A stretch of 64,000 nucleotides of DNA, taken from positions 1-64,000 of IMG/VR virus record IMGVR_UViG_3300038856_000064. One strand, 5' to 3'. The translations under genes were made by a program, and so were the position numbers. Below the pieces are notes generated by a model that was given only the letters and a program-made list of their open reading frames with translations, made no database searches and was not told the origin of the DNA. This DNA comes from a virus. Below are positions 1 to 64,000 of the stretch, piece by piece. Positions within the stretch are counted from its first letter, which is position 1. Each line of letters starts with the position of its first letter.

Positions 1-156
1 CTCTAGTATCATCTAGGTCTCGATGGTCTTATATGTCAAAATATAGCTTTAAAAGATGGATAGTTCAGCCTGTGCGAAACACTTCAATAACTCCGGCTTT
101 CACTCGCGACGTACAAGATACACCTAGATAAAATTTAGGGCATAAGTTCAATTTAT

Positions 157-289
157 GGGCCTGTAGTTTAATAGAGACTGGTCATCTATATCAAACTGAG
201 TATACGCAGAGTCAACTGCATCGGATGACTTAAAAGAACGCATAGTCGTAATCTGTGAAGTGGAGGTTCAAGTCCTTCCGGGTCCACCA
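157..289 (+). tRNA. tRNA-like gene with about 60-nt structured D-loop insertion; anticodon loop TCGTAAT (GTA with C33, or shifted CGT); G3.U70/A73; encoded CCA
   Basis: Acceptor GGGCCTG/CGGGTCC-A-CCA, D-stem GTTT/GAAC, anticodon stem CATAG/CTGTG, T-arm GGAGG-TTCAAGT-CCTTC. Confidence 0.85.
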
Positions 290-310
290 TTTTCTAGATG
301 AAAGAAACAT

Positions 311-437
311 GCCCCTGTAGCTTAAGATATCACGACGGGGTATCAAATCAATAAGGCAGAGTAAACTGCAAACCTTAGTGAGCAATAAAGCCCGAACTCA
401 TACTTCGGAGATTTAGGTTCAAGTCCTAACGGGGGCG
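311..437 (+). tRNA. tRNA-CAT (Met or Ile2) with about 55-nt structured D-loop insertion
   Basis: Acceptor GCCCCTG/CGGGGGC, D-stem GCTT/AAGC, CCGAA-CTCATAC-TTCGG, T-arm TTAGG-TTCAAGT-CCTAA. Confidence 0.85.
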
Positions 438-458
438 ATTTTTAAAAGGAACAACTAG

Positions 459-839
459 ATGACAGATAATGAAGGGATTAAATGTACAGGCGGACACACG
501 CTTCAATACCAAAACGGGCAGGAATTTACAATGGATATGACAGTCCTTCAAACTGCTTCTATGTCAGATGCTGACATTAAGCTTGAAGCGGGCATCCAGG
601 CGATTTCTGACCTACTAGGAGATGCAGAGGACGACACCGAGTGTGTCGAATGGGAGTGCTGTGGAGAATGCGTGGCAAATGCTGGCTTTTCTACAGCGCC
701 CAACTTCGAAAAGGGATTCTTTGATCTTCACCGAGAAGTTGTAGATGGCGTAGAGCAGGCTACGGTTCAGGTAATTCTGACTGCCGGCAATGATTTTGAT
801 ATTCTAGTTGTTTGTGATTGTGAGGAGGACGAATGCTAG
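459..839 (+). CDS. Acidic Cys-rich hypothetical protein (paralog of 9414..9833)
   Basis: SD AAGGA; shares EGxKCTG, MSDAD, ECCxEC and C-terminal CxC with 9414..9833. Confidence 0.8.
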   Translation: MTDNEGIKCTGGHTLQYQNGQEFTMDMTVLQTASMSDADIKLEAGIQAISDLLGDAEDDTECVEWECCGECVANAGFSTAPNFEKGFFDLHREVVDGVEQATVQVILTAGNDFDILVVCDCEEDEC

Positions 840-1018
840 ACGACACTACAGACCAGAGCGTGACCATTTTCTTTACAAGTGGTACACAGATTCAATTTAC
901 TGGCGTGAGTGATGTGAAGAAAACAACCGATCGTATCACCTTCAAGAAGGGTGGAAACGATTATACATTTATGGTTAATACTTTAGCAGGCTGGTCATTA
1001 CCGGCTGGTGTAAAATGA
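833..1018 (+). CDS. hypothetical protein
   Basis: ORF with GAGGA SD, overlaps neighbours. Confidence 0.7.
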   Translation: MLDDTTDQSVTIFFTSGTQIQFTGVSDVKKTTDRITFKKGGNDYTFMVNTLAGWSLPAGVK

Positions 1019-1245
1019 AAATGAAAACTGAATTTATGAATGGCAGGTTTATAGCTAATACGTCTAGCGATGATGGAGTTCAAAGGCTTCGTCTTGAGAT
1101 GTATCAATCTATCGATACGGCGTTATTTACCAGCGTCACGTATAATTGCGTATCATCAGATGACGTCGATAAAATGATTGACGAGCTAAAAGATGCTCGT
1201 AATCAGCTAGTTGTTTTTGAGGAAAAAGCAAAAAAAATCACTTGA
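1015..1245 (+). CDS. hypothetical protein
   Basis: ORF coupled to upstream stop. Confidence 0.7.
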   Translation: MKMKTEFMNGRFIANTSSDDGVQRLRLEMYQSIDTALFTSVTYNCVSSDDVDKMIDELKDARNQLVVFEEKAKKIT

Positions 1246-1269
1246 CAATCAGTCTAAGTAGGCTATACT
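1242..1269 (+). promoter_or_regulatory. sigma70-type promoter TTGACA-N16-TATACT
   Basis: Consensus hexamers with 16-nt spacer upstream of an ncRNA/tRNA cluster. Confidence 0.7.
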
Positions 1270-1282
1270 AGAGTGTTCGAAC

Positions 1283-1366
1283 GAGGCATGCTTCAAGCCT
1301 CTGGATGACACGTTAATGCTATGTCGCCTTGAGCAAGCGATATCTTAGTCATCTAGTTGCTGCTCA
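1283..1366 (+). ncRNA. candidate pseudoknotted ncRNA
   Basis: GAGGC/GCCTC hairpin; TGGATGAC/GTCATCTA stem enclosing ATGTCGC/GCGATAT; loop TGAGCA complementary to TGCTCA at 1361-1366. Confidence 0.5.
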
Positions 1367-1372
1367 TTTTAT

Positions 1373-1457
1373 CGCGGAATAGTGTAACTGGTAACACGCT
1401 TGGCTCATAACCAAGAAACCGAAAAGGCTTGTCCGGGTTCGAGTCCCGGTTCCGCTA
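1373..1457 (+). tRNA. tRNA-Met(CAT), initiator-like (unpaired 1:72), with long variable arm
   Basis: CGCGGAA/TTCCGCT, CTTGG-CTCATAA-CCAAG, CCGGG-TTCGAGT-CCCGG. Confidence 0.85.
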
Positions 1458-1469
1458 AACAATTCTTAT

Positions 1470-1543
1470 GTCGAGGTAGTGTAGCTAAAGGCACGCTGGC
1501 GTTGGAGCCAGTAGAGTAGGTGTGACGCCTACCCTCGACACCA
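1470..1543 (+). tRNA. atypical tRNA, 6- or 8-nt anticodon loop (TTG/TGG ambiguous), encoded CCA
   Basis: GTCGAGG/CCTCGAC-A-CCA, CTGGC-GTTGGA-GCCAG, GTAGG-TGTGACG-CCTAC. Confidence 0.7.
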
Positions 1544-1666
1544 GTCAATCCGAAAGCCAGGGTAGACGATTTCATTTTCCTTTTGTGTTTGAGATATGAA
1601 AAACTCTCATTTAGGCTTGACGATCCGGAGAGACGGGTACATTACCAGGGGCAATCACCTGGGTAT
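1544..1666 (+). ncRNA. candidate structured RNA abutting the tRNA CCA
   Basis: GTCA/TGAC, AGCC/GGCT, TTTCAT/ATGAAA nested stems followed by CCG-GAGAGA-CGG and CCAGG/CCTGG hairpins; no ORF. Confidence 0.4.
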
Positions 1667-1701
1667 AAAAACGTTGCATAATGATGCTTATAAAGTAAAA
1701 A

Positions 1702-1757
1702 GACTACTAGGTGTATCAAACTCCTTGACGCAGAGAGAACTGCAATCTGATGTAGTC
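1702..1757 (+). ncRNA. free-standing copy of the tRNA D-loop insert motif
   Basis: GACTAC/GTAGTC stem enclosing TATCAAA-N9-GCAGAGAGAACTGCA. Confidence 0.75.
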
Positions 1758-1824
1758 ATATAATGTATAATATTGATTTGTAATGGTAGTTGGTGGATCT
1801 ACTTGATTTAAAACCACCTTTTCA

Positions 1825-1901
1825 TGAGTGGAGCAGGGTTGTAATGATTAAGCGGTTCGAGTCCGTAGTAATTATCTAGGTTCGATTCCTAGGCCACTCA
1901 T
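1825..1901 (+). ncRNA. tRNA-like RNA with two T-arms and no anticodon
   Basis: TGAGTGG/CCACTCA; GCGG-TTCGAGT-CCGT; CTAGG-TTCGATT-CCTAG. Confidence 0.7.
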
Positions 1902-1955
1902 TAGTGTATGATATCAGATCATCTATCAAGGAGTTAAAAACGAAGACGATTGTTA

Positions 1956-2028
1956 GGGCGTATAGCATCAAGGACGATGCAGTCGGGCTTCAACCCGAAA
2001 GAGGTGGGTTCGATTCCTACTATGCCCG
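1956..2028 (+). tRNA. atypical tRNA with 6-nt loop CTTCAA (TCA or TTC)
   Basis: GGGCGTA/TATGCCC-G, GCATC/GATGC, TCGGG/CCCGA, GTGGG-TTCGATT-CCTAC. Confidence 0.75.
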
Positions 2029-2044
2029 ATGGAGACAATAGATA

Positions 2045-2269
2045 ATGAAAACAGTATTAGGATTCGGTCTTCATGATATAGAATATACCTATAAATATTG
2101 GGATATTCTAAATGCTGGTGGCGAAACGGAAAGATCACCAAGTAGAATGTGGGAAGCTAAGTATGATTGGCATATCGGTTATGGAGAAACCCAGATCGAA
2201 GCACTAGAACAGTTAATAAGATCTCTGGTCAATTACATAACATTACAAAAGATATTCCCTGGATCATGA
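2045..2269 (+). CDS. hypothetical protein
   Basis: ORF with GGAG upstream. Confidence 0.6.
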   Translation: MKTVLGFGLHDIEYTYKYWDILNAGGETERSPSRMWEAKYDWHIGYGETQIEALEQLIRSLVNYITLQKIFPGS

Positions 2270-2424
2270 AGCCTTACGGTGAGCGAAGACCTAGAGTGGT
2301 TTGGTGTGAAAATCATGGATGTCCATGTTGTGACAGCTATAAATGGCTTCGCAAAAAAGACCGCAAGCCATCTAAATCAAAAGAACGCCAAAGGGCAAAA
2401 CGTAATATCATGAAGTTTACCTGA
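2266..2424 (+). CDS. small very basic Cys-containing protein (MKPYG...CxxxGCPCC)
   Basis: ATGA overlap with upstream stop; K/R-rich tail. Confidence 0.65.
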   Translation: MKPYGERRPRVVWCENHGCPCCDSYKWLRKKDRKPSKSKERQRAKRNIMKFT

Positions 2425-2498
2425 ATACAGCGCTCGTGACCCTCCTTATTTTCTAGTTGTAAAAACACTCAACTAGTAACTATTTTGGAGGAATAATC

Positions 2499-2930
2499 AT
2501 GGACGAACGTACTTATCTCAAGGTAAAGATCAAAAGTTTGGCTGAAGAAGCTAGGATAATTCGCAAGGAAACAAAGCGTGCGAAATCTAAGACTATCAAG
2601 GAAGGATTATACTTACATCGTATCGGAACGGTTCGTATAGAGGCTCGGCACACTCATTTAGCTTATGGCTTTCTGCGTGGTAGGGAGTACCACCAGATCG
2701 AAACCAGTGCTCATAGCGCGCCAGATTGGAAGAAGGTGCGCAAGATGATTGAAAAGTATGGAGCGCATCTAGCAAATTGGCATTTAGACGAGTCTTATAC
2801 AAGCTATAAGGAACGTTGCGATCAGTATAAGGTCGATAAAGAAGAAGTCCTAAAGCGTTTTGATGAATGGATCAAGGCTGCATCTTATTATTATGAGACT
2901 ACTAACACGCAAACAGAGACTACGATTTAA
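2499..2930 (+). CDS. basic hypothetical phage protein
   Basis: Strong GGAGG SD, 143 aa. Confidence 0.8.
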   Translation: MDERTYLKVKIKSLAEEARIIRKETKRAKSKTIKEGLYLHRIGTVRIEARHTHLAYGFLRGREYHQIETSAHSAPDWKKVRKMIEKYGAHLANWHLDESYTSYKERCDQYKVDKEEVLKRFDEWIKAASYYYETTNTQTETTI

Positions 2931-3417
2931 AGAGCATAGCGCTGAAATTCTACCAATTAATCTAGCTGCCATTAATTTTAGGTGTGATGGCAACTTGGGG
3001 CAATTAATCAGAGCGGCGGTTTGTTTCGGTGTAGAGAATCTCTACGTAGTCGGGCATATTCCTACTAGACAAGAGCTAAAAAATATGTCTGGCTCAACAT
3101 TAGATTACATCAATATCATTCAGTGCGAGAATGAAGAAGACCTACTAGATAAGATTAGGGACACGACAGTTCTAGTTGCTGAATTAACTGATGACGCACA
3201 GAATGTTTACGACTTTGAGTTTGATTATTCCAAGCCAACAACTATTATTGTAGGTAATGAATCAGTTGGAGTGCCAGGAGTAATTACAACTAGAGCAGAT
3301 AATGTAGTGTATATTCCCATGCCGGGCTATGGTGTTTGCCTCAATACCGCCCACACGGCTAACATTATGCTGTATGAGGCGGCAAGACAATATTCTCGCA
3401 GTTGCCAGTCTGCATAG
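2893..3417 (+). CDS. SpoU/TrmH-family SPOUT RNA methyltransferase (start uncertain)
   Basis: GNLGQLIRAA, VGNESVG, YIPMPG..CLN motifs. Confidence 0.9.
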   Translation: MRLLTRKQRLRFKEHSAEILPINLAAINFRCDGNLGQLIRAAVCFGVENLYVVGHIPTRQELKNMSGSTLDYINIIQCENEEDLLDKIRDTTVLVAELTDDAQNVYDFEFDYSKPTTIIVGNESVGVPGVITTRADNVVYIPMPGYGVCLNTAHTANIMLYEAARQYSRSCQSA

Positions 3418-3424
3418 AAGATTC

Positions 3425-3493
3425 TTTTGAGTAGTGTAAAGGTCGCATACTATACAAAATATAGTGGTGTGAGTTCGAGTCTCATCTCAAAAA
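3425..3493 (+). tRNA. degenerate AU-rich tRNA-like element
   Basis: TTTTGAG/CTCAAAA, GTGT/GCAT, ACTAT/ATAGT, GTGAG-TTCGAGT-CTCAT. Confidence 0.6.
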
Positions 3494-3542
3494 AGGATCT
3501 TCGGTTATCAAAACTGGCTATTTTATATTCTAGGAGGAAAAA

Positions 3543-4221
3543 ATGACTTCAGTAATAGTAGAGATTAGAGCCGCCGAAGGTGGCAAGGACGCTAAGCTTT
3601 TAGTTCAAGATCAACTAGGGATTTATCGCAAGGTTGCGCAGCGCTACTGTCTTTAGCATCGACGTCATAGAGGATCGGGCGGGGTTCGCTTGTTTCAGGG
3701 TGTCCGGTAAGGGTGCCGAGAGGACGTTCGCCAACGAGGGTGGAGGGCACCGAGTGCAGCGCGTGAGCCCTACAGAGAGGCGTGGAAGGGTCCATACGTC
3801 AACGATTACAGTGGCGGTGCTCCCTGAACCTAAACGACATGAGTTTAATCTAGATGTCCGAGATCTGGAAATTACAACTAGAAGAGGTAGCGGTCCCGGC
3901 GGACAGCATAGGAATAAAACAGACTCGTGCGTTGACATTAAACATAAACCAACCGGGATCGTAGTTTCTATAGATGGACGCTCACAGCATGCGAATAAGG
4001 CGTTAGCCTTGGAGATTCTTTCTGCAAAATTGCTTGCAAAACAGCGTGAGCGTGGTATAGTTGAGCGTAACCAGAACCGAAAAACCCAAGTAGGTTGTGG
4101 TCAGCGTGGTGACAAGCGACGCACTATTAGAATTCAGGATAATCAAGTGGTGGACCATATTCTTGGTAAGACCACAACCTATAAGGAGTATGTCAAAGGA
4201 AACTTCGATAAATTAATCTGA
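3543..4221 (+). CDS. Class I peptide chain release factor, RF1-like, lacking domain 1; needs +1 frameshift at CTT-TAG-C (3651-3657); about 225 aa
   Basis: SD AGGAGG, ATG 3543, EIRAAEGG..A (RF domain 2 start) for 37 codons then TAG; +1 frame carries HRVQRVSPTE..GRVHTS, GPGGQHRNKT and RRTI. Confidence 0.9.
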
Positions 4222-4868
4222 TGTGGCCTTTTAAAAAGAAGCAAGTCCCCTGGTTTCCGGCTATCGGAGATTTTGAGATAGATGAATCGGAGGACTATCT
4301 CGACCCGCATCATAAATCAATAATCAATCAACTCAAAAGTATAGTTCCCCCGGATACCTTTAGGGATGGATATATATGTGGGGGTTTCGCGTCTGCCGCT
4401 ATTGGTATTACCAATTCATACAGTGATATTGATATTTTCATAACGAATAAGGCCACATATAGACGTGTTGCTAATATACTAAGAGGTCTCCCTGGAATAG
4501 CCTTTCTAAAGGAAATCAAAAATGACAGAACCAAAATTAGACGCAACACACTCTCTATAGACGTAATAGATTATAGCGATAAGATTGATCCCTGGCGTTT
4601 GTTATGCAAACCAATACAGATACTAGAAAACTTTGACCTTAATTGGTCTATGGCTTGTATAGATGTCGGAAAACACAAAATCATTTACAATATAGACGCC
4701 TCGTCACCTATGGCTATGGTGAACGAAAATCATGATACAAATTTTTCTCACCAAATAGCAAATAGAATTACCAAGTATCAAGAAAGGTTATGTGCTGAGC
4801 CAGCGAGGGCTTGGAATAATCAACTCATTAAAGCGTTAGTCGAACAAAAGCCTAAGCCGATTTACTAA
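4221..4868 (+). CDS. Pol-beta superfamily nucleotidyltransferase (paralog 1)
   Basis: ICGGF..DIDIF, FDLNWS, RITKY. Confidence 0.75.
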   Translation: MWPFKKKQVPWFPAIGDFEIDESEDYLDPHHKSIINQLKSIVPPDTFRDGYICGGFASAAIGITNSYSDIDIFITNKATYRRVANILRGLPGIAFLKEIKNDRTKIRRNTLSIDVIDYSDKIDPWRLLCKPIQILENFDLNWSMACIDVGKHKIIYNIDASSPMAMVNENHDTNFSHQIANRITKYQERLCAEPARAWNNQLIKALVEQKPKPIY

Positions 4869-4898
4869 AATACAACTAGATAACGAATTATTTAATGT
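4860..4898 (+). repeat. 39-bp direct repeat, copy 1 (copy 2 at 5594-5632)
   Basis: 37/39 identical by manual alignment. Confidence 0.9.
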
Positions 4899-5602
4899 GG
4901 CCATTTAAAGAAAAACCCACCTGTTGGTGGCCAGACTCTGGAGATTTTATCGTAGATGATCTAGGTGATTATATCGATCTACATCAAGAAACAGTAATTC
5001 ACCAGATCAAAAGTATCATGCCTCTACATTTTTTTAATCAGGCATTTATATGTGGGGGATTTGCAGCTAATGTGGTTGGTATTACAAATTCATATGATGA
5101 TGTTGATATTTTTGTAACAGACAGGACAGAGTTTATGCTTACTGTAGATTATTTACAAAGACATCATGATATATGTGTAATGTATCACACTAATTCTAAA
5201 GATGATTATGGAGAAAGATTTAAATTTATATACAAAACCTCAGTCATAGATCTCGTAGACTATAGTAAAGTGATTGATAAACGTCGTCAAGCAGAAATCC
5301 GTTTAGGAAAATTTGATTCAGTATATATTAAGATACTAAAAACTTTTGATATTAACTGGTCTATGGCTTGTATCGATGTAGGTGCCAATGTGGAACAGTG
5401 GCACAAGGTAATCTATCATGAAGACGCCCTATCTCCCACAGTTGCGATGAACGAAGGGCGTCGAATAACTAACAACTACCACATAGCAGAAAGAATTAAT
5501 AAGTATCAATCAAGACTTAGTTTTGCTCCAAACCTTAAATGGAATGATGCGATAGCTAAAAAGCTTATGAGTGACGAGAAAGGATCTCCGTCAATTTACT
5601 AA
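4895..5602 (+). CDS. Pol-beta superfamily nucleotidyltransferase (paralog 2)
   Basis: ICGGF..DVDIF, FDINWS, RINKY; same MWPFK start as paralog 1. Confidence 0.75.
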   Translation: MWPFKEKPTCWWPDSGDFIVDDLGDYIDLHQETVIHQIKSIMPLHFFNQAFICGGFAANVVGITNSYDDVDIFVTDRTEFMLTVDYLQRHHDICVMYHTNSKDDYGERFKFIYKTSVIDLVDYSKVIDKRRQAEIRLGKFDSVYIKILKTFDINWSMACIDVGANVEQWHKVIYHEDALSPTVAMNEGRRITNNYHIAERINKYQSRLSFAPNLKWNDAIAKKLMSDEKGSPSIY

Positions 5603-5603
5603 A

Positions 5604-6749
5604 ATGCAACTAGATAGCGAATTATTTAATGTAGTTGAGAAGGATGGCATGAGGTTGATTCTCCCATGTCATTCTAATGCCGTCTCTAATACGGGGTGGA
5701 CTAGGAAAAATCTATGGCTAAGATCTAGGGTCGAGTGCGCCAAAACTGGAGATACAATCTCTGAGAGCTTTGGAAAATTCTTTAACCTCGGCCAGGGTCC
5801 TGATGAGCTACAGATCAATATAGAAACAGTTCTAGATGCAATTAGAAATAACAGGAGAATTGTCGCAACCCTTAAGTATGATGGAAGCTGCCTGATTAGG
5901 TCGGTTTATAAGGGGGAGGTATTTCTTCGCACTCGTGGGTCATTGAAGTATACGTTTCACGACGATGCGGAAGATGAGATGAGGATCTTTACTGATAAGT
6001 ATCCACGTCTATTTGATCCTACCTGGGAGCCGGCTAAATCTCTGTTGTTTGAGTGGGTTACGCCAGCAGCACAAATTGTTATTTCCTATTCCGAGCCTGA
6101 CCTAGTCCTTCTAGGTGCAGTGGATCACGGTCATCGTCATTACTCTCATTTGAAATATTTGACAATGGAGCAACTAGAGCCAATTGCCGCCGAGTGTGGC
6201 GTAAGGCTAACGGAATACTTCACGATTGATTCAGTTAAGGATTGGTATGATTTTTATCATGAGGTTTTAGACCATAAAGAGATTGAGGGATACGTCCTTC
6301 GGCTTAACGACGAGCAGGATCTGGTTAAGGTTAAGAGCCAGCCATACATTACCAAGCATGGTGTGAAGAGTAATCTTTCGTTTAAGTCGATGGTGGAATT
6401 TTGGTTGCAACATGGTCAAGAGGCTATTTATACTTCGATTTTAGAACAACTAGAAAAGTTATATGACGAAGAAGTTGTCATGTGGGCATTGCCCTTTGTA
6501 GACAATCTCTTTGTCGCAGTCGAAGCGTGGGAGAAGGCTCGCACTAAAGTTGAGCTAGATGTCTCTACTCGTTCTCACTGGTCTCGTAAAGACTTTGCTA
6601 TCGAAATGAAAAAGAAGTATACCGGCGAAGAAGCAATTCTGTTTAGTGTCGCTATGCAACTTTGGCAAGGTAAGCCTATCGCAGACAAGATGATTCGTAG
6701 CTTTATGGAGCGGTTTGATAATGGTATTAAGGGAATGTTCAATGAATAA
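5604..6749 (+). CDS. RNA ligase, T4 Rnl1-like
   Basis: KFFN, KYDGS (motif I), FEW, EGYVL, KVKS; likely ATG at 5604. Confidence 0.85.
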   Translation: MQLDSELFNVVEKDGMRLILPCHSNAVSNTGWTRKNLWLRSRVECAKTGDTISESFGKFFNLGQGPDELQINIETVLDAIRNNRRIVATLKYDGSCLIRSVYKGEVFLRTRGSLKYTFHDDAEDEMRIFTDKYPRLFDPTWEPAKSLLFEWVTPAAQIVISYSEPDLVLLGAVDHGHRHYSHLKYLTMEQLEPIAAECGVRLTEYFTIDSVKDWYDFYHEVLDHKEIEGYVLRLNDEQDLVKVKSQPYITKHGVKSNLSFKSMVEFWLQHGQEAIYTSILEQLEKLYDEEVVMWALPFVDNLFVAVEAWEKARTKVELDVSTRSHWSRKDFAIEMKKKYTGEEAILFSVAMQLWQGKPIADKMIRSFMERFDNGIKGMFNE

Positions 6750-7089
6750 CGAACATCGAATCAAGCTCCTCCTTAAGCTTCGTGCCTTGCGAACCGTTTT
6801 ACTAGCCGCTATCAAAAGAATAGAAAATGCTACACAGGGGGTAAACCAGCGATGGCGCGAGAAAACTGTAGACAATCTTACTCAAACCTTGGGGGTTATT
6901 GAGCGTAATATTGATGCATTGCAACAACTACCAGATATTCTAGGTGAAAAAACAGTAGCCCCGTCTGGAACCAGAGAATATACTGAAATGCAAAGCATCG
7001 AGGAGTATCGTAAGTTTCAGGGGCTACCACCAATTACTCAGAACGACATCATCTCAGTTGACTGGAAAGATCTACTAGGTAAATTATGA
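6742..7089 (+). CDS. hypothetical protein
   Basis: ORF overlapping ligase stop. Confidence 0.7.
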   Translation: MNNEHRIKLLLKLRALRTVLLAAIKRIENATQGVNQRWREKTVDNLTQTLGVIERNIDALQQLPDILGEKTVAPSGTREYTEMQSIEEYRKFQGLPPITQNDIISVDWKDLLGKL

Positions 7090-7325
7090 AAACTAAAGAT
7101 AAGCAAACTCTGCGGCGTCGTATTGAAGAAGTCTGTGCCATCCAAGGCGGATGGATGAACGGCGATGGCGAAAAGATTTGGAGTGACCCCGATCAAGTCG
7201 AAATGGTCGCTGTGACTTTATCAAACAAGCTAGGAGTATCTCCCGGAGTATTTCCGGACAACAATGGATATGTATCTCTTCAGTGGTTTCTAGGTGATGA
7301 TAATTTACTAGAGGTTCTGGTATGA
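7086..7325 (+). CDS. hypothetical protein
   Basis: coupled ORF. Confidence 0.65.
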   Translation: MKTKDKQTLRRRIEEVCAIQGGWMNGDGEKIWSDPDQVEMVAVTLSNKLGVSPGVFPDNNGYVSLQWFLGDDNLLEVLV

Positions 7326-7549
7326 ATCCTTTTTTAAAGTTTTTAACCGTAGTGTTTGGTATACTATCGTTCATACATATCGCCTATGCATTTACAATAT
7401 GCATATATACACTTAATATGCTATCAAGTAGTCATCCTGACACTATTCAAATTAACGAATGGGTGTCCTGGACAGCCCTGCCGGCATTCCTGATGGGGGG
7501 CTTCTTCGGCATGTGTACTGCTGAATTAAGTGATGCAAATTGCAATTAG
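7322..7549 (+). CDS. small two-TM membrane protein
   Basis: two hydrophobic segments. Confidence 0.6.
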   Translation: MNPFLKFLTVVFGILSFIHIAYAFTICIYTLNMLSSSHPDTIQINEWVSWTALPAFLMGGFFGMCTAELSDANCN

Positions 7550-7599
7550 ACTACACACAGAAAATAAGAGACGCGGAGAGTGACTATGGGGAAAAATAA

Positions 7600-7818
7600 A
7601 TGAATGTCTATCTAGTTGAATTTTCTGATCGTATGTATGGGTTTACGATTCGTGCAATTGTTGGCCCATCCTCAGTAGAAGAATGCAAGAAATATTGTGA
7701 GGATAAATTCGGATGTCAATTCGACAAACCTTACTTAAAGACATATGCGATGATATCAGATGTTTGTGACATTATGCGCGATAGAATTACTTATTGCGAA
7801 TTTGGATATCAAGAATAA
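7600..7818 (+). CDS. hypothetical protein
   Basis: ORF in operon. Confidence 0.6.
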   Translation: MNVYLVEFSDRMYGFTIRAIVGPSSVEECKKYCEDKFGCQFDKPYLKTYAMISDVCDIMRDRITYCEFGYQE

Positions 7819-8099
7819 TGAATAATTTTAAACACGATTGTATAGAGGCTGTATTGGAGGGTGACTCAATAGTTATACGTATCTCAAGCAAGTATTTGAC
7901 TAATATCGCGATGCCTGCGTCGTTCGAAGGTATTACTGGCTACGAAGATGCTGTAATTATCGACAAGAAACAATTAATCAAAGATGTTCTAGTTGAACTT
8001 AACCGCGAGGCTGAAGATGGAACGACTATGATTCATCTTATGCTAGATGAAGCTATCACAGACGCATATGACAATGGGTCGGAGGCATTTGAGGGATGA
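7818..8099 (+). CDS. hypothetical protein
   Basis: TAATG-coupled ORF. Confidence 0.7.
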   Translation: MNNFKHDCIEAVLEGDSIVIRISSKYLTNIAMPASFEGITGYEDAVIIDKKQLIKDVLVELNREAEDGTTMIHLMLDEAITDAYDNGSEAFEG

Positions 8100-8659
8100 A
8101 TATCTGGGTGACGTCTGACTCGCACTTTTCCCATCGTAACATTTTACAATATTGCAATCGCCCCTGGTCATCCGTCGAGGAAATGAATCAGGGATTGATT
8201 GATAGATGGAACGAAAGAGTTGGCAAGAATGATGTCGTATATCATCTAGGTGATTTTTGCCTTACTACTAAAATAGACCTAATTGATGAATGGTTATCTC
8301 AGCTAAATGGTACGATTCGGCTAGTAAAAGGTAATCACGACGTCTGGATAAAAAAGCTAGATAGGTTAGAATACGGACACAAGATTGAATGGATCAGAGA
8401 TTACTCTAAACAAACCGTAATGATTGATGATCAAAAACATCAAGTGGTTATGTTTCATTTTCCAATAATGTTCTGGGAGAATAGTCATCATGGGAGTGTT
8501 CATCTGCATGGACATTGTCATGGAAATGCTCAAAATCATAATAAGAATCTACGTCGATTTGATGTTGGCGTAGATTGTAATGACTGGTATCCGGTATTGC
8601 TAGATGACGTCGTCAGACAACTAGTAAATAAAGACACTAATCCGCACCATAACGACTAG
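8096..8659 (+). CDS. calcineurin-like metallophosphoesterase
   Basis: SDSH, HLGD, GNHD, HGHCH, DVGVD. Confidence 0.92.
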   Translation: MNIWVTSDSHFSHRNILQYCNRPWSSVEEMNQGLIDRWNERVGKNDVVYHLGDFCLTTKIDLIDEWLSQLNGTIRLVKGNHDVWIKKLDRLEYGHKIEWIRDYSKQTVMIDDQKHQVVMFHFPIMFWENSHHGSVHLHGHCHGNAQNHNKNLRRFDVGVDCNDWYPVLLDDVVRQLVNKDTNPHHND

Positions 8660-8690
8660 GCTTCTTGGGATAAATAAATGACTACTAGAA

Positions 8691-9008
8691 ATGAAAATCA
8701 TTAAGAAAACACGGAAATATCTTCATGTTCGTATGACTGAAGATGAATACGAGCTACTTCAAAAGAGTATTCTTGAGCAAGATATCGAGAAGCAAAAAGA
8801 GGAAGAGCAGCTAGCATATGCTGAGTGGTTTTTTACCAATCATGTTGAAATCAACTGGCAGGATGAATATAGTTCATGGCATACTGATTGGAGGAATATC
8901 CATACAGGAAAATACGTACAAAATCCTAATTTCCATGTAACGATCTATAAATCACGATTTGCTGATGTTATTAAAGATAACAAGAAGCTACTAAAACAGA
9001 AAAAATAA
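8691..9008 (+). CDS. hypothetical protein
   Basis: 105-aa ORF. Confidence 0.7.
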   Translation: MKIIKKTRKYLHVRMTEDEYELLQKSILEQDIEKQKEEEQLAYAEWFFTNHVEINWQDEYSSWHTDWRNIHTGKYVQNPNFHVTIYKSRFADVIKDNKKLLKQKK

Positions 9009-9021
9009 TAAGAAGAAATGC

Positions 9022-9050
9022 TTGATTTTGACGTAGTCCTAGTGTATAAT
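9022..9050 (+). promoter_or_regulatory. promoter TTGATT-N17-TATAAT containing TAGTGTATAAT motif
   Basis: upstream of tRNA-Pro cluster. Confidence 0.6.
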
Positions 9051-9094
9051 GCCTTTATGCGCGGAGGAGTTCCGCTGTTTCCAAAACAATATTT

Positions 9095-9173
9095 CAGGGT
9101 ATAGCTCAGTCTGGTTTAGAGCGTTCCGTTTGGGGCGGAAAAGTCGGGAGTTCAAATCTCTCTACCTTGACCA
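9095..9173 (+). tRNA. tRNA-Pro(TGG) with CCA
   Basis: CAGGGTA/TACCTTG-A-CCA; TTCCG-TTTGGGG-CGGAA. Confidence 0.93.
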
Positions 9174-9313
9174 ATGGTCTAGGAGCAGCCATAAAGTGCT
9201 CACCTCTAGAAAGAGTTTATGAAGTCAACGCGCAAGCGAGCCCTTCTTGTCCGGTATAGCTCACCTAGTTGCATGGAAAGCCGGTTTCTTTTATAGTTGC
9301 GTAAGCAACCATG
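9174..9313 (+). ncRNA. structured RNA resembling 23S rRNA H43/H44 (GTPase-associated centre) with insertions
   Basis: TGGTCTAGGAGCAGCCAT, AAAGAGT and ATAGCTCAC in 23S order; two GNRA hairpins; lies between tRNA-Pro and tRNA-Phe. Confidence 0.65.
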
Positions 9314-9318
9314 TTTAT

Positions 9319-9389
9319 GGAGGTGTCGGTTACATGGGTAACAGCGAGGTGAAAACTCGCGGGGTCTGGTTCGAATCCAGGAGCCTCCA
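9319..9389 (+). tRNA. tRNA-Phe(GAA), atypical D-arm
   Basis: GGAGGT/GCCTCC, GCGAG-GTGAAAA-CTCGC, TCTGG-TTCGAAT-CCAGG. Confidence 0.8.
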
Positions 9390-9413
9390 ATCATTTTAAA
9401 AAAGGATAGGATC

Positions 9414-9833
9414 ATGACTGAAGAAGATATCATTTATGATGGGTCGGAAGAACCACTAGCCCCTGGTGAGGGGGTTAAGTGTACGGGTTACCATAAAGTC
9501 GAGTTTAGTATGAATGACGAAAAGAACGTCGCCGTCATTGTGCAGGGTACTAACGGAATGTCCGACGCCGACGTTCAAGGAGAGGCTCGACGTCAAACGC
9601 CGCAGACTATTCTAGATGAAGTCGCCGGAGATACAAATTGCGTAACATATGAATGTTGTGAGGAGTGTATAGCTGTTGCTAGTTGGTCGAATCCACTAAT
9701 TGCAACTACGATTCCATCTGCGCCACAACGCTTTAATGTAGGAACCTCGATTGAGTTTGCGGTAGTTCATGTTAAACTAACTTTTGAGGCTGATATCAGC
9801 GCGATTGGCTCATGTGAGTGTCCCGAATCATAA
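9414..9833 (+). CDS. Acidic Cys-rich hypothetical protein (paralog of 459..839)
   Basis: EGVKCTG, MSDAD, ECCEEC, CECPES. Confidence 0.8.
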   Translation: MTEEDIIYDGSEEPLAPGEGVKCTGYHKVEFSMNDEKNVAVIVQGTNGMSDADVQGEARRQTPQTILDEVAGDTNCVTYECCEECIAVASWSNPLIATTIPSAPQRFNVGTSIEFAVVHVKLTFEADISAIGSCECPES

Positions 9834-9839
9834 TCTTGA

Positions 9840-9923
9840 TGGAGTGTGGCGGAACTGGTAGACGCACTAAACTGTTAATTTAGCGCCCGTGAGGGTTTGC
9901 AGGTTCGAAGCCTGCCACTCCAG
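9840..9923 (+). tRNA. tRNA-Asn(GTT) on a class II (long variable arm) body
   Basis: TGGAGTG/CACTCCA-G, CTAAA-CTGTTAA-TTTAG, CCC-GTGA-GGG variable arm. Confidence 0.88.
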
Positions 9924-9931
9924 ATACTTAT

Positions 9932-10003
9932 GGTAGATGTGTTGTAATGGTAGCATATAAGATTGTGTCTCTTAAGGTGGGAGTTCGATTCTCCTCATTT
10001 GCC
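9932..10003 (+). tRNA. tRNA-His(GTG) with encoded G-1
   Basis: GGTAGATG/CATTTGCC, TAAGA-TTGTGTC-TCTTA. Confidence 0.88.
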
Positions 10004-10005
10004 CT

Positions 10006-10206
10006 ATGAAAGCAACTAGAATGGAAGACGATGGATATGACGGTAGTGAATATTCCTTACAAGAAATAGCTGCCCTTGATGAATACTTTAAAAGGTATAC
10101 TAAGATAGCTAATTTATACAATGAGCTTATTCTTCTAGAAGAAAATCTTTCTCGTAAGGAATTATTAGAGTTAATGCTTTGCGACTTACATGAAGAAAAT
10201 AAGTAA
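10006..10206 (+). CDS. acidic hypothetical protein
   Basis: 66-aa ORF. Confidence 0.55.
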   Translation: MKATRMEDDGYDGSEYSLQEIAALDEYFKRYTKIANLYNELILLEENLSRKELLELMLCDLHEENK

Positions 10207-10233
10207 TTGATGGCACCACCAAAGGGGTAAAGT

Positions 10234-10344
10234 ATGTATAAAGACATTGATAAGTTTCGTACGGCTAAGGGGTGGCTAACTATTCGTTGGCTAGGTGAGT
10301 CGAATGGCTACTATAGTGAAAGCGTAGATATACTAAAGGTATGA
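10234..10344 (+). pseudogene. 36-codon remnant resembling the C-terminus of a common phage protein ([13 protein letters not shown])
   Basis: [36 protein letters not shown]; N-terminal part apparently absent. Confidence 0.45.
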
Positions 10345-10541
10345 ACAAGCTATATGGTAGACTCGCCGGACGATGTCGCTATCACGGGATGAATAAATTC
10401 GGTGGTGGTGGTAAGGTGTGCTTCAATCGCCAAAAACATATTTGTGAAGTCGCAGCGGAGTGTAATGCATCTAGAAAATCAAAATATAGTAAACGCTATA
10501 TGAGGAGACAGGCGCGTAGGCGAGATTGGGAATTGCCATGA
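10341..10541 (+). CDS. small very basic Cys/His protein
   Basis: ATGA-coupled; R/K-rich. Confidence 0.6.
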
Positions 10542-10654
10542 TGGTCTGCTCTAGGTGTCATAAATAAAATTCAAAAAACAGTAGCCAACTCTAGTATGTG
10601 TGATACAATAGAGTGTTCAAGGCAGTATTTCTAACAGTAACAGTAACAAATAAA

Positions 10655-10996
10655 ATGATGAATCTACTAATTTGCGTTCTAATCTCAGTTCTTTGCTCTT
10701 GTAGTGACACGCCCGCGCAGGGTGGTCAAGAGAGTAATCTTCCGCCGTTCCAGCATTCGGATCCATGGGGCGGTCAGGGTAACCACAAGGGTCACAAGGG
10801 GCATAAGAAGCACAAGCGATGCAAGCACGGCTGCCTTCCCTCCTCTTGCGAAGAGCGGACCTGCAAGCATCACAAGCGGCGCGATCCATGCACCCCGGCA
10901 CCCGTCCCAGAGCCGATGACGATGCTCCTGATGGGCACTGGCTTGGTCGGCGCGGGAGCCTGGAATAAGCGTCGCCGCCGCAATTCCTCGATGTGA
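10655..10996 (+). CDS. PEP-CTERM sorting-domain protein with lipoprotein-like signal and His/Lys/Cys-rich core
   Basis: VLCSC lipobox; C-terminal PVPEP + TM + KRRRR; GC-rich. Confidence 0.85.
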   Translation: MMNLLICVLISVLCSCSDTPAQGGQESNLPPFQHSDPWGGQGNHKGHKGHKKHKRCKHGCLPSSCEERTCKHHKRRDPCTPAPVPEPMTMLLMGTGLVGAGAWNKRRRRNSSM

Positions 10997-11172
10997 TGTC
11001 ACGCCGTAGTAATGAGTGGGCCAAGACTTTTTTGGTCCTTAGTGTATTACTATCTCTAGTTGCTTTTGTATGGGTTGTTTTTGATCGAGTAGCTAAAAGA
11101 GCTGAGATTGAGACGAATTATAAAAAGTGGCTACTAGAAAATAAATACAGTGAAGATGAGTTGTATAGATAA

Positions 11173-11248
11173 TGGGGCGTGGCCAAATTGGAATTAAGGC
11201 ACTCGACTACGAATCGAGAGATTGCAAGTTCGAATCTTGTCGTCCCTG
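11173..11248 (+). tRNA. tRNA-Arg(ACG)
   Basis: GGGGCG/CGTCCC, CTCGA-CTACGAA-TCGAG, GCAAG-TTCGAAT-CTTGT. Confidence 0.9.
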
Positions 11249-11263
11249 TTTAAAGGCAAACTA

Positions 11264-11434
11264 ATGAAAATCGAACCAGGACAGATCGTCGTAGTTAACG
11301 GACAAACTCTAGTTGCCCGTGAAACTTTTCGTGGACTAGGAACAATGTGGGTTCGCTACACGATTTCTGGTCGCAATCAAGATGAGAATCGCTATACTAC
11401 TCGTGACGAGTGGGTTCAATGGAGTAACAACTAG
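11264..11434 (+). CDS. hypothetical protein
   Basis: ATG after tRNA, AAGG upstream. Confidence 0.55.
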   Translation: MKIEPGQIVVVNGQTLVARETFRGLGTMWVRYTISGRNQDENRYTTRDEWVQWSNN

Positions 11435-11442
11435 TAGATTAA

Positions 11443-11516
11443 ATCGGGGTGGCGTAATTGGCTAACGCAGCACACTCTGAATGTGAAGATTCTAGGTTCG
11501 AGTCCTAGTCCCGGTA
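11443..11516 (+). tRNA. tRNA-Gln(CTG)
   Basis: ATCGGGG/TCCCGGT, CACA-CTCTGAA-TGTG, CTAGG-TTCGAGT-CCTAG. Confidence 0.88.
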
Positions 11517-11530
11517 TATTATAGATTCAT

Positions 11531-11653
11531 GGCCCTAAGTGTAGGCTTGCACGGTTACGTATCTCGTAGATTTGTTAGCTACAATGAAGAAATCACGACG
11601 ATCGAGTGATATCTAGAGGCGTAAACAGAGCCGGTTCGAGTCCGGCGGGGTCA
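11531..11653 (+). ncRNA. tRNA-like RNA with two-hairpin insertion replacing the anticodon loop
   Basis: GGCCCT/GGGGTC, GTGT/GCAC D-stem, TTACGT/GCGTAA stem, GCCGG-TTCGAGT-CCGGC. Confidence 0.7.
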
Positions 11654-11693
11654 ACATTATACCTCTCTAGTAGAGATGGTATGATAATAATAT

Positions 11694-11782
11694 GGGGTAG
11701 CGCTTGGGCGTGACGCGACGGCGTTGTGATGGTTCGAATCCATCGTGGGATATCCAGGTTCGATTCCTGGTCTACCCCTCCA
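11694..11782 (+). ncRNA. tRNA-like RNA with two T-arms, ends in encoded CCA
   Basis: GGGGTAG/CTACCCC-T-CCA; GATGG-TTCGAAT-CCATC; CCAGG-TTCGATT-CCTGG. Confidence 0.75.
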
Positions 11783-11821
11783 TTTAATGCGTTCGGTTAA
11801 AATTTGGGCTGAGAGAAAAGC

Positions 11822-12034
11822 ATGAGGCAAATATTCAGCAAACAAACTGATAGTCGCGGGAATAAAGACTGGCGCAAGCCCTGGCTGGGCAAGCGCAGAT
11901 CTACAAGTTTTGATTCTAGTTGTCAGAATCATGGCGGCTGTAGCTATTGTAAGCGCAATAGGACTCATAAGAACCGTAAGCGCGAACTAGAAGCTCAAGA
12001 ACAATTAGAAGATTTCGAAAATGGCTTGACTTAG
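11822..12034 (+). CDS. small basic protein with CxNHGxCxYC motif
   Basis: DSSCQNHGGCSYCKRNR. Confidence 0.7.
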   Translation: MRQIFSKQTDSRGNKDWRKPWLGKRRSTSFDSSCQNHGGCSYCKRNRTHKNRKRELEAQEQLEDFENGLT

Positions 12035-12053
12035 TCTATCTAGATGGTATAAT
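12026..12053 (+). promoter_or_regulatory. promoter TTGACT-N16-TATAAT with extended -10; leaderless ATG at 12059
   Basis: TGG-TATAAT-AGAGT-ATG. Confidence 0.7.
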
Positions 12054-12058
12054 AGAGT

Positions 12059-12268
12059 ATGAAGACACAAGGAATGACCGTATCTGAGTTGCGTGAAGCG
12101 ATGCATGCGTTGCTACCCTCTGAAGTGCCGCACACAAAAGCAGACGAGGCACGCTGTGCGCTCTATCATGAGCTTGAGCACGCCGAGGCTTATATGATGG
12201 GCTGGGGCAAAACCAAGCTACCAGAGCCGCGTGACCCCAGGGAGGTAATCAAGGATTTCAATGGATGA
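12059..12268 (+). CDS. hypothetical protein
   Basis: ORF 5 nt after -10 box. Confidence 0.7.
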   Translation: MKTQGMTVSELREAMHALLPSEVPHTKADEARCALYHELEHAEAYMMGWGKTKLPEPRDPREVIKDFNG

Positions 12269-12452
12269 CTGGTATGAGGAGTATGTAACGGTAACGGAAG
12301 AGGTGTTTGAGGCACAGAGGCTTCTAGATAAAGCCAACGACATTATTGGCGCTCTGTTGGATCAGCAGGCTATGCCAGATGCCGAGTTGGAGTTGGAAAT
12401 CAATATTTGGAAGGATAACAGGGCTAGTTGGAATAAGCGAATATATTCCTAG
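12261..12452 (+). CDS. hypothetical protein
   Basis: coupled ORF. Confidence 0.65.
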   Translation: MDDWYEEYVTVTEEVFEAQRLLDKANDIIGALLDQQAMPDAELELEINIWKDNRASWNKRIYS

Positions 12453-12466
12453 TAGATACTAAGCGA

Positions 12467-12539
12467 AGCCCTGTAGCTCAGCGGTTAGAGCAGCGTCCTT
12501 ATAAGACGAAGGCCGAAAGTTCAACTCTTTCCAGGGCTA
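12467..12539 (+). tRNA. tRNA-Ile(TAT)
   Basis: AGCCCTG/CAGGGCT-A, CGTC-CTTATAA-GACG, canonical D and T arms. Confidence 0.92.
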
Positions 12540-12576
12540 TTATTATGCCAATATTTCATCACAAGACGACTAATAT

Positions 12577-12647
12577 ACCTCATCCGGTGGCATCCGGTGC
12601 TGGAACTCCTAATTCTGGTTACGCAAGTTCGATTCTTGCATGAGGCG
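12577..12647 (+). tRNA. tRNA-Arg(CCT), aberrant D-arm
   Basis: CCTCAT/ATGAGG, GAA-CTCCTAA-TTC, GCAAG-TTCGATT-CTTGC. Confidence 0.7.
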
Positions 12648-12656
12648 ATAATTATT

Positions 12657-12893
12657 ATGGAAAAATACAAACAGCTTGTGACACAAATCAAGGTAGCACT
12701 TTCTACATTCGAAGTAGAATGCGTCCATCGTAATTGGAATCCGTTACCTGGACAACCCCCTCCGAAAGGAACGGTGTGGGAGGCACATACAGACTATCTT
12801 AATCGTCGCGTTATTGCTATTGGTAACTCCAAGAAGGACGTACTCAAGAATCTTGAACGACATCTACGATACTATATGGAGAGAGGATTCTAG
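12657..12893 (+). CDS. hypothetical protein
   Basis: ATG after tRNA. Confidence 0.6.
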   Translation: MEKYKQLVTQIKVALSTFEVECVHRNWNPLPGQPPPKGTVWEAHTDYLNRRVIAIGNSKKDVLKNLERHLRYYMERGF

Positions 12894-12954
12894 AGACGTT
12901 CTAGTGTTCCAAACTTCAAAACTCTAACGAAAAAAATCCCAAAAACAAAATCAA

Positions 12955-13308
12955 ATGCGAAAAGTTCGAATTTCAAGAAAGAAGTGGCTACGTGGTGGTG
13001 TCCCCGCCTGGATGTGCGACGCAAATGGCAAGATGTGTTGTCTTGGATTCGCTGCGAATCAAATCAGCAGGATTTCCAAGAACGCAATGTATATGAATTA
13101 TGAACCAAGTCAGATTTATGAAAAGAAGTCTTTTCTAGTTGACTTTATATCTACAGAAGATCTCCATCATTCAGAAATTGTCAATAATCATTTTACTAAT
13201 AAAGCCATAGCGATTAATGACGATATCGGCATTACCGATTCAGAACGGGAAGATCGATTAACAAAGCTTTTTGCAAAGAATGGTATCAAGTTAGAGTTTG
13301 TAGATTAA
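12955..13308 (+). CDS. hypothetical phage protein (GKMCCLG motif)
   Basis: WLRG..MCCLG..IND. Confidence 0.75.
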   Translation: MRKVRISRKKWLRGGVPAWMCDANGKMCCLGFAANQISRISKNAMYMNYEPSQIYEKKSFLVDFISTEDLHHSEIVNNHFTNKAIAINDDIGITDSEREDRLTKLFAKNGIKLEFVD

Positions 13309-13309
13309 A

Positions 13310-13651
13310 ATGGAACTACTAGATGAAATCAAAACTCTAGAAGTGTTGTGCTTACACACTCATCAGTGGGGTATGTTTATTAGCTGGAATAACCTAAGGC
13401 AGATTCCAGCAGAAGATTTTCTAGATGAACTTCTAAAGGCTGTACCATACCTAAATATACAGGAATATTTCCAAGCTATTATGGAAGAGCGAGCATATCT
13501 CTTGTTTGATACCGAAGAGGAGATGATTCGACACTATCATATGACTGTGGGGGATGATGGTCCGACTGAACTAAATGATTATGATGGACCACTTAGGGTT
13601 TATGCGATCACCTGTGACCCAAAAGGACAACTAGGTTACGAGAACACATAA
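13310..13651 (+). CDS. hypothetical protein
   Basis: 113-aa ORF. Confidence 0.75.
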   Translation: MELLDEIKTLEVLCLHTHQWGMFISWNNLRQIPAEDFLDELLKAVPYLNIQEYFQAIMEERAYLLFDTEEEMIRHYHMTVGDDGPTELNDYDGPLRVYAITCDPKGQLGYENT

Positions 13652-13723
13652 GCGGGCATAGTGTCAACAGTAGCATACCAGCCTTCCAAGCTGGGGGTCT
13701 CGGGGCAGAACCGAGTGCCCGCA
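13652..13723 (+). tRNA. tRNA-Gly(TCC), atypical T-loop GGCAGAA
   Basis: GCGGGCA/TGCCCGC, CCAGC-CTTCCAA-GCTGG. Confidence 0.85.
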
Positions 13724-13728
13724 TTCAT

Positions 13729-13799
13729 GGGTCGGTAGCTTAAATGATAGAGCCCACCATTGTAGGGTGGAGGTGCGGGTTTGAATCCCGTCTGATTCA
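13729..13799 (+). tRNA. tRNA with TGT anticodon (Thr-like), GU-rich acceptor incl. G3.U70
   Basis: GGGTCGG/CTGATTC-A, CCACC-ATTGTAG-GGTGG, GCGGG-TTTGAAT-CCCGT. Confidence 0.72.
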
Positions 13800-13804
13800 A
13801 TTAT

Positions 13805-14146
13805 ATGACTACTTGGAAAAAAGTCCTGACATTAGAAATGATGCGTGATCGTATTACGTATTATAATCAGCGCATTAAATGTAGGGTAAAAAATAAGAAA
13901 AGGTCAGCCGCTTACATCCTGGAAAATGGTAAGATTCTTCCAATAGTTCCTAACTCTGGTAAGTTTATCCACATACTATATATGGAAAGGGGTTTTCCAA
14001 TTGATGTAGCTAGACAAATTCTAGAAGACAAAGGGCTAGCGGCTGATGAAGAACAATTACAGATGTGTATTAACAATGAGCTGATCAAACAAATTAAAGC
14101 ACGAGAAAGAAAAAACCGGAGGGTAGATCGTTCGATTCGATCGTAA
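13805..14146 (+). CDS. protein with stand-alone AlaRS helical-domain-like segment
   Basis: SGKFIHILYMERGFPIDVARQILEDKGLAADEEQL resembles AlaRS GxxAFxLYDTYGFPxDLxxxxxxExGxxVDExGF. Confidence 0.6.
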   Translation: MTTWKKVLTLEMMRDRITYYNQRIKCRVKNKKRSAAYILENGKILPIVPNSGKFIHILYMERGFPIDVARQILEDKGLAADEEQLQMCINNELIKQIKARERKNRRVDRSIRS

Positions 14147-14240
14147 GCTTGGCCTGCTGGTCGCGGTGCGAGCCCGCTATATAAATATAGAAGACAAAAG
14201 TTCGACGGAACGCCCGGAGGTTCGAATCCTCCCTTTCTCA
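14103..14240 (+). ncRNA. tRNA-like RNA with three T-loop-type hairpins
   Basis: GAGAAAG/CTTTCTC-A; GATCG-TTCGATT-CGATC; GCGG-TGCGAGC-CCGC; GGAGG-TTCGAAT-CCTCC. Confidence 0.6.
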
Positions 14241-14285
14241 AAATTTATCGCACGAAAGACAGCTAGAAACACATAATATGGATAG

Positions 14286-14359
14286 CGGCGGGTAGCTCAG
14301 TTGGTCAGAGCATTCGGCTGATAACCGGAGGGTCGATGGTTCAAGTCCATCTCCGCCGA
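14286..14359 (+). tRNA. tRNA-Ile(GAT)
   Basis: CGGCGGG/TCCGCCG-A, TTCGG-CTGATAA-CCGGA. Confidence 0.95.
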
Positions 14360-14372
14360 CACAGGAGTAATT

Positions 14373-23621: not shown

Positions 23622-24107
23622 ATGAAAAGTGATGCAATCTTCAGCGAGTGCAGGGCATATCGCTACAGTCTAATTAGGCGATGGGCTGACGGTCCTATTC
23701 AAACATGGATCATGCTCAACCCTAGCACTGCTGATGAAGTTGTTAACGATCCCACAGTTGAAAGGTGCCAAAGGCGCGCTACGAGCCATGGATTTGGCGC
23801 GCTAGAGGTAGTGAATATCTTCGCTCTACGCTCGACAGATCCTAAGGTCCTTTATGGACATGACGATCCAGTGGGACCACTAAACGATAATTACATTCTG
23901 GATGCCGCGAAGCGCTCTAATCAAATCGTATGTGGCTGGGGCGCGCACGGCGCGTTACATAACAGGGGATTCGAAGTGGCCAAGATTTTAAAGGAATTCG
24001 ACATAAATGCCCTAGCCACTACGAAGGGTGGACAACCGCGGCATCCTCTCTATATAAGCTACGACATTACACCAAAGGCATGGATAAATGATAATCTCTT
24101 TTTATAA
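23622..24107 (+). CDS. DUF1643 family protein
   Basis: YRYSL.R.W, MLNPSTAD, NIFALRST, GWG, PRHPLY. Confidence 0.9.
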   Translation: MKSDAIFSECRAYRYSLIRRWADGPIQTWIMLNPSTADEVVNDPTVERCQRRATSHGFGALEVVNIFALRSTDPKVLYGHDDPVGPLNDNYILDAAKRSNQIVCGWGAHGALHNRGFEVAKILKEFDINALATTKGGQPRHPLYISYDITPKAWINDNLFL

Positions 24108-24366
24108 AATAACTGACGTAAAACCCCTTAATGAGAAGCCTGAAGATATAAGTTTAGATGATGAATACATTGTCACGATGAAGCTGTTCGGTTTTGAACG
24201 CATGTTTCGCGGCAAACATGGGGAAAGTTGGAGAAGTTACCCTGATGGACATCAGCTAGGACGTTGCTCATGGGCATTTATGACGATAGACGAAAAGCTC
24301 TGGAAGCATTACAAAGAATGCGAGCGTAAGAGAATTGCCAAGAGGTGGATAGATGAAGCATACTAA
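24088..24366 (+). CDS. hypothetical protein
   Basis: ORF. Confidence 0.65.
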   Translation: MIISFYKITDVKPLNEKPEDISLDDEYIVTMKLFGFERMFRGKHGESWRSYPDGHQLGRCSWAFMTIDEKLWKHYKECERKRIAKRWIDEAY

Positions 24367-24477
24367 AAAACAAATTGCGGGCGCAGTCGTCGGCGGACTA
24401 CTTGTAGCTATGATGCTTTACTGCTGCTCTTATATGATCGTCGATGCGCTTCGTCAAATTGCAGAACTGACAAAGTA

Positions 24478-24678
24478 ATGCCCACATATATATACGAGTG
24501 CTCTAGTTGCTCTCATTCTTTTGAGCATTTTCAAAGTATGACATCTAGAATAAAAAGGAAATGCCCAGAATGCGGCAAGAAAAAACTAGTGCGGCTGATC
24601 GGTAAAGGCTCCGCGGTTATTTTTCGTGGAGAAGGATTTTATTGTAATGACTATTCTAAGGACAAAAAAGAAAATTGA
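24478..24678 (+). CDS. FmdB-family zinc ribbon protein
   Basis: MPTYIYECSSC..CPECG..FRGEGFY.NDY. Confidence 0.9.
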   Translation: MPTYIYECSSCSHSFEHFQSMTSRIKRKCPECGKKKLVRLIGKGSAVIFRGEGFYCNDYSKDKKEN

Positions 24679-25580
24679 TGGAAAGTTTAACACAACTATA
24701 TAATGCCTTTATGGCAATGTCTTTTGAGCAGATGTCGCTTGTAGGCATCGGAAGCGTGGTATTTTTACTAGCGACACCCAAGATTTGGAAACTTCTCTTC
24801 CCACTACGTTGGGTCGGCGCGAAGACCTTGGCAAAAACTGCCTCTACGTTGCATTCGACACCTAAAGATAATAAGGTGTTCGATTTATCTAGCGAGAAGG
24901 CGGTGAAGAAGACTTATGATTTTTATTCTGAAAACCGACATCTTGCATATAATCTTACTAACGATGAGCTTGAGGATCTAGATGCCTTTGTAAATGCTTA
25001 TGATATAAGTGGCACTGGTGTAATTACTGCCGTAAGGGATAGTCGCTCTTTACGTAAACCCCCGCCTTTTGATCTATCCACTAAGGAAAAGGCCCAGGCG
25101 ACATATGATTACTACTGTGGAACTGATGTAGTCCAAGCCCTAAGTCTGAAGCAGATGGGGCTTGTCAGTGAGGCAATTAACTTATATGGGCTCACTAAAA
25201 ATAATGGCATCACTGATGAAAAGAAACGCCGCGAGATGCAGAAAAAGATTTCTGAGTTGCAGAGTAAGGTGACTCAGATGCAGGAGGAAAGTTCTGGTAT
25301 ATCTACCAAGAATCCTCTAGACAAGATGACGATCAACATGCATAACGATACAAGATCCTCAGGGGTTAAGGATACTTCCATTTGTGATGATATTCATAAC
25401 TACATGACTTATGAAGAGGTAAAACATATTTGGGATAAACTTTTTAATAGAAAAGATGAACTCCATACCCTTCTTACTGATAAGGCCCTAGAATGCCTCT
25501 TGTCTAATTGTCGTGGATATGGTATTTCGGCGGTTTTCCTAGAAAAAGAACTTAGTATTCGTGATAAAATTAAGGGATGA
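24678..25580 (+). CDS. membrane-anchored repeat protein, paralog of 22633..23205
   Basis: TM, PLRW, two FDLS..K..TYD repeats. Confidence 0.75.
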   Translation: MESLTQLYNAFMAMSFEQMSLVGIGSVVFLLATPKIWKLLFPLRWVGAKTLAKTASTLHSTPKDNKVFDLSSEKAVKKTYDFYSENRHLAYNLTNDELEDLDAFVNAYDISGTGVITAVRDSRSLRKPPPFDLSTKEKAQATYDYYCGTDVVQALSLKQMGLVSEAINLYGLTKNNGITDEKKRREMQKKISELQSKVTQMQEESSGISTKNPLDKMTINMHNDTRSSGVKDTSICDDIHNYMTYEEVKHIWDKLFNRKDELHTLLTDKALECLLSNCRGYGISAVFLEKELSIRDKIKG

Positions 25581-25588
25581 GATAATAA

Positions 25589-26044
25589 ATGCCTCACGTA
25601 TATGATTATCCCAGACCCTGTGTCTCTTGCGACACTGTTGTCTTTGATTCTTTTGACGAGGAAGGCATTCCATATGTCCTACTAGTGTTACGGAAAAATT
25701 CACCATTTAAAGGCATGTGGGCACTGCCAGGAGGCTTCCTGGAAGAAGACGAGGGGTTAGAGGAGTGCGCCGCGCGTGAGCTTTATGAGGAGACCGGGGT
25801 CGACGTAAAGCCCGACGAGCTTCAGCAGGTCATGACCGTAGGAAATAAAAATCGAGATCCTCGCACCAGAATTATCTCAGTGGTGTATACTGTAGTAGTT
25901 GATAAGAGCTATCACCCAACCTTCGCCAGCGATGACGCAGAGGTAGTTACTTGGTTCAGAATGGACGCATTGCCAAGTTTGGCTGCGGACCACCTAGACA
26001 TTATAAGAAAAACTTTAGGAGTAATTCAAAATGACAGAAGCTAA
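25589..26044 (+). CDS. Nudix hydrolase
   Basis: WALPGGF..EECAARELYEETG, RDPR, DH. Confidence 0.92.
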   Translation: MPHVYDYPRPCVSCDTVVFDSFDEEGIPYVLLVLRKNSPFKGMWALPGGFLEEDEGLEECAARELYEETGVDVKPDELQQVMTVGNKNRDPRTRIISVVYTVVVDKSYHPTFASDDAEVVTWFRMDALPSLAADHLDIIRKTLGVIQNDRS

Positions 26045-26462
26045 TTATGACACGTTTATTGATCGCCGAACAGCAGAACAGCAAGCTGGCGAACTGGCTA
26101 CGCAGGTATTGTTCTGGTATGATGAAGAGGGTAAGGGGCGTAAGCGTCGCCGACGCACAAATGGAATTGCCGTCACTACTGATGGATTTCTTATCGTTTC
26201 CAGAGCCACTTGTTCTCGCAAGGATCAATTTGTTAAGGCTCAAGGGCGTTTAGTTGTAGAAAAACGTATCCTTGGTAGGGCACAAAATCATTGTTGGGTT
26301 CTACGTATGGATGCCTTCACACCAGAAGCTGCCGCAGAGGCATACGCAGACTTTTTCCCAGAAGACGAGATGGGGGCAAAGCGCGCCTATAACGTTGGCA
26401 AAATCTTTGTATCTTATCGTGCAGAAATTGAACGTCGGGCCAATGAACTAGATGAGTTTTAA
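26031..26462 (+). CDS. hypothetical phage protein (CSxKDQF.K..GR)
   Basis: AGGAG SD. Confidence 0.75.
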   Translation: MTEANYDTFIDRRTAEQQAGELATQVLFWYDEEGKGRKRRRRTNGIAVTTDGFLIVSRATCSRKDQFVKAQGRLVVEKRILGRAQNHCWVLRMDAFTPEAAAEAYADFFPEDEMGAKRAYNVGKIFVSYRAEIERRANELDEF

Positions 26463-26760
26463 TATGCAGAAACAACTAGAGCCGGAACTTGATGATGGAC
26501 TTGCGTATGAAGAGGTTGAGGTAACTACTCAACCTAGTAAGGTTCGTGCAAGCGTCATACTATATATAGTAAGTACCCTTCATCTGTTTGGCGGCGTATT
26601 TATTCCCCTACTAGAAATCATAAGTAGGGTTACGCCAAGACCCGATACATTCATCGAGATGGTAGAATGGAATCCATTTAGTCAACTAGGTGCTATTGTA
26701 TTCACATATGGTTTGTTCTTGTTTTTATTAGGGATTATGGTGGATAGGCGCGATGCGTAA
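26452..26760 (+). CDS. two-TM membrane protein
   Basis: two hydrophobic segments. Confidence 0.7.
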   Translation: MSFNMQKQLEPELDDGLAYEEVEVTTQPSKVRASVILYIVSTLHLFGGVFIPLLEIISRVTPRPDTFIEMVEWNPFSQLGAIVFTYGLFLFLLGIMVDRRDA

Positions 26761-26831
26761 GACGCTCTCGCTAGCTCGTGAGGTTTTAAATAGATAAATA
26801 TTTTTAGTTTTCCATACGAAATCAGTTAAGT

Positions 26832-26843
26832 GACACATAATAA
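26832..26843 (+). promoter_or_regulatory. GACACATAATAA motif (also minus strand 46069-46080 and 58158-58169)
   Basis: three exact copies, each just upstream of a strong SD and ATG. Confidence 0.65.
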
Positions 26844-26856
26844 AAGAGGAAAGAAA

Positions 26857-27156
26857 ATGGCTAGAAGCAATAAGGTAGTAAATCTAAATAAGATCCGCGC
26901 TGGTAATACAACTACCCGTCCGGAATCTTCGGTGTTTGTGTTTGATTATTTTGCACCCAAGTCTGCCGAGGGTGAAACTCATCAGCGTCCGCTGGTTCGG
27001 GTTATCAACGGTAGTCTTCGTCGAACAGATGATGGCGACTGGCTGTTTCGTGCCGTCAACCTGTATCGAGTCAACGAGGAGGGGAAGGGAACTAACGACG
27101 CAATTCGTACGTATCGACTAAGTCGCATCAATGGTATCGTTCGTTCACCAGCATAA
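26857..27156 (+). CDS. WYL-like small protein
   Basis: FDY..R..L.A..IRTYRLSRI pattern. Confidence 0.55.
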   Translation: MARSNKVVNLNKIRAGNTTTRPESSVFVFDYFAPKSAEGETHQRPLVRVINGSLRRTDDGDWLFRAVNLYRVNEEGKGTNDAIRTYRLSRINGIVRSPA

Positions 27157-27824
27157 TGGCCTCTACACGCCTCAGACATCTAGATGCTACCGTAACACCA
27201 TGGGCACAATTTCATGCCTATGTACTTGGTAACGTTATTGGTATTCGCTGGGGAAAGGTTACCCAACATACCGGGATGGGAAACGATGCGCTATTTAGTA
27301 TCGCCAAAGAATACTTGGAGTATGCTGCCGGTGATGACGAGTGGAGAAAACTCACCATTCTAAATGCAATGCGTGACAAGAGTGCGGCATCCATTAGGGA
27401 TGATGCGCGTTACATATTCCCAAGTCTTTTTCCACGACACAGAAAAGCTAGGGCGCTAGCAGTGCCCGACGAAATTAGTAATGAAGAAGTAAGTTTTGAT
27501 CCTACCAAAATTGAAACCTGGAAAGAGCAGGTTAGAGAAATTAAAAAGGAGATTGCTATGAGTGAAGATGTATTAGAGCAAGACGTGACTGAAGATGGTT
27601 CGGAAGCCACCAAGACTGGCACTACGAATAGTCGCGTCACTGTCAACTTTTATGTTCCGAATGGAGTTGACCTAGCAGACCTAACGCTAGATAATTATCG
27701 TGAATTAACCAATAAGCGATACCGTATGACTAAGGAGCAAAAGGCTCGTAATCTGTCGCGTGAGGCAGCATTTGAGGAGTCGAAGGCTCTTGCAACCAAC
27801 CAACTAGGAGATAGTAATGAATGA
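27156..27824 (+). CDS. hypothetical protein
   Basis: TAATG-coupled; internal AGGAG-ATG at about 27558. Confidence 0.75.
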   Translation: MASTRLRHLDATVTPWAQFHAYVLGNVIGIRWGKVTQHTGMGNDALFSIAKEYLEYAAGDDEWRKLTILNAMRDKSAASIRDDARYIFPSLFPRHRKARALAVPDEISNEEVSFDPTKIETWKEQVREIKKEIAMSEDVLEQDVTEDGSEATKTGTTNSRVTVNFYVPNGVDLADLTLDNYRELTNKRYRMTKEQKARNLSREAAFEESKALATNQLGDSNE

Positions 27825-28146
27825 TCTACAAGATGATCGCCGAGAAGGCCAACGTCGCGAAACAGATCTCGCGGCAGACAGTTTAATTGCAGAGCTACAG
27901 GATCAGGTGGATGCCCTGAATTCTACTCTAGATGATCAGAATGAGGAGATCGCTCTCCTGAGAGAGGAGAAGGGTAATCTGACCGAGCAACTCGTGCAAC
28001 TAGAAGGGGCACTACAGTCTACTGCCGCTGGTGGTGATGACGCCCTGAGAGCCCTGGCTACCACTGTGCGGACCGCTCAGCGTAACGGGCACCCCGACGC
28101 GGGCAAGCATCTCGACGCCCTCCTGCGCGCCTTGGGCGCGGCCTAG
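27817..28146 (+). CDS. coiled-coil protein
   Basis: heptad pattern; AGGAG SD. Confidence 0.75.
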   Translation: MNDLQDDRREGQRRETDLAADSLIAELQDQVDALNSTLDDQNEEIALLREEKGNLTEQLVQLEGALQSTAAGGDDALRALATTVRTAQRNGHPDAGKHLDALLRALGAA

Positions 28147-28178
28147 GTGTGCCGTGGCAGAACATAGGAGGTGGCTAG

Positions 28179-28670
28179 ATGGACAAAGATGGATTTGATC
28201 TAGCCCAACTTCTTTATGATATACTCGGTTCCGATAAGCGTATCGGTAAGTGGCAAGACGTAGAACAAGTTGTAGTTCAGGCTTGTAAAAAACAAGACCC
28301 CAAGGCCATACGCAATACTGAAACCGATCCAGATGTTTCATTAAGTAATGGCTTAGGGATCGAAGCGAAAAGCACAACTAGCCTCTCAAGAGGAATTAAT
28401 CTTAACTCGGCGGCTCCAGACCCCAATACATTCTATGTAGTAGTTTATCATTATCTAGGAAAGATTAGTAACGTGGCTATTGTGAGCGGACAAAACTTTT
28501 ACTGTCCCGAAATTATTGAAATTAAAAAGACTAACACCCGCCTTCGGACTTTATCTAATAAGTTTTTACGATATCGTACAAGAATTATGTGGCAGATGAG
28601 ATCACCCTTTGAAATCTGGGACAAGGGGAATTTTATAGTTGATAAACTCGGGAACGTAAAGAGATATTGA
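28179..28670 (+). CDS. PD-(D/E)xK nuclease, restriction-endonuclease-like
   Basis: PDV..IEAKST. Confidence 0.6.
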   Translation: MDKDGFDLAQLLYDILGSDKRIGKWQDVEQVVVQACKKQDPKAIRNTETDPDVSLSNGLGIEAKSTTSLSRGINLNSAAPDPNTFYVVVYHYLGKISNVAIVSGQNFYCPEIIEIKKTNTRLRTLSNKFLRYRTRIMWQMRSPFEIWDKGNFIVDKLGNVKRY

Positions 28671-28703
28671 CGAATGCCTTACCTTAGTGTATAATGGATT
28701 AAT

Positions 28704-28886
28704 ATGGAAGCACTACCTATATTAGCGCTGTTTGCTGCCGGCATCATTTTCGGCATCTTTCTAAAGATTCTTCGTCCGCAGAGGGTGCGCATAAAGCGTA
28801 AGTTCCGCCAGAAGAACGAGCTTGACACCATAGATGAGATGTTCCTCTATGGAGAAGTTAACAAGGATGATTTTTACGGGATGTAA
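28704..28886 (+). CDS. small membrane protein
   Basis: N-terminal TM; promoter TTGACG-N17-TATAAT at 28667-28695. Confidence 0.65.
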   Translation: MEALPILALFAAGIIFGIFLKILRPQRVRIKRKFRQKNELDTIDEMFLYGEVNKDDFYGM

Positions 28887-28888
28887 AT

Positions 28889-29272
28889 ATGATAAGAATT
28901 GACTGGAGTGAAGTTGAGGCTGTTAAAAATAAGCTCTTGCGAAGTGGCGCGGCAGAGACATTAGAGATGGCTGTCATCGTATTCTATCACCACAAATCTG
29001 AATGTGATAAGATGCAAATAAAACTTCACCAGCTAGAAGAAATTCTTTTCAAGCTCAGCTCGGATAGACAGACCAAGGGGATCTTCTTGTTTGATATAAC
29101 AATGAGAAAGCCATTCCTTAGGTATGAAGAATCAGAAAGAACAGGCGTAGGAGAGGAAGTGCCAAACTCAGGACACCGTAGTGTGGTTGCTGACTTTAGC
29201 AAGATGTCTCCAGAGGCTAAAAGTGTTTGGTTAGAAATTGCCTTTGCTCAACAACACCACTACGTCAGCTAA
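28889..29272 (+). CDS. hypothetical protein
   Basis: ORF. Confidence 0.7.
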   Translation: MIRIDWSEVEAVKNKLLRSGAAETLEMAVIVFYHHKSECDKMQIKLHQLEEILFKLSSDRQTKGIFLFDITMRKPFLRYEESERTGVGEEVPNSGHRSVVADFSKMSPEAKSVWLEIAFAQQHHYVS

Positions 29273-29288
29273 AAAAGGTCTGACTTAG

Positions 29289-29915
29289 ATGGAAGATAAA
29301 ACACTAGAAAAACCAACATTAGATGTATTGCTTGACCACAACCTACATGATCTCGTTCAGAGCATGGCATCTAAATTCAATAAATCATATGGAAAAAGAG
29401 GTATATATAGCACGATGATCACTCATGAAGATCTAGCTACCGAAGGTTATGTGGGGGTAACCGTAGCTTATCCTTCATTCAATCCCGACCTCGGAGCTAG
29501 TGACAACGTAGCACAATCATTTAGAACATACGCCTATCCGTATATCAAGAGCGCTATGCAAACTTATTGCAAAAAATTTAGTCATGCATTAAGTATTTCC
29601 GAAAAAGCTGCACGTCTACACTTTCAGGACATTACTGAGATAGGTACGATTTATATAGATCAACTAGAAGAAAATGAGGAATTCGATATACCCGTTGCGT
29701 CCGGTATAAAATTTGATAGCGATATTGAAGATTATCTTTTTATAGGATTCACAAATTTCGAACGTGAACTTATGCGTGACCATATCATCTGTGACTATTC
29801 ATTACAAGAGGTTGCGCGGCGTCATGGCTTATCAAAGTCGAGGGTAGGAGAAATTGTTCGAGACTTGACACAGCGAATGAAAGGAAGGGCCGAAAAATAT
29901 GTCCAGGATTATTAG
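29289..29915 (+). CDS. sigma70-family RNA polymerase sigma factor
   Basis: region 2 EDLATEGYVG..SFRTYAYPYI; region 4 HTH SLQEVARRHGLSKSRV. Confidence 0.85.
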   Translation: MEDKTLEKPTLDVLLDHNLHDLVQSMASKFNKSYGKRGIYSTMITHEDLATEGYVGVTVAYPSFNPDLGASDNVAQSFRTYAYPYIKSAMQTYCKKFSHALSISEKAARLHFQDITEIGTIYIDQLEENEEFDIPVASGIKFDSDIEDYLFIGFTNFERELMRDHIICDYSLQEVARRHGLSKSRVGEIVRDLTQRMKGRAEKYVQDY

Positions 29916-30129
29916 TATCAGGTGTCCCAATATTGTCCATTGTGGACACATAAATGTATTCCCGGAATCAGATCTAATTGGTGAGGTTCCACTAATAGAT
30001 AAAGAGGGCGCGCGCATTCCACCGCCGCCTGTAGAAATTGATGAGAATACCTTTGTCAAATGTGAAAAATGTGGGTACCCCGTAAGTTGTGAACATGCAG
30101 TCATTTCCGATTCAAACATTAACAATTAA
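29899..30129 (+). CDS. zinc-ribbon protein
   Basis: CPN..CG, CEKCG. Confidence 0.7.
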   Translation: MSRIISIRCPNIVHCGHINVFPESDLIGEVPLIDKEGARIPPPPVEIDENTFVKCEKCGYPVSCEHAVISDSNINN

Positions 30130-30308
30130 AAAGTGTAGACGTTGTGGAACCCAATGGTGTTCTGAGCGTGTAAGTATAACTGAAATCACTCAGATTAACT
30201 TTACAAATGTTAAGGTTGCTTATTGTCTAGCATGTGCAGATAGTCTCGCTCAAGAGTCTGACGCAGATAGATCGGGATATATCCGGACAGGAAAACGGAT
30301 TCGCTGAT

Positions 30309-30845
30309 ATGCCAACTAGTAAAAAGTTTCTAGTAGACAACTTTGGATATAGGATTAGTCAATATCATCCAGGGGCTACTATCCAAATTGGTAAAGGCAA
30401 TACTAATGGGGGGGTGTTAATCATTCAGCCAACCAATATAATGCCAGAGCGCGATGCGATTACGGGTGCCCTCAAGAAATTCAACATGTTAGAGGATGCT
30501 TATAGGGCGACGGCTGAGATCGTTGAGGGGGTGTCCAGTAAAAATAATCGGGCATATCTAGTAGAACTAATTGATATAGTTCGTCCACGCATAGTTGTAA
30601 CGTGCGGACCCGTAGCAATGTCGATCCTGAGAAATCGCCCAGTAAAATCTTTCCGAAGTGGAAGAAAGTTTTCGATAAATAACATGCCTGACTATACATT
30701 CTTTGCCGTGACAAACCCAACCGACTATGGTTTTGCCAGAGCATCTAGAACATTAAAGGAGCGTGGAAAGGCCGAGTGGGCGCAGCTTTCAAAACTTTAT
30801 GATGAGCTAAAACAAAAAGCAGAAAAGGCTCGCTGGGCGCTCTGA
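30309..30845 (+). CDS. uracil-DNA glycosylase-like fold protein (degenerate)
   Basis: G.GN, YL..LIDIVRPRIVVTCG.VA, TNP. Confidence 0.55.
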   Translation: MPTSKKFLVDNFGYRISQYHPGATIQIGKGNTNGGVLIIQPTNIMPERDAITGALKKFNMLEDAYRATAEIVEGVSSKNNRAYLVELIDIVRPRIVVTCGPVAMSILRNRPVKSFRSGRKFSINNMPDYTFFAVTNPTDYGFARASRTLKERGKAEWAQLSKLYDELKQKAEKARWAL

Positions 30846-30888
30846 TTGTGGTATACTACCTAGTCAAGGTTAAAATAAGACAAGTAAT

Positions 30889-31863
30889 ATGCTAGAAAAT
30901 GTTGTAGGACAGGATAGGGCTAAGAAAGCCCTCACTCTCTTGACCCATGGGTATAAGCGTAGGGGTTATATCCCACCCATCGGTATTTTTGGCGGCAGCG
31001 GGTTGGGGAAGACTCACCTAACACAATCTTGGGCTGACGAGATTGGCGCCAAAATGATTTATATGAATGGCACAGCCATCAAGGATTCGCTAGCCTTCAG
31101 GGGATTCTTTCAAGAGGCTAGGGAGAATCAATCAAATTATTATCTAATCTTTATGGATGAGTGTCATGGCCTACCACGAAAGATCCAAGAGAATCTACTC
31201 TCTGTGCTGGAGCATCCAGCAATTCTCTGTACGGTAGCCCCTAAGGATATGGGATTAGTCCTTACCGTAGATGGGCGGCGCTATATTAATAAGGGCGACG
31301 TTATGCGTGAGGAACTTCCAAACAATATGTCATTCGTCCTAGCGACAACGGACCCAGCGAAACTGAAGGACCCGATCCTGAATCGCCTACGCAAGATTGA
31401 CCTATCCCCTTATACTCTAGATGACAAAATCAAAATTGCCATGATGCATCTAGAAAGTGAGGGCGTAAAAACTAACGAAACCGTTTATCGTGCACTTGCG
31501 GAGCGGTCACGAAACATTAGGCACTTAAAAATCCAATTGTGTGACACATATTCAGATATTCATACCCTCTATGGATCTGGCCCAGGAGATAATATGAATG
31601 TTCTAGATGATATGCTAGGGATTGATCCTGACGGAGCAACCGAGCAAGATAAAGACTATCTCGAATATCTGTCTGAGCATCCAACTGTTGGTTTAGACAC
31701 AATGGCTGGCAAACTGCGTATCGACAAACAAGAGATTATGAAACACGTAGAGCCGTTCCTTCTTGACAAGGGGTGGGTTGCAATTACGGGGCGCGGTCGT
31801 AAACTAACAGATGCTGGCTTCAAGAAAGTCATAGGAGATGATTATGTTGGAACCAGCGACTGA
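30889..31863 (+). CDS. ruvB: RuvB-like Holliday junction branch migration ATPase
   Basis: VGQ, GGSGLGKT, FMDECH, ATT, EPFL..G..TGRGR. Confidence 0.85.
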   Translation: MLENVVGQDRAKKALTLLTHGYKRRGYIPPIGIFGGSGLGKTHLTQSWADEIGAKMIYMNGTAIKDSLAFRGFFQEARENQSNYYLIFMDECHGLPRKIQENLLSVLEHPAILCTVAPKDMGLVLTVDGRRYINKGDVMREELPNNMSFVLATTDPAKLKDPILNRLRKIDLSPYTLDDKIKIAMMHLESEGVKTNETVYRALAERSRNIRHLKIQLCDTYSDIHTLYGSGPGDNMNVLDDMLGIDPDGATEQDKDYLEYLSEHPTVGLDTMAGKLRIDKQEIMKHVEPFLLDKGWVAITGRGRKLTDAGFKKVIGDDYVGTSD

Positions 31864-32593
31864 GCAGGCTCGCGCTGGAGAAATAGCCAGCGAAGCTATC
31901 AATCTTGCCAAAGAACTAACTCGATCTGCATACGACGGTCTCGCTCTAGACAAAGAGGTCGAAACTTTTATACGTGACTCTGGTGGAAGACCAGCCCTAA
32001 AAGGATATCATCCAGGTTTTGCAGACAAGCCCTACGAGTGGACAATATGTCTAGCTGTAGATAACGACGTGGTACATGGAGTGCCTGACAAGCAAGTCGA
32101 TCCAACACAACTCATAACAGTTGATTTGGTCGTAGAGTATGGCGGCTGGTTTGCCGATACGGCGCGCACCTTTACTCACAGTGGTGACAGCACTAGACAA
32201 GAGTTTGTCAAAAACTCTCTTAGGATTTTTAACACAGCTATGGATATGATAGGACCCAATCTAGACATAGGATTGTATGGGGGGATGGTTGAGGTCGCAT
32301 CGAAGATGTGTAGGTACGGAGTGATAAAAGAATATTGTGGACATGGAATCAATCAGGCTATTCACACAGAACCACAAATCTTAAACTACGGACGTTCTGA
32401 CGGTAGTGTATTTCAAGCTGGCAATTCTTATGCAGTTGAGCCGGTACTGTCTATAGATAAAGAATATGTCTTAAACGACATACTCGATGATGGCTATTCT
32501 ATCACAGCTAACTGCCTCGTTTCCCATAATGAGGATACTATTTTTGTTTCTCCGAGAGGAATAGTTAATTTAACCGGTAAAAAATATGAGTGA
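31838..32593 (+). CDS. map: methionine aminopeptidase
   Basis: VVHGVP, D..D.ARTF, GHGI..H.EP, AVEP, HNEDT. Confidence 0.9.
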   Translation: MIMLEPATEQARAGEIASEAINLAKELTRSAYDGLALDKEVETFIRDSGGRPALKGYHPGFADKPYEWTICLAVDNDVVHGVPDKQVDPTQLITVDLVVEYGGWFADTARTFTHSGDSTRQEFVKNSLRIFNTAMDMIGPNLDIGLYGGMVEVASKMCRYGVIKEYCGHGINQAIHTEPQILNYGRSDGSVFQAGNSYAVEPVLSIDKEYVLNDILDDGYSITANCLVSHNEDTIFVSPRGIVNLTGKKYE

Positions 32594-33143
32594 TGACAAA
32601 AAAGAGGTCGTGGAAGAACCAAAGTTTCGTCTACGTACGATAGTTGCTGATCAAGACGTAATAGATCTGCGTAAGCCAAGTGAAGAGGTGACGCTATCTA
32701 TAGGAGACAACAGTGGAAATGCATATCCAGATGGCGAGACTAATGAACTCATTCAAGCCCTAAAGGATTATGTGACCGAGCATGAGGGGCTGGGGATGGC
32801 AGCAGTACAACTAGGTGTGCACAAGCGGCTATTCGTTATGCGGCGCCCATTCAATAGTGATAAACTTCTAGTTGTTATCAATCCAAAAATTTTACGTACT
32901 AATGGCAAGTCAACCAAATCCGAGGGTTGTTTTTCAATTCCAGATCTTCCAGGTAGACCTATGATTACTCGCGCGAGTATGATTTGGGTTAACTTTACAG
33001 ACGAGTCTGGAGTTGAATATAAAGACGAGATGTTAGTTGGTATGGATGCGCGAATCTTTCAACATGAGTATGAGCATCTCGAAGGCAACTTACTAATCGA
33101 TAAGACTCGATATGGAAATTTTAAAGGTTGGGCTGCATTTTAA
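32586..33143 (+). CDS. def: peptide deformylase
   Basis: GLGMAAVQ, EGCFS, QHEYEHLEG. Confidence 0.93.
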   Translation: MSDDKKEVVEEPKFRLRTIVADQDVIDLRKPSEEVTLSIGDNSGNAYPDGETNELIQALKDYVTEHEGLGMAAVQLGVHKRLFVMRRPFNSDKLLVVINPKILRTNGKSTKSEGCFSIPDLPGRPMITRASMIWVNFTDESGVEYKDEMLVGMDARIFQHEYEHLEGNLLIDKTRYGNFKGWAAF

Positions 33144-33190
33144 ATATTGCGCATTAGCGCCCTTATCTTACTATTATATGGAGTAATTAT

Positions 33191-33910
33191 TTGAATAAGA
33201 AACCAAAGAGGTCTTCCACAGAAGATGTAGGACTAAGATCACAGGTTCAGGCACGGTCACGTAACCAAAGTTCTTATCTAGAGAGCATGCAAAATAATAC
33301 GTTTACGTTTGGCGTAGGACATGCGGGTACGGGTAAAACTTTCTTGGCAGCATGGCAAGCCATGCTTGATCTGCTAGATGAAAATAATAAAATCAGAAGA
33401 ATTGTAGTAGTTAGACCTGTTATAGGTAATAAATTTGGAGAGTCTATTGGTGCATTACCTGGAAGCATCATGGAAAAAATGATACCTTATGGGTCCAGCG
33501 TAATAGATAACTTGCTGGCATTTGTCAATAGAGAAGCTATCAGTAGAATGATCGAAGATGGTACTATCGAATTTATTCCACTAACTTTACTCAGGGGACG
33601 TAGCTTAAATAACGCCTTCATCATCGTCGAGGAAGCACAAAATATAAAGAAGGAAAGCAAGGGTGTTTATATGGTGATGAGTCGTCTAGGTGCCAATTCC
33701 AAAATGGTCTTTAATGGTGACTTAGCTCAGTCAGATTTAATAGATAAAACTCAATCAGCACTATTAGAGGCTGTGGAGCTTTTGAAACAGGAGCCCCAGA
33801 TTAAGGATGTCGGAATTGTTGAGTTATACGATCGTGAAGATATTCAGAGACATCCGCGACTTTATGAAATAATGGAACGGTTCGGAGAGGTTGATGATAA
33901 CCCCTTTTAG
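33191..33910 (+). CDS. phoH: PhoH-family ATPase
   Basis: GHAGTGKT, RP, LPG, RGRS, EEAQN, GD..QSD, RH. Confidence 0.93.
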   Translation: MNKKPKRSSTEDVGLRSQVQARSRNQSSYLESMQNNTFTFGVGHAGTGKTFLAAWQAMLDLLDENNKIRRIVVVRPVIGNKFGESIGALPGSIMEKMIPYGSSVIDNLLAFVNREAISRMIEDGTIEFIPLTLLRGRSLNNAFIIVEEAQNIKKESKGVYMVMSRLGANSKMVFNGDLAQSDLIDKTQSALLEAVELLKQEPQIKDVGIVELYDREDIQRHPRLYEIMERFGEVDDNPF

Positions 33911-33929
33911 TGTATCATAATACGGAGGA

Positions 33930-34511
33930 ATGATTTATATGGCAACACTTAAAATTTGCGACTGGCTTAAAGAAAGGCTGGGTAAAGACGATGAGACATT
34001 TATCGTCACTGTCGGAGAATATGAATTCGAGGTGGGACAGAAAGGTAGGGATGCTCTCATGAAGCAACTAGAGAGTGAAAATGCACCGAATACACCCCAA
34101 ATAATTGAGCGTGTCGTAGCCAAGGATGCACCCCCACCAACGCTTCAGGCGGCTCCTCCTGGTGTCCAGGTTCAGGTAGACGATGACCCGTTTGACTCGG
34201 GGCCAAGCTCAATGCCAACCCCACCACAAGCGGCACCCCAATCCGAAATAAGGCCAGAAGATATTATAGAAATCCCTGACGACGTCCGACGCCCATTTAA
34301 AAAGCCATCCAAGTCACAGTCTGAGCGTGTCATAGAAGACGCTAAGGTATTTAACGAGGGTACACTTCCGTCTCTCACTATGGGGGCATCAGAGCAACGC
34401 GATGCCTTACGTAAGCTAAAAGAACAAGAGGAAGTTCAGAACGAAATAGTCCGTCGTAAAGCGCGACGGGGCATAAGAGTAAACTTTGATAATGAGTATG
34501 GTGGGAGATAA
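33930..34511 (+). CDS. Pro-rich hypothetical protein
   Basis: GGAGG SD; TAGTGTATCAT upstream. Confidence 0.75.
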   Translation: MIYMATLKICDWLKERLGKDDETFIVTVGEYEFEVGQKGRDALMKQLESENAPNTPQIIERVVAKDAPPPTLQAAPPGVQVQVDDDPFDSGPSSMPTPPQAAPQSEIRPEDIIEIPDDVRRPFKKPSKSQSERVIEDAKVFNEGTLPSLTMGASEQRDALRKLKEQEEVQNEIVRRKARRGIRVNFDNEYGGR

Positions 34512-34514
34512 TAG

Positions 34515-34973
34515 ATGAATAAGCTACTAATGTTTTCTTTTCTAGGTGTTGCCCTGATGCTACCTAGCTGTTCTGCTGTCCAAAATGCTAGAGACTCCCT
34601 GGCAGAAATGTCACAAGAGGACTATAGCGAATTAACCAGTAATGTTTCAGATGCCAGCGCTATTGCTGGAGAAAGACTCAAAAACCTACTAGATGAAAAT
34701 CAGGTAGAGATTGCCCTTTTGGTAACTCAGGAATTGTTCACAGCTATTGAAAAAGATTCTCTAGATGCCGCCGATCTCGTCAAGGGAGTTGTGGATCAGT
34801 ATGGTTTGCGACTTGGCTTAAATGAGGAACAACTAGGATATATCAGGGACGCGGCTAAGATCATTGACGCAGCCGTAGGACAGATTAGTCTTGGAATCGA
34901 TGGTGAGTTAACCTTACGCGAGAAGGGATTGCTGTTAGCACTACTTGCGGGAATTCACTCTGGACTGCAATGA
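34515..34973 (+). CDS. lipoprotein
   Basis: LPSC lipobox. Confidence 0.7.
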   Translation: MNKLLMFSFLGVALMLPSCSAVQNARDSLAEMSQEDYSELTSNVSDASAIAGERLKNLLDENQVEIALLVTQELFTAIEKDSLDAADLVKGVVDQYGLRLGLNEEQLGYIRDAAKIIDAAVGQISLGIDGELTLREKGLLLALLAGIHSGLQ

Positions 34974-35347
34974 TTAATGCGTGGTTCAATGAGCGTGGAT
35001 ATAGATTCACCACCCCCAGGGGAGAGGGAAAGTTTGCTTATGAACTCCCATCAGCCACAGTAGACAATGCCGCCGCCCTTTATGCATCTAGATGGATGGT
35101 TTTAAATCAAATGATGGATGCTATTAAAAACTCTGGAGAGGATACAAAGGGACAAGATATTACCTTGTATACGGACGGTCGCCTGATAGAGGAGCTTCGT
35201 GGAGACATAAAGCCCGAAACCTCTTATGCAAGATCATCCCTATATTATTTTATAACATATGATTACGTTTATTTTAGGCGTATCATTTTAGAAAAGTGTA
35301 CGACTTCTACAATAGATGGTAAATTAAGTGAAGCAATTAGCGCTTAG
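34970..35347 (+). CDS. hypothetical protein, possible degenerate RNase H fold
   Basis: ITLYTDGRLI resembles RNase HI hxTDSxh. Confidence 0.55.
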   Translation: MINAWFNERGYRFTTPRGEGKFAYELPSATVDNAAALYASRWMVLNQMMDAIKNSGEDTKGQDITLYTDGRLIEELRGDIKPETSYARSSLYYFITYDYVYFRRIILEKCTTSTIDGKLSEAISA

Positions 35348-35534
35348 TGATGCAGAGCAACTAGACAAGATGATTATAAGATATGGAGAATTTAGTCACA
35401 AGCTTTTAGATCCAGAACTTCCTCATCACGAGAAGCAGTCAATAAATATAGCGTTACTAATGCTTAAAGAACTCATAACAAATAAACTGCGAGATGTAAA
35501 AAGACCGTATCGTGGGAAGGGTCATTACGAATGA
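35328..35534 (+). CDS. hypothetical protein
   Basis: ORF. Confidence 0.55.
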   Translation: MKQLALSDAEQLDKMIIRYGEFSHKLLDPELPHHEKQSINIALLMLKELITNKLRDVKRPYRGKGHYE

Positions 35535-36025
35535 AATCAATCTTTATAACGCTGATTCTATTACTTCTGAGTAGCTGTAGTCTTTTTGAGAAAACACCGC
35601 AGAGTGTTGTGGATGGACAGCGAGCAGTTTACCAGGGTGTTATTGCTGCCGAAGAAAACATCAATGTGATAATTGATAGATATATACGAGACTGTAAGGC
35701 AACTGTTACTTATCATGAGAATTTTATATTTGAACCAAAGATCGATTCTATTCGTTTAGATCCGAGTCTTAGCAAAGAAGAAAAATCATTACAAATTACA
35801 GAGCTTGAGCGCGAACGCCAAAAGAAGCTTGATTCAACCTTTGCATCTATAGAAAAAATTGGTGAGGATATGCGAGCCAAGGCTTTACAAAACCTCACTA
35901 TCACTAAAAAGTTAGTCACATCAATTTATAACTATATGTCAACAAGTCCGATTGAAATTGATAACTTAGAGTTCTGGATTGAAAAACTCAAACAAGTATC
36001 AGAGAAATATACAGATGGACAATAA
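35531..36025 (+). CDS. lipoprotein, helical
   Basis: LSSC lipobox. Confidence 0.75.
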   Translation: MKSIFITLILLLLSSCSLFEKTPQSVVDGQRAVYQGVIAAEENINVIIDRYIRDCKATVTYHENFIFEPKIDSIRLDPSLSKEEKSLQITELERERQKKLDSTFASIEKIGEDMRAKALQNLTITKKLVTSIYNYMSTSPIEIDNLEFWIEKLKQVSEKYTDGQ

Positions 36026-36287
36026 GGATATTAGAGAAGTACTTACTGCGCTTCTAACAAGTATTGCCGCTAAAGCACGACAAGACGCGCTAGCGGGTCA
36101 GTCAGATATAGGATCTATCTTTAGCCAAGATGGAGAAAACTTAAAGAGTCTTAACGCACAGGCTGTAGAAGATGCCATTGTCAATATCAAAAAGGCAACG
36201 GCAACGAAGGAAGGCGCAAGGCGCCTTATAAATGGTATTATGGTAGTAGCAAAAGTGGCAGCCAAAGCTGCCCTCCCACCGGCATGA
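36015..36287 (+). CDS. hypothetical protein
   Basis: coupled ORF. Confidence 0.7.
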   Translation: MDNKDIREVLTALLTSIAAKARQDALAGQSDIGSIFSQDGENLKSLNAQAVEDAIVNIKKATATKEGARRLINGIMVVAKVAAKAALPPA

Positions 36288-36466
36288 ACAATTACGAAGA
36301 AGAAGATCTGAACGAAAAAGAAGACCGTAAGAAGCGGTATCAACGTAGACGAGGTCACGTACCAACAGGTGCGCCTGACGACTCGCCACGTCACAAACGT
36401 CGACCCCCCTATAAACGCGAAAATATCCAGTGGGATGATGAGGAGTGGCTCGATGAACTTGAATAG
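36284..36466 (+). CDS. small charged protein
   Basis: ATGA-coupled. Confidence 0.65.
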   Translation: MNNYEEEDLNEKEDRKKRYQRRRGHVPTGAPDDSPRHKRRPPYKRENIQWDDEEWLDELE

Positions 36467-36480
36467 ATGAGAGCGTAAGC

Positions 36481-37293
36481 GTGAATAAGAAATTACTAGT
36501 GTGGTATATTGTTGCGTTTTTCGGCATAAGTACACTCTTCGTTACGAGACCAGGTCCGGCTATCGTGCCAGCACAAACGTTCGAGCCCCTCGTTATAGAA
36601 ACTTCGGCGCTTGAAAGAGGACGACAAGCTACATTTGATATGTATAAGCCAGGCGTCAATTCTGGAACTGCTGTTCTTATAAGCAGAATAAGGGATGGGG
36701 ACGAATGGCTCTATAGGGCTATGACTGCGTATCATGTAATTAGTGACATAGAGGACGATGCCACCTTTAGGGGAATACTTACATTCCAACCAAGTTTTCA
36801 TGGAGAACCGCTTATTCTAGATGTGGAGCATATTGGGGTAGGCCAAACACTTCCGGCATATGATTGGGCAACAGTAGAATTTAGACATGGTACACTATTA
36901 CAATGTGCAGATGTTGCAACTCGTGCAGACTTTATAAACGTTAAGTCATTCGAAACTATTTACGCAGTAGGATGTGCTGCCTCCTTTGGTCAGCAACTAA
37001 GAGAGGGAATAATCAGTTCAACACACAATCATCATGTCTCAACACCATCATATCCCCATAGGCAATGGAATACTTCCCCCAGGAACTTTTTTAAGGTTTC
37101 ATTCCCTATCTGGTACGGAGACTCGGGCGGTCCCGTTTTTACAAAACATGGTAAGGTAATAGGGATCATAAACGCCTTCACCATTGGCGGGGGCTTCCAG
37201 GCTCCACTTACTCACAGCGGTGTATCTGTGAAGATTCATACCATAAGGGAATTCGTGTCTGTCAATAAGGATTTTTTCAAAGTAGAGAATTAG
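36481..37293 (+). CDS. trypsin-like serine protease with N-terminal anchor
   Basis: TAYHV, YDWA, GDSGGP. Confidence 0.88.
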   Translation: MNKKLLVWYIVAFFGISTLFVTRPGPAIVPAQTFEPLVIETSALERGRQATFDMYKPGVNSGTAVLISRIRDGDEWLYRAMTAYHVISDIEDDATFRGILTFQPSFHGEPLILDVEHIGVGQTLPAYDWATVEFRHGTLLQCADVATRADFINVKSFETIYAVGCAASFGQQLREGIISSTHNHHVSTPSYPHRQWNTSPRNFFKVSFPIWYGDSGGPVFTKHGKVIGIINAFTIGGGFQAPLTHSGVSVKIHTIREFVSVNKDFFKVEN

Positions 37294-37294
37294 A

Positions 37295-37534
37295 ATGGAA
37301 TTAAATGAAGAGATTTGGGGCTTGATTAGCTCCACTGTAGGTATTTCAGAGGATGCTAAAAAGGCTTTGCATGCACAGATTATGCGCCTAATAGAACAGT
37401 CAAAGGCATCGCCAGTTGGTAGGAAGATGGGTGTAGCAGTGATGACCCAGGAGGCATCTTTATCCGCAGATAAGGTAGCCTCGGATCGTAGAAACAAGCC
37501 GTTGGCTGGTGATGCAAAGCCGAAAACCCTATAA
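37295..37534 (+). CDS. hypothetical protein
   Basis: ORF. Confidence 0.6.
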   Translation: MELNEEIWGLISSTVGISEDAKKALHAQIMRLIEQSKASPVGRKMGVAVMTQEASLSADKVASDRRNKPLAGDAKPKTL

Positions 37535-37830
37535 TGTTTAAATGGTTGAGTAAGCTTAAAATCTGGAAGAGGTCTAGTAGTACTCCTCCAGAAATCACAA
37601 CATACGATTATGGGCGTTACGTATACAAACCAGTAGCTCAACGTGCCCTCTCTGAGGTCATGGGTATGAGTCAAACCGAGCTTGTAAATAGGATGACGAA
37701 TGGCGGCATGGAGGTTTATCTTAACGAAGATAGTCTCGACGTGACTCACTTAGTGCTGAGGTTGGAGTCGGGTAGCTATGAGGTTTGGGTGCCCGAACTA
37801 TCTAAGATCTGGCGCTTTTTCATACTGTAG
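37534..37830 (+). CDS. hypothetical protein
   Basis: TAATG-coupled. Confidence 0.65.
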   Translation: MFKWLSKLKIWKRSSSTPPEITTYDYGRYVYKPVAQRALSEVMGMSQTELVNRMTNGGMEVYLNEDSLDVTHLVLRLESGSYEVWVPELSKIWRFFIL

Positions 37831-37894
37831 TAGGATTCCTTTTAGTGTATCATAGAGACTGACAAGTTTCAATGTAACAGTAAGAGGTAAAAGC

Positions 37895-38290
37895 GTGGCA
37901 AGAGAAAGTAGTGTAAGAAACGGGTCCGGGATTTCTGTCCTTCGCGAGATCAATGATCCGCCGATTATAGGGATGGCAGGTAGCAATAGTGTCATTGTCA
38001 ACTATGAAGATATTAATAGCTGCCTAGGAATAGTTCAAGGTTCGGGGTTGGTGGTCAGCACCGCAGCGGTGCATCTCTCATCTCCATCTAATCGAATGCG
38101 AGGCCGCAGAAAGGTCTTCATCCAAAACCGTGGACCCAATGCTGTTTTTCTAGGTGCCTCTGGGGTCACGGTAAGTAACGGATACTCCATCCCACATAGC
38201 GGAAGTATGGAGCTAGATGTTCTTGACTACGGACACCTATATGTTGTCTCAGAAGGTACTTCAGACGTTCGCATCCTGGAACTTCGATAA
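37895..38290 (+). CDS. putative virion beta-sandwich protein (paralog of 38337..38744)
   Basis: RR.V.I.N.G..G..G..I..GS..L.V..DVRILEL. Confidence 0.7.
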   Translation: MARESSVRNGSGISVLREINDPPIIGMAGSNSVIVNYEDINSCLGIVQGSGLVVSTAAVHLSSPSNRMRGRRKVFIQNRGPNAVFLGASGVTVSNGYSIPHSGSMELDVLDYGHLYVVSEGTSDVRILELR

Positions 38291-38336
38291 AAAATAGTCG
38301 TGGTTCTCCCTAGTCAACTAGGGGATAGGAGGTAGA

Positions 38337-38744
38337 ATGGCATACGAAGGATCTGTAACGATTGGTTCAGGGATAAATCCACACAAAAAGGAAGTCCCTA
38401 TAAATACTACGTCGCACGAAAAACATTTGCGTGGGACGCAGGTTGTATTAATCAATCCAGAGGATGGAAGTGCGGGTGGTAGCGGATTAGTAACTGCCAT
38501 AACCGTAGGAGGCTCAGTTATAAAGCTCCCGACAACCCCGCTAAAGTATCGTAGGGCTGTATCGGTATATAATGGAACAAGTGGTGACACTTTATATATA
38601 GGATTCGATCCAAATATCACAACTGGAACTGGCTGGCCCATTATTGCTGGCGGATCCATTGCGCTAGAAGTTAATGCTGAAGTATTGATATACGGAATTA
38701 GCGATGGTAGCTCTACCGATGTGCGCATCTTGGAGTTGAGCTAG
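38337..38744 (+). CDS. putative virion beta-sandwich protein (paralog of 37895..38290)
   Basis: AGGAGG SD; same C-terminal domain. Confidence 0.75.
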   Translation: MAYEGSVTIGSGINPHKKEVPINTTSHEKHLRGTQVVLINPEDGSAGGSGLVTAITVGGSVIKLPTTPLKYRRAVSVYNGTSGDTLYIGFDPNITTGTGWPIIAGGSIALEVNAEVLIYGISDGSSTDVRILELS

Positions 38745-39658
38745 TGGGAATCATTGGTGGAGGATTAATTAACCCTTCCAATCAGGGGTCTAGTAGCTCA
38801 TCTAGCAGTCAGCTAGCCCTATCTGATGGCTTGGCGTGTTATACCGCATCCTTTTCTGGAGTATCGACTACTCAATTTAGTCATGGATTAGGATCAACAA
38901 ACCTTGTCATAGAATTCAAAGATTCCGGTGGCAACTTACTAATCCCAGATACGTGGTCTATTATAAATAGTAATGTTATCGAAGCGGAGTTTAGTCCCGC
39001 AGCTACTGGTGACGTTACCATTATTGCATGCATAGAAAGTGGGCTCGCCCCTGTTACTGGTGGCGTAACAACTATAGAGGGGCTGTCAGGTATAGTTGAC
39101 TTAGATTCGCCTAATGGCAGTATAGTTATATCAACTAGCGGTCAGGTGATCAATCTTAATGCGATTTTTACGCCTGCATCTGGTGCAGTTTTAGAGCAAA
39201 AATGCCGTGACATCGACACATTGAGTGGTATGATTGGGGGCGGTGGAGGCGGCACGCCCGACGCAGGACAGACCTCGATCAATGGTCTCTCTGGACAACT
39301 TCAGCTAACGTCTCCGGATGGTAGCATTCTTGTCGGTGATGGCGATCAAGCAATCGAACTTAGTGGCCTATTTACTCAAGCCTCTGGTGCTGTTTTGCAG
39401 CAAAAATGTGACGATATAGATACGCTAAGTGGACTTAACAGAGTTGAAAAAGCCACATCCGACTTCACACCAACGTCGGGTAATGCGTTTGTATTAGAGC
39501 ATGGACTACTAACAACAGATTTTACTTTTACAATGTGGTCGACAGCAACAACGCCACCAAGGTTAATGACACCAAATAACTTATATGCATCAGGGGTTAA
39601 TCATGTAGTTGTTGTATTAGATGTTCCAACATCTGGTAAGGTAGTGCTTGTAGGATAA
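38744..39658 (+). CDS. putative fibre/virion protein with internal repeats
   Basis: two HxLG-type domains, two SP[DN]GSI..ASGA.L..K..D.DTLSG modules. Confidence 0.7.
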   Translation: MGIIGGGLINPSNQGSSSSSSSQLALSDGLACYTASFSGVSTTQFSHGLGSTNLVIEFKDSGGNLLIPDTWSIINSNVIEAEFSPAATGDVTIIACIESGLAPVTGGVTTIEGLSGIVDLDSPNGSIVISTSGQVINLNAIFTPASGAVLEQKCRDIDTLSGMIGGGGGGTPDAGQTSINGLSGQLQLTSPDGSILVGDGDQAIELSGLFTQASGAVLQQKCDDIDTLSGLNRVEKATSDFTPTSGNAFVLEHGLLTTDFTFTMWSTATTPPRLMTPNNLYASGVNHVVVVLDVPTSGKVVLVG

Positions 39659-40614
39659 CTTAGTGTATTATCATTATATATTTATAACCCTTAAGGAGAA
39701 ATAATGTCGCTCATTAACTCATTTCTTGATTTTGTCGGTAGCGGTATCATCCGCGCTAATGCCGACTCGGTCATTTTTCGAGATACATATCTAACTGGTG
39801 ACCTGCCGGTCGCCGAAACAGGTCAGGCTAGCTTAGATGCACGATTTGTTGCATCTTCAATTCTAGGTGCTATTAACGAACTTATTGATGGCTTAGCCAC
39901 AACTTCGGGCCTTGTTTCGTCACCCGATCGCGTGACATCCTATGTCGAGGGTGTAGACACATCTGCATTTGTTCATAATATCAATCATAGTCTAGGAACT
40001 TTCGATATCGCCGTAACATATTACAATATGGATCCTTCGGGGTCTCCAGGTGTTGCACAACCAGTAATTGTTAGCTACTACCCAACCAGTGCGGATGATG
40101 TTCGTGTCGAACTTGACGCATCGGCTTCTGGACACTTTGTAGTAATGGGAGCCCAGTATAGGGTTTAAAAATGCCTAAATTTAATGGAGATATTGTCTTT
40201 ATTGATACTAGTGGTCAGATATATCCCACTCAGGGTGATCTGACCCTACGAGCTAACTTCAACGGTGACGGACATGTTGTCATCGGTAGTGGTATCTCCC
40301 TACGTCCGGAAGTAGATTGCGATGCGTCAGACGCAATGGACCTAGGTCAGGATGGTTTACGATGGAAAACCTTATTCGCATGTAGTGGCAACTTCTTAGA
40401 GCGCTTGACTGTTAATAGCAGCGGCATACAGCTTCGGGGTGAAGGCGTAGATTCCATTAATGGCTTTCTGGGTGTAGTAACAATTACTTCGCCTGATGGC
40501 TCAATTCTAGTCGGGGACGGACCACAAGCTATTGAGCTAAGTGGCTTATTCACGGCAGCCTCAGGAGCGCTACTAGAGCAACACTCAGATGATTTAATAA
40601 CACTAAGTGGTCTT
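39068..40614 (+). repeat. about 55-aa protein module in three copies (about 39068-39233, 39272-39435, 40450-40614)
   Basis: TSPDGSILVGDG.QAIELSGLFT.ASGA.L.Q shared between two genes. Confidence 0.85.
39704..40168 (+). CDS. putative virion protein
   Basis: AAGGAG SD; GAINEL, NHSLG domain. Confidence 0.7.
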   Translation: MSLINSFLDFVGSGIIRANADSVIFRDTYLTGDLPVAETGQASLDARFVASSILGAINELIDGLATTSGLVSSPDRVTSYVEGVDTSAFVHNINHSLGTFDIAVTYYNMDPSGSPGVAQPVIVSYYPTSADDVRVELDASASGHFVVMGAQYRV

Positions 40615-40896
40615 ATCGGATCTGGTGGTGGCGGTTCAGTTAGTGGTTTTGCTGCACATACATTCATAGCATCCGATTCTACTGGCAATTCGGTTGAGTC
40701 ATTAAATCTTATGGAGAGTGACGAAACCAACGGTCCTGGACTTACTCTTTTGAAGACAACTAGATTTCAAGATGTGGCGGTAGACTTCTTACATGATGGC
40801 GCGCTAGAGGGTGGTGACTGGACCTTAGAACTCCAAAAATATGTAGATGGATCTGGATACATAACACAATCAACCTTTACCGTAGCAACAGAATAA
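40171..40896 (+). CDS. putative tail fibre-like protein
   Basis: P..D..DLG....RWK fibre repeat; shared module. Confidence 0.7.
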   Translation: MPKFNGDIVFIDTSGQIYPTQGDLTLRANFNGDGHVVIGSGISLRPEVDCDASDAMDLGQDGLRWKTLFACSGNFLERLTVNSSGIQLRGEGVDSINGFLGVVTITSPDGSILVGDGPQAIELSGLFTAASGALLEQHSDDLITLSGLIGSGGGGSVSGFAAHTFIASDSTGNSVESLNLMESDETNGPGLTLLKTTRFQDVAVDFLHDGALEGGDWTLELQKYVDGSGYITQSTFTVATE

Positions 40897-40897
40897 A

Positions 40898-41626
40898 ATG
40901 AGCAAAACATATCTAGGACAGGCATCAATCAATTTCGAATATAACCCACTGGAACCAATTCGTAGACTGCCATATAGAGTTGCGTCACCTAGTGGAGAGT
41001 GTTATATTTATACGGACCCATTGATATTTACAAAAAGCAATGCCACTCATCTAGATGTAGTTCATGAAGCATCTGGTGTCAAACTACCTACAACTACCCT
41101 AGGAGGTAATAACTTCTTACTAGGTCCGCTAGATCTATTTATTACTGAGAGTGGTATACCAAAAGTTATTTTGAAGCATGGCAACCTAAGAATCCTCAAG
41201 GGTCCCTCAGAGCCAGAGTTTTGTAAAGTCATTGACGAGCACAGGCCACTGTTATACCTTACTAAAGATGCTACCGTGACAGCTAGTGGTACTGGATTAA
41301 TTGAAAGTATATCAACTCAGTTTGATGCAGCTAAAACTGCGGACTATAGAATTTCCTGGTATTTCGAATGGTCGGGGCTTAGGGTAACGCCTGGCATTGC
41401 GGAGTTCGGTCTTGATATCGATGAAGGCGATCTACTAAGTGATTTCTCGATCTTTTCAATCTCACAGATGGATGGGTTGTATCAACCAGTATATGGAATA
41501 GATATAAGAGAAATCGAAGCCGGAGAGCATAGTATTAGATTACGTTTTAGAAATGCGCCAGGTTCTAATGTGCTCAACACCACATCTATTAGAAGGGGTA
41601 AGTTAATCGTGGAGTTAATTAAATGA
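40898..41626 (+). CDS. putative virion protein
   Basis: beta-rich C-terminal domain. Confidence 0.6.
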   Translation: MSKTYLGQASINFEYNPLEPIRRLPYRVASPSGECYIYTDPLIFTKSNATHLDVVHEASGVKLPTTTLGGNNFLLGPLDLFITESGIPKVILKHGNLRILKGPSEPEFCKVIDEHRPLLYLTKDATVTASGTGLIESISTQFDAAKTADYRISWYFEWSGLRVTPGIAEFGLDIDEGDLLSDFSIFSISQMDGLYQPVYGIDIREIEAGEHSIRLRFRNAPGSNVLNTTSIRRGKLIVELIK

Positions 41627-43008
41627 CGTTTTCGGCAACTATAGTAACTAGCGGCGCATTAACGGGTGGTGGTCCGACACAAGATTTTATATCACCAGGG
41701 TTTGGAACCCCTAAGGCTGCTATCTTTACAGCAACTCTTGCACAAGAGAATCTATCTGGAGTAAATGCGACCCTATCTATAGGGCTTACGGATGGAACTA
41801 ACCAATATGTTTACTCCACCTTGGCGTCTGATAACTCCGACCCGACCTTTGATAGAAGACGCGGCACAAACGATGAGGTCGTCCTATGGATGAATCATCT
41901 AGATGGAACTATAGATGGTGAAGCTAATTTTGTAAGCTTTATCGAAGATGGTGTACGTATCTCATACGGAGATTTCCCAGCCTCTGGATACCAAATCTCT
42001 TGCACTATGTTTACTGGAGATTCGTTGTCTGCATACGTGGGGCAATTTACTTCATCTAGCACGCAAGACGCTTCAGTGGATATTACTGCACCAAATTTCC
42101 CTGCTGATCAGGTTATAGGAGCAACATGTCGTACAACCGCTAACGATAGCAGCGTAACAAGCGCAGCAATGAGTATTGGATTCTTTGACAGTGGAGATAC
42201 AGACGTAAACATCTCTATGAACTGGGGATCTGCTAATGGCTCTAGCGCTGGAGATCCTAATGTTTATGCATTCCTGGCAACTAACAGATTCTGCATGAAC
42301 ATCAGTAATACTAATACATTTGGTAATTTCGAACTCACGCAACACCCGTTGGGTTTTACAGCTACTACCAGGGGAACCTCTGCCAGCGTTACAGACGTTG
42401 GTTATCTAGCTATGGCATATAGTGGCTTGCCACATTGGGCTGACATCATTGAGTCGCCTACGTCGACCGGACCGATTACGGAAAGTGGCTTGGGTTTTTC
42501 ACCAGCGTTTACAATGTTTGGGCCAAGTCGTATTGGGAGTGCTGACTTAGATTCTCTACTCAATTTTGACGATGTTGAGGCTGAGGCGGTGTCGTTCGGT
42601 GGATTTACGCCAGATGGTAAATCTTTTGCATGCTCGGCTGGAGTTAATACTCTTAGTCCAATACCACAAGAAGCGTCTAATGTATCTACTAGTTTGAGGC
42701 CACTAAATCATCCCGATATTGGATCACATCCGATCCCTATACTTCAAGCAAGTTATGTCGAGAATGTTGCTAGTGGATTTACTTTACATTATACAAGCGT
42801 AGACGCTTCTGCACGGTCTATCATTGCAATTGCCGCAGGAGAAAGCGATATTCCCGTTCCAGTAACCCCATCTGGAGTTACATCCTGTGGGCAATGGAAT
42901 AGCCCCATCACACTAAATCCATGTGAAAAGATTAGGCTCAAGCTTACTGGTTCTGGTGTTCAGAACGTATCAGCTAGAGTAACTCTTGGAATGGATATCC
43001 TCGATTAG
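41623..43008 (+). CDS. putative receptor-binding/fibre protein
   Basis: S/T/G-rich, GF.P repeats. Confidence 0.65.
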   Translation: MTFSATIVTSGALTGGGPTQDFISPGFGTPKAAIFTATLAQENLSGVNATLSIGLTDGTNQYVYSTLASDNSDPTFDRRRGTNDEVVLWMNHLDGTIDGEANFVSFIEDGVRISYGDFPASGYQISCTMFTGDSLSAYVGQFTSSSTQDASVDITAPNFPADQVIGATCRTTANDSSVTSAAMSIGFFDSGDTDVNISMNWGSANGSSAGDPNVYAFLATNRFCMNISNTNTFGNFELTQHPLGFTATTRGTSASVTDVGYLAMAYSGLPHWADIIESPTSTGPITESGLGFSPAFTMFGPSRIGSADLDSLLNFDDVEAEAVSFGGFTPDGKSFACSAGVNTLSPIPQEASNVSTSLRPLNHPDIGSHPIPILQASYVENVASGFTLHYTSVDASARSIIAIAAGESDIPVPVTPSGVTSCGQWNSPITLNPCEKIRLKLTGSGVQNVSARVTLGMDILD

Positions 43009-43016
43009 TGTATAAT
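43006..43016 (+). promoter_or_regulatory. TAGTGTATNAT motif (about 10 copies in window)
   Basis: copies at 1902, 9040, 11040 (variant), 15513, 28685, 33908, 37843, 39661, 43006 and minus 54910-54920. Confidence 0.7.
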
Positions 43017-43021
43017 GTTAT

Positions 43022-43324
43022 ATGATAGCACTGATGGATATGATGGGACCCATATTACAAACAGGAGCGGTAGGCGCCATGCTTATTGTAATGGTTCGCT
43101 GGATCAAGGCTAAGGATAGGAAAAGCTATGAGTTAATTGACCAGCAAAATAAAGAGCGACAACAAATGTATGAATCACATAACGAGCTAGTGCGCGAAGT
43201 CACAAAGGCACTTATGGATAAAAATCACACAGACGATAAAATGAGTGCGGCTGTAACAAAATTATCAGAAGAGCTTCGCGAGGTTCGTGAAACACTAAAA
43301 GGACTAAATAATGAAGCTACCTGA
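43022..43324 (+). CDS. holin-like protein (N-terminal TM + coiled coil)
   Basis: single TM then heptads. Confidence 0.5.
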   Translation: MIALMDMMGPILQTGAVGAMLIVMVRWIKAKDRKSYELIDQQNKERQQMYESHNELVREVTKALMDKNHTDDKMSAAVTKLSEELREVRETLKGLNNEAT

Positions 43325-43496
43325 TCCACAAGATCAATTACCCCGCCTCAGTCAGGAAGTAAAAGATATGAATGGCAAGTCTACTCGTAGACTGAATGAG
43401 TGTCTGGACGCCCTGACTGACCTACTAGATGACGATAGAGAGGAGTCCCGTGAGGAGCCCCAGATTAGCCCTGATAGCCCTCCTGACGCTAAGTAG
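43311..43496 (+). CDS. hypothetical protein
   Basis: AAGGA SD. Confidence 0.5.
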   Translation: MKLPDPQDQLPRLSQEVKDMNGKSTRRLNECLDALTDLLDDDREESREEPQISPDSPPDAK

Positions 43497-43815
43497 CTGC
43501 GGAGCCCTCGATGGGGCGGTGGATCACGCAGCGGAGCGCACAGAGGCGCTGGTGGTCAGGACAGCGGAAGAGATCGATAGACTCAAGGATGAGATCATTA
43601 TCGACATTGGCGGGATAAAAACCGAAATCATCGAAGAGGTCGGTAATAAAATCGAGGAGGTCGCACCAGTCGTGGTGGATACTGCGCTAAATACAGAGGC
43701 CGTAGCCTTTCTGATAGTAGCGGTGACCTTCTTACTCGGATTAGTTGTAATAGTTGCTTTAGTTTTATTACTAGGTGCAACTAGAGCACTATATGCAAAA
43801 TGGCGTAAAGCTTAA
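43429..43815 (+). CDS. lipoprotein with C-terminal TM (u-spanin topology)
   Basis: LSSC lipobox; C-terminal hydrophobic helix + KWRK. Confidence 0.6.
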   Translation: MTIERSPVRSPRLALIALLTLSSCGALDGAVDHAAERTEALVVRTAEEIDRLKDEIIIDIGGIKTEIIEEVGNKIEEVAPVVVDTALNTEAVAFLIVAVTFLLGLVVIVALVLLLGATRALYAKWRKA

Positions 43816-44144
43816 AAAGCGAACGACTTACCACAACCACACCCTCCGTTACTGTTAGGGAATGACCAAATAAATCCACGATTCAATAATCCCCCACCAT
43901 AATCAAGCGTCGCACCTCGTAAGAGGGCGGCGCTTTTTTCGTCTACGATGAATTCAATGTCCCCAATAAAGAATACTAAGTCCGAATCAGGATCTGATGG
44001 GAACTTGGTAAAATTCATATCGACGGTAACGCCAGAACACCCTCCGCCGAACATTGCTATTCTTATGCGGAGTTCTTTGCCTTCGTCTAGGGCGGCGCAC
44101 CTAAATTCCTTTAGCGCTGATGAGGTTATATTAATTAGATCCAT
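43812..44144 (-). CDS. iscA: A-type Fe-S carrier (IscA/HesB/ErpA)
   Basis: GGGCSG, DY, CGCGKSF. Confidence 0.9.
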   Translation of the reverse strand: MDLINITSSALKEFRCAALDEGKELRIRIAMFGGGCSGVTVDMNFTKFPSDPDSDLVFFIGDIEFIVDEKSAALLRGATLDYGGGLLNRGFIWSFPNSNGGCGCGKSFAF

Positions 44145-44460
44145 AATTGTAATGCATGACCGTAGCTCGTTGACCACTTGGACCTATGTTAGAAGATGCC
44201 CACGTTTGTGTGGGTGCAAAATAACCTGACGGGACAGGGATAGAGGAAGCTTCCTCCTTAATCTCATCACGAAGCTCATATGGGGTTCCGTAAACTAGTT
44301 TATTAAATAAAGCTTCTAGATGATCTACTTTGTCCTTATTCTCCCTGCGAAGACTTTCAATAATCTCACCTATTCCTAAGACTAAATCACCCGCATCAAC
44401 GGGCTTAGTCTTCTTTATATTATCGATGACCTTATTGCCGACATCTCGTAAATCTTCCAT
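44131..44460 (-). CDS. hypothetical protein
   Basis: ORF. Confidence 0.7.
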   Translation of the reverse strand: MEDLRDVGNKVIDNIKKTKPVDAGDLVLGIGEIIESLRRENKDKVDHLEALFNKLVYGTPYELRDEIKEEASSIPVPSGYFAPTQTWASSNIGPSGQRATVMHYNYGSN

Positions 44461-44773
44461 TGTCTACCTTAGTAAAAACAGGGCGCTCGTCCTGAGCGCG
44501 TTTCTGCAACCAAACATCATCAATTGAAACTCCCCAACCTGCATAATCAATCCAATAATCTAATGGAATAATTCTGTAACCTAGTTGGGCATATGCTTCT
44601 TCTAACTCATCTAGAATATGAAACAACTCTAGGTCTTGTATAGTAAACCACTTACCTCGTATCAAGATTCTGTCACTACCGAGTACGCTGGCCAAATATC
44701 CGATAGACGAGGCAACATGGCGATACTCCTCTACTATTTTATCATGCCGCCTTTTACGAATCCACGAGATCAT
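44432..44773 (-). CDS. hypothetical protein
   Basis: ORF. Confidence 0.7.
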   Translation of the reverse strand: MISWIRKRRHDKIVEEYRHVASSIGYLASVLGSDRILIRGKWFTIQDLELFHILDELEEAYAQLGYRIIPLDYWIDYAGWGVSIDDVWLQKRAQDERPVFTKVDNGRFTRCRQ

Positions 44774-44981
44774 CTAGAGGTATTCTCTTAGCTGGTTCAT
44801 AAAGGAACACAGATTCCATCCAACGCTTTTTAAAAATAAACTCTATGCCTTCATGCTCAACCATCACTGGTGGCACAATATTTCCAAGCTCATTAGGATA
44901 ACACTCGCGACTTAATATAGCAACGACTGCCTGATCCTCGCCCTTGGTCAGGAGTAGCTGAAGCTTTTTACTTTTGCTCAT
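44754..44981 (-). CDS. hypothetical protein
   Basis: ORF. Confidence 0.65.
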   Translation of the reverse strand: MSKSKKLQLLLTKGEDQAVVAILSRECYPNELGNIVPPVMVEHEGIEFIFKKRWMESVFLYEPAKRIPLDDLVDS

Positions 44982-45825
44982 AAGGAATGCCAGCCTCTCC
45001 CTTTATAGTCTTGCGGTATTGACACCATCCCTTAAAGTTACCACTCCATTCATTAGGATTGGCTAGTGGCGTTCCAATGTGTTCGAACGGACTAAGATGT
45101 CTACTGTCCCATAAACGTTGATAGAGTGCTATATCTACATCTAGATCTGGTTTCTTTTTATCGTGAGTCAGGTATGATACACGAGCACATCTAGCAACAG
45201 AAGCCTTTATTAGGCTCCCTTCATTTTTAAGCTCGCCACTTGTCTTACGATTACCGGGAGCGAAGCGCTCCTCATCTAGAATATAAGGTAGGTGCCATTG
45301 GCCCGGATTAAGGCGGCGCGGAGTATTAGAGAAATACAAATCCCTCATTTGATCTGCTAGTTGTTTGATTTCTGGTTGCGCATCAGGATGACATCTAAGC
45401 GCAAAGAAGTTGTCAAATTCAGTGGCAGTTAAGACCACAGATATATGCGACCAAGGCTCAAGGTAACGATTGACGACTTGTTTATGTAGCCCCATACTTT
45501 CGAGCGATCTACAGATAGCTAGTATAGACTCCAACCCCTGCAATACAAGCTCTTGACAAGCCTTAGACGAGAAGGCGTCCATCTCTTTCTTAGCCTGCAT
45601 TCCCTTTTGGTTTAAACCCCAATGAATAGGGAGTGCTGGCTCATGTTCGATGCTATCAAACATACGCTTGGCTGGAATAGCCCTACTAGAAGACGCATTG
45701 CGCGAGAACAACCTATGCGTCATTAGCTCCGCATGAATGAACCGCGGATAACGCAACTGAAACGTTGTCAGTCTGGCTCTAGTTGGACTAATAGAGTCCT
45801 CAATAATCTTTGCCTCGATGACCAT
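44968..45825 (-). CDS. thyX: flavin-dependent thymidylate synthase
   Basis: ELMTHRLFSRNASSSRAIP, ARCARVSY, HLSPFEH. Confidence 0.92.
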   Translation of the reverse strand: MVIEAKIIEDSISPTRARLTTFQLRYPRFIHAELMTHRLFSRNASSSRAIPAKRMFDSIEHEPALPIHWGLNQKGMQAKKEMDAFSSKACQELVLQGLESILAICRSLESMGLHKQVVNRYLEPWSHISVVLTATEFDNFFALRCHPDAQPEIKQLADQMRDLYFSNTPRRLNPGQWHLPYILDEERFAPGNRKTSGELKNEGSLIKASVARCARVSYLTHDKKKPDLDVDIALYQRLWDSRHLSPFEHIGTPLANPNEWSGNFKGWCQYRKTIKGEAGIPYEQK

Positions 45826-45828
45826 TGA

Positions 45829-46056
45829 TCAGATATCTCCTGGGTGCCCGTAACTCTTAAGCTTTGCATTGGCTCTTTCGAGACGCTCTTCGGTCTCGTC
45901 AACTTTCCACTTAAGTTCGTCATGCTTCGCAATAATCTGATTGCGTTGTTCCCTAGCCTGATTACGCTCACGAATAATTTGAACTATATCATCAGCATCG
46001 AAAATTTCTGTTGTGTCATCGATTATAACTTTGATTTTATTTTTTCCAAACATCAT
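45829..46056 (-). CDS. coiled-coil protein
   Basis: AGGAGG SD. Confidence 0.75.
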   Translation of the reverse strand: MMFGKNKIKVIIDDTTEIFDADDIVQIIRERNQAREQRNQIIAKHDELKWKVDETEERLERANAKLKSYGHPGDI

Positions 46057-46128
46057 ATCCTCCTACCCTTATTATGTGTCAATTAGTCTTTTTCGTGCGA
46101 TCTTTTCGCCCTACAGAGTCATAGGGTG

Positions 46129-46572
46129 TCATCGCTTTCTCCAGTCATAGTCATCCATTATCCTATCAACAAAACCTGGACCGCGTGTCCTTACTCGATT
46201 ATACTTATCGTCACCACGTTCGAAATCGTCAGGATCTAACTCGCCATGCGCAATTTCTAGGATGACGGCAGGATCTTTTTGTTCGGATGGCACTGCAAAT
46301 CTATGCCACTCTCCAGCCTTGATCCTATAGCTGGCGGTTCTACTACCCCTATCCTTGCGGAATGTTGTAGCTCCATGGGTTATTTCAACAGATCCATCTA
46401 GAAGAGTAATTAATTCATGTCTTCTTGAATGGCGCTGAAGTGATGTCTCTTCGCCTGGATTGATATAAAGCAGCTTTACTGCATAGTCTTTTTCTTGGGC
46501 AACTATAGTATAATATCCCCATGGACGATTGACTATAGAGCCGACCTTTACTTCGCTATCTTCAGTGGTCAT
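46129..46572 (-). CDS. cupin, type II phosphomannose isomerase C-terminal-like
   Basis: RPWG.Y, SLQRH.RR.E, HR, EI..G..DD..R..D.Y.R. Confidence 0.85.
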   Translation of the reverse strand: MTTEDSEVKVGSIVNRPWGYYTIVAQEKDYAVKLLYINPGEETSLQRHSRRHELITLLDGSVEITHGATTFRKDRGSRTASYRIKAGEWHRFAVPSEQKDPAVILEIAHGELDPDDFERGDDKYNRVRTRGPGFVDRIMDDYDWRKR

Positions 46573-47000
46573 AGCTCCACCAATTCTAGGCCAGCTTCGC
46601 GAGCCATACCTACGGAAAAGTCAAGAGACTCACCCCAGCGTTGTCTTAGTTCTTCACTAGGTGTCGGATAGACTACTCTCTTTATACCAGCCTGAATAAC
46701 CATTTTCATGCACCCCTCACAGGGGCTTAGGGGATAAGTAAAGAGAGTGCATCCGTCAACCGGACCGTTGCTATTAAGTATCGAATTTACTTCGGCGTGT
46801 ATGACATACCTGTATTTCAGCTCTCGATTATGTAGGCGCTCGTCACTATCATTTATGCCAGTTGCGAAACCATTATAACCGATTCCTACAACCTTTTTGT
46901 CTCGCGTTATAACGGCTCCTACTTTAGTACTTGGGTCCTTGCTCCAATGGCTTACGTGCTTCGCTAGTTCGAGAAACCTCTTATCCCATTTTGTATTCAT
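46569..47000 (-). CDS. dCMP deaminase
   Basis: SKDPSTKVGA, GYNG, HAE, PCEGC. Confidence 0.93.
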   Translation of the reverse strand: MNTKWDKRFLELAKHVSHWSKDPSTKVGAVITRDKKVVGIGYNGFATGINDSDERLHNRELKYRYVIHAEVNSILNSNGPVDGCTLFTYPLSPCEGCMKMVIQAGIKRVVYPTPSEELRQRWGESLDFSVGMAREAGLELVEL

Positions 47001-49030
47001 ACTATATCTATCGCCTTCCATCGGCCATATTCCGAAAATGCCCTTGGGCTAGCTGGTTGTACCGAATCCATAAAGTCTCGATATTCCCTGGCAAGATCTG
47101 ATATCTCTTGACCAAAGAAGTTAGAGTTATTCGCCACAACCTCCAGTACGGGCATGGCCCATAGGATTAATCCGCCGGCAGGCTTAAACTTATTGGGATC
47201 AAGATACTCTTCTGGAGTCAATGCCGTGCCATCCGGGAGCCATTTGACGCCCTGTCCAATTTCTAGATTAGTCAATACACCATTTGATCTAGTTGCTCTG
47301 TATCCGTAAGTTACTATTGTAGTAGCCCAAGCAACTAGTAGATCTTTGACCTCTTGGTTGTGGGTTACATTATAAAGTGCAACCATACCAGCCAAACCCA
47401 ACCCCTCGTTCCAAGGAACCCAGGCGTCCACCTCCCTACCAAGGACACGATCATCGGCAATGTGAGCCCAATTTCTTACTGGAGCGATATTGGCACCATC
47501 CCAAGTGGACTTAATAACCTCATGAAAACGCTCAAGCATATGACTCTTTATGTCTTTACGATTGGTTAATAGGTGATGATTAACCATTGCATGGTGCGGT
47601 CTACCAAAGCCTCGTGCCTCGCGACGACCATTAGTCGACCAACCAGGAAATTCGCTAGGTAAGGTATGTCCAGCTAGAAATAACTCTATTTCATTATCGA
47701 CTTCGTCACGCAATAAGTAAGAGCCCGTTAGTAGTGACGCCAAAGATAACAAGTTACTAGAGTGATGCTGCCAATCCTTACCGTTCCAGCCATGAGAATG
47801 GCCACCAAAGTTAGGATTCGTTTTACCTAGACGATCGGTAGATATACTAGTATGCCAATGAGTCGTTCCAGCCCAGGTAACCCATCGCGGATGATTTGCA
47901 TGAGTCACAGGAGAGGCATCTGTCTCATAAAAATGTGACGGACGCTTAGTTTCTTCAGTCGCCATAAAATAATAGGCATCTACTAATTCTGACGCACCTA
48001 GATACAATATCTCAGGACCTTCTAGTGTGCCAAAGTCACGCTGACCACCAGTTTGTCCAGGGGTCATGGTCACGCCTAATGGATAATCATCCCACACATT
48101 ACCCTGACTATCTATGAATTGATTAAAATTACTATAAGCCTGCATGGCTTGTTCCCATGTCTTGTGCGACTCTGGCTCGGGAATGACCCCGAATGCCGCA
48201 AAAGCCTTAGTGTCTTTCCAGTCAGTTGACATTCCATTTAGTGGGAAGTTAATGGCGGCTAGCGCATTAGCTATTTGGTCACTGTTTTGAAAGTCAATTG
48301 TTGGTATGATTTCCCCATACCATGTTTGTTTTTGTCCATCACCGAAGTGGTCGGCTTCCATTAGCGTGAATCTTTGGTGCGGCCTTGTCATCTTGACGCC
48401 ACGACGCTGACTAGCCTGAATATTTGCTAGGTTTGTATTACCTGCGAAAAAACTAATAGCCTCAAAGGGGTATTCGAACAAGGCATTATCTGGATTAGAG
48501 CCAGTTATTGACAATTCAAATTTTACCAATTGTTGTCGTGACATAACATAGTATTTTATGTCAGCAATAAAGTTTCCCATACGTAAGCGAGATTGAAATA
48601 CCTTACGTAACCTATTATCTTCTAGAAGGGTTAGGTTGTTACCAAACTGAGTCCATTTCCAAGCTCCGCTAACCTTTATACCAAGGGATGGTGCATTCAC
48701 CCCAAGCCCCTTTAGTAGCTGTGGAGAAAACCTAAAGCCTAGTTTCTTTTGTGGCTGTCCCTCGGTTAGACTATGGGTTTGTGTCTCCCAGGCGTGCATA
48801 TCAAGCCGCGCGAGTAGCCTACCATAGCGAACGCTACCATCGGGCCAGCGCTTACCGAACGGCTCCACGACGGCGTCCGTTTCGTTACCAAGGTCACTCT
48901 TGAGGATCAGCGATTTTTCACCATCCCATTCACCCTGATCAAATGGAACTGTTGCGTATGCGATTTCCTTTCGAGGAAAATCAGACAGGTTGGGATATCT
49001 AATACTTTTATTGATCATGATTTTCCTCAT
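46997..49030 (-). CDS. large protein with YetA/rhamnogalacturonan-lyase-like N-terminal domain
   Basis: VPF..G and RWPDGSVRY motifs; helical aromatic-rich C-terminal half. Confidence 0.55.
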   Translation of the reverse strand: MRKIMINKSIRYPNLSDFPRKEIAYATVPFDQGEWDGEKSLILKSDLGNETDAVVEPFGKRWPDGSVRYGRLLARLDMHAWETQTHSLTEGQPQKKLGFRFSPQLLKGLGVNAPSLGIKVSGAWKWTQFGNNLTLLEDNRLRKVFQSRLRMGNFIADIKYYVMSRQQLVKFELSITGSNPDNALFEYPFEAISFFAGNTNLANIQASQRRGVKMTRPHQRFTLMEADHFGDGQKQTWYGEIIPTIDFQNSDQIANALAAINFPLNGMSTDWKDTKAFAAFGVIPEPESHKTWEQAMQAYSNFNQFIDSQGNVWDDYPLGVTMTPGQTGGQRDFGTLEGPEILYLGASELVDAYYFMATEETKRPSHFYETDASPVTHANHPRWVTWAGTTHWHTSISTDRLGKTNPNFGGHSHGWNGKDWQHHSSNLLSLASLLTGSYLLRDEVDNEIELFLAGHTLPSEFPGWSTNGRREARGFGRPHHAMVNHHLLTNRKDIKSHMLERFHEVIKSTWDGANIAPVRNWAHIADDRVLGREVDAWVPWNEGLGLAGMVALYNVTHNQEVKDLLVAWATTIVTYGYRATRSNGVLTNLEIGQGVKWLPDGTALTPEEYLDPNKFKPAGGLILWAMPVLEVVANNSNFFGQEISDLAREYRDFMDSVQPASPRAFSEYGRWKAIDIV

Positions 49031-49238
49031 TATGCTTTATAACCTGATCCATTTCGTCACGACAAAGGTCCCCACGTTTGATGGCAAGTTTATGCATCTT
49101 GGTTATAATATTATGTAATACCGTAGCCTCTTTTGTGATACTAGAGCTTACGACCTCATTAGCCTTTACTAAAAGATTATTTAGACGCCGCACGAGCGCC
49201 TTATCACTCTCGCCTCAACGTCTTTTGAATTTCATTTC

Positions 49239-50216
49239 TTACTCATCAGCATCTTCGTCATACTCACACATGTCACAGGCTGCTGTTGCTGCTATAACAA
49301 GTTTTGTTTTGGGTTGGGTATGAAAACCAATTGTTCTGATCGGATTTGTTGTTGTAGTTCCACCAGACGTAGCCTTGTAATAAACCTCTAATACTACACG
49401 ACACCAGGTACCACATTCGTCTACCTCAACATCTATCTTGTAGACCTTAGTGTCGGATTGATAATCAGGATTTGGGATGGTTCCATTTGGGTCTTCTGGA
49501 TCTGGAATAGTGGGTGGATTCTTCTCGTCTGTTACATCCTCCGCACCGTCGTTACTCCCAGACACATTATCGTTCTGTAGGGCATTTGAGTGCGTGGTCG
49601 GAGGATTGCCTACTACATTTGGACCCAGCGCACTCGTTAAATCACTACCTGTTCCAGTAAACGTTGTATTATTGGCACCACCAGTGAGTGCTCGTAATCC
49701 AGCCTCAGTAATGTTGCCAGTTGGTGCCACGGTTAACCAAACTTCCCAGGACCCCGTAGCCGTGCATGATGACTCAGATGTCTGAGCCGAACAATCCTTA
49801 CTCTGATCTCCACCAAGATCAACGATCTTAATATTGATTGCCTTGTACGCATCTACACCTTCGTTATCTTCATTCTCGTCGCGCTGGTCATCTTCAGATG
49901 GTGCATGGCCTCCACCTCCTGGTGGATCAATAACTGGAGAGCCTGGATTTTGCGGAGGATGTAGTTCGCCCTGTGGCCACTTTGACCATCCGCCAGGTAA
50001 CGCGCCCGCTTGGTTATAAGAAGTTGGATTACTAAGCCCCATATCACCATCGCCAGCATCACCCCCGCCAGGCTTTTCGTGCAAGTTGGGAGAAGAGCCA
50101 TTACCGCATGTTTGTGGTGCTGTTGGAGCAGAGCCAATACCTCCAGCAGGGTTCGGGGCGCCATCAGTCATCCACCCTACAGTCATTCCTACATAAGTAT
50201 CACATTTAGTTCCCAT
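49239..50216 (-). CDS. acidic Gly/Pro/Cys-rich hypothetical protein
   Basis: AGGAG SD; low-complexity N-terminal half. Confidence 0.75.
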   Translation of the reverse strand: MGTKCDTYVGMTVGWMTDGAPNPAGGIGSAPTAPQTCGNGSSPNLHEKPGGGDAGDGDMGLSNPTSYNQAGALPGGWSKWPQGELHPPQNPGSPVIDPPGGGGHAPSEDDQRDENEDNEGVDAYKAINIKIVDLGGDQSKDCSAQTSESSCTATGSWEVWLTVAPTGNITEAGLRALTGGANNTTFTGTGSDLTSALGPNVVGNPPTTHSNALQNDNVSGSNDGAEDVTDEKNPPTIPDPEDPNGTIPNPDYQSDTKVYKIDVEVDECGTWCRVVLEVYYKATSGGTTTTNPIRTIGFHTQPKTKLVIAATAACDMCEYDEDADE

Positions 50217-50228
50217 TTTATCTCCTAA

Positions 50229-53200
50229 TTAAATTTCGCAAGTATCATTATTACAATAGCGTTCGCCCTGCGCCTTTCCACCCCGTAGTGATGTCAAGCG
50301 CAACTTCTTAAGATCTTTTGAATACTCCTTATAGTCTTCTTCTGAACACTCTTGATAGGGCGCCTGTGAATAACTATGATCCTTGAGTGGCAGAAAACTA
50401 AGGGTCTTTACGTAAGAAGCCAAGTATTCAATAGCACTCTTGAGATCCCGCACCTCCTCTGGCCTGAATGTCACAGTAATACTAACTGAATTATCTGACC
50501 ACTTGTCTTGTAGTTCGCGAGCCAGACTAAGTTGTTCCCATAGAGAAATGTCAAACTTGCTCTTAGTGAAGTTCTTTTCTTCTACGGGAAAATAGACTAC
50601 TAGAGAGCCGCCGTGATCTCCGAATGCTTCTAAGGTTTCACCTGTCAGTCCATCCTTCATGTCACGTTCCCAATCTGCCGAACTACCTCCAGCAGCCTCA
50701 TATATTTCTTGATCAGTAGCTGCAAGCTCAATACGATAACCTGCGTTTATCAATTTATTGACAAGGGGGTGTTTAGCGGAGATACGGAATGTACGAAGGT
50801 AATATTTAGAATGGGTGCAATGAACACCGGGAGTCGCACCAGCCAGTAATGACACAGTCCCACTTGGTTTTACGGTGGTAACCTTAATTGAGGTAGGGAT
50901 ACCGAGCCATCTAGAATAGATTCTATCCCAATGTCTTACAACATCATAGCCCTTATCACAAAAATCCCCAAAGAATTCAGCAAAACCAAACTTCTTAAGC
51001 GCCTGTTGAACACCGGACATGGAAAGTCCAATGCGACGATTACTTAACATAACCTGATTAGTCAGTTGATTATGTGTCGGTACTAATGTTACGGTTTTTG
51101 CATACATAAACGCAAACTTTAGAGTTTCGTGATATTCCTCTGCGGATTCATGATTAGCTGGGAATGTTTCCACTAGGCAACATAGTTCACCGTGCCTAAG
51201 TCCTTGCTCGCCACAGTTAGACACACTCAATCCGCCCGTCCAATAGGTATGAGACGAATTATCTACTGTAATATCAAATACTTCGTAGTCACCCAGATAT
51301 TCAGTCTCTTGTTTGTTAGTAAATGTTGGGCGATCATTTGGACAATAACCTGCATCTAGACATACCTTAATCTTATCCATCTTGTATTGTTGGATAAAGC
51401 CAATGATGTTATAGAATCGCTCAATATCCTTTGTGATGTTAACATCATAGGATTCCTTACATTCATAGTCACCATTTTTGAATGACACAACCTTAGCTTT
51501 ATTGGTTGTAATATATGACCTTATACCTAGGATTGATAGTGCCAATTGTACATCGCGACCTAGCTGGCGAGATGCTGTCTTATAGGTTACTCTAACTGAG
51601 TTACTACCCTGATTTATAACGCTGCCATCCGCTGTGTATAACCCTCTTAAGAAAGAAGATAGCCTAGACGGATTCTTAAACATTCTTTGGGGAATACTTA
51701 ACTCATAAGACTTCACCTTTTCTTCTACTGTAATAGACGTAGAAACCTGGAGGTGATCACAAGATCCATCTCTCTGAAATCTATTGCCCAAGAATTCCAC
51801 TAGCTCAGACTTAAAATAATCCTTGTCGTCCTTTCCAATAATAAGGACTGGATATTGCTTATTCCTATTTTGTTGTTTCTTATAGTAACCATCCCCAAAA
51901 AACACACCGTCTGCCACGTAATTTGCTAATGGTGCAACTAAATCAGTATGATCCACACCCGCGATAGTCAGCACCTTATCAGCATGCCGAACTTCCTGCT
52001 TGCCTTCGGGAGTCTCAACTCTATGATTGGCTGTACCTGTAAATACCCCGCCAGTTGTGTAATGATTAAAAACTGGCTTAACGCCTGTAGACCACTTATT
52101 CAAGACCTTAGTCCAGCCTTCGCGAGACCAAATTTCATCACCAATCTCGATATCACCCATAGTCCGCAATCCATCCTTAGTGAGAATAGTTGCAAACTCA
52201 GGCTGGCATGGATTAAAGCCATCTACGTCGTCAAACTTGCTACTGGTCTCTGAGCGCCAACCATCCTTTAAGCGGCCATAGTGTCTTGCATTATTTAGAA
52301 ATATAAACCCTGGCTCTCCATTCTTCGCAACAGATTTTATAACATTACTGAAGTCACTATCTGGTGTAACAAAAATCGAATTATTAGATGCCCAACGACG
52401 ATCGTTAAGTTCTGCTTTGTAAAGCTCTGGATCCTTCATTCGAATAAAATCCGAATCATCTTCTTCACCAATAGCGATCTCGGCACCGCGACGCACATTG
52501 CCAGATACAACAAACTTTCCGATAAAATTCATGATGTCTGTGATATCTACTGATGTAAGGGTGTTGCCAACACGGGCATCTAGTAGTTTACGAATTGACT
52601 CTATACCTTTCTTAAGGGGTTCGGGACCACATGCGATACCACCGAAGCCCTTAATTGGTTCACCAGCTTTACGAATATTGTCATAACAGAAAAGAACCTT
52701 GGTCTGGTTTGGCTTACTATACGATTCTAACAATCGCTTAAGGGCTTCAACCCAACCCTCTCTAGTGTCAGGGATATCATAAACATCTCCAATGACTAAT
52801 CTAGAGTCTGGCCCCGCGCCTTTTACGGGAGCCTGCTCTGTAGTAAGCACGTCTTGTGGCTCATAGACAGTTGCCTTACCTGCGCCCTTGGTATCGAACC
52901 CAACACCGACACCTAGCATCATCATATCAGTCGTCCAAACAAACGGCATAGCGAAGTCACGATGGATGTCACGGGTGCTGATGAATCCGCAATTTTGTAA
53001 ACTGGCAGACCCTATTTTATCAACTACCGAAGTCCCCATAATCCAAAGTCCGCGACCAGGGGGAAGAAATTTAAACTCCCACATTTTTGTAAACATTTTT
53101 TGTGCAGTAGCCTGAGCCTTTTGCGGGTTCCACTCAAGCCCTATTCGCTTACAATGCTTGAACTGAATATTAAAAACACCTTCAACTACACGCTGGCATG

Positions 53201-53342
53201 TTTCCCAATACTCTTCTTGTTGTCCGTTGTCTTTTTCTCTAGCATATGTGCGTTTATACACAAAATAACTTAAGTCCCCAAAACCCCAATTAGGTTGCTT
53301 CCCCTCATACTGACTAATAAATAGATCTGATAACTTAAACAT
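50229..53342 (-). CDS. nrdJ: class II (B12) ribonucleoside-triphosphate reductase with intein
   Basis: PPGRGLW, NC, GNVRR.AE, NPC|GEQ, KPSGT, C-terminal CxxxxC. Confidence 0.95.
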   Translation of the reverse strand: MFKLSDLFISQYEGKQPNWGFGDLSYFVYKRTYAREKDNGQQEEYWETCQRVVEGVFNIQFKHCKRIGLEWNPQKAQATAQKMFTKMWEFKFLPPGRGLWIMGTSVVDKIGSASLQNCGFISTRDIHRDFAMPFVWTTDMMMLGVGVGFDTKGAGKATVYEPQDVLTTEQAPVKGAGPDSRLVIGDVYDIPDTREGWVEALKRLLESYSKPNQTKVLFCYDNIRKAGEPIKGFGGIACGPEPLKKGIESIRKLLDARVGNTLTSVDITDIMNFIGKFVVSGNVRRGAEIAIGEEDDSDFIRMKDPELYKAELNDRRWASNNSIFVTPDSDFSNVIKSVAKNGEPGFIFLNNARHYGRLKDGWRSETSSKFDDVDGFNPCQPEFATILTKDGLRTMGDIEIGDEIWSREGWTKVLNKWSTGVKPVFNHYTTGGVFTGTANHRVETPEGKQEVRHADKVLTIAGVDHTDLVAPLANYVADGVFFGDGYYKKQQNRNKQYPVLIIGKDDKDYFKSELVEFLGNRFQRDGSCDHLQVSTSITVEEKVKSYELSIPQRMFKNPSRLSSFLRGLYTADGSVINQGSNSVRVTYKTASRQLGRDVQLALSILGIRSYITTNKAKVVSFKNGDYECKESYDVNITKDIERFYNIIGFIQQYKMDKIKVCLDAGYCPNDRPTFTNKQETEYLGDYEVFDITVDNSSHTYWTGGLSVSNCGEQGLRHGELCCLVETFPANHESAEEYHETLKFAFMYAKTVTLVPTHNQLTNQVMLSNRRIGLSMSGVQQALKKFGFAEFFGDFCDKGYDVVRHWDRIYSRWLGIPTSIKVTTVKPSGTVSLLAGATPGVHCTHSKYYLRTFRISAKHPLVNKLINAGYRIELAATDQEIYEAAGGSSADWERDMKDGLTGETLEAFGDHGGSLVVYFPVEEKNFTKSKFDISLWEQLSLARELQDKWSDNSVSITVTFRPEEVRDLKSAIEYLASYVKTLSFLPLKDHSYSQAPYQECSEEDYKEYSKDLKKLRLTSLRGGKAQGERYCNNDTCEI
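51216..52208 (-). mobile_element. 331-aa intein with LAGLIDADG homing endonuclease
   Basis: starts CQPEFATILT, TANH block B, GVFFGDG and LRGLYTADG, ends VSN before +1 Cys. Confidence 0.92.
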
Positions 53343-54614
53343 TCACTCTCCCCTCGTAAGTCTCTTGGGGTCAAAGATTTTAAATTCGTCAGGACTAGAC
53401 ATTTTTACACGAAGTATTTTCTCTGCTATATTACGAGCACCTAGAAATGCCAGACCAAACTTGTTACGACCGTGACCAATATTAACATAATGTCCAGCAT
53501 AATCTGGAAGCTCACCCATTAATGGTAGACAATCCTCAAGCTCGGTTTCGACATACGTCCACTGATGACTAATTTCCATATGATTAGTAATAGGAAAGTT
53601 GTGCATCATTACATTATCTAGTTGTCCCAATATTCTTTCATTATAACTAGTATCATTTACGTTATATAGGTCAGGATCTCGCTTAAGTCCCACCTTCCCC
53701 CCAGTCATAATTACAGAACGATCATACATACGAACAGAATCTAGTCCACCACCAAGCTCAATTGGCATAAGTGGAAGGGGCATGTCGTCTAGATCAGAAC
53801 TCAATGGCTGTGTTCGTACAGCATGCTCTCTACGGTAAACAATCTTTTCGATCACACGTTCGCATGGCACAGTTTGTGTAGTTGTATGGACAACCTTCCC
53901 GGCGGTTATAGTATGACCATTGGATAGCGTTATGCACGAATTACCATCTGAAGCCACCGAGTTCTTAGTAACCCTGGTATTATATACAACCCATATATTG
54001 TTCTTACGTAGTATACGCGCCAATTTATTACAGTAGGCAAACGGGTCGATCATACCTTCTCCGGGCACAAATAAAGATCCCTTCGTATATGGAACAACCA
54101 TTACATGTTGCGACTCATTATGGTCAAATCTGGCAGGATGAAAACCCCAACTAGATAAAAGTTTAGCACTATCATCCAACTCTTTAGCCTCTTTTGCAGT
54201 CGAAGCCATACGAAACCCGCCATTAAACTCAGCATCGCAAGGTAGCCCCGAACTTATTAATTCTTGTAGTTGTCTGTTATTCCTATTGCTGTAATTATAC
54301 AGCGCGCGAGCGACCTTCTCGCCATGCGCATCCTTCATCGCTTTTGCAGACCTATTACTTCCAAGATAGACACTACCATTCATGCGCCCACTAGCTCTAA
54401 AGGCGGCATACGGACCATCATCTAGAACCATGATCCTTAGGTTCTTACGCCTTTTCTTATTTACTAGGCGTAAGAGCCAGTAAGCCGTACTAATGCCGGC
54501 AAAGCCGGCACCTATAATGACTATATCTGCATAATGTGGGAGTTGAGGTTGGAGTGCGAAGTCTGGTGGAGTAACATCCCACCAGTGACTATACTTCTTC
54601 GTTAATGCACTCAT
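53343..54614 (-). CDS. FAD-dependent oxidoreductase (DAO/PuuB-like)
   Basis: IIGAGFAG, ASGRMNG, DP, P.MG. Confidence 0.85.
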   Translation of the reverse strand: MSALTKKYSHWWDVTPPDFALQPQLPHYADIVIIGAGFAGISTAYWLLRLVNKKRRKNLRIMVLDDGPYAAFRASGRMNGSVYLGSNRSAKAMKDAHGEKVARALYNYSNRNNRQLQELISSGLPCDAEFNGGFRMASTAKEAKELDDSAKLLSSWGFHPARFDHNESQHVMVVPYTKGSLFVPGEGMIDPFAYCNKLARILRKNNIWVVYNTRVTKNSVASDGNSCITLSNGHTITAGKVVHTTTQTVPCERVIEKIVYRREHAVRTQPLSSDLDDMPLPLMPIELGGGLDSVRMYDRSVIMTGGKVGLKRDPDLYNVNDTSYNERILGQLDNVMMHNFPITNHMEISHQWTYVETELEDCLPLMGELPDYAGHYVNIGHGRNKFGLAFLGARNIAEKILRVKMSSPDEFKIFDPKRLTRGE

Positions 54615-54615
54615 A

Positions 54616-54918
54616 TTAATTTAGTGAGAAGTCTTTATGATCAGAGCCCTGTTCGTCATCCAGTTTCATTGCTTGAGCCAATTTTAAAAGATTATCTTTA
54701 GCAAATTTTTCATCTTGACGTTTATACTTAATGACACAGAATTGGCAAACTTCAAGAAATCTTTCCTCACCACGAACCTCTACCGTTTCTTGACTTGGCT
54801 GTGTAAGTGTTCCGTCACTATTCGTATATTTTGTGAGACGATTTTTATTGCACGCTGGACATTTAACGTACTTGAGCGTGGGGATATCTTTAGTTACTTT
54901 GTGTTTCATATCATACAC
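54616..54918 (-). CDS. zinc-binding hypothetical protein
   Basis: CPAC..CQFC. Confidence 0.7.
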   Translation of the reverse strand: MYDMKHKVTKDIPTLKYVKCPACNKNRLTKYTNSDGTLTQPSQETVEVRGEERFLEVCQFCVIKYKRQDEKFAKDNLLKLAQAMKLDDEQGSDHKDFSLN

Positions 54919-54921
54919 TAA

Positions 54922-55410
54922 TCATTTACCAGTTGACCCGAATCCACCAGCGCCACGTTTAGTTTCTTTGGTGTCTGGGTATTCATAACTTACTCGCTCT
55001 TTTAAATCATAGATCTTTACAAAACGAGCCTGACCAATTCTGTCTCCAGCCTTAATTTCATACGGCTTACCGCTATGGTTGTATAGCAAAACCCTTAATA
55101 GTCCGCGATAATCAAAATCAATCTCTCCAGCCTCGACAGTAACCCCATTCTTATTTGCTAGGCCAGAGCGTGACCTAAAAACTATTGCATGCTTCTTAGG
55201 GATTGTAACAGCAACTAGGGTATTAATGAGGGCACTACCCACCCCAAGTATGGGATGGACTGCTGGAACAGTAACATCCACTGGAGAGATAAGGTCATAG
55301 GCCATCGAGTGCTTCGTGGCACGCCTTGGGACGAGGTCATCTCGCCCCTCTGGAACATGCCAAGTCACGAGGGGCTTGCGCCTAAATAAGGACATCCCTC
55401 TCCTCTTCAA
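54922..55410 (-). CDS. dut: trimeric dUTPase
   Basis: AYDL, RSGLA, GEID.DYRG, GDRIGQ, RGAGGFGSTG. Confidence 0.95.
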   Translation of the reverse strand: MKRRGMSLFRRKPLVTWHVPEGRDDLVPRRATKHSMAYDLISPVDVTVPAVHPILGVGSALINTLVAVTIPKKHAIVFRSRSGLANKNGVTVEAGEIDFDYRGLLRVLLYNHSGKPYEIKAGDRIGQARFVKIYDLKERVSYEYPDTKETKRGAGGFGSTGK

Positions 55411-55870
55411 AGCCCAGCATGCGCGTCAGAGATTCTCTAATAAAATGAGCAAAAATCCCCATTTCCTCTTGACTGAAGAATATATTGACCCGTTTTGTTT
55501 GTCCCTCTGCCGTGCGACTTAATTTAACGGCAAAGTTGGGCTTTCCATTATATTCAGATGCAACAATTTCAAAAACACTTGTGCGACCACTCTCCTGCTG
55601 GCTATGAAGACACTTAACTTCTTTTTCTCTGCCACTAAATAGTGGCAACATCTTGCCAATATCAGCTACGCCAATCTTAAAGACGATCTTTCCCTCCCAA
55701 TCGAACTGATCCTTAGATCCGATCTCTAGCTTTGGCCCCTTTTGTGATGCCGCCTCTAGAAAAACAGCATGTTTATATGAATCGTAGGAAAACTGAAATG
55801 CCGCACCAGCGTCATCCTTTTTTAATGGCTTATAAACATTCCAGAATGGTTTGCGCTTACGCTCACTCAT
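55382..55870 (-). CDS. Whirly/PC4-like ssDNA-binding protein
   Basis: YK..GAA.QF..LE.A..FDWEGKIVFKIGVADIG resembles Whirly YDW..K..F.LS..EIG. Confidence 0.6.
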   Translation of the reverse strand: MSERKRKPFWNVYKPLKKDDAGAAFQFSYDSYKHAVFLEAASQKGPKLEIGSKDQFDWEGKIVFKIGVADIGKMLPLFSGREKEVKCLHSQQESGRTSVFEIVASEYNGKPNFAVKLSRTAEGQTKRVNIFFSQEEMGIFAHFIRESLTRMLGFEEERDVLI

Positions 55871-56724
55871 GACTTCTTCTTGCCTCTCTTAAGTTTCTTC
55901 TTGCGTTCGTGTAATAGACGTAGTGCCTTTCGAGCTTCGCCTGTAGTGAGTTCGGTTACAGAAAAGATCTCTCGTACCGTTATTTGCTCTAGCAAATCCT
56001 TAAGTGTAGTATCAAGCTCACCTAGTAACTTTTCAATAAGTTTAACTTGCTCGGGTTTAACGACACCATCGTCATCAGGCGTAAGCTCTTCTCCAGCATC
56101 TTTGTCAACTAACTCTTCTGCTGCATGCTCAGTAATGCCCAAAACCTTTCGCAAACATCTAGCTTCTGCCCTAGCAGAGGCTACTGCTGTTGGGAATAGC
56201 CCTAGCTCCTCACAATTAGAAAAGAAAGCATCTGCCGAATCGGAAAAGGTCCGACCATCCCTAAGGGTAATGCTAAAGGTCACGGATGCCATTGGGAAGT
56301 TGTGTGTGCCGACCTCTTCGTGTCGAGACATGACGTCGCCCTCACCATTAGTATTCTCTAGCACTCGAACGCGCTCTCTTGGCACAATGATTAGTGCGTT
56401 GACCTTGCTTTTTTCTGTGAGGATGAACGGCTTTGCAAGTCGGCGTAGACCATGTAGACGTGGGGCAGGCCCCTTTGGTGAGTTAAATACCTCGCCCTCT
56501 CGTAATTTTGACATCCAATCTTCGACATCTAGATCAACCTCGACCCCCTCATCTTCCGGAGCGCTTTCATCTTTATCAGGCTCAGGTCCTGGAGTTGGCT
56601 CGGGACTAGGGGTCTCATCTACGAAATTAAGCGGCAAACCTGCTTCTGCTGCTAGTTGTTCTGCATCTATAGTTTTTGCTTGATCACTAATTTTGTTCAA
56701 GATACCAGACCGATGGTTCACCAT
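55867..56724 (-). CDS. Rad52/Sak-like single-strand annealing protein
   Basis: ASVTF..G..F..ADA..A.ARAEARCLRKVLGI..EE. Confidence 0.65.
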   Translation of the reverse strand: MVNHRSGILNKISDQAKTIDAEQLAAEAGLPLNFVDETPSPEPTPGPEPDKDESAPEDEGVEVDLDVEDWMSKLREGEVFNSPKGPAPRLHGLRRLAKPFILTEKSKVNALIIVPRERVRVLENTNGEGDVMSRHEEVGTHNFPMASVTFSITLRDGRTFSDSADAFFSNCEELGLFPTAVASARAEARCLRKVLGITEHAAEELVDKDAGEELTPDDDGVVKPEQVKLIEKLLGELDTTLKDLLEQITVREIFSVTELTTGEARKALRLLHERKKKLKRGKKKS

Positions 56725-57451
56725 ATTCTTTTATCTCCTTAATCGCCTGTTCAATTCGATCAACTCTTAACTGACTAAGTGGACCGTTATTATCTTGGAT
56801 ACGCAATACGCTATATCCTATAGAGTTAATCATATCGTCTTTACGCGCATCACGCTCTTTTTGTTGAGCTAGATGTTCTTCTCCATAAATTGGCAGAAAA
56901 TGAGTAGGTCCGTCTACCTCAATAGCAATAAGCTCTTTTGGAAGTGCCAAATCTGTCTCGAAATCCTTACCACCTGTATAGTTTGTGGAACGTTCCTCAA
57001 CTAGATAACTACGCTTGCGTAGTTCTTCAGCAATGAAACGCTCTAAACGAGAGCCGTTACCTTGTGCTTCGCGCGACTTAGCCGATAATGTTTCCATCAT
57101 AGACCTACGATCTTGGTCGGACATACCAGCCCATTTACGTTGCCACGCTGCACCGATCTTACGCTTGACCTCAGTGCGCTCCTCATCAGTAAGACCATCC
57201 CAGAATTCACCTAGACTAGAAGAGATTCTCTTCCTTGTCTCGTCAGAATGCTTATGCCCCTTCATCTGATGATCATTTTCTTTGAGAAAATTCTTTTGGG
57301 CCTCACCTTTAGAGCGAGCAAATATGCCATTCTTTTTCATGAAGCGAGACAGTGTTGCTAGCGGAACTCCAACTTTTTTAGCTACGCCACGCATACTCAT
57401 CCCCTGATCTAGATAAAGTTCTCGAACTACCTGTATGTTTATCTCTACCAT
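56687..57451 (-). CDS. HTH + NUMOD3 + Vsr/DUF559-like endonuclease (free-standing homing endonuclease)
   Basis: GHKHSDETRKRIS; D..IAIEVDG..H..D..KD..GY.VLRI. Confidence 0.8.
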   Translation of the reverse strand: MVEINIQVVRELYLDQGMSMRGVAKKVGVPLATLSRFMKKNGIFARSKGEAQKNFLKENDHQMKGHKHSDETRKRISSSLGEFWDGLTDEERTEVKRKIGAAWQRKWAGMSDQDRRSMMETLSAKSREAQGNGSRLERFIAEELRKRSYLVEERSTNYTGGKDFETDLALPKELIAIEVDGPTHFLPIYGEEHLAQQKERDARKDDMINSIGYSVLRIQDNNGPLSQLRVDRIEQAIKEIKEYGEPSVWYLEQN

Positions 57452-58143
57452 CAGGGCCTCAACATGTCGCTGTCATATTCTGGTGCTAATCTCTTAATTT
57501 CATCCACGATATCTTTTGCAGATCCGCCAAAAGAGCGCTGTAGTTGAAAAACCCCATGGGGGATCATTTTGCGAAACTCACTGACACGAGCTAGGGGGAC
57601 TCGGTATCCCTTTTTTGTTTTATTGGGGTCTAGACCTTCCGCAACTAACTGTCGCAAACGATCTTCCTTATTCTTTCTTTGGGCCTCTGCACGTCGTTCG
57701 GCAAGCTTTAGGTCAGACTCCTCAACAGTAGGCTCTTGAGGCTTTAATGCCTCTTGTTGCTCATCTAGACGAGCCTGAGCCTGGGTCTGATCAACCCTTC
57801 TTTGTACTTCGTCTTCCTCACGAGTCTCGGCGGCAGCATCGTCTAATTCTTTGATAATGCCACTATTTACTACATTGCGAGCATCTTCAACTGAGTTAAT
57901 TGCAAACGCCTTTAGTATACGGCGCACCTCTTCAGTGCCTACGTCGAAACGGGTTGATAAGAAGTGCACATCTGGGATATCACAATACATCCTAATTAAT
58001 GCCATTGCCCTCTTGGGAGACAGCTTTTGGGAAGCTGTCAACAACTTATTGCGCAATGCATCAGCTTTGCCACGATTCCATGCATCAATCTCGCCCTGCT
58101 TAATTGGTGGAACGTCCTCATTATTTAATCGCTTATCGTTCAT
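57451..58143 (-). CDS. hypothetical protein
   Basis: AGGAGG SD. Confidence 0.8.
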   Translation of the reverse strand: MNDKRLNNEDVPPIKQGEIDAWNRGKADALRNKLLTASQKLSPKRAMALIRMYCDIPDVHFLSTRFDVGTEEVRRILKAFAINSVEDARNVVNSGIIKELDDAAAETREEDEVQRRVDQTQAQARLDEQQEALKPQEPTVEESDLKLAERRAEAQRKNKEDRLRQLVAEGLDPNKTKKGYRVPLARVSEFRKMIPHGVFQLQRSFGGSAKDIVDEIKRLAPEYDSDMLRP

Positions 58144-58168
58144 ACATACCTCCTACTTTATTATGTGT

Positions 58169-59263
58169 CTATATAGTAGATTCGTCCTTCTTTTTTACCC
58201 TATCTACCACGCCTTTTCGCAAACAATCCCTATAAATCATACTATAGACTAAGTCATCAAAAGAGTATGTTGGCTTCCAACCCAACTCATTATGTGCCAT
58301 ACTAGCATCTCCAATAAGTACGTCAACTTCTGATGGTCGAACAAATTCCGGATTAATTTTTACATACTTACTCCAGTCATCAATGCCAACATAACCAAAG
58401 GCAATATTTAAGAAATCCCTAATGCGGTGTGTTTCCCCCATTGCTATTACATAGTCTTTGGGTTTATCTTTCTGAAGCATTAACCATGCGGCTCGCATAT
58501 AATCCTCAGCATTTCCCCAATCACGATAAGCATCTAGATTACCTAACTCAATATGACTCTGTTCGCCAGTTAAAATCCTAGCAATTCCGTCAGTTATCTT
58601 GCGTGTTACGAATTCGATTCCGCGATAGGGTGATTCGTGATTGAATAATATCCCCGCCACTGCAAACATACCATATGCCTCGCGATAATTACGCACTAGC
58701 GCATAGGCTGTTAGTTTTGCTACACCATAGGGCGATCTAGGAATCATTGGGGAGTTCTCATTTAAGACGTGTTCAAATATAACCCCATCCTCTGGCTTAT
58801 CCTTACCGAAGATCGCACTATTGCCAAACTGTTCGGAACTTCCCGCCTGATAAAACTTACATTCCGGTGCGAACTGTCTGACTGCTTCTAGACAAACAGC
58901 AGCACCATTGCCAGTGATCTCCAATGTTGAGAGTGGAGATTTGAACGAGTGCCATACTTGAGATTGAGCAGCTAGATTATAAAACTCGGTGGGCTTGTAA
59001 GCTGCCACAATACGCGCAATAGATGAGAGGTCTGTAATGTCACCAGATTCTATGATAAGTTTGGCATCCTTGCAGTATTGCTCATAGTTTGGAATGTCTG
59101 TTAGGCGCCAACCAGTCGAGGAACTCGTCCTACGCTGAATACCAACTACTCTATAACCTTTTTCTAGTAGCAATTTGGCAAGATAAAATCCATCCTGTCC
59201 GTAGATTCCCGTGATCACAGCCGTATGCATTTGATTCTCTTTATCCATTTGTATATGCCTCAC
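58169..59263 (-). CDS. gmd: GDP-mannose 4,6-dehydratase
   Basis: ITG..GQDG.YL, YNLAAQS, SPYGVAK, FNHESP.RG, FVTRKI, RDWG. Confidence 0.96.
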   Translation of the reverse strand: MRHIQMDKENQMHTAVITGIYGQDGFYLAKLLLEKGYRVVGIQRRTSSSTGWRLTDIPNYEQYCKDAKLIIESGDITDLSSIARIVAAYKPTEFYNLAAQSQVWHSFKSPLSTLEITGNGAAVCLEAVRQFAPECKFYQAGSSEQFGNSAIFGKDKPEDGVIFEHVLNENSPMIPRSPYGVAKLTAYALVRNYREAYGMFAVAGILFNHESPYRGIEFVTRKITDGIARILTGEQSHIELGNLDAYRDWGNAEDYMRAAWLMLQKDKPKDYVIAMGETHRIRDFLNIAFGYVGIDDWSKYVKINPEFVRPSEVDVLIGDASMAHNELGWKPTYSFDDLVYSMIYRDCLRKGVVDRVKKKDESTI

Positions 59264-59362
59264 TTAGGTCTGCGACCCATTGCATAAATACTGTCTCCAT
59301 TACTGGCCTCTCCTTGAGTGACGACGGTAGATCTGCCTACACCTGAACTTCGTATCCTTGCT

Positions 59363-59713
59363 TCATAGTGTCACCGTGCATTGTGACCAGGGCGGCACGT
59401 CTCTCTCAGTTGTGGTAAAAACAAGAGCCTCCTGATTGTTAGCTAGACTAAATCGACTGCCGTGTTCATCTATTCTGATTTCGTGCACAGTCCAATAACG
59501 CGCCTCGCTTGCACTGAGGCATTCATCGATAACGAATTCTCGCAATTGTTCTAGCTCGATGTTTTTGACAACCCAAGTGGCATCACCATCACCCCCAGCG
59601 AAACATACCTCGCTGAGTAACCAACCCACTAGGCTTTTGATGTGAGCCTTGAAGGTCCATGGCATCTGTTTTAGCGGTTCGCGAATCATAGTACTCCATT
59701 CTCCTGTGCCCAT
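59363..59713 (-). CDS. hypothetical protein inserted between fcl-like gene and gmd
   Basis: ORF. Confidence 0.65.
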   Translation of the reverse strand: MGTGEWSTMIREPLKQMPWTFKAHIKSLVGWLLSEVCFAGGDGDATWVVKNIELEQLREFVIDECLSASEARYWTVHEIRIDEHGSRFSLANNQEALVFTTTERDVPPWSQCTVTL

Positions 59714-60687
59714 TTATAGGTATTGATTAGTGTTGATCTAAAATTAGACTTTGCCTCAAAGCCGAATCGTTCTTTTGCTCTTGATACATCTAGTTGTCTT
59801 CTCGGTTGCCCATTAGGTTTACTTGTGTCCCAGCGTATCTCTCCCTCATAACCGACGACATCTTTGATTGTGTGGGCCAAATCTCTAATCGTTATTTCTT
59901 TTCCTGTTCCGATGTTTACTGGATCAGGATTATCATAATGGAGAGTAGCTTGAAGAATTGCCTCGGCACAATCACCTACATACAAGAACTCTCTTGAGGC
60001 AGAGCCATCACCCCACAAAGTTACGAACGGGTCACCGGCAAGCTTGGCTCGATGAAACTTTTTAAGCATTGCTGGAATAACATGACTACTATCGTCATCA
60101 AAATTATCATGCTCACCAAAAAGATTTACTGGAATAAGAAAGATGCCGTTAAAGCCATACTGTGCCCTGTATGCCTTAAGCATCTCTAGTTGTACACGTT
60201 TAGCAATACCATATGGGGCATTAGTTTCTTCGGGGTAACCATTAAACAGATCTTTTTCCCTAAACGGCACTGGTGTATTTCGAGGATAACTACATACTGT
60301 GCCGATTCCCACAAATTTCTTAATGGGATGATGGCGCCGATAAGACCCATCGGGATGACAGGATCTAACTAAGCTGACCGTTTCATGGCGACAAGATTCA
60401 ATTAAGTTGGTCGTCATCATTAAGTTGTCATATAGGAACTCCCCAGGCTTTTCGCGATTGACACCGATACCCCCGCATTTAGCAGCTAGATGAATGACCA
60501 TGTCTGGATTATTACATGCCATATATTCGGCAATACTATGTTTATCTAGTAAGTCCAACTCGTTATGTGTTGGGGTCATAATATCCATATCTACGACCCT
60601 CCAATAAGACTTACTATATCGGTCAAGCGCTTTTACGACATGATGCCCCAGAAAACCATGACTGCCAGTTATTAGAATTTTAGTCAT
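59686..60687 (-). CDS. fcl: GDP-L-fucose synthase family epimerase/reductase (Fcl or ColC)
   Basis: TG..GFLG, AA.CGGI, C.YP, YGIAK, SHVIPA, WGDG...REF. Confidence 0.9.
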   Translation of the reverse strand: MTKILITGSHGFLGHHVVKALDRYSKSYWRVVDMDIMTPTHNELDLLDKHSIAEYMACNNPDMVIHLAAKCGGIGVNREKPGEFLYDNLMMTTNLIESCRHETVSLVRSCHPDGSYRRHHPIKKFVGIGTVCSYPRNTPVPFREKDLFNGYPEETNAPYGIAKRVQLEMLKAYRAQYGFNGIFLIPVNLFGEHDNFDDDSSHVIPAMLKKFHRAKLAGDPFVTLWGDGSASREFLYVGDCAEAILQATLHYDNPDPVNIGTGKEITIRDLAHTIKDVVGYEGEIRWDTSKPNGQPRRQLDVSRAKERFGFEAKSNFRSTLINTYKWAQENGVL

Positions 60688-61879
60688 TGCTCCCCTCTGT
60701 TCTATTAACCTCTAAGCGTATCGCTTCATCAATAATACTACCCATTTCCTCCATATCTTCCTGAGATAATTCCGGGTGAACCCCTACGTAGAACCCCTGC
60801 TTATTGAGGTAGTTAGCATTTGGAAACTCTTTAGCTAAATCGCTATTGAAGTATTTCTGTACCACTGGCTGGTTAGTAATTGGCATCAACCTACGTATTT
60901 CTATGCCGTGATCATTTAGGTAACGGATTACATTATTTGCATCTAGAAAATCAGAGAGTATTATGGGATACATCATGTATGAATGCTTTTGTCCATATGG
61001 CAACCACACTTTTTTAGGAGACCAGTGCGCCAAAATATCATCTAGGACTGCCGCGTTTCTTCGCCGCGCTTCATATAGCTCATCCCTGCGCTCGATCTGG
61101 GCCTTCACGATTGCCGCGCTGACGTCGTTCCACTTCATCGAATGTCCCCAGGTGTCAAAATGGAACTTATCTGCTATCCGGTGGATATCCTCGTTGCCAA
61201 ACCTAGAGCTTCTGCCGTGATTAACCAACTTCCAACAATACTCATCTAGTTGAGAATCATCAGTCATAATTAATCCGCCGCCGCCGCCCGAGATGAGGTG
61301 ATTACTAAAGAATGACGTGGTTAAAATATGCCCATGACCGACCCCCTTGACAAAGGTGGCCTCGCATGCGTCCTCAACAACCCAGCAATTAAAAATTCTA
61401 CAGGTCTCAAAGATAAGTTGCGAGCACGCCTGTCCATAAAGGTGGGCGGGAACGACTATATCTACCGGATCCCCAATATCCCTTTGTTCTTGTAGGACTT
61501 TTTGTAGGGCAAGGTCTGACATATTACCAGTTGATCTATCAACGTCAACTAGAACAATGTCACAACCTGCAAGGATAGCTGCCGCCAGTGTTGAGATATA
61601 GGTGCAGGCTGGCACAGCCACTAGTGGTTTCTCGTCATCCCTTCTATTTAGACGAGTCTCTACGATGGCCTGAATTGCTAGATGGATTGCACTTTGACCT
61701 GAGTTAAGAGCTAGACCATGCTTAAATCCATGAAGCTTGGCACAGGTTTCTTCTACCTCTTTTACTACCTTGCCAGGACTGATGTAATTATCATCTAGAA
61801 CCTGGGCAACATATTGTTTCTCAAGATCGCCAATGGACGAGCTTCCTAGAGTTAGCCTCTTCATATTTTCCCATACCAC
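60680..61879 (-). CDS. PLP-dependent DegT family enzyme with His replacing catalytic Lys (ColD-type 3-dehydratase)
   Basis: NSG.SA, EDACEA, SFFSNHLISGGGGG. Confidence 0.8.
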   Translation of the reverse strand: MVWENMKRLTLGSSSIGDLEKQYVAQVLDDNYISPGKVVKEVEETCAKLHGFKHGLALNSGQSAIHLAIQAIVETRLNRRDDEKPLVAVPACTYISTLAAAILAGCDIVLVDVDRSTGNMSDLALQKVLQEQRDIGDPVDIVVPAHLYGQACSQLIFETCRIFNCWVVEDACEATFVKGVGHGHILTTSFFSNHLISGGGGGLIMTDDSQLDEYCWKLVNHGRSSRFGNEDIHRIADKFHFDTWGHSMKWNDVSAAIVKAQIERRDELYEARRRNAAVLDDILAHWSPKKVWLPYGQKHSYMMYPIILSDFLDANNVIRYLNDHGIEIRRLMPITNQPVVQKYFNSDLAKEFPNANYLNKQGFYVGVHPELSQEDMEEMGSIIDEAIRLEVNRTEGSND

Positions 61880-62247
61880 TGCATAAAGATATCGTCATCC
61901 GCCACAAGTATAAGGTCATAAATCTTCTTACTCTCGTCGTCGGAATAAAGGTAGTTATACGAATTTCTTACTTTGTCGCGTAAAATTCCAGCAGCTTTTT
62001 GCTTTATCTTCTTAGCCTTCCTAAGCCATTTTCTATTATCAATGACCTCACTATAGAGACCATGACCGCCTTCTTTTAAAAGCTGTTTTTTACTATACTT
62101 GCTGTAGTCTTTATATGGTCCAAATAAATTATCGATCCTGTCATTCAGGTCTAGAATTAGTGAATGCAACAATGAATATTTATCTAGTGGATCCGGATTA
62201 TAATCAACGAACTCTTTAAAATCTTGTATAAACTTATCGTGTTTCAT
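61861..62247 (-). CDS. hypothetical protein
   Basis: ORF. Confidence 0.7.
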   Translation of the reverse strand: MKHDKFIQDFKEFVDYNPDPLDKYSLLHSLILDLNDRIDNLFGPYKDYSKYSKKQLLKEGGHGLYSEVIDNRKWLRKAKKIKQKAAGILRDKVRNSYNYLYSDDESKKIYDLILVADDDIFMQWYGKI

Positions 62248-62668
62248 TGCAGTCCTCGCATTTCTTACGATTCATAAAATCAACATACCAACCTTGACCG
62301 TTGCACGTTTTACACACCTGATTATGCTCCAACTCTTTATTTATTTTTCGTAATAATGTTGCAAAGATACAACTTACAATATTTTTATAATCTATAAACT
62401 TACCTTCGTCAAATTCAATATCACAGCTAGCCCCGAACTTTTTATCATTAACATAAGTCCAGGCGAAGCCACCAACCCGTTTATATTTATACAGACACCG
62501 ATCAAAATGAATTTCTATATCCAAAGATATTGTTTTGTCTCCGTAATCAATGATAAGCGGATTACTATATCTTGCAACTTCAAAATTGAAGGCATCTTCT
62601 TGCTCTTGTAAGAATTCAGATAACGAGATCGACCTCATGTCTTGAACCACCCGGCTTCCTCGTCCCAA
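62234..62668 (-). CDS. hypothetical protein with C-terminal CxxCxGxG zinc finger
   Basis: CKTCNGQG..CEDC. Confidence 0.7.
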   Translation of the reverse strand: MGRGSRVVQDMRSISLSEFLQEQEDAFNFEVARYSNPLIIDYGDKTISLDIEIHFDRCLYKYKRVGGFAWTYVNDKKFGASCDIEFDEGKFIDYKNIVSCIFATLLRKINKELEHNQVCKTCNGQGWYVDFMNRKKCEDCNETR

Positions 62669-62868
62669 AATACTTCTTGAGTCTTTTCATAATTTTTAGA
62701 ACTCCAGAAGGACCCATGACAGACAGCCTCATACCACCTATCTTTGTTCCTGTCGTGAACTATCCATCCTTTTTCGCCATTGATTATTGCCTCGCCATAC
62801 GCCGTATTTGTATTGACGCTTACGGTAAAGCCACAAAATGTAGGTGTATTATTCAGCGAATCACCCAT
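62635..62868 (-). CDS. hypothetical protein
   Basis: GAGG SD. Confidence 0.65.
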   Translation of the reverse strand: MGDSLNNTPTFCGFTVSVNTNTAYGEAIINGEKGWIVHDRNKDRWYEAVCHGSFWSSKNYEKTQEVFWDEEAGWFKT

Positions 62869-62871
62869 TAT

Positions 62872-63228
62872 TTACCTCGCTTTATAATCCTTTAAGTTCG
62901 GTTCGCGAACCAATTCCTCATTTCCCTCTTTCACAGCCTTGGCAAAAATTTCACCTAGACCAGCAACAAGACGTGGGCGTATAACCCCATTGAGATAATC
63001 TATCTTCCTCTTGATCGCTCCGACTTGAGCATCATCAAAATTTGGATTACGCACTTGATCTTCTAGTTGCCATAGTTTTACATGTACAATGGCAAGTCTT
63101 TCAATAGCATAAGTAAGAGTTACTGGAGGATTAAAAGTACAATCAGACTCAACTAGATGACGAAATTCATCAGTGCGCATGTAGTCGTGGATAAAACTAT
63201 CTAAGTTTTTCATTCTATCATCTCCCAT
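62872..63228 (-). CDS. DUF4254-like helical protein
   Basis: IERL.I..KLWQLEDQVR..KRKID.LN..R. Confidence 0.65.
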   Translation of the reverse strand: MGDDRMKNLDSFIHDYMRTDEFRHLVESDCTFNPPVTLTYAIERLAIVHVKLWQLEDQVRNPNFDDAQVGAIKRKIDYLNGVIRPRLVAGLGEIFAKAVKEGNEELVREPNLKDYKAR

Positions 63229-63482
63229 CCTTCTTCAATCAAGTCCGTTATTGCATACTGCGGAATCCAATATCCCACTAATTTCATTTCTAATAGCTTT
63301 ATGGCACATTCTATAGGATGTGAGAATAAAAAAGACTGACCATCATACGGTAATCCGATCTCGACTATGGTGCCATCATCCTGATATCTTTTCGCGGCTA
63401 GCTCTAGAACCCACCCGTCATCAGATTCATAAACATATGCATCACATTGAAAATTATTCGTGCTCCATCGACAATAAGACAT
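63210..63482 (-). CDS. hypothetical phage protein (MSYCRWS)
   Basis: coupled ORF. Confidence 0.7.
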   Translation of the reverse strand: MSYCRWSTNNFQCDAYVYESDDGWVLELAAKRYQDDGTIVEIGLPYDGQSFLFSHPIECAIKLLEMKLVGYWIPQYAITDLIEEGWEMIE

Positions 63483-64000
63483 CAGCTATATACCTCCTTC
63501 ACAATAAGATCAGCTACGGTAGTAACATTTGGCGCGGGGCAAAGCTCCAGGATGTTCTTAGTGCGAATTCCCATGGCTTGACACCCGGTCTTCTGCATAG
63601 GAAAGTCCTTAGAGTGCAAAACAATCATCGGGGTTTCTGTAGCCGCAGCTAGGGTTTTTGCGCCCGAATCTAATCCAAACCACAGGTCACTATTATCGAT
63701 CAGTGATGCCCATTCTTTGTATGGCATCCCCCTTGCATCTATCACATTATTTGGTAACGGCTCATTAGGTGCACCTGTAAAAACACACTTGATATCTTTT
63801 TGTTCTAGTAGGTCAACTAGCAATTGATAATTCTCAGGTGACCAGACCGGACTAGCCGCATAACTTATATGATTCACAGTAATGAATGTCTTACAGGAAT
63901 CGTCACTCTTTTCTGGACCAAGGTCATTATCAAGTATAAATTTGAGCGCAACCCTCTCTTGCTCATCTGTAATATTTAGTACAATACTACGATCTTTTAC
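63482..64000 (-). CDS. GT9 (heptosyltransferase-like) glycosyltransferase, 5' truncated by window edge
   Basis: W..ENY, G..E, LI..SDL..G.DSG..LAAA..P; frame open to 64000. Confidence 0.8.
   Translation of the reverse strand, partial: VKDRSIVLNITDEQERVALKFILDNDLGPEKSDDSCKTFITVNHISYAASPVWSPENYQLLVDLLEQKDIKCVFTGAPNEPLPNNVIDARGMPYKEWASLIDNSDLWFGLDSGAKTLAAATETPMIVLHSKDFPMQKTGCQAMGIRTKNILELCPAPNVTTVADLIVKEVYS

Follow-up and report, generated by a model that had tools for sequence, protein, structure and literature searches.

Archaeal non-canonical tRNA introns with a bulge-helix-bulge (BHB) motif include introns at D-loop positions (PMC4090602), and group I introns occur in bacterial and phage tRNA genes (PMC3984707). 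The element of beny- and cucumoviruses called coremin or xrRNA-C consists of a hairpin hp1 with a YGAD or YGNNAD loop and a Y-R closing pair, a 10-nt spacer (GUUAAACUAC) and a second hairpin hp2 (PMC6546385, PMC10520033). T4 RNA C and RNA D, tmRNA and the YrlA Y RNAs (RF02553) resemble the RNAs described here in that a tRNA-shaped body, with an acceptor and T arm, often an encoded CCA and a place among phage tRNA genes, carries a non-tRNA domain, the body presumably serving processing and stability. HDV-like theta ribozymes are reportedly found beside phage suppressor tRNAs, 3' of the tRNAs and not inside them. We know of no folded domain in the D-loop of a tRNA in bacteria or phages.

The locus studied here lies in a stretch of 64,000 nucleotides (the window) of a 175,148-bp phage contig (IMG/VR: IMGVR_UViG_3300038856_000064). 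An earlier note had described three copies of a motif, two of them in the D-loops of tRNAs. A regular expression search for TATCAAA-N(6-14)-GCAGAGnnAACTGCA recovered exactly these three in the window (189-220, 341-370 and 1714-1744, all on the + strand) and none in 100 dinucleotide shuffles of it, which bears out the three copies. Searches of the full contig with the regular expression and a covariance model found no fourth copy. The copies, the RNAs that carry them and the neighbouring features are listed in Table 1.

Table 1. Module copies, carrier RNAs, companion hairpins and neighbouring genes in the window (paired segments are separated by a slash).
Feature	Position	Strand	Elements	Basis
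tRNA-like RNA W1, module in D-loop	157-289	+	acceptor stem 157-163/279-285; D stem 166-169/236-239; anticodon stem 241-245/253-257; anticodon-arm loop 246-252; T stem 262-266/274-278	stems by direct reading
Module copy 1	180-230	+	P1 180-187/223-230 (continuous 8 bp, flank duplex -10.6 kcal/mol); box 189-196; candidate 3-bp pseudoknot 197-199/212-214; P2 206-209/216-219; hexaloop 210-215; A220	pattern match; model R1, 32.6 bits
tRNA, anticodon CAU, normal 7-nt loop, module in D-loop	311-437	+	anticodon 399-401	
Module copy 2	330-381	+	P1 330-333/378-381; inner helix 337-340/373-376; box 341-348; P2 356-359/366-369; hexaloop 360-365; A370	pattern match; model R1, 35.7 bits
Module copy 3, free-standing	1702-1757	+	outer P1 1702-1707/1752-1757; inner P1 1708-1711/1746-1749; box 1714-1721; pseudoknot 1721-1723/1735-1737; P2 1730-1733/1740-1743; hexaloop 1734-1739; A1744	model R1, 52.5 bits; constrained fold
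Probable companion hairpin	1786-1802	+	GUAG/CUAC stem, UUGGUGGAU loop	direct reading
Companion leader hairpin	3398-3414	+	GCAG-UUGCCAGU-CUGC-A	
Rnl1 RNA ligase	5571-6749			
Metallophosphoesterase	8096-8659			
Metallophosphoesterase	19797-20531			
AAA_33 kinase	20832-21296			
Second RNA ligase	21558-22631			

The reading of 311-437 as a tRNA-CAT with a D-loop insert is confirmed by the Rfam tRNA model RF00005, which aligns it with 43.9 bits (gathering score 29 bits) and a 62-nt D-loop insertion, and by ARAGORN, which identifies the sequence as tRNA-Met(CAT) after in silico deletion of the insert. For 157-289 the same reading stands only in part. All four stems are present, together with G3.U70, A73 and an encoded CCA, but its tRNA identity did not hold. 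ARAGORN and the Rfam tRNA model reject it with the insert kept or removed, RF00005 failing to match at any E value up to 10, and its anticodon-arm loop UCGUAAU is non-canonical with a C at position 33. Because of this rejection and this loop we call it tRNA-like; it is not a demonstrable tRNA and would not decode normally. In its orthologues the anticodon loops are non-standard, 6 to 8 nt long and different from phage to phage, and those orthologues sharing its acceptor and D stem hold the module at the equivalent place (related contigs L034, L044, L046 and L067).

About 35 distinct copies of the module were gathered from related metagenomic phage contigs, which were reached via Rnl1 homologues and a metagenome pattern scan. 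The Rnl1 proteins of these relatives are 60-78% identical to that of the window. The window Rnl1 is at most 27% identical to that of any cultured phage. All members of the family fall into a single clade of large, uncultured marine and saline phages. In IMG/VR no true copy was found beyond the contig itself, the two pattern scans giving chance matches within coding sequence, and a search there for relatives with the small ORF 459-839 and the SpoU gene returned none. Furthermore, a DNA search of window positions 1-2400 against GenBank phages gave no match, and the commonest form of the module had 15 matches in 185,579 prokaryote species (one genome each), all of them chance. Every collected copy lies in the sense of the tRNA genes or arrays, with which the module is probably transcribed.

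From these copies the module is predicted, with good support, to fold into a variable helix P1, a single-stranded YCAAA box, a pseudoknot to the loop of the P2 hairpin and a 3' A. The bases directly after the box pair with the P2 loop over 3-7 bp, a feature additional to those in the earlier sequence reading. P2 is a near-invariant 4-bp GCAG/CUGC helix, rarely GCGG/CCGC (in L088) or GUAG/CUAC (in L069), and these variants are compensatory. P1 is free in sequence, 3 to 11 bp long and irregularly bulged across the family. The whole domain measures about 50-60 nt and has about 15 near-invariant bases clustered in a junction and one helix. As a family definition we propose P1, the YCAAA box, the pseudoknot to the P2 loop, P2 as GCRG/CYGC and the 3' A. 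The three window copies agree with it at 32-52 bits under the covariance model R1, copy 2 without a clear pseudoknot (only 2 bp in the linker-loop test, no convincing partner). R1 misses the diverged copies of L088, in which P2 is different.

A single outer stem of 4-6 bp is within chance, and support for P1 is carried by the comparison across 17 non-redundant copies. A first control, on the longest stem within 10 nt of either side, failed to tell cognate partners from swapped ones, and P1 was evaluated by duplex energies instead. By this measure cognate flanks reach -8.5 kcal/mol against -4.8 kcal/mol for swapped ones, a difference attained in none of 5,000 permutations, and the complementarity between linker and loop of the same copy exceeds that of cross pairs (p = 8e-5). 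In the six copies with 7-8-nt loops the pseudoknot consists of Watson-Crick runs of 3-5 bp (4-7 bp counting G.U). The runs come in five sequence versions and keep a constant position behind the box, and only one of 20,000 loop shuffles jointly matches them. All these tests draw on related sequences, so that their p-values overstate independence. The outer stems of the three window copies pair as first described, and across the family their structure is conserved while the stem sequence changes, as the P1 swap control indicates.

These data also bear on the idea that the repeat works at the level of DNA, be it as a selfish element or as an operator bound by a protein, or that it marks decaying pseudo-tRNAs without an RNA function. 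P2 is a near-palindrome, in which symmetric changes of the half-sites could mimic compensation; in the contig L054 a deletion fuses two module copies, and many neighbouring tRNA-like genes look aberrant. Against this, P1 and the pseudoknot are non-palindromic and stay paired after a full change of sequence. Of the 270 pairs in P1, 37 (14%) are G.U, which would be A.C on the opposite strand and so places the pairing in the sense RNA. The restriction of all copies to the tRNA strand points the same way, as does the finding that copies inside one genome have diverged and yet are orthologous between the phages. We consider this idea, in either form, very improbable.

The carriers comprise three tRNA families with the module in the D-loop and another one with it in the anticodon loop; in addition, there are two free-standing positions in spacers. 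The free-standing copies occupy the ends of operons, 3' of tRNA-Met and 5' of tRNA-Gly. Eleven related contigs have a copy 3' of the tRNA-Met gene, the position of copy 3 in the window (L005, L006, L007, L032, L034, L037, L046, L048, L066, L067 and L068). One example of the anticodon-loop context is L067 4429-4577, which Rfam aligns as a tRNA with an 87-nt anticodon-loop insert (45 bits); on the same contig, 4283-4419 matches RF00005 with 32 bits. The portability proposed in the earlier note is therefore well founded, since the module recurs in the relatives in the same and in new contexts, with stems that are altered and yet pair.

Besides the module, a family of companion hairpins was found. 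The leader hairpin at 3398-3414 lies 11 nt 5' of a tRNA-like gene (3425-3493), and its stem and 3' A are identical to those of P2. Across the clade there are 24 distinct leader hairpins upstream of tRNAs, with GCUG/CAGC compensatory variants. The hairpin at 1786-1802, a probable member of this family, lies 30 nt 3' of module copy 3 and 5' of a tRNA-like RNA (1825-1901), and in relatives equivalent hairpins come after the free-standing module.

The module had been called an unrecognised domain, and an Rfam search matched no family except tRNA, so the domain is absent from that catalogue. We conclude that the module is a genuine RNA family, and a new one. From the domains of T4 RNA C and RNA D, tmRNA and YrlA it differs in being a defined 50-nt pseudoknot in the D-loop which also occurs alone, and its sequence matches none of them; the YrlA model scored 16.9 bits on one relative, against a gathering score of 69. 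A 9-mer of the module may resemble the type III antitoxin RNA ToxI. ToxI is defined by tandem direct repeats of about 36 nt beside an endoribonuclease toxin gene; the module copies are dispersed, each with its own P1, and there is no ToxI match in Rfam. PreQ1-type and other small aptamers as well as the sarcin-ricin loop were fitted and rejected.

Like the archaeal BHB introns, the inserts are short, helix-closed insertions in tRNA loops outside the canonical 37/38 site. They differ in their bacterial context, in a conserved core of their own and in existing outside tRNAs too. Nor is there the 3-4-3 geometry: P1 of copy 1 is continuous, without two 3-nt bulges around a 4-bp helix. The archaeal splicing endonuclease EndA (PF01974) had no match in the 175-kb contig, in a search whose positive controls were found in four archaea. 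The earlier remark that no BHB motif is apparent thus agrees with both the shape of P1 and the gene content. Group I introns are likewise intervening sequences within bacterial-type tRNA genes, but the module sits in the D-loop and not, as they usually do, in the anticodon loop, gives no match to Intron_gpI or any other Rfam intron, and with 51-62 nt is several-fold smaller than their P1-P9 catalytic core of roughly 200 nt or more.

An excised element of another type was also considered, in which an endonuclease of the phage or its host would recognise the module and cut at the base of P1, and the phage ligases rejoin the tRNA halves, with the kinase and a phosphoesterase assisting if the ends need healing. 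The insert lengths form two narrow groups, 51-52 and 60-62 nt. If the insert is cut out where P1 begins and ends, the GGGCCUG family regains a canonical D-loop; in this family the loop, with GG intact, is regular apart from the insert. ARAGORN calls five of ten carriers after this cut in silico. In addition, an orthologous tRNA without insert exists (L007 4205-4273), CAU tRNAs with perfect 7-nt anticodon loops bear the insert, and the two RNA ligases, the kinase and the two phosphoesterases reported near the module were all confirmed. However, ligase, kinase and phosphoesterase are the usual tRNA repair kit of phages, as with Pnk and Rnl1 of T4, and such genes are common in large phages without these inserts. 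This gene set is no evidence for splicing. The contig contains no RNase III either, P1 has no fixed length, and copies that stand free or fill an anticodon loop cannot have the role of introns in a working tRNA. The excision suggested in the earlier note is therefore not supported, nothing in the data showing it to occur, and we regard it as unlikely. There is little probability, too, for its broader form, a removable or switchable block that would add a third kind to the tRNA intervening sequences of the bacterial world. Such a block would be recognised by its pseudoknot and either excised or nicked and religated by phage enzymes, among them the RNA ligases, and it would time the activation of special CAU and suppressor-like tRNAs in infection.

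The compact, pseudoknotted fold of about 50 nt with some 15 near-invariant bases is typical of small ribozymes, and its place in polycistronic tRNA arrays is like that of the HDV-like theta ribozymes of gut phages. A self-cleaving or processing ribozyme could cut the spacers of the pre-tRNA and nick the carriers. Both the module and the theta ribozymes are small pseudoknotted RNAs tied to tRNAs of uncultured phages that tamper with decoding. The module, however, lacks the nested double pseudoknot, its helices could not be mapped by inspection onto P1, P1.1, P2, P3 and P4, and the catalytic C of an HDV-type active site is not conserved after P2, where the three positions vary, the A excepted. 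Even at E up to 10, the ribozyme families of Rfam, theta included, gave no match; the topologies of hammerhead, twister, pistol and hatchet do not fit by inspection, and a cut in the D-loop of a tRNA would serve no evident purpose. A ribozyme does not seem probable.

The free-standing copies at the operon ends, after tRNA-Met and before tRNA-Gly, would suit a roadblock, that is an end-protecting knot shielding adjacent RNA from exonucleases as coremin does. Like coremin, the module is a small knotted fold of two short helices, one of them with a G..A-type hexaloop, that are linked by a conserved strand with GUU and AAAC; its AGNNAA loop and GUU..AAAC strand resemble the YGNNAD loop and the spacer of coremin (PMC6546385, PMC10520033). 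In contrast to coremin, the elements come in reverse order, with the conserved strand before the special hairpin, the loop begins with A and not Y, and the module has an extra closing helix and a loop that pairs with the 5' strand. The pair closing its loop is G-C, and such a pair abolished Xrn1 resistance in the coremin of BNYVV. The literal coremin core GAC-N3-AAAC occurs in the window at chance level only, and a circularly permuted coremin was fitted and rejected. As a roadblock would also make no sense inside a D-loop, we find this function rather improbable.

Small riboswitch aptamers combine an H-type pseudoknot with a sequence-conserved helix and, beside it, an A-rich strand. The module shows the same arrangement, and a ligand could switch the carrier tRNA between usable and unusable states in a phage with many recoding-type oddities, namely an RF1-like release factor gene of bacterial type and tRNAs with 6- or 8-nt anticodon loops. 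On the other hand, no riboswitch family of Rfam matched, the free-standing copies have no expression platform, and ligand-related genes were not found in the neighbourhood, which makes an aptamer distinctly improbable.

The explanation we prefer, tentatively, is that the module is retained in the mature RNA and serves as a docking knob for a trans-acting factor on tRNA scaffolds. Retention is favoured because the module also occurs free-standing and in the anticodon loop, where excision would leave no useful product, and because the contig has neither EndA nor RNase III. The 'retained handle' of the earlier note, its alternative to excision, is accordingly the better fit to these contexts, while retention itself is inferred. 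The tRNA or tRNA-like body would provide folding, end-processing and stability; it looks like a scaffold since the anticodon loops of carriers are non-canonical and differ between phages. The knob would project from loops exposed to the solvent, in some carriers from variable pockets of the D-loop and in others from the anticodon loop. The D-loop pocket of tRNAs tolerates extra bases, and the canonical D-loop with GG in the GGGCCUG family suggests that the insert lies in this pocket.

The docking factor would probably also read the plain GCAG...CUGC-A hairpins just 5' of many tRNAs; such a shared reader is proposed because the leader hairpins have the stem and 3' A of P2. Binding might lead to processing, modification, protection or sequestration of the carrier. 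No candidate for the binding protein emerged. A gene for a 700-aa ORF adjoins many free-standing copies in the relatives, and was rejected as partner as it is absent from this contig, which also has no TROVE/Ro60 gene. At 82% completeness, the contig may lack the gene for a partner. The host context is bacterial, as a strong sigma-70-type promoter match and the type of the release factor suggest. Other points also count against the docking knob. The perfect CAU anticodon loop kept by 311-437 and several orthologues would be explained more easily by removal of the insert, since a tRNA with a 50-nt domain at its elbow may not be usable by the ribosome. Moreover, copy 2 has no clear pseudoknot.

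If the module is retained, natural tRNA bodies can bear sizeable cargo at the elbow, which bears on tRNA recognition, ribosome compatibility and engineered tRNA scaffolds. Should it be excised, a new tRNA intron type would exist outside archaea and eukaryotes, linked to phage RNA ligases. Either way, the module is a small RNA family with a clear fold and about 15 conserved bases, short enough for immediate biochemical and structural work. The phages with the module have genes for a release-factor-like protein and for tRNAs with odd anticodon loops as well, and the module may belong to a programme by which the phage rewires translation in its host or escapes defences that target tRNAs.

The earlier note's three motif copies were recovered by a pattern search of the window, which gave exactly three matches, all on the + strand, while 100 shuffles of the sequence gave none. 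The window makes up the first 64 kb of a linear viral contig of 175,148 bp with an estimated completeness of 82%. In this contig, neither a relaxed regular expression nor a covariance model detected a further copy of the module, a pseudoknotted RNA domain of ~50-60 nt. The phage is unmatched among GenBank phages by DNA search, no relatives of it were found in IMG/VR and its Rnl1-type RNA ligase shares at most 27% identity with those of cultured phages, from which it is distant by sequence. A large protein collection contained 85 Rnl1 homologues on metagenome contigs, the closer ones 60-78% identical. We retrieved twelve of these contigs, and a single scan for the commonest motif form across metagenome contigs added ~20 more true loci, beside recognisable chance matches. 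Some of the samples are TARA ocean or saline-lake metagenomes. In total, ~35 distinct module copies were collected; all accepted copies in Rnl1-oriented loci lie on the tRNA strand. The commonest form is absent from 185,579 prokaryote species (one genome each). Module copies are diverged within one genome and their positions are orthologous across phages with an Rnl1 60-78% identical to that of the window; the module is old and vertically kept.

All copies share a common order: the 5' strand of the closing helix P1, 1-4 nt, a YCAAA box, a linker of 8 to 17 nt, the hairpin P2, an A and the P1 return strand. The C of the box is nearly invariant and its AAA is invariant among captured copies, the exceptions being L034 4488, L067 4158 and L069 (handles are related metagenome phage contigs, followed by positions). 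P2 is a 4-bp GCAG/CUGC hairpin, mostly with the hexaloop AGNNAA and in six copies with a loop of 7-8 nt. As it is nearly invariant, P2 is barely informative on its own; its variants, GUAG/CUAC in L069 and GCGG/CCGC at three places in the more distant L088, are both compensatory.

The P2 loop is complementary to the bases that immediately follow the box, a pairing which the earlier note had overlooked. Each of the six copies with long loops has a Watson-Crick run of 3-5 bp (4-7 with G.U), always beginning 0-2 nt after the box, and five different sequences are represented; in a joint loop-shuffle test on these copies, one of 20,000 shuffles reached the observed value. Across 25 distinct pairs, linkers and loops are more complementary to their own than to cross partners (p = 8e-5). 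The pseudoknot of hexaloop copies has just 3 bp, e.g. 1721-1723 with 1735-1737, and window copy 2 has no convincing one.

P1 sequences are unrelated between copies. Duplex energies were compared for 17 copies whose flanks are unrelated: cognate 16-nt flanks average -8.5 kcal/mol and swapped partners -4.8, and in 5000 permutations the observed mean was never reached. In orthologous copies in the same tRNA, P1 is wholly replaced and pairing is kept (for example CTGTC/GACAG to CTGTT/AACAG, with quite different helices in other orthologues). A cruder stem-length test did not separate cognate from swapped flanks, so a lone 4-bp stem, e.g. 330-333/378-381, is no evidence by itself. The claim that the outer stems pair despite differing sequence stands on the duplex energies, but not on such single stems. 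G.U pairs make up 14% of P1, a sign that pairing occurs in the sense RNA and not in DNA, and we consider a DNA-level or decaying element highly improbable.

The fold is a compact H-type pseudoknot enclosed by a third helix, with conserved bases concentrated in one helix and one junction. The A-rich strand adjoins the sequence-conserved helix and, by analogy with known pseudoknot structures, would lie in the P2 groove.

Novelty relative to Rfam was borne out: only tRNA matches in the window region at E up to 10, or in 140 kb of relatives at gathering thresholds, and no catalogued family or published description of the module was found in the literature searched. A group I intron was rejected because the insert of 51-62 nt is far too small, and a bulge-helix-bulge intron because its geometry is absent, as is an EndA gene from the contig. 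Genes for RNase III and Ro60 are likewise absent from the contig. An HDV-type ribozyme lacks support since the required conserved C after P2 is missing; self-cleavage in general seems unlikely. Coremin is a YGAD- or YGNNAD-loop hairpin closed by a Y-R pair, followed by a conserved 10-nt spacer and a second hairpin (PMC6546385, PMC10520033). The module has a similar hexaloop and GUU..AAAC strand, but its elements come in the opposite order, its loop is closed by G-C, it has one extra helix and the literal coremin core occurs in the window at chance level; coremin is therefore a resemblance, not membership. That the module serves as a nuclease roadblock is improbable.

The module was found in four contexts (see table). 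The CAU tRNA with a D-loop insert was confirmed by the Rfam tRNA model (43.9 bits, 62 extra D-loop bases) and by ARAGORN, which returns tRNA-Met(CAT) after in silico excision. For 157-289, also proposed as a tRNA, direct reading finds all four stems, G3.U70, A73 and an encoded CCA, but ARAGORN and the Rfam tRNA model both reject it and its anticodon-arm loop has C at position 33. D-loop carriers comprise three different tRNA bodies, with inserts clustering at 51-52 and 60-62 nt; an orthologous tRNA in L007 has no insert. We know of no precedent for bacterial-type tRNAs that carry a folded domain in the D-loop. Without its insert, the GGGCCUG family retains a canonical D-loop with GG kept, so the module projects from a variable pocket there. 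Anticodon-arm loops in this family are 6-8 nt long and vary between phages; these RNAs are scaffolds or special-purpose RNAs rather than ordinary decoders. At L067 4429-4577, the Rfam alignment gives a tRNA with an 87-nt insert in the anticodon loop. The strongest argument for an excised intron-like element comes from CAU tRNAs that have perfect anticodon loops and bear a bulky domain near the elbow; two of the four contexts exclude an intron role, and excision is an unlikely explanation.

Coordinates of the module, its carriers and neighbouring features (numbers after contig handles are positions there)
Feature	Window	Related contigs
Module copy 1 (motif)	180-230 (189-220)	
Module copy 2 (motif)	330-381 (341-370)	
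Module copy 3 (motif)	1702-1757 (1714-1744)	
D-loop carrier, GGGCCUG family	157-289	L034, L044, L046, L067
D-loop carrier, CAU tRNAs	311-437	L006; related body in L005
D-loop carrier, third CAU tRNA		L034, L067
Anticodon-loop carrier, further tRNA body		L044, L037, L067, L068; comparable position in L032
Free-standing, downstream of tRNA-Met gene	copy 3	eleven relatives
Free-standing, ~27 nt upstream of tRNA-Gly		
Companion hairpin	1786-1802 (probable), 3398-3414	L005 2418; L006 3431/7528/7806; L007 7911/8066; L032 963/6004/6121; L034 5613/7726/7866; L067 5087/8056/8192; L068 850
Diverged module copies		L088 ~6825-7010, 7270-7335
Fused copy		L054 89-124 (compare L044 4688-4882)
tRNA-Met, extended variable region	1372-1458	
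tRNA-like genes	1470-1543, 1825-1901	
Conserved tRNA	1956-2028	L005 5641-5717; L006 6157-6230; L007 5554-5629; L034 6456-6529; L067 5939-6012
143-aa ORF	2499-2930	
RF1-like protein	3634-4221	
Rnl1 gene	5571-6749	
Phosphoesterase-kinase-ligase cassette	19797-22631	

The diverged copies in L088 have 4-5-bp pseudoknots and the GCGG/CCGC form of P2. One lies within the D-loop of a tRNA-like RNA, and one arrangement appears split, its hairpin lying ~75 nt upstream of both box and pseudoknot strand, with a T-arm-like hairpin between. In L054 a deletion seems to have removed the stretch between the 5' part of one copy and the 3' flank of the following one, leaving a poor closing helix (-2.3 kcal/mol); the junction is either an inter-copy recombination or an assembly chimera.

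The two RNA ligases, kinase and two phosphoesterases that had been placed near the tRNAs are all present in the window (Rnl1-type ligase, second RNA ligase, AAA_33 kinase and two metallophosphoesterases), and a SpoU methylase, an RF1-like protein and an RNase T-like exonuclease are also encoded there. A metallophosphoesterase, the AAA_33 kinase and an RNA ligase (PHA02142 OB fold and RNA_ligase domain) form a cassette that resembles a split RNA repair system of the healing-and-sealing type, additional to the Rnl1 gene. The conserved tRNA scores 38 bits with Rfam in the window and ~47-55 bits in relatives; in the window ARAGORN gives it a two-base anticodon, 'tc', and in the relatives a four-base one, UUCA. 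We regard it as a candidate suppressor of the opal or quadruplet type; an RF1-like protein is also encoded by these phages. The tRNA-Met (58.8 bits) has 14 extra nt in the variable region, unusual for a Met tRNA. Both tRNA-like genes have intact acceptor and T arms and non-standard middles, one with a 6- or 8-nt loop and the other with a second T-arm-like hairpin. The 143-aa ORF inside the tRNA region matches the class II aminoacyl-tRNA synthetase core (PF00587) weakly and below threshold (E = 0.004).

A second hairpin family, GCAG-UUGNNRGU-CUGC-A, has 24 distinct copies, with compensatory GCUG/CAGC variants. These companion hairpins have the stem and 3' A of P2, and their loop differs. In the phages with the module they precede tRNA or tRNA-like genes by 4-20 nt and follow most free-standing module copies at a distance of ~50 nt. 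Their middle loop bases vary like an anticodon.

A ligand-sensing switch is quite improbable. Based on the module's contexts, its vertical conservation, the clustering of its conserved bases and the companion hairpins, the likeliest reading, still tentative, is that P2 and the A after it would signal to a trans-acting factor. The module would display this signal in a rigid pseudoknot, on tRNA bodies or alone.

What the first reader, a model, noticed from the sequence alone, without database searches (positions are those of the whole stretch)
1825..11782. Family of anticodon-less tRNA-like RNAs with two T-arms
Seen: 1825-1901 and 11694-11782 each have a 7-bp acceptor stem, a normal T-arm (AT-CYAGG-TTCGATT-CCTRG plus one extra nt), and a second GG-TTCGARY-CC hairpin where the anticodon arm should be; both have TTGTRAT upstream of it. 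Acceptor sequences differ but pair, and the second ends in encoded CCA. Inference: a tRNA-mimic class presenting elbows but no anticodon, e.g. decoys for EF-Tu, RNase P or tRNA-targeting toxins, or a double-T-loop platform that binds tRNA elbows as in T-box, RNase P and the L1 stalk.
Basis: partly seen in the sequence, partly recalled or inferred. Interest (0 to 1): 0.75.

Follow-up and report, generated by a model that had tools for sequence, protein, structure and literature searches.

The report
Phage tRNA look-alikes with two T-arms
Two small genes in this phage's tRNA cluster encode tRNA-shaped RNAs with a second T-arm and no usable anticodon; one belongs to a conserved, uncatalogued RNA family also present, unannotated, in cultured cyanophages, and what it does is unknown.

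Summary
Both loci have a perfect 7-bp acceptor stem, a canonical T-arm and a second T-arm-like hairpin. Neither reaches any Rfam threshold.

E2 (11694-11782) belongs to a real RNA family. A relaxed IMG/VR pattern scan brought in many phage RNAs built the same way:
- acceptor stem
- small D hairpin with a UUGG loop
- 5-bp hairpin with a GACG loop
- inner T-arm
- a 9-11 nt UGG..AAU linker
- terminal T-arm

Evidence for the family:
- A covariance model built without E2 scores E2 at 61.5 bits (E about 1e-12). Ordinary tRNAs score 24 bits or less.
- All five helices covary: 96% of cells paired, and 20 of 26 pairs changed on both sides.
- Members lie 1-6 nt from neighbouring tRNA genes.
- They are unannotated in the cultured Synechococcus phages S-CREM1, B3 and B23.

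E1 (1825-1901) scores 32 bits. It lacks the GACG hairpin and is a peripheral variant without orthologues. The inner loops follow T-loop rules, not anticodon-loop rules.

Function is inferred only. I think it is a non-decoding, tRNA-processed mimic showing two elbows, probably a decoy.

Earlier notes of this scan describe twin-T-arm RNAs in coliphages. My model found none in T4, RB69 or N4.

The parts
11694..11782 (+). E2: full member of the GACG-hairpin double-T-arm tRNA-like RNA family (89 nt with U73 and encoded CCA)
   Evidence: Model R1, built without it, gives 61.5 bits, E 7.5e-13, over all 89 model positions. Sequence, fold.
11694..11700 (+). E2 acceptor stem, 5' strand GGGGUAG, pairing with 11772-11778 CUACCCC
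   Evidence: Seven Watson-Crick pairs. Mean pair probability 0.80.
11701..11710 (+). E2 mini D hairpin CGC-UUGG-GCG
   Evidence: Aligns to the family's D hairpin with its conserved UUGG loop.
11712..11725 (+). E2 hairpin GACGC-GACG-GCGUU, the family hallmark: a 5-bp stem with a GACG loop
   Evidence: GACG is invariant in the 14 sequences of alignment A4; of 20 elements found by my descriptor, 16 have GACG and 4 another loop. The stem covaries. Aligned.
11728..11744 (+). E2 inner T-arm-like hairpin GAUGG-UUCGAAU-CCAUC
   Evidence: Pair probability 0.92.
11745..11753 (+). E2 linker GUGGGAUAU, matching the family linker with conserved UGG and A-rich end
11754..11770 (+). E2 terminal T-arm CCAGG-UUCGAUU-CCUGG. 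It is followed by one extra U (11771), the acceptor 3' strand (11772-11778), U73 (11779) and CCA (11780-11782).
   Evidence: The extra U is an insertion relative to the family model.
1825..1901 (+). E1: peripheral double-T-arm tRNA-like RNA without the GACG hairpin. Parts: acceptor 1825-1831 with 1894-1900; mini D hairpin 1833-1842; long stem 1844-1850 with 1869-1875; inner T hairpin 1852-1866; T-arm 1876-1892; extra G 1893; U73 1901.
   Evidence: Sequence, cloverleaf minimum-free-energy fold, helix probabilities. R1 gives 32.1 bits, E 5e-6, against 24.4 or less for ordinary tRNAs. Rfam tRNA gives only 13.5 bits.
14103..14239 (+). E3: a related, larger tRNA-like RNA outside the finding's span. 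Parts: acceptor GAGAAAG/CUUUCUC; mini D hairpin 14115-14124; inner T hairpin 14126-14142; hairpin GUUC-GACG-GAAC at about 14196-14209; terminal T-arm 14216-14232.
   Evidence: An orthologue at L075 15910-16019 has compensatory changes in both T hairpins. R1 aligns only its 3' half, 23.9 bits.

Best explanation
E2, and more loosely E1, are genes for non-decoding tRNA mimics.

Shown:
- E2 belongs to a conserved phage RNA family with five helices closed by a tRNA-type acceptor stem: a small D hairpin with a UUGG loop, a 5-bp hairpin with a GACG loop, an inner T-arm, a UGG-containing linker and a terminal T-arm stacked next to the acceptor.
- Members sit in phage tRNA clusters, often 1-6 nt from the neighbouring tRNA genes.

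Inferred:
- The RNA is transcribed with the tRNAs. It is cut out by RNase P and 3' trimming because it keeps the acceptor/T-arm minihelix. It receives or keeps CCA; this phage encodes its own CCA-adding-type enzyme and an RNase T-like exonuclease.
- It folds so that each of the two T-loops is locked by one of the two GG-bearing segments (the D loop and the linker). That gives a compact particle with two tRNA 'elbows' and no anticodon.
- Acceptor stems and discriminator bases are not conserved, so it is probably not charged by one particular synthetase.
- Its most likely action is shape mimicry. It would compete for, or occupy, a factor that reads the tRNA elbow or T-arm: a host tRNA-targeting defence enzyme, RNase P, the CCA enzyme, T-arm modification enzymes or a ribosomal elbow contact.
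- The setting fits a conflict over tRNAs. The window is a tRNA maturation and repair island with Rnl1, Rnl2, a kinase and phosphoesterases.
For: Family and fold:
- 14 IMG/VR members align without E2.
- 96.4% of cells form a standard pair. 20 of 26 pairs change on both sides, and 0 of 500 shuffles reach the observed values. Slid controls give 46-55% paired.
- RNAalifold predicts the same five helices unaided, with 19 compensatory pairs.

Membership:
- R1 scores E2 at 61.5 bits, E 7.5e-13, over the full model length.
- E1 scores 32.1 bits. The best ordinary tRNA in the same search scores 24.4.

Spread:
- 46 + 13 matches at E < 1e-4 in 196 loci. All are on viral contigs; none is among the 43 prokaryote-genome pattern hits.
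- S-CREM1 scores 105 bits and B3 73.7 bits, both unannotated and inside tRNA clusters.

tRNA-like handling:
- 24 of 43 members have tRNAs within 1.5 kb, and many lie 1-6 nt from their neighbours.

T-loop rather than anticodon loop:
- Family inner loops are UUCGAUU, UUCAAUU, UUCGAGU and UUUGAUU, all closed by G-C.
- The position that would be nucleotide 37 is mostly U. Established tRNA knowledge requires a purine there.
- In contrast, the true tRNA-Ser(CGA) of this phage's relatives varies as CUCGAAA or UUCGAAC, with A-U closing pairs.

Context:
- Rnl1, Rnl2 and phosphoesterases.
- Kinase, RNase T-like exonuclease and SpoU methylase.
- CCA-adding-type enzyme at 164692-165063.
Against: - No expression data.
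- No partner was found. Genes next to stand-alone members share no family.
- E1 and E2 have no orthologue in 14 relatives of this phage, and their flanking ORFs have no homologues. The two copies here are recent arrivals or fast-turning-over.
- Members were retrieved with a pattern that demands two T-loop motifs. The invariance of the T-loop columns is therefore partly by construction. The B3 member, found without the pattern, has a weaker inner loop.
- The two-elbow tertiary fold and the decoy role are inference only.
- E1 lacks the hallmark hairpin and could be unrelated in origin.
Confidence: 0.5

Rival explanations
1. Processing or punctuation element. The RNA's only role would be to give RNase P and 3'-end enzymes a cutting and stabilising site inside polycistronic transcripts. 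That would set the ends of neighbouring tRNAs or small mRNAs. The body itself would have no trans-acting role.
For: Members abut tRNAs at 1-6 nt. E2 lies 40 nt upstream of a 70-aa ORF, and E3 overlaps the end of an ORF. Only the acceptor/T minihelix is needed for RNase P cleavage (established knowledge).
Against: A punctuation site needs no second T-arm, no invariant GACG loop and no conserved UUGG and UGG segments. All of these are conserved with covarying stems.
Confidence: 0.15
2. Evolutionary debris: by-products of recombination between T-arm repeats in a fast-changing tRNA cluster, with no function. This could still hold for E1 alone.
For: E1 and E2 have no orthologues in Rnl1-defined relatives. 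Their flanking ORFs are orphans. E1's T stem equals that of the phage's tRNA-Gln. This phage clade is full of odd tRNA-like genes.
Against: E2 matches a family with strong covariation across unrelated contigs. Both RNAs keep perfect acceptor stems and every helix. E3's two T hairpins keep pairing through compensatory changes.
Confidence: 0.12
3. Aberrant decoding tRNA-Ser(CGA). The inner loop UUCGARU would be an anticodon loop (U33, CGA, R37), as ARAGORN proposes for E2.
For: ARAGORN calls E2, and some family members, tRNA-Ser(cga). Relatives carry a non-canonical tRNA-Ser(CGA) with loop UUCGAAC. The phage has no other tRNA-Ser.
Against: The family loop is mostly UUCGAUU, with a pyrimidine at '37', and its 'anticodon' varies (CGA, CAA, UGA) while T-loop positions stay fixed. 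E1's arm is about 11 bp long. E2 has no long variable arm, and an extra hairpin lies between the D arm and this arm. ARAGORN's call uses a shifted, mismatched acceptor. Rfam tRNA scores are 13.5 bits or none.
Confidence: 0.04
4. Elbow-docking platform. The two T-loops would interdigitate, as in T-box stem I, RNase P and the L1 stalk, and would bind the elbows of real tRNAs.
For: There are two T-loop motifs in one small RNA. The double T-loop docking motif is described in PMC3664808 (found).
Against: In the known motif the two T-loops lie in one stem, as a distal bulge and an apical loop a few pairs apart. Here they cap two separate 5-bp hairpins 9-11 nt apart, and each has its own GG-bearing candidate partner within the RNA.
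Confidence: 0.04

Closest known systems
Bacteriophage T4 RNA C (species 1, rnaC) and RNA D (species 2, rnaD)
   Same: Both are small RNAs encoded inside a phage tRNA cluster next to tRNA genes. rnaC ends in a canonical T-arm closed by a terminal stem. From my own knowledge, they are co-processed with the tRNAs and their function is still unknown.
   Different: They have no second T-arm, no GACG hairpin and no five-helix junction. Model R1 scores rnaC at 18.6 bits, the same as ordinary T4 tRNAs, and does not hit rnaD. No R1 match anywhere in T4.
Canonical tRNA (Rfam RF00005), in particular class II tRNA-Ser(CGA)
   Same: 7-bp acceptor stem, standard T-arm, GG in a D-type loop, position in a tRNA operon, and an encoded CCA in E2. 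The inner loop can formally be read as anticodon CGA.
   Different: The D arm is reduced to 3-4 bp. There is no anticodon arm of correct geometry and no long variable arm. There is a second T-arm. Scores lie far below the Rfam threshold.
tRNA-like domain of tmRNA, including tag-less 'TLD-only' tmRNAs of phages
   Same: A tRNA mimic without an anticodon that keeps the acceptor and T-arm. This genome also carries mini-tmRNA genes according to earlier notes of this scan, which I did not re-test.
   Different: tmRNA needs G3.U70 and A73 for alanylation and pairs with SmpB. E2 has G3-C70 and U73, and family acceptor stems vary. No Rfam tmRNA hit beyond 7 bits on a bare T-loop.
YrlA, bacterial and phage Y RNA (Rfam RF02553) with Ro60/Rsr
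   Same: A non-coding RNA with a tRNA-like module that acts by mimicry (PMC4201824).
   Different: No RF02553 hit at E up to 10. No TROVE/Ro60 gene in the genome. There is no Ro-binding stem.
Interdigitated double T-loop motif of T-box stem I, RNase P and the L1 stalk (PMC3664808)
   Same: Two T-loop motifs in one RNA, with a link to tRNA elbows.
   Different: In the known motif both loops belong to one stem and interlock. Here they are two separate hairpin loops, each with its own likely GG partner.
Engineered tRNA scaffolds for expressing foreign RNA modules (my own knowledge; cf. PMC7590224 on aptamer-tagged tRNAs)
   Same: The acceptor/T-arm frame secures processing and stability while the anticodon region is replaced by another folded module. 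E1 fits this picture best.
   Different: These RNAs are natural, and the inserted module is itself a T-arm.

Membership tests
   E2 scores 61.5 bits, E 7.5e-13, over model positions 1-89. Ordinary tRNAs score 24.4 bits or less. E1 scores 32.1 bits, which is borderline.
GACG-hairpin double-T-arm tRNA-like RNA (model R1) | 5-bp hairpin with a GACG loop between the D hairpin and the inner T-arm | tested here: met
   E2 has GACGC-GACG-GCGUU at 11712-11725. E1 does not have it; the model deletes this helix for E1.
GACG-hairpin double-T-arm tRNA-like RNA (model R1) | Two T-arm hairpins, 9-11 nt apart, both enclosed by one 7-bp acceptor stem, with a UUGG D loop and a UGG linker | tested here: met
   E2 has all of these. 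E1 has two T hairpins and a GG-bearing D loop, but the inner one sits on a 7-bp extension and there is no UGG linker.
Canonical tRNA (Rfam RF00005) | Score at or above the gathering threshold of 29 bits | tested here: not met
   E1 scores 13.5 bits. E2 has no RF00005 hit listed; after clan competition the best is tRNA-Sec at 18-20 bits against a threshold of 47.
Canonical tRNA (Rfam RF00005) | Anticodon arm of 5 bp with a 7-nt loop (U33, purine 37), stacked on a 4-bp D stem | tested here: not met
   E1's arm is 7 + 4 bp with an internal loop. In E2 an extra hairpin intervenes. Family loops mostly have U at '37'.
tRNA-Sec (Rfam RF01852) | Score of 47 bits or more, 8/5 acceptor/T stems, 6-bp D stem, UCA anticodon, long variable arm | tested here: not met
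   18-21 bits, with many non-pairs in the alignment. No UCA loop.
YrlA Y RNA with Ro60 | RF02553 match and a Ro60 (TROVE) gene in the genome | tested here: not met
   No hit at E up to 10. PF05731 is absent while the control genomes are positive.
tmRNA tRNA-like domain | G3.U70 and A73-CCA (alanine identity), and a tmRNA model match | tested here: not met
   E2 has G3-C70 and U73. E1 has A3-U70 and U73. Only 7-bit T-loop fragments match the permuted tmRNA model.
T4 rnaC / rnaD | Homology to the T4 small stable RNAs | tested here: not met
   R1 gives rnaC 18.6 bits, the tRNA background, and does not hit rnaD. BLAST of the E1 and E2 regions against 50,697 phage records finds nothing.
Interdigitated double T-loop motif | Two T-loops in one stem (distal bulge plus apical loop) that interlock | tested here: not met
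   The secondary structure places them on separate hairpins. The interlocking itself is not testable without a 3D structure.
T-arm (identity of the inner hairpin) | G53-C61 closing pair and loop U54 U55 C56 R57 A58 N59 Y60 on a stem of about 5 bp | tested here: met
   E1 GCGG-UUCGAGU-CCGU (4 bp). E2 GAUGG-UUCGAAU-CCAUC. E3 GAUCG-UUCGAUU-CGAUC. Family members likewise. Whether U54 and U55 are modified is not testable here.

The most novel reading that the evidence does not exclude
The family would be a new class of phage 'two-elbow' tRNA decoy. Such an RNA would pass through tRNA maturation. It would then occupy or poison a host factor that recognises tRNA shape rather than the anticodon. That would neutralise a tRNA-targeting defence, or retune RNase P, the CCA enzyme or ribosomal elbow sites, in favour of the phage's own tRNAs.
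Probability: 0.2. Interest if true: 0.8.

Novelty: new variant of a known kind. Interest (0 to 1): 0.62.

Why it matters
- Phage tRNA clusters are usually annotated gene by gene with tRNA finders. Those tools skip this RNA or miscall it as tRNA-Ser(CGA), tRNA-Leu(CAG) or a pseudogene.
- It is nevertheless a conserved, structured gene found on dozens of viral contigs and in at least three cultured cyanophages.
- It adds a well-supported family, with a clear five-helix model, to the few tRNA-like phage RNAs whose role has been open since T4 RNA C and D.
- Because S-CREM1, B3 and B23 grow on laboratory Synechococcus strains, expression, processing, modification, partners and knock-out phenotypes can be tested directly.
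- If it acts as a decoy in the contest over tRNAs, it would be an RNA-based counterpart to phage tRNA repair and to replacement tRNAs.

Tried and rejected
- BLAST of both regions against 50,697 phage records found no match.
- An IMG/VR scan requiring TTGTRAT plus two T-loops gave one chance hit, an ordinary tRNA-like gene followed by a T hairpin.
- Relatives found through the phosphoesterase and through Rnl1 hold no E1 or E2 orthologue by BLAST, T-arm census or model R1.
- The ORFs flanking E1 and E2 have no homologues in 5.8 billion proteins.
- The only other contig carrying E2's neighbour is the same phage, with 0 differences in 20 kb, so there is no polymorphism to read.
- Sigma-70 promoter and terminator scans were at background. 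The GTATGATA motif was not enriched.
- An E3-type pattern scan of IMG/VR gave zero hits.
- The strict two-T-loop pattern in prokaryote genomes gave 43 hits, none matching R1. Many look like a tRNA gene followed by a second T-arm copy; I did not classify them one by one.
- The tRNA-Ser(CGA) reading is rejected on loop rules and geometry.
- Membership of YrlA, tmRNA, tRNA-Sec or T4 rnaC/rnaD is rejected (see the membership tests).
- No shared neighbouring protein was found among stand-alone members.
- No R1 match in T4, RB69 or N4. I therefore could not link this family to the roughly 108-nt twin-T-arm RNAs that earlier notes of this scan report in coliphages.
- I tried searching the relatives' whole records, but they are not held.

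Full report
**Setting.** The window is the first 64 kb of a 175,148-bp virus record. Its last 126 bases repeat window positions 5-130. An ENA contig of 175,159 bp is a circular permutation that is identical over 20 kb. The genome is therefore probably complete. Positions 150-19,100 hold a plus-strand tRNA cluster. It is interleaved with tRNA-handling genes:
- Rnl1, Rnl2, phosphoesterases, an RF1-domain protein, NAMPT and NMNAT-Nudix.
- A SpoU methylase, an RNase T-like exonuclease and a kinase.
- A CCA-adding-type enzyme lies elsewhere in the genome.

**Observation.**
- E1 (1825-1901) folds as a cloverleaf. It has a 7-bp acceptor, a 3-bp D hairpin with loop GGGU, and a 7-bp stem carrying a 4-bp hairpin with loop UUCGAGU. 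A standard T-arm, one extra G and the acceptor 3' strand follow.
Then come the inner hairpin GAUGG-UUCGAAU-CCAUC, a 9-nt linker, the T-arm, one extra U, the acceptor 3' strand, U73 and CCA.
- The motif GGTTCGANTCC occurs 11 times against 0.07 expected. It occurs twice within 26 nt only in E1 and E2.
- Perfect 7-bp acceptors beside a T-arm are improbable by chance, and every helix is well populated in the ensemble.
- Neither element reaches any Rfam threshold. E1 scores 13.5 bits on tRNA; E2 scores 18-20 bits on tRNA-Sec against a threshold of 47.

**Search for relatives of the phage.** BLAST against cultured phages found nothing. Through Rnl1 I found a clade of uncultured phages at 53-78% identity and fetched their syntenic tRNA regions. 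None has an orthologue of E1 or E2. The small ORFs flanking E1 and E2 are orphans. The clade is rich in other non-canonical tRNA-like genes. Two of them bear on this finding.

1. Relatives carry, after tRNA-Ser(GCU), a conserved class II tRNA-Ser(CGA) that tRNA finders miss.
   - Its anticodon loop reads UUCGAAC or CUCGAAA, closed by A-U pairs.
   - One relative has an ordinary tRNA-Ser(UGA) in the same place.
   - So a loop that looks like a T-loop can be a true anticodon loop. In that case it varies under anticodon-loop rules: U33, CGA and A37 are kept while the first and last positions are free.
2. Window 14103-14239 (E3) is a third RNA with an internal T hairpin directly after a mini D hairpin.
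   - It has an orthologue in one relative (L075 15910-16019) with the same acceptor stem.
   - Compensatory changes preserve both T hairpins.
   - Its inner loop UUCGAUU has a pyrimidine where nucleotide 37 would be. No decoding tRNA shows this.

**The family.** A strict two-T-loop pattern scan of IMG/VR gave mostly tRNA genes followed by a loose T hairpin.
- After filtering for a perfect acceptor stem around both T-arms, 42 elements remained. Most share E2's exact plan, including the GACG hairpin.
- I aligned 14 members without E2.
- For the five helices, 96.4% of cells pair and 20 of 26 pairs change on both sides. No shuffle reaches the observed values, and sliding the partners drops pairing to 46-55%.
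- RNAalifold finds the same fold unaided.
- Conserved unpaired features are UUGG in the D loop, GACG, both T-loops, and UGG..AA in the linker.
- Caveat: the T-loops were part of the search pattern, so their invariance is partly by construction. The stems and the other motifs were not.

**Membership.** The covariance model R1 scores as follows over window positions 1-20,000, filters off.

| Element | R1 score |
|---|---|
| E2, full model length | 61.5 bits, E 7.5e-13 |
| E1, GACG hairpin deleted | 32.1 bits, E 5e-6 |
| Best ordinary tRNA | 24.4 bits |
| E3, 3' half only | 23.9 bits |

- E3's aligned half contains a GUUC-GACG-GAAC hairpin just before its T-arm.
- E2 is therefore a member. E1 is a peripheral variant comparable to a few IMG/VR oddities scoring 34-41 bits.
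- One of those, L188, shares with E1 and E2 a TTGTATT motif and an extra nucleotide before the acceptor strand.
- R1 finds 46 + 13 matches at E < 1e-4 in 196 loci. All are viral, and none lies among the 43 pattern hits from prokaryote genomes.
- In cultured phages it finds Synechococcus phage S-CREM1 (105 bits) and B3 (73.7 bits); B23 was found by BLAST. In S-CREM1 and B3 it lies in an unannotated gap of the tRNA cluster.
- T4, RB69 and N4 have none. T4 rnaC and rnaD are not members.
- The best members are not in Rfam. Literature searches found no description.

**How it probably works.**
- Shown: members sit in tRNA clusters, often 1-6 nt from the neighbouring tRNA genes. They keep the acceptor/T-arm minihelix.
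- Established knowledge: that minihelix is what RNase P, 3'-end trimming and the CCA-adding enzyme need.
- Inferred: the RNA is matured like a tRNA and accumulates as a stable RNA.
- It cannot decode. The inner loops obey T-loop rules and not anticodon rules, and the geometry is wrong.
- Acceptor stems and discriminators differ freely between members. A shared aminoacylation identity is therefore unlikely, and so is an EF-Tu decoy.
- Two GG-bearing segments and two T-loops suggest two D-loop/T-loop-type contacts, that is, a particle with two elbows. This is inference.
- No conserved neighbouring protein points to a partner.
- My best guess is a shape decoy for a factor that reads the tRNA elbow or T-arm. 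That fits the tRNA repair and maturation island of this phage. I put about 0.9 on 'real RNA family with E2 as a member' and about 0.25-0.3 on the decoy role.

**Rivals.**
- A pure processing signal does not explain the conserved inner modules.
- Debris is excluded for E2 but remains possible for E1.
- A decoding tRNA-Ser(CGA) is contradicted by loop variation and geometry.
- The interdigitated double T-loop platform does not fit the secondary structure.

**Relation to earlier notes of this scan.** Other agents reported twin-T-arm tRNA-like RNAs of about 108 nt in T4-like and N4-like coliphages, and two-headed tRNA-like RNAs in jumbo phages. I could not show that these are the same family, since R1 finds nothing in T4, RB69 or N4. 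The design as such has therefore been met before in this scan on other DNA.

Noticed in passing
L065 16829-16916; L084 about 6494-6583; L086 about 5146-5230; L091 about 7509-7600; L073 15915-15997; L075 11724-11806: A conserved non-canonical class II tRNA-Ser(CGA) in relatives of this phage. It has a mini D arm (GUCA-AGG-UGAC) and a 4-bp T stem, and both ARAGORN and the Rfam tRNA model miss it. It is the positional equivalent of an ordinary tRNA-Ser(UGA) in L150 11853-11944.
   Followed up: partly
window 14103-14239 and L075 15910-16019: E3 is a 137-nt tRNA-like RNA with an internal T hairpin, a GACG hairpin and a terminal T-arm. It overlaps the end of ORF 13805-14146. One relative has an orthologue with compensatory changes.
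   Followed up: partly
L065 about 5030-5115 and L066 about 5810-5895: A free-standing, circularly permuted tRNA body. The order is anticodon-stem half, T-arm, acceptor hairpin closed by a triloop, D arm, other anticodon-stem half. It sits among repeated GGTTCCTTCTAA motifs.
   Followed up: no
window 1956-2028; L065 5641-5713; L066 6157-6228; L067 5554-5627; L148 about 2037-2108: A tRNA with a UCA-type anticodon region. The loop has 6 nt in this phage and 8 nt (CUUUCAAU or CAUUCAAU) in relatives. It lies upstream of an RF1-domain gene, which hints at stop-codon or frameshift decoding.
   Followed up: no
whole window: AACTAGWWGA, allowing one mismatch, occurs 89 times against 19 expected. It often lies just before start codons or tRNA genes. 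CTAGTAGA precedes tRNA-Gln, E2 and tRNA-Ile(UAU) at 11431, 11667 and 12449.
   Followed up: partly
G000 175023-175148 and window 5-130: The contig ends overlap by 126 bases, and an identical ENA contig is a circular permutation. The genome is probably complete, although CheckV estimates 82%.
   Followed up: yes
G000 164692-165063: The phage encodes a CCA-adding / poly(A) polymerase family enzyme (PF01743, 468-aa open frame).
   Followed up: partly
L010, L013, L018, L020, L022, L024, L031, L041 (IMG/VR): In unrelated viral contigs a complete tRNA gene is followed at once by a T-arm hairpin and the conserved sequence TCGGTGGTYGAGGTCTGGTGAG. I have not identified this element.
   Followed up: no
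L065 16481-16566; L070 6692-6780; L150 about 11520-11605; L072 18133-18217; L073 19093-19177: Conserved tRNA-like RNAs ending in ACCA, with an acceptor stem and T-arm but a non-tRNA interior (GUUCUUCAC...GUGAAG). They may be tag-less tmRNA-like genes.
   Followed up: no
L065 17740-17811; L067 16760-16830; L150 about 13980-14052: A conserved odd tRNA-like gene with loop UUGCAAG (anticodon GCA) and an unusual D region. ARAGORN does not call it.
   Followed up: no

Follow-up and report, generated by a model that had tools for sequence, protein, structure and literature searches.

The bacterial gene prfB carries a +1 frameshift at CTT TGA C by which release factor RF2 is autoregulated. When the stop codon of this site is slowly decoded, the tRNA-Leu sitting on CUU re-pairs on UUU and reading continues in the +1 frame, which happens less often the more active the stop-reading factor is. 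The tripeptide that recognizes the stop codon is PxT in RF1 and SPF in RF2, and RF2 has a valine at the position occupied by Q181 in RF1. All the +1 entries at a CUU-stop site in RECODE are prfB (PMC10885494). Among 8,164 bacterial prfB frameshift motifs there is none with TAG, and no programmed shift was found in prfA, the gene of bacterial RF1 (Prince et al. 2025, PMC12421855); nor is a frameshift reported for prfH in PMC1586002. Phages are known to code for RF1 or RF2 in huge and in recoded genomes, in reports that leave frameshifting and forms lacking domain 1 unmentioned (PMC7162821; bioRxiv 10.1101/2021.08.26.457843; PMC13037316), and the study of the recoded Lak, Jade, and Agate phages does not mention a frameshift (bioRxiv 10.1101/2021.08.26.457843). 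Our literature search, for which most subscription journals were outside the coverage, found no description of a family of gated phage release factors like the one presented here.

The stretch of DNA analyzed (hereafter, the window) covers positions 1 to 64,000 of an IMG/VR virus record of 175,148 bp. Gene callers give only truncated open reading frames (ORFs) for its release factor gene, as they do for gated genes among its database relatives. Read directly, the locus contains every element listed in an earlier note made from the letters of the window: a Shine-Dalgarno (SD) sequence, an ATG, 37 codons of release factor domain 2, the heptamer CTT TAG C, and a +1 frame that leads to the GGQ motif (Table 1). 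The zero-frame codons include VEIRAAEGG and end in Tyr-Cys-Leu (YCL). Beyond the TAG, the zero frame shows no homology and reaches a TAA 17 codons on, while the +1 frame, in which one T is skipped and AGC ATC GAC follows, is open as far as the TGA at 4219-4221. The two parts were joined by reading TAGC as a four-letter step that yields serine (CUU as Leu, U skipped, AGC as Ser), giving a chain of 225 amino acids. Recoding or suppression of TAG was also considered and rejected, given where and how the zero frame ends, the standard code of the phage (long-ORF stops in about 190 ORFs: TAA, 78; TGA, 64; TAG, 49), and the absence of any suppressor tRNA from the phage record.

Table 1. Features of the release factor (RF) locus and its surroundings, in window coordinates.
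Feature	Position	Strand	Remarks
SpoU-type RNA methyltransferase	2860-3417	+	Upstream of the RF gene
tRNA-like gene, 69 nt, anticodon AAA	3425-3493	+	ARAGORN; 50 nt before the RF start
Shine-Dalgarno AGGAGG	3532-3537	+	5 nt before ATG 3543; direct reading
Zero-frame segment, 37 codons (Met1-Leu37)	3543-3653	+	Encodes the initial strand and helix of RF domain 2
GG-K-D element (within the zero-frame segment)	3579-3590	+	Aligns with G116-E119 of Thermus RF1; U1-reading element
Shift site CTT TAG C	3651-3657	+	Slippery Leu codon (CTT, 3651-3653), in-frame amber stop (TAG, 3654-3656), C after the stop (3657)
+1-frame segment Ser38-Ile225 and stop TGA (4219-4221)	3655-4221	+	Remaining domain 2/4 and GGQ domain 3
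Recognition loop Ser75-Pro76-Thr77 (AGC CCT ACA)	3766-3774	+	In the place of PxT in RF1
GGQ, Gly119-Gly120-Gln121	3898-3906	+	Peptidyl-tRNA hydrolysis motif
ORF with Gad2/poly(A)-polymerase-head-like nucleotidyltransferase fold	4221-4868	+	Start codon overlapping the RF stop (TGATG); lies outside the switch
T4 Rnl1-like RNA ligase	5571-6749	+	Downstream of the RF gene
Calcineurin-like phosphoesterase	8096-8659	+	Downstream of the RF gene

In Pfam, the 37 zero-frame residues match positions 101 to 132 of PCRF, and the +1 part matches positions 153 to 194 of the same domain followed by the RF-1 (GGQ) domain. Joining the two raises the score against the NCBIfam RF1 model from 186 to 212 bits, in one stretch that covers residues 3 to 225 and profile positions 105 to 335, while the RF2 and PrfH models give 125 and 85 bits, respectively. 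The 212 bits do not reach the RF1 equivalog cut-off of 400 (NF001859/TIGR00019) because domain 1, of about 105 residues, is missing: the match begins at profile position 105, and none of the ORFs upstream encodes this domain. Residues 4 to 225 also align without a break over the junction with the RF1 of Thermotoga (E value, 5e-46) and Thermus, with an identity to bacterial RF1 of about 40%. The proposal of the earlier note, an RF1-like factor without domain 1 whose completion depends on +1 shifting at CTT TAG C, is supported. Folding of the single sequence was poor (pLDDT 56), and a model based on an alignment of 63 relatives was used in its place. It has a mean pLDDT of 89, which is about 97 around the junction at residues 37/38, and superimposes on ribosome-bound RF1 with a TM-score of 0.92 (1.8 Å), versus about 0.86 for RF2 and 0.68 for PrfH.

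In the alignment with Thermus RF1, the equivalents of G116, Q181, T186, H193, T194, and GGQ 228-230 are retained, and E119 is replaced by an aspartate. The recognition loop falls on P184-V185-T186, with the threonine kept and P184 replaced by serine, so the loop indeed reads SPT where RF1 has PxT. The assignment to RF1 rather than RF2 follows from this loop, which is SPT and not SPF, from the glutamine at the position of Q181, and from the higher score of the RF1 model. Going by its residues, the joined product should read UAA and UAG. The P184S replacement may change this range; serine at the first position of the tripeptide reportedly relaxes the reading of the second base, an observation that Ito and coworkers are said to have made in 2000. 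According to PMC1586002, codon recognition and peptide release can proceed without domain 1, which mediates RF3-dependent recycling; therefore, a factor without it can plausibly work, and independently of RF3. The phage protein is probably a minimal RF1-type class I release factor made of domains 2, 3, and 4 only, which would be expressed by programmed +1 frameshifting like that of prfB.

Relatives of the gene, 45 to 65% identical, were recovered in two scans of IMG/VR, the second of which provided 539 stretches, of which the best 80 were kept. An alignment of homologs, as the earlier note had suggested, places a CTT-stop site at the identical codon in 75 of 81 loci (the window plus the best 80 of 539), all of which require a +1 shift there: 60 at CTT TGA, 13 at CTT TAG (window included), and 2 at CTT TAA. 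Three loci have a continuous gene, and another three have an in-frame stop in place of the shift. The tetranucleotide CTTT is invariant (100%) in 70 distinct sequences of the family, despite the existence of six Leu codons, and the consensus upstream of it in the same sequences is CGGAGGGGT, an SD-like run that, like the element of prfB, ends 3 nt before CTT. The gate stop is followed by C in 67% of cases and by T in 3%, versus about 25% for each base at the ends of flanking ORFs (chi-square, 50; P = 7e-11). In the phage's own genome, none of 189 ORF ends has CTT as its last codon, and only 3 of the 49 ending in TAG continue with C. The gate thus sits in exactly the context, that of a weak stop, that real gene ends avoid.

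The earlier note had treated a frameshifted RF1 gene as an anomaly. RF1 genes are indeed not normally frameshifted, prfA having no known shift and none of the 8,164 prfB motifs being TAG (PMC12421855), and the anomaly is real; however, it is not a one-off: the window copy represents a less common, amber-gated type within a large phage family, whose members usually have CTT TGA C preceded by an SD. The zero-frame segment is under purifying selection when compared with L036, the sister of the window copy (dN, 0.23; dS, 0.98), and in more distant pairs, in which synonymous sites are saturated, 21 to 24 of 33 residues are identical. Two other subfamilies, of shorter relatives, have CTT TGA C elsewhere in the gene, after residue 22 in L018, L020, and L025 (near position 2888 of the loci) and after residue 45 in L019 (near position 2999), which points to repeated acquisition of the device. 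A megablast search of the release factor region against GenBank phages gave no match, and tblastn found a single member, LR745208.1, a public uncultured phage of 485 kb in which the gene is unannotated and reads GGAGGGGT CTT TGA C at the position of the family. We also inferred the gates of the 120 nearest proteins in a large database (up to 82% identity) from their +1-frame residues, obtaining 18 TGA, 10 TAG, and 2 TAA. About 45% of these 120 relatives are continuous, ungated genes; hence, the gate is dispensable and would be a regulatory addition and not a requirement.

Two small groups of relatives deserve separate mention. In loci L089, L093, L102, L212, L222, L230, and L239, the frameshift is replaced by an in-frame stop (TGA or TAG) at the site or close to it; such genes would be gated by read-through or belong to a recoded genome, and four of them have SPT. 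Loci L095 and L108 are 86% identical, yet their gates differ (TGA and TAG, respectively), and their recognition loops have diverged sharply (RVPPTEHKGR and HVSPTDKNKR). In contrast to the loops, the 33 zero-frame codons that precede the gate differ in this pair by three synonymous substitutions and by no replacement.

When six bacterial RF1 sequences are used to root the tree, all members of the phage family fall into one clade (support, 100). The TAG state requires 11 changes for 12 rows on this tree, of which at least 6 are forced by well-supported branches; the gate has changed repeatedly. L036, located in a contig of 176 kb and 65% identical to the window copy, has the gate CTT TGA A. The choice of gate does not appear to follow stop codon usage, a possibility that found no support in the flanking ORFs (25% end in TAG around TAG-gated members and 26% around TGA-gated ones), and TAG usage in the window's phage shows no clustering by region or strand.

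The window copy also lacks the internal SD used by prfB, where it stimulates shifting, as stated in the earlier note for the absence of this element: it reads gcgcagcgctactgt before CTT, with no SD-like run. This element is present in about 80% of the relatives, and about a fifth, L036 included, do without it. A search for a downstream RNA structure in its place found none (z = 0.31). With neither the internal SD nor a structure to replace it, the efficiency of the shift may be low.

The SPT loop is found in 4 of the 81 IMG/VR loci (window plus the best 80 of 539) and is commoner among the closest database relatives. Loops beginning with serine were associated with gates other than UGA in the IMG/VR set (Fisher's exact test, P = 0.007), but the association was not significant in phylogenetically independent pairs. 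Two scans with DNA patterns, most of whose matches were not release factors, retrieved further SPT members, and these were UGA-gated, so coevolution of loop and gate was rejected. The 120 nearest database proteins led to the same rejection, with SPT in three genes with a TGA gate, two with TAG, one with TAA, and three without any gate. Taken as a sign that specificity had been matched to the gate, SPT does not hold up, since it occurs with all these states and the other codon-reading residues of RF1 are kept.

The likeness to prfB lies in the combination of CUU, an in-frame stop, and C; in the +1 shift to UUU; and in the class I release factor gene that carries it, to which most phage relatives, but not the window copy, add a GGAGG-type element 3 nt upstream. 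In contrast to prfB, the phage factor is RF1-like and not RF2, its site lies at codons 37/38 within domain 2 instead of near codon 26 in domain 1, and the stop in the window is UAG, not UGA, while in the UGA-gated majority of the phages the gate codon is one that the product should not read. Bacterial RF1 (prfA) is the best match in sequence and fold and shares the PCRF and RF-1 domains, GGQ, and the Q181, T186, H193, and T194 equivalents, but it differs from the phage factor, which lacks domain 1, has SPT for PxT, is frameshifted, and is encoded by a phage. PrfH (RFH), which is paired with RtcB2, is similar in having about 200 to 225 residues, no domain 1, and a conserved GGQ; however, the phage factor has decoding residues of the RF1 type in place of the PrfH loop and no RtcB partner. 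Lak, Jade, and Agate phages also code for a class I release factor among translation genes, but theirs are full-length RF1 or RF2 in recoded genomes with suppressor tRNAs, whereas the phage of the window uses the standard code.

The phage record contains 16 tRNA genes, all of them between 1.3 and 19 kb, and the release factor gene is inside this tRNA island. It is located among tRNA genes in 17 of 25 relatives examined and, once, beside a tmRNA gene. The methyltransferase, RNA ligase, and phosphoesterase genes around it look like an RNA repair and modification module. A conserved module of release factor and RNA ligase was rejected, as the Rnl1 neighbor is shared only by L036. The ORF that follows the release factor gene has no Pfam match at an E value of 0.001; its atlas look-alikes are viral clusters of Gad2 and poly(A)-polymerase heads (feature score, 0.97; structural TM-score, 0.66), and a weak homolog comes after the release factor gene in L036. 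Because its ATG overlaps the stop of the release factor gene, this ORF may need ribosomes that reach it in the +1 frame in order to be translated.

Several RNA genes of the region are unusual. The tRNA-like gene just upstream of the release factor gene shows, by eye, a perfect acceptor stem of 7 bp, a TTCGAGT T-loop, and a C at position 33, with an unusual folding energy (z = -3.0), and its anticodon AAA would pair with UUU, the codon slipped onto at the gate. In L036, the 1.5 kb on either side of the release factor gene gave no tRNA call. ARAGORN also reported tRNAs that it assigned to no known type, with an "anticodon" of two bases (tc), at 1956-2028 (+ strand) and, likewise, at 1825-1901 and 11694-11782. 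A candidate permuted tmRNA (ARAGORN), which may be a false call, lies outside the window at 144848-145276 of the same record, and in L078 a phage tmRNA gene (2066-2417) is located directly downstream of a TAG-gated member, in a dense tRNA cluster.

Three other explanations of the locus have to be weighed. The one that survives best, although we consider it unlikely, accepts the frameshift but assigns another task to the product, either a changed or broadened range of codons conferred by SPT or the rescue of ribosomes in the manner of PrfH or ArfB, with an amber gate that switches on when host RF1 fails. Like PrfH, the phage factor lacks domain 1, but its PrfH score of 85 bits compares with a cut-off of 167 (166.65), and its fold is closer to that of RF1 than to that of PrfH by the TM-scores given above. 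Serine does replace the first residue of PxT, for which the effect attributed to Ito and coworkers could be invoked, but the remaining RF1 decoding residues are all retained, and SPT accompanies every type of gate as well as ungated genes. As for the RNA-repair genes nearby (the ligase and the phosphoesterase), the ligase neighborhood is common only to the closest relative, L036, and there is no RtcB in the 175-kb record. No positive evidence thus emerged for the rescue role entertained in the earlier note, with the PrfH model below its cut-off and RtcB missing from the record.

It is very improbable that no frameshift takes place and that the 37-codon ORF is translated separately from a C-terminal protein initiated at an internal +1 codon, for example, TTG 3634. 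Such truncated ORFs are the only ones that gene callers predict, but the candidate internal starts have no SD upstream, and the 37 residues, which are under purifying selection, supply domain 2 with its initial strand, its long helix, and the GG-x-D element that reads U1. The joined chain, moreover, folds as a single domain with high confidence over the junction, continuous homologs encode both parts in one chain, and the invariant CTTT beside the stop would have no reason to exist. A pseudogene or a single-base assembly error, the first thing to suspect when a metagenome assembly shows a one-base frame break, is scarcely credible on the sequence evidence and can be set aside, since the break falls exactly on the CTT-stop-C site of the family in 75 of 81 independent assemblies, both parts of the gene are intact and under selection, and the public genome LR745208.1 has the same design.

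The reading that we prefer, and regard as likely, is that of a prfB-like +1-gated sensor of termination efficiency set on UAG. Ribosomes would start at ATG 3543, translate the 37 codons, and pause, with the P site occupied by peptidyl-tRNA-Leu on CUU and the A site by UAG-C. A quick UAG-reading factor would then release a 37-residue peptide. If UAG were decoded slowly, the tRNA would re-pair from CUU to UUU, AGC would be read next, and the 225-residue factor would be completed. The proposal of the earlier note that poor UAG termination is a precondition for the full-length factor follows from the prfB paradigm and is plausible. Since the factor should, as judged from its residues, recognize both UAA and UAG, an RF1-type product would exert negative feedback at this site on the total UAG-termination capacity, that of host RF1 plus that of the phage factor. 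Host RF1 and the gene's own product would both act as repressors, in what would amount to the autoregulation of RF2 moved to the amber codon. Self-feedback cannot be the general logic of the family, because most relatives are UGA-gated and UGA is a codon that an RF1-type factor should not read; in this majority, the same logic would become the cross-sensing of RF2.

CUU-stop +1 shifting is a textbook example of recoding, tied in the sources consulted to bacterial prfB and UGA (PMC10885494, PMC12421855). The phage case presents the same device in the other factor, at another position of the protein, in viruses, and at the amber codon. As far as can be judged from sequence, this is a real and conserved recoding site, the prfB device placed in an RF1-like phage gene with an amber gate, to which we infer a regulatory meaning. 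For the family as a whole, we see the balance as even for a wider picture, in which a widespread family of minimal RF1-type factors in large phages would be gated by stop codons, mostly by CUU-UGA-C sensing host RF2, and would have been switched repeatedly to UAG, UAA, or an in-frame stop; the amber form would then be the first case in nature of an RF1-type factor under an equivalent of RF2 autoregulation, holding UAG-termination capacity steady during infection. The analysis also reveals that gene callers systematically truncate gated release factor genes. Confirmation of the shift would mean that the device was put together anew in another setting; the family would then serve as a natural experiment on whether a match between gate codon and product specificity is required, with amber self-sensing on one side and UGA cross-sensing on the other. 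Phages would then appear to manage termination capacity, and not tRNA supply alone.
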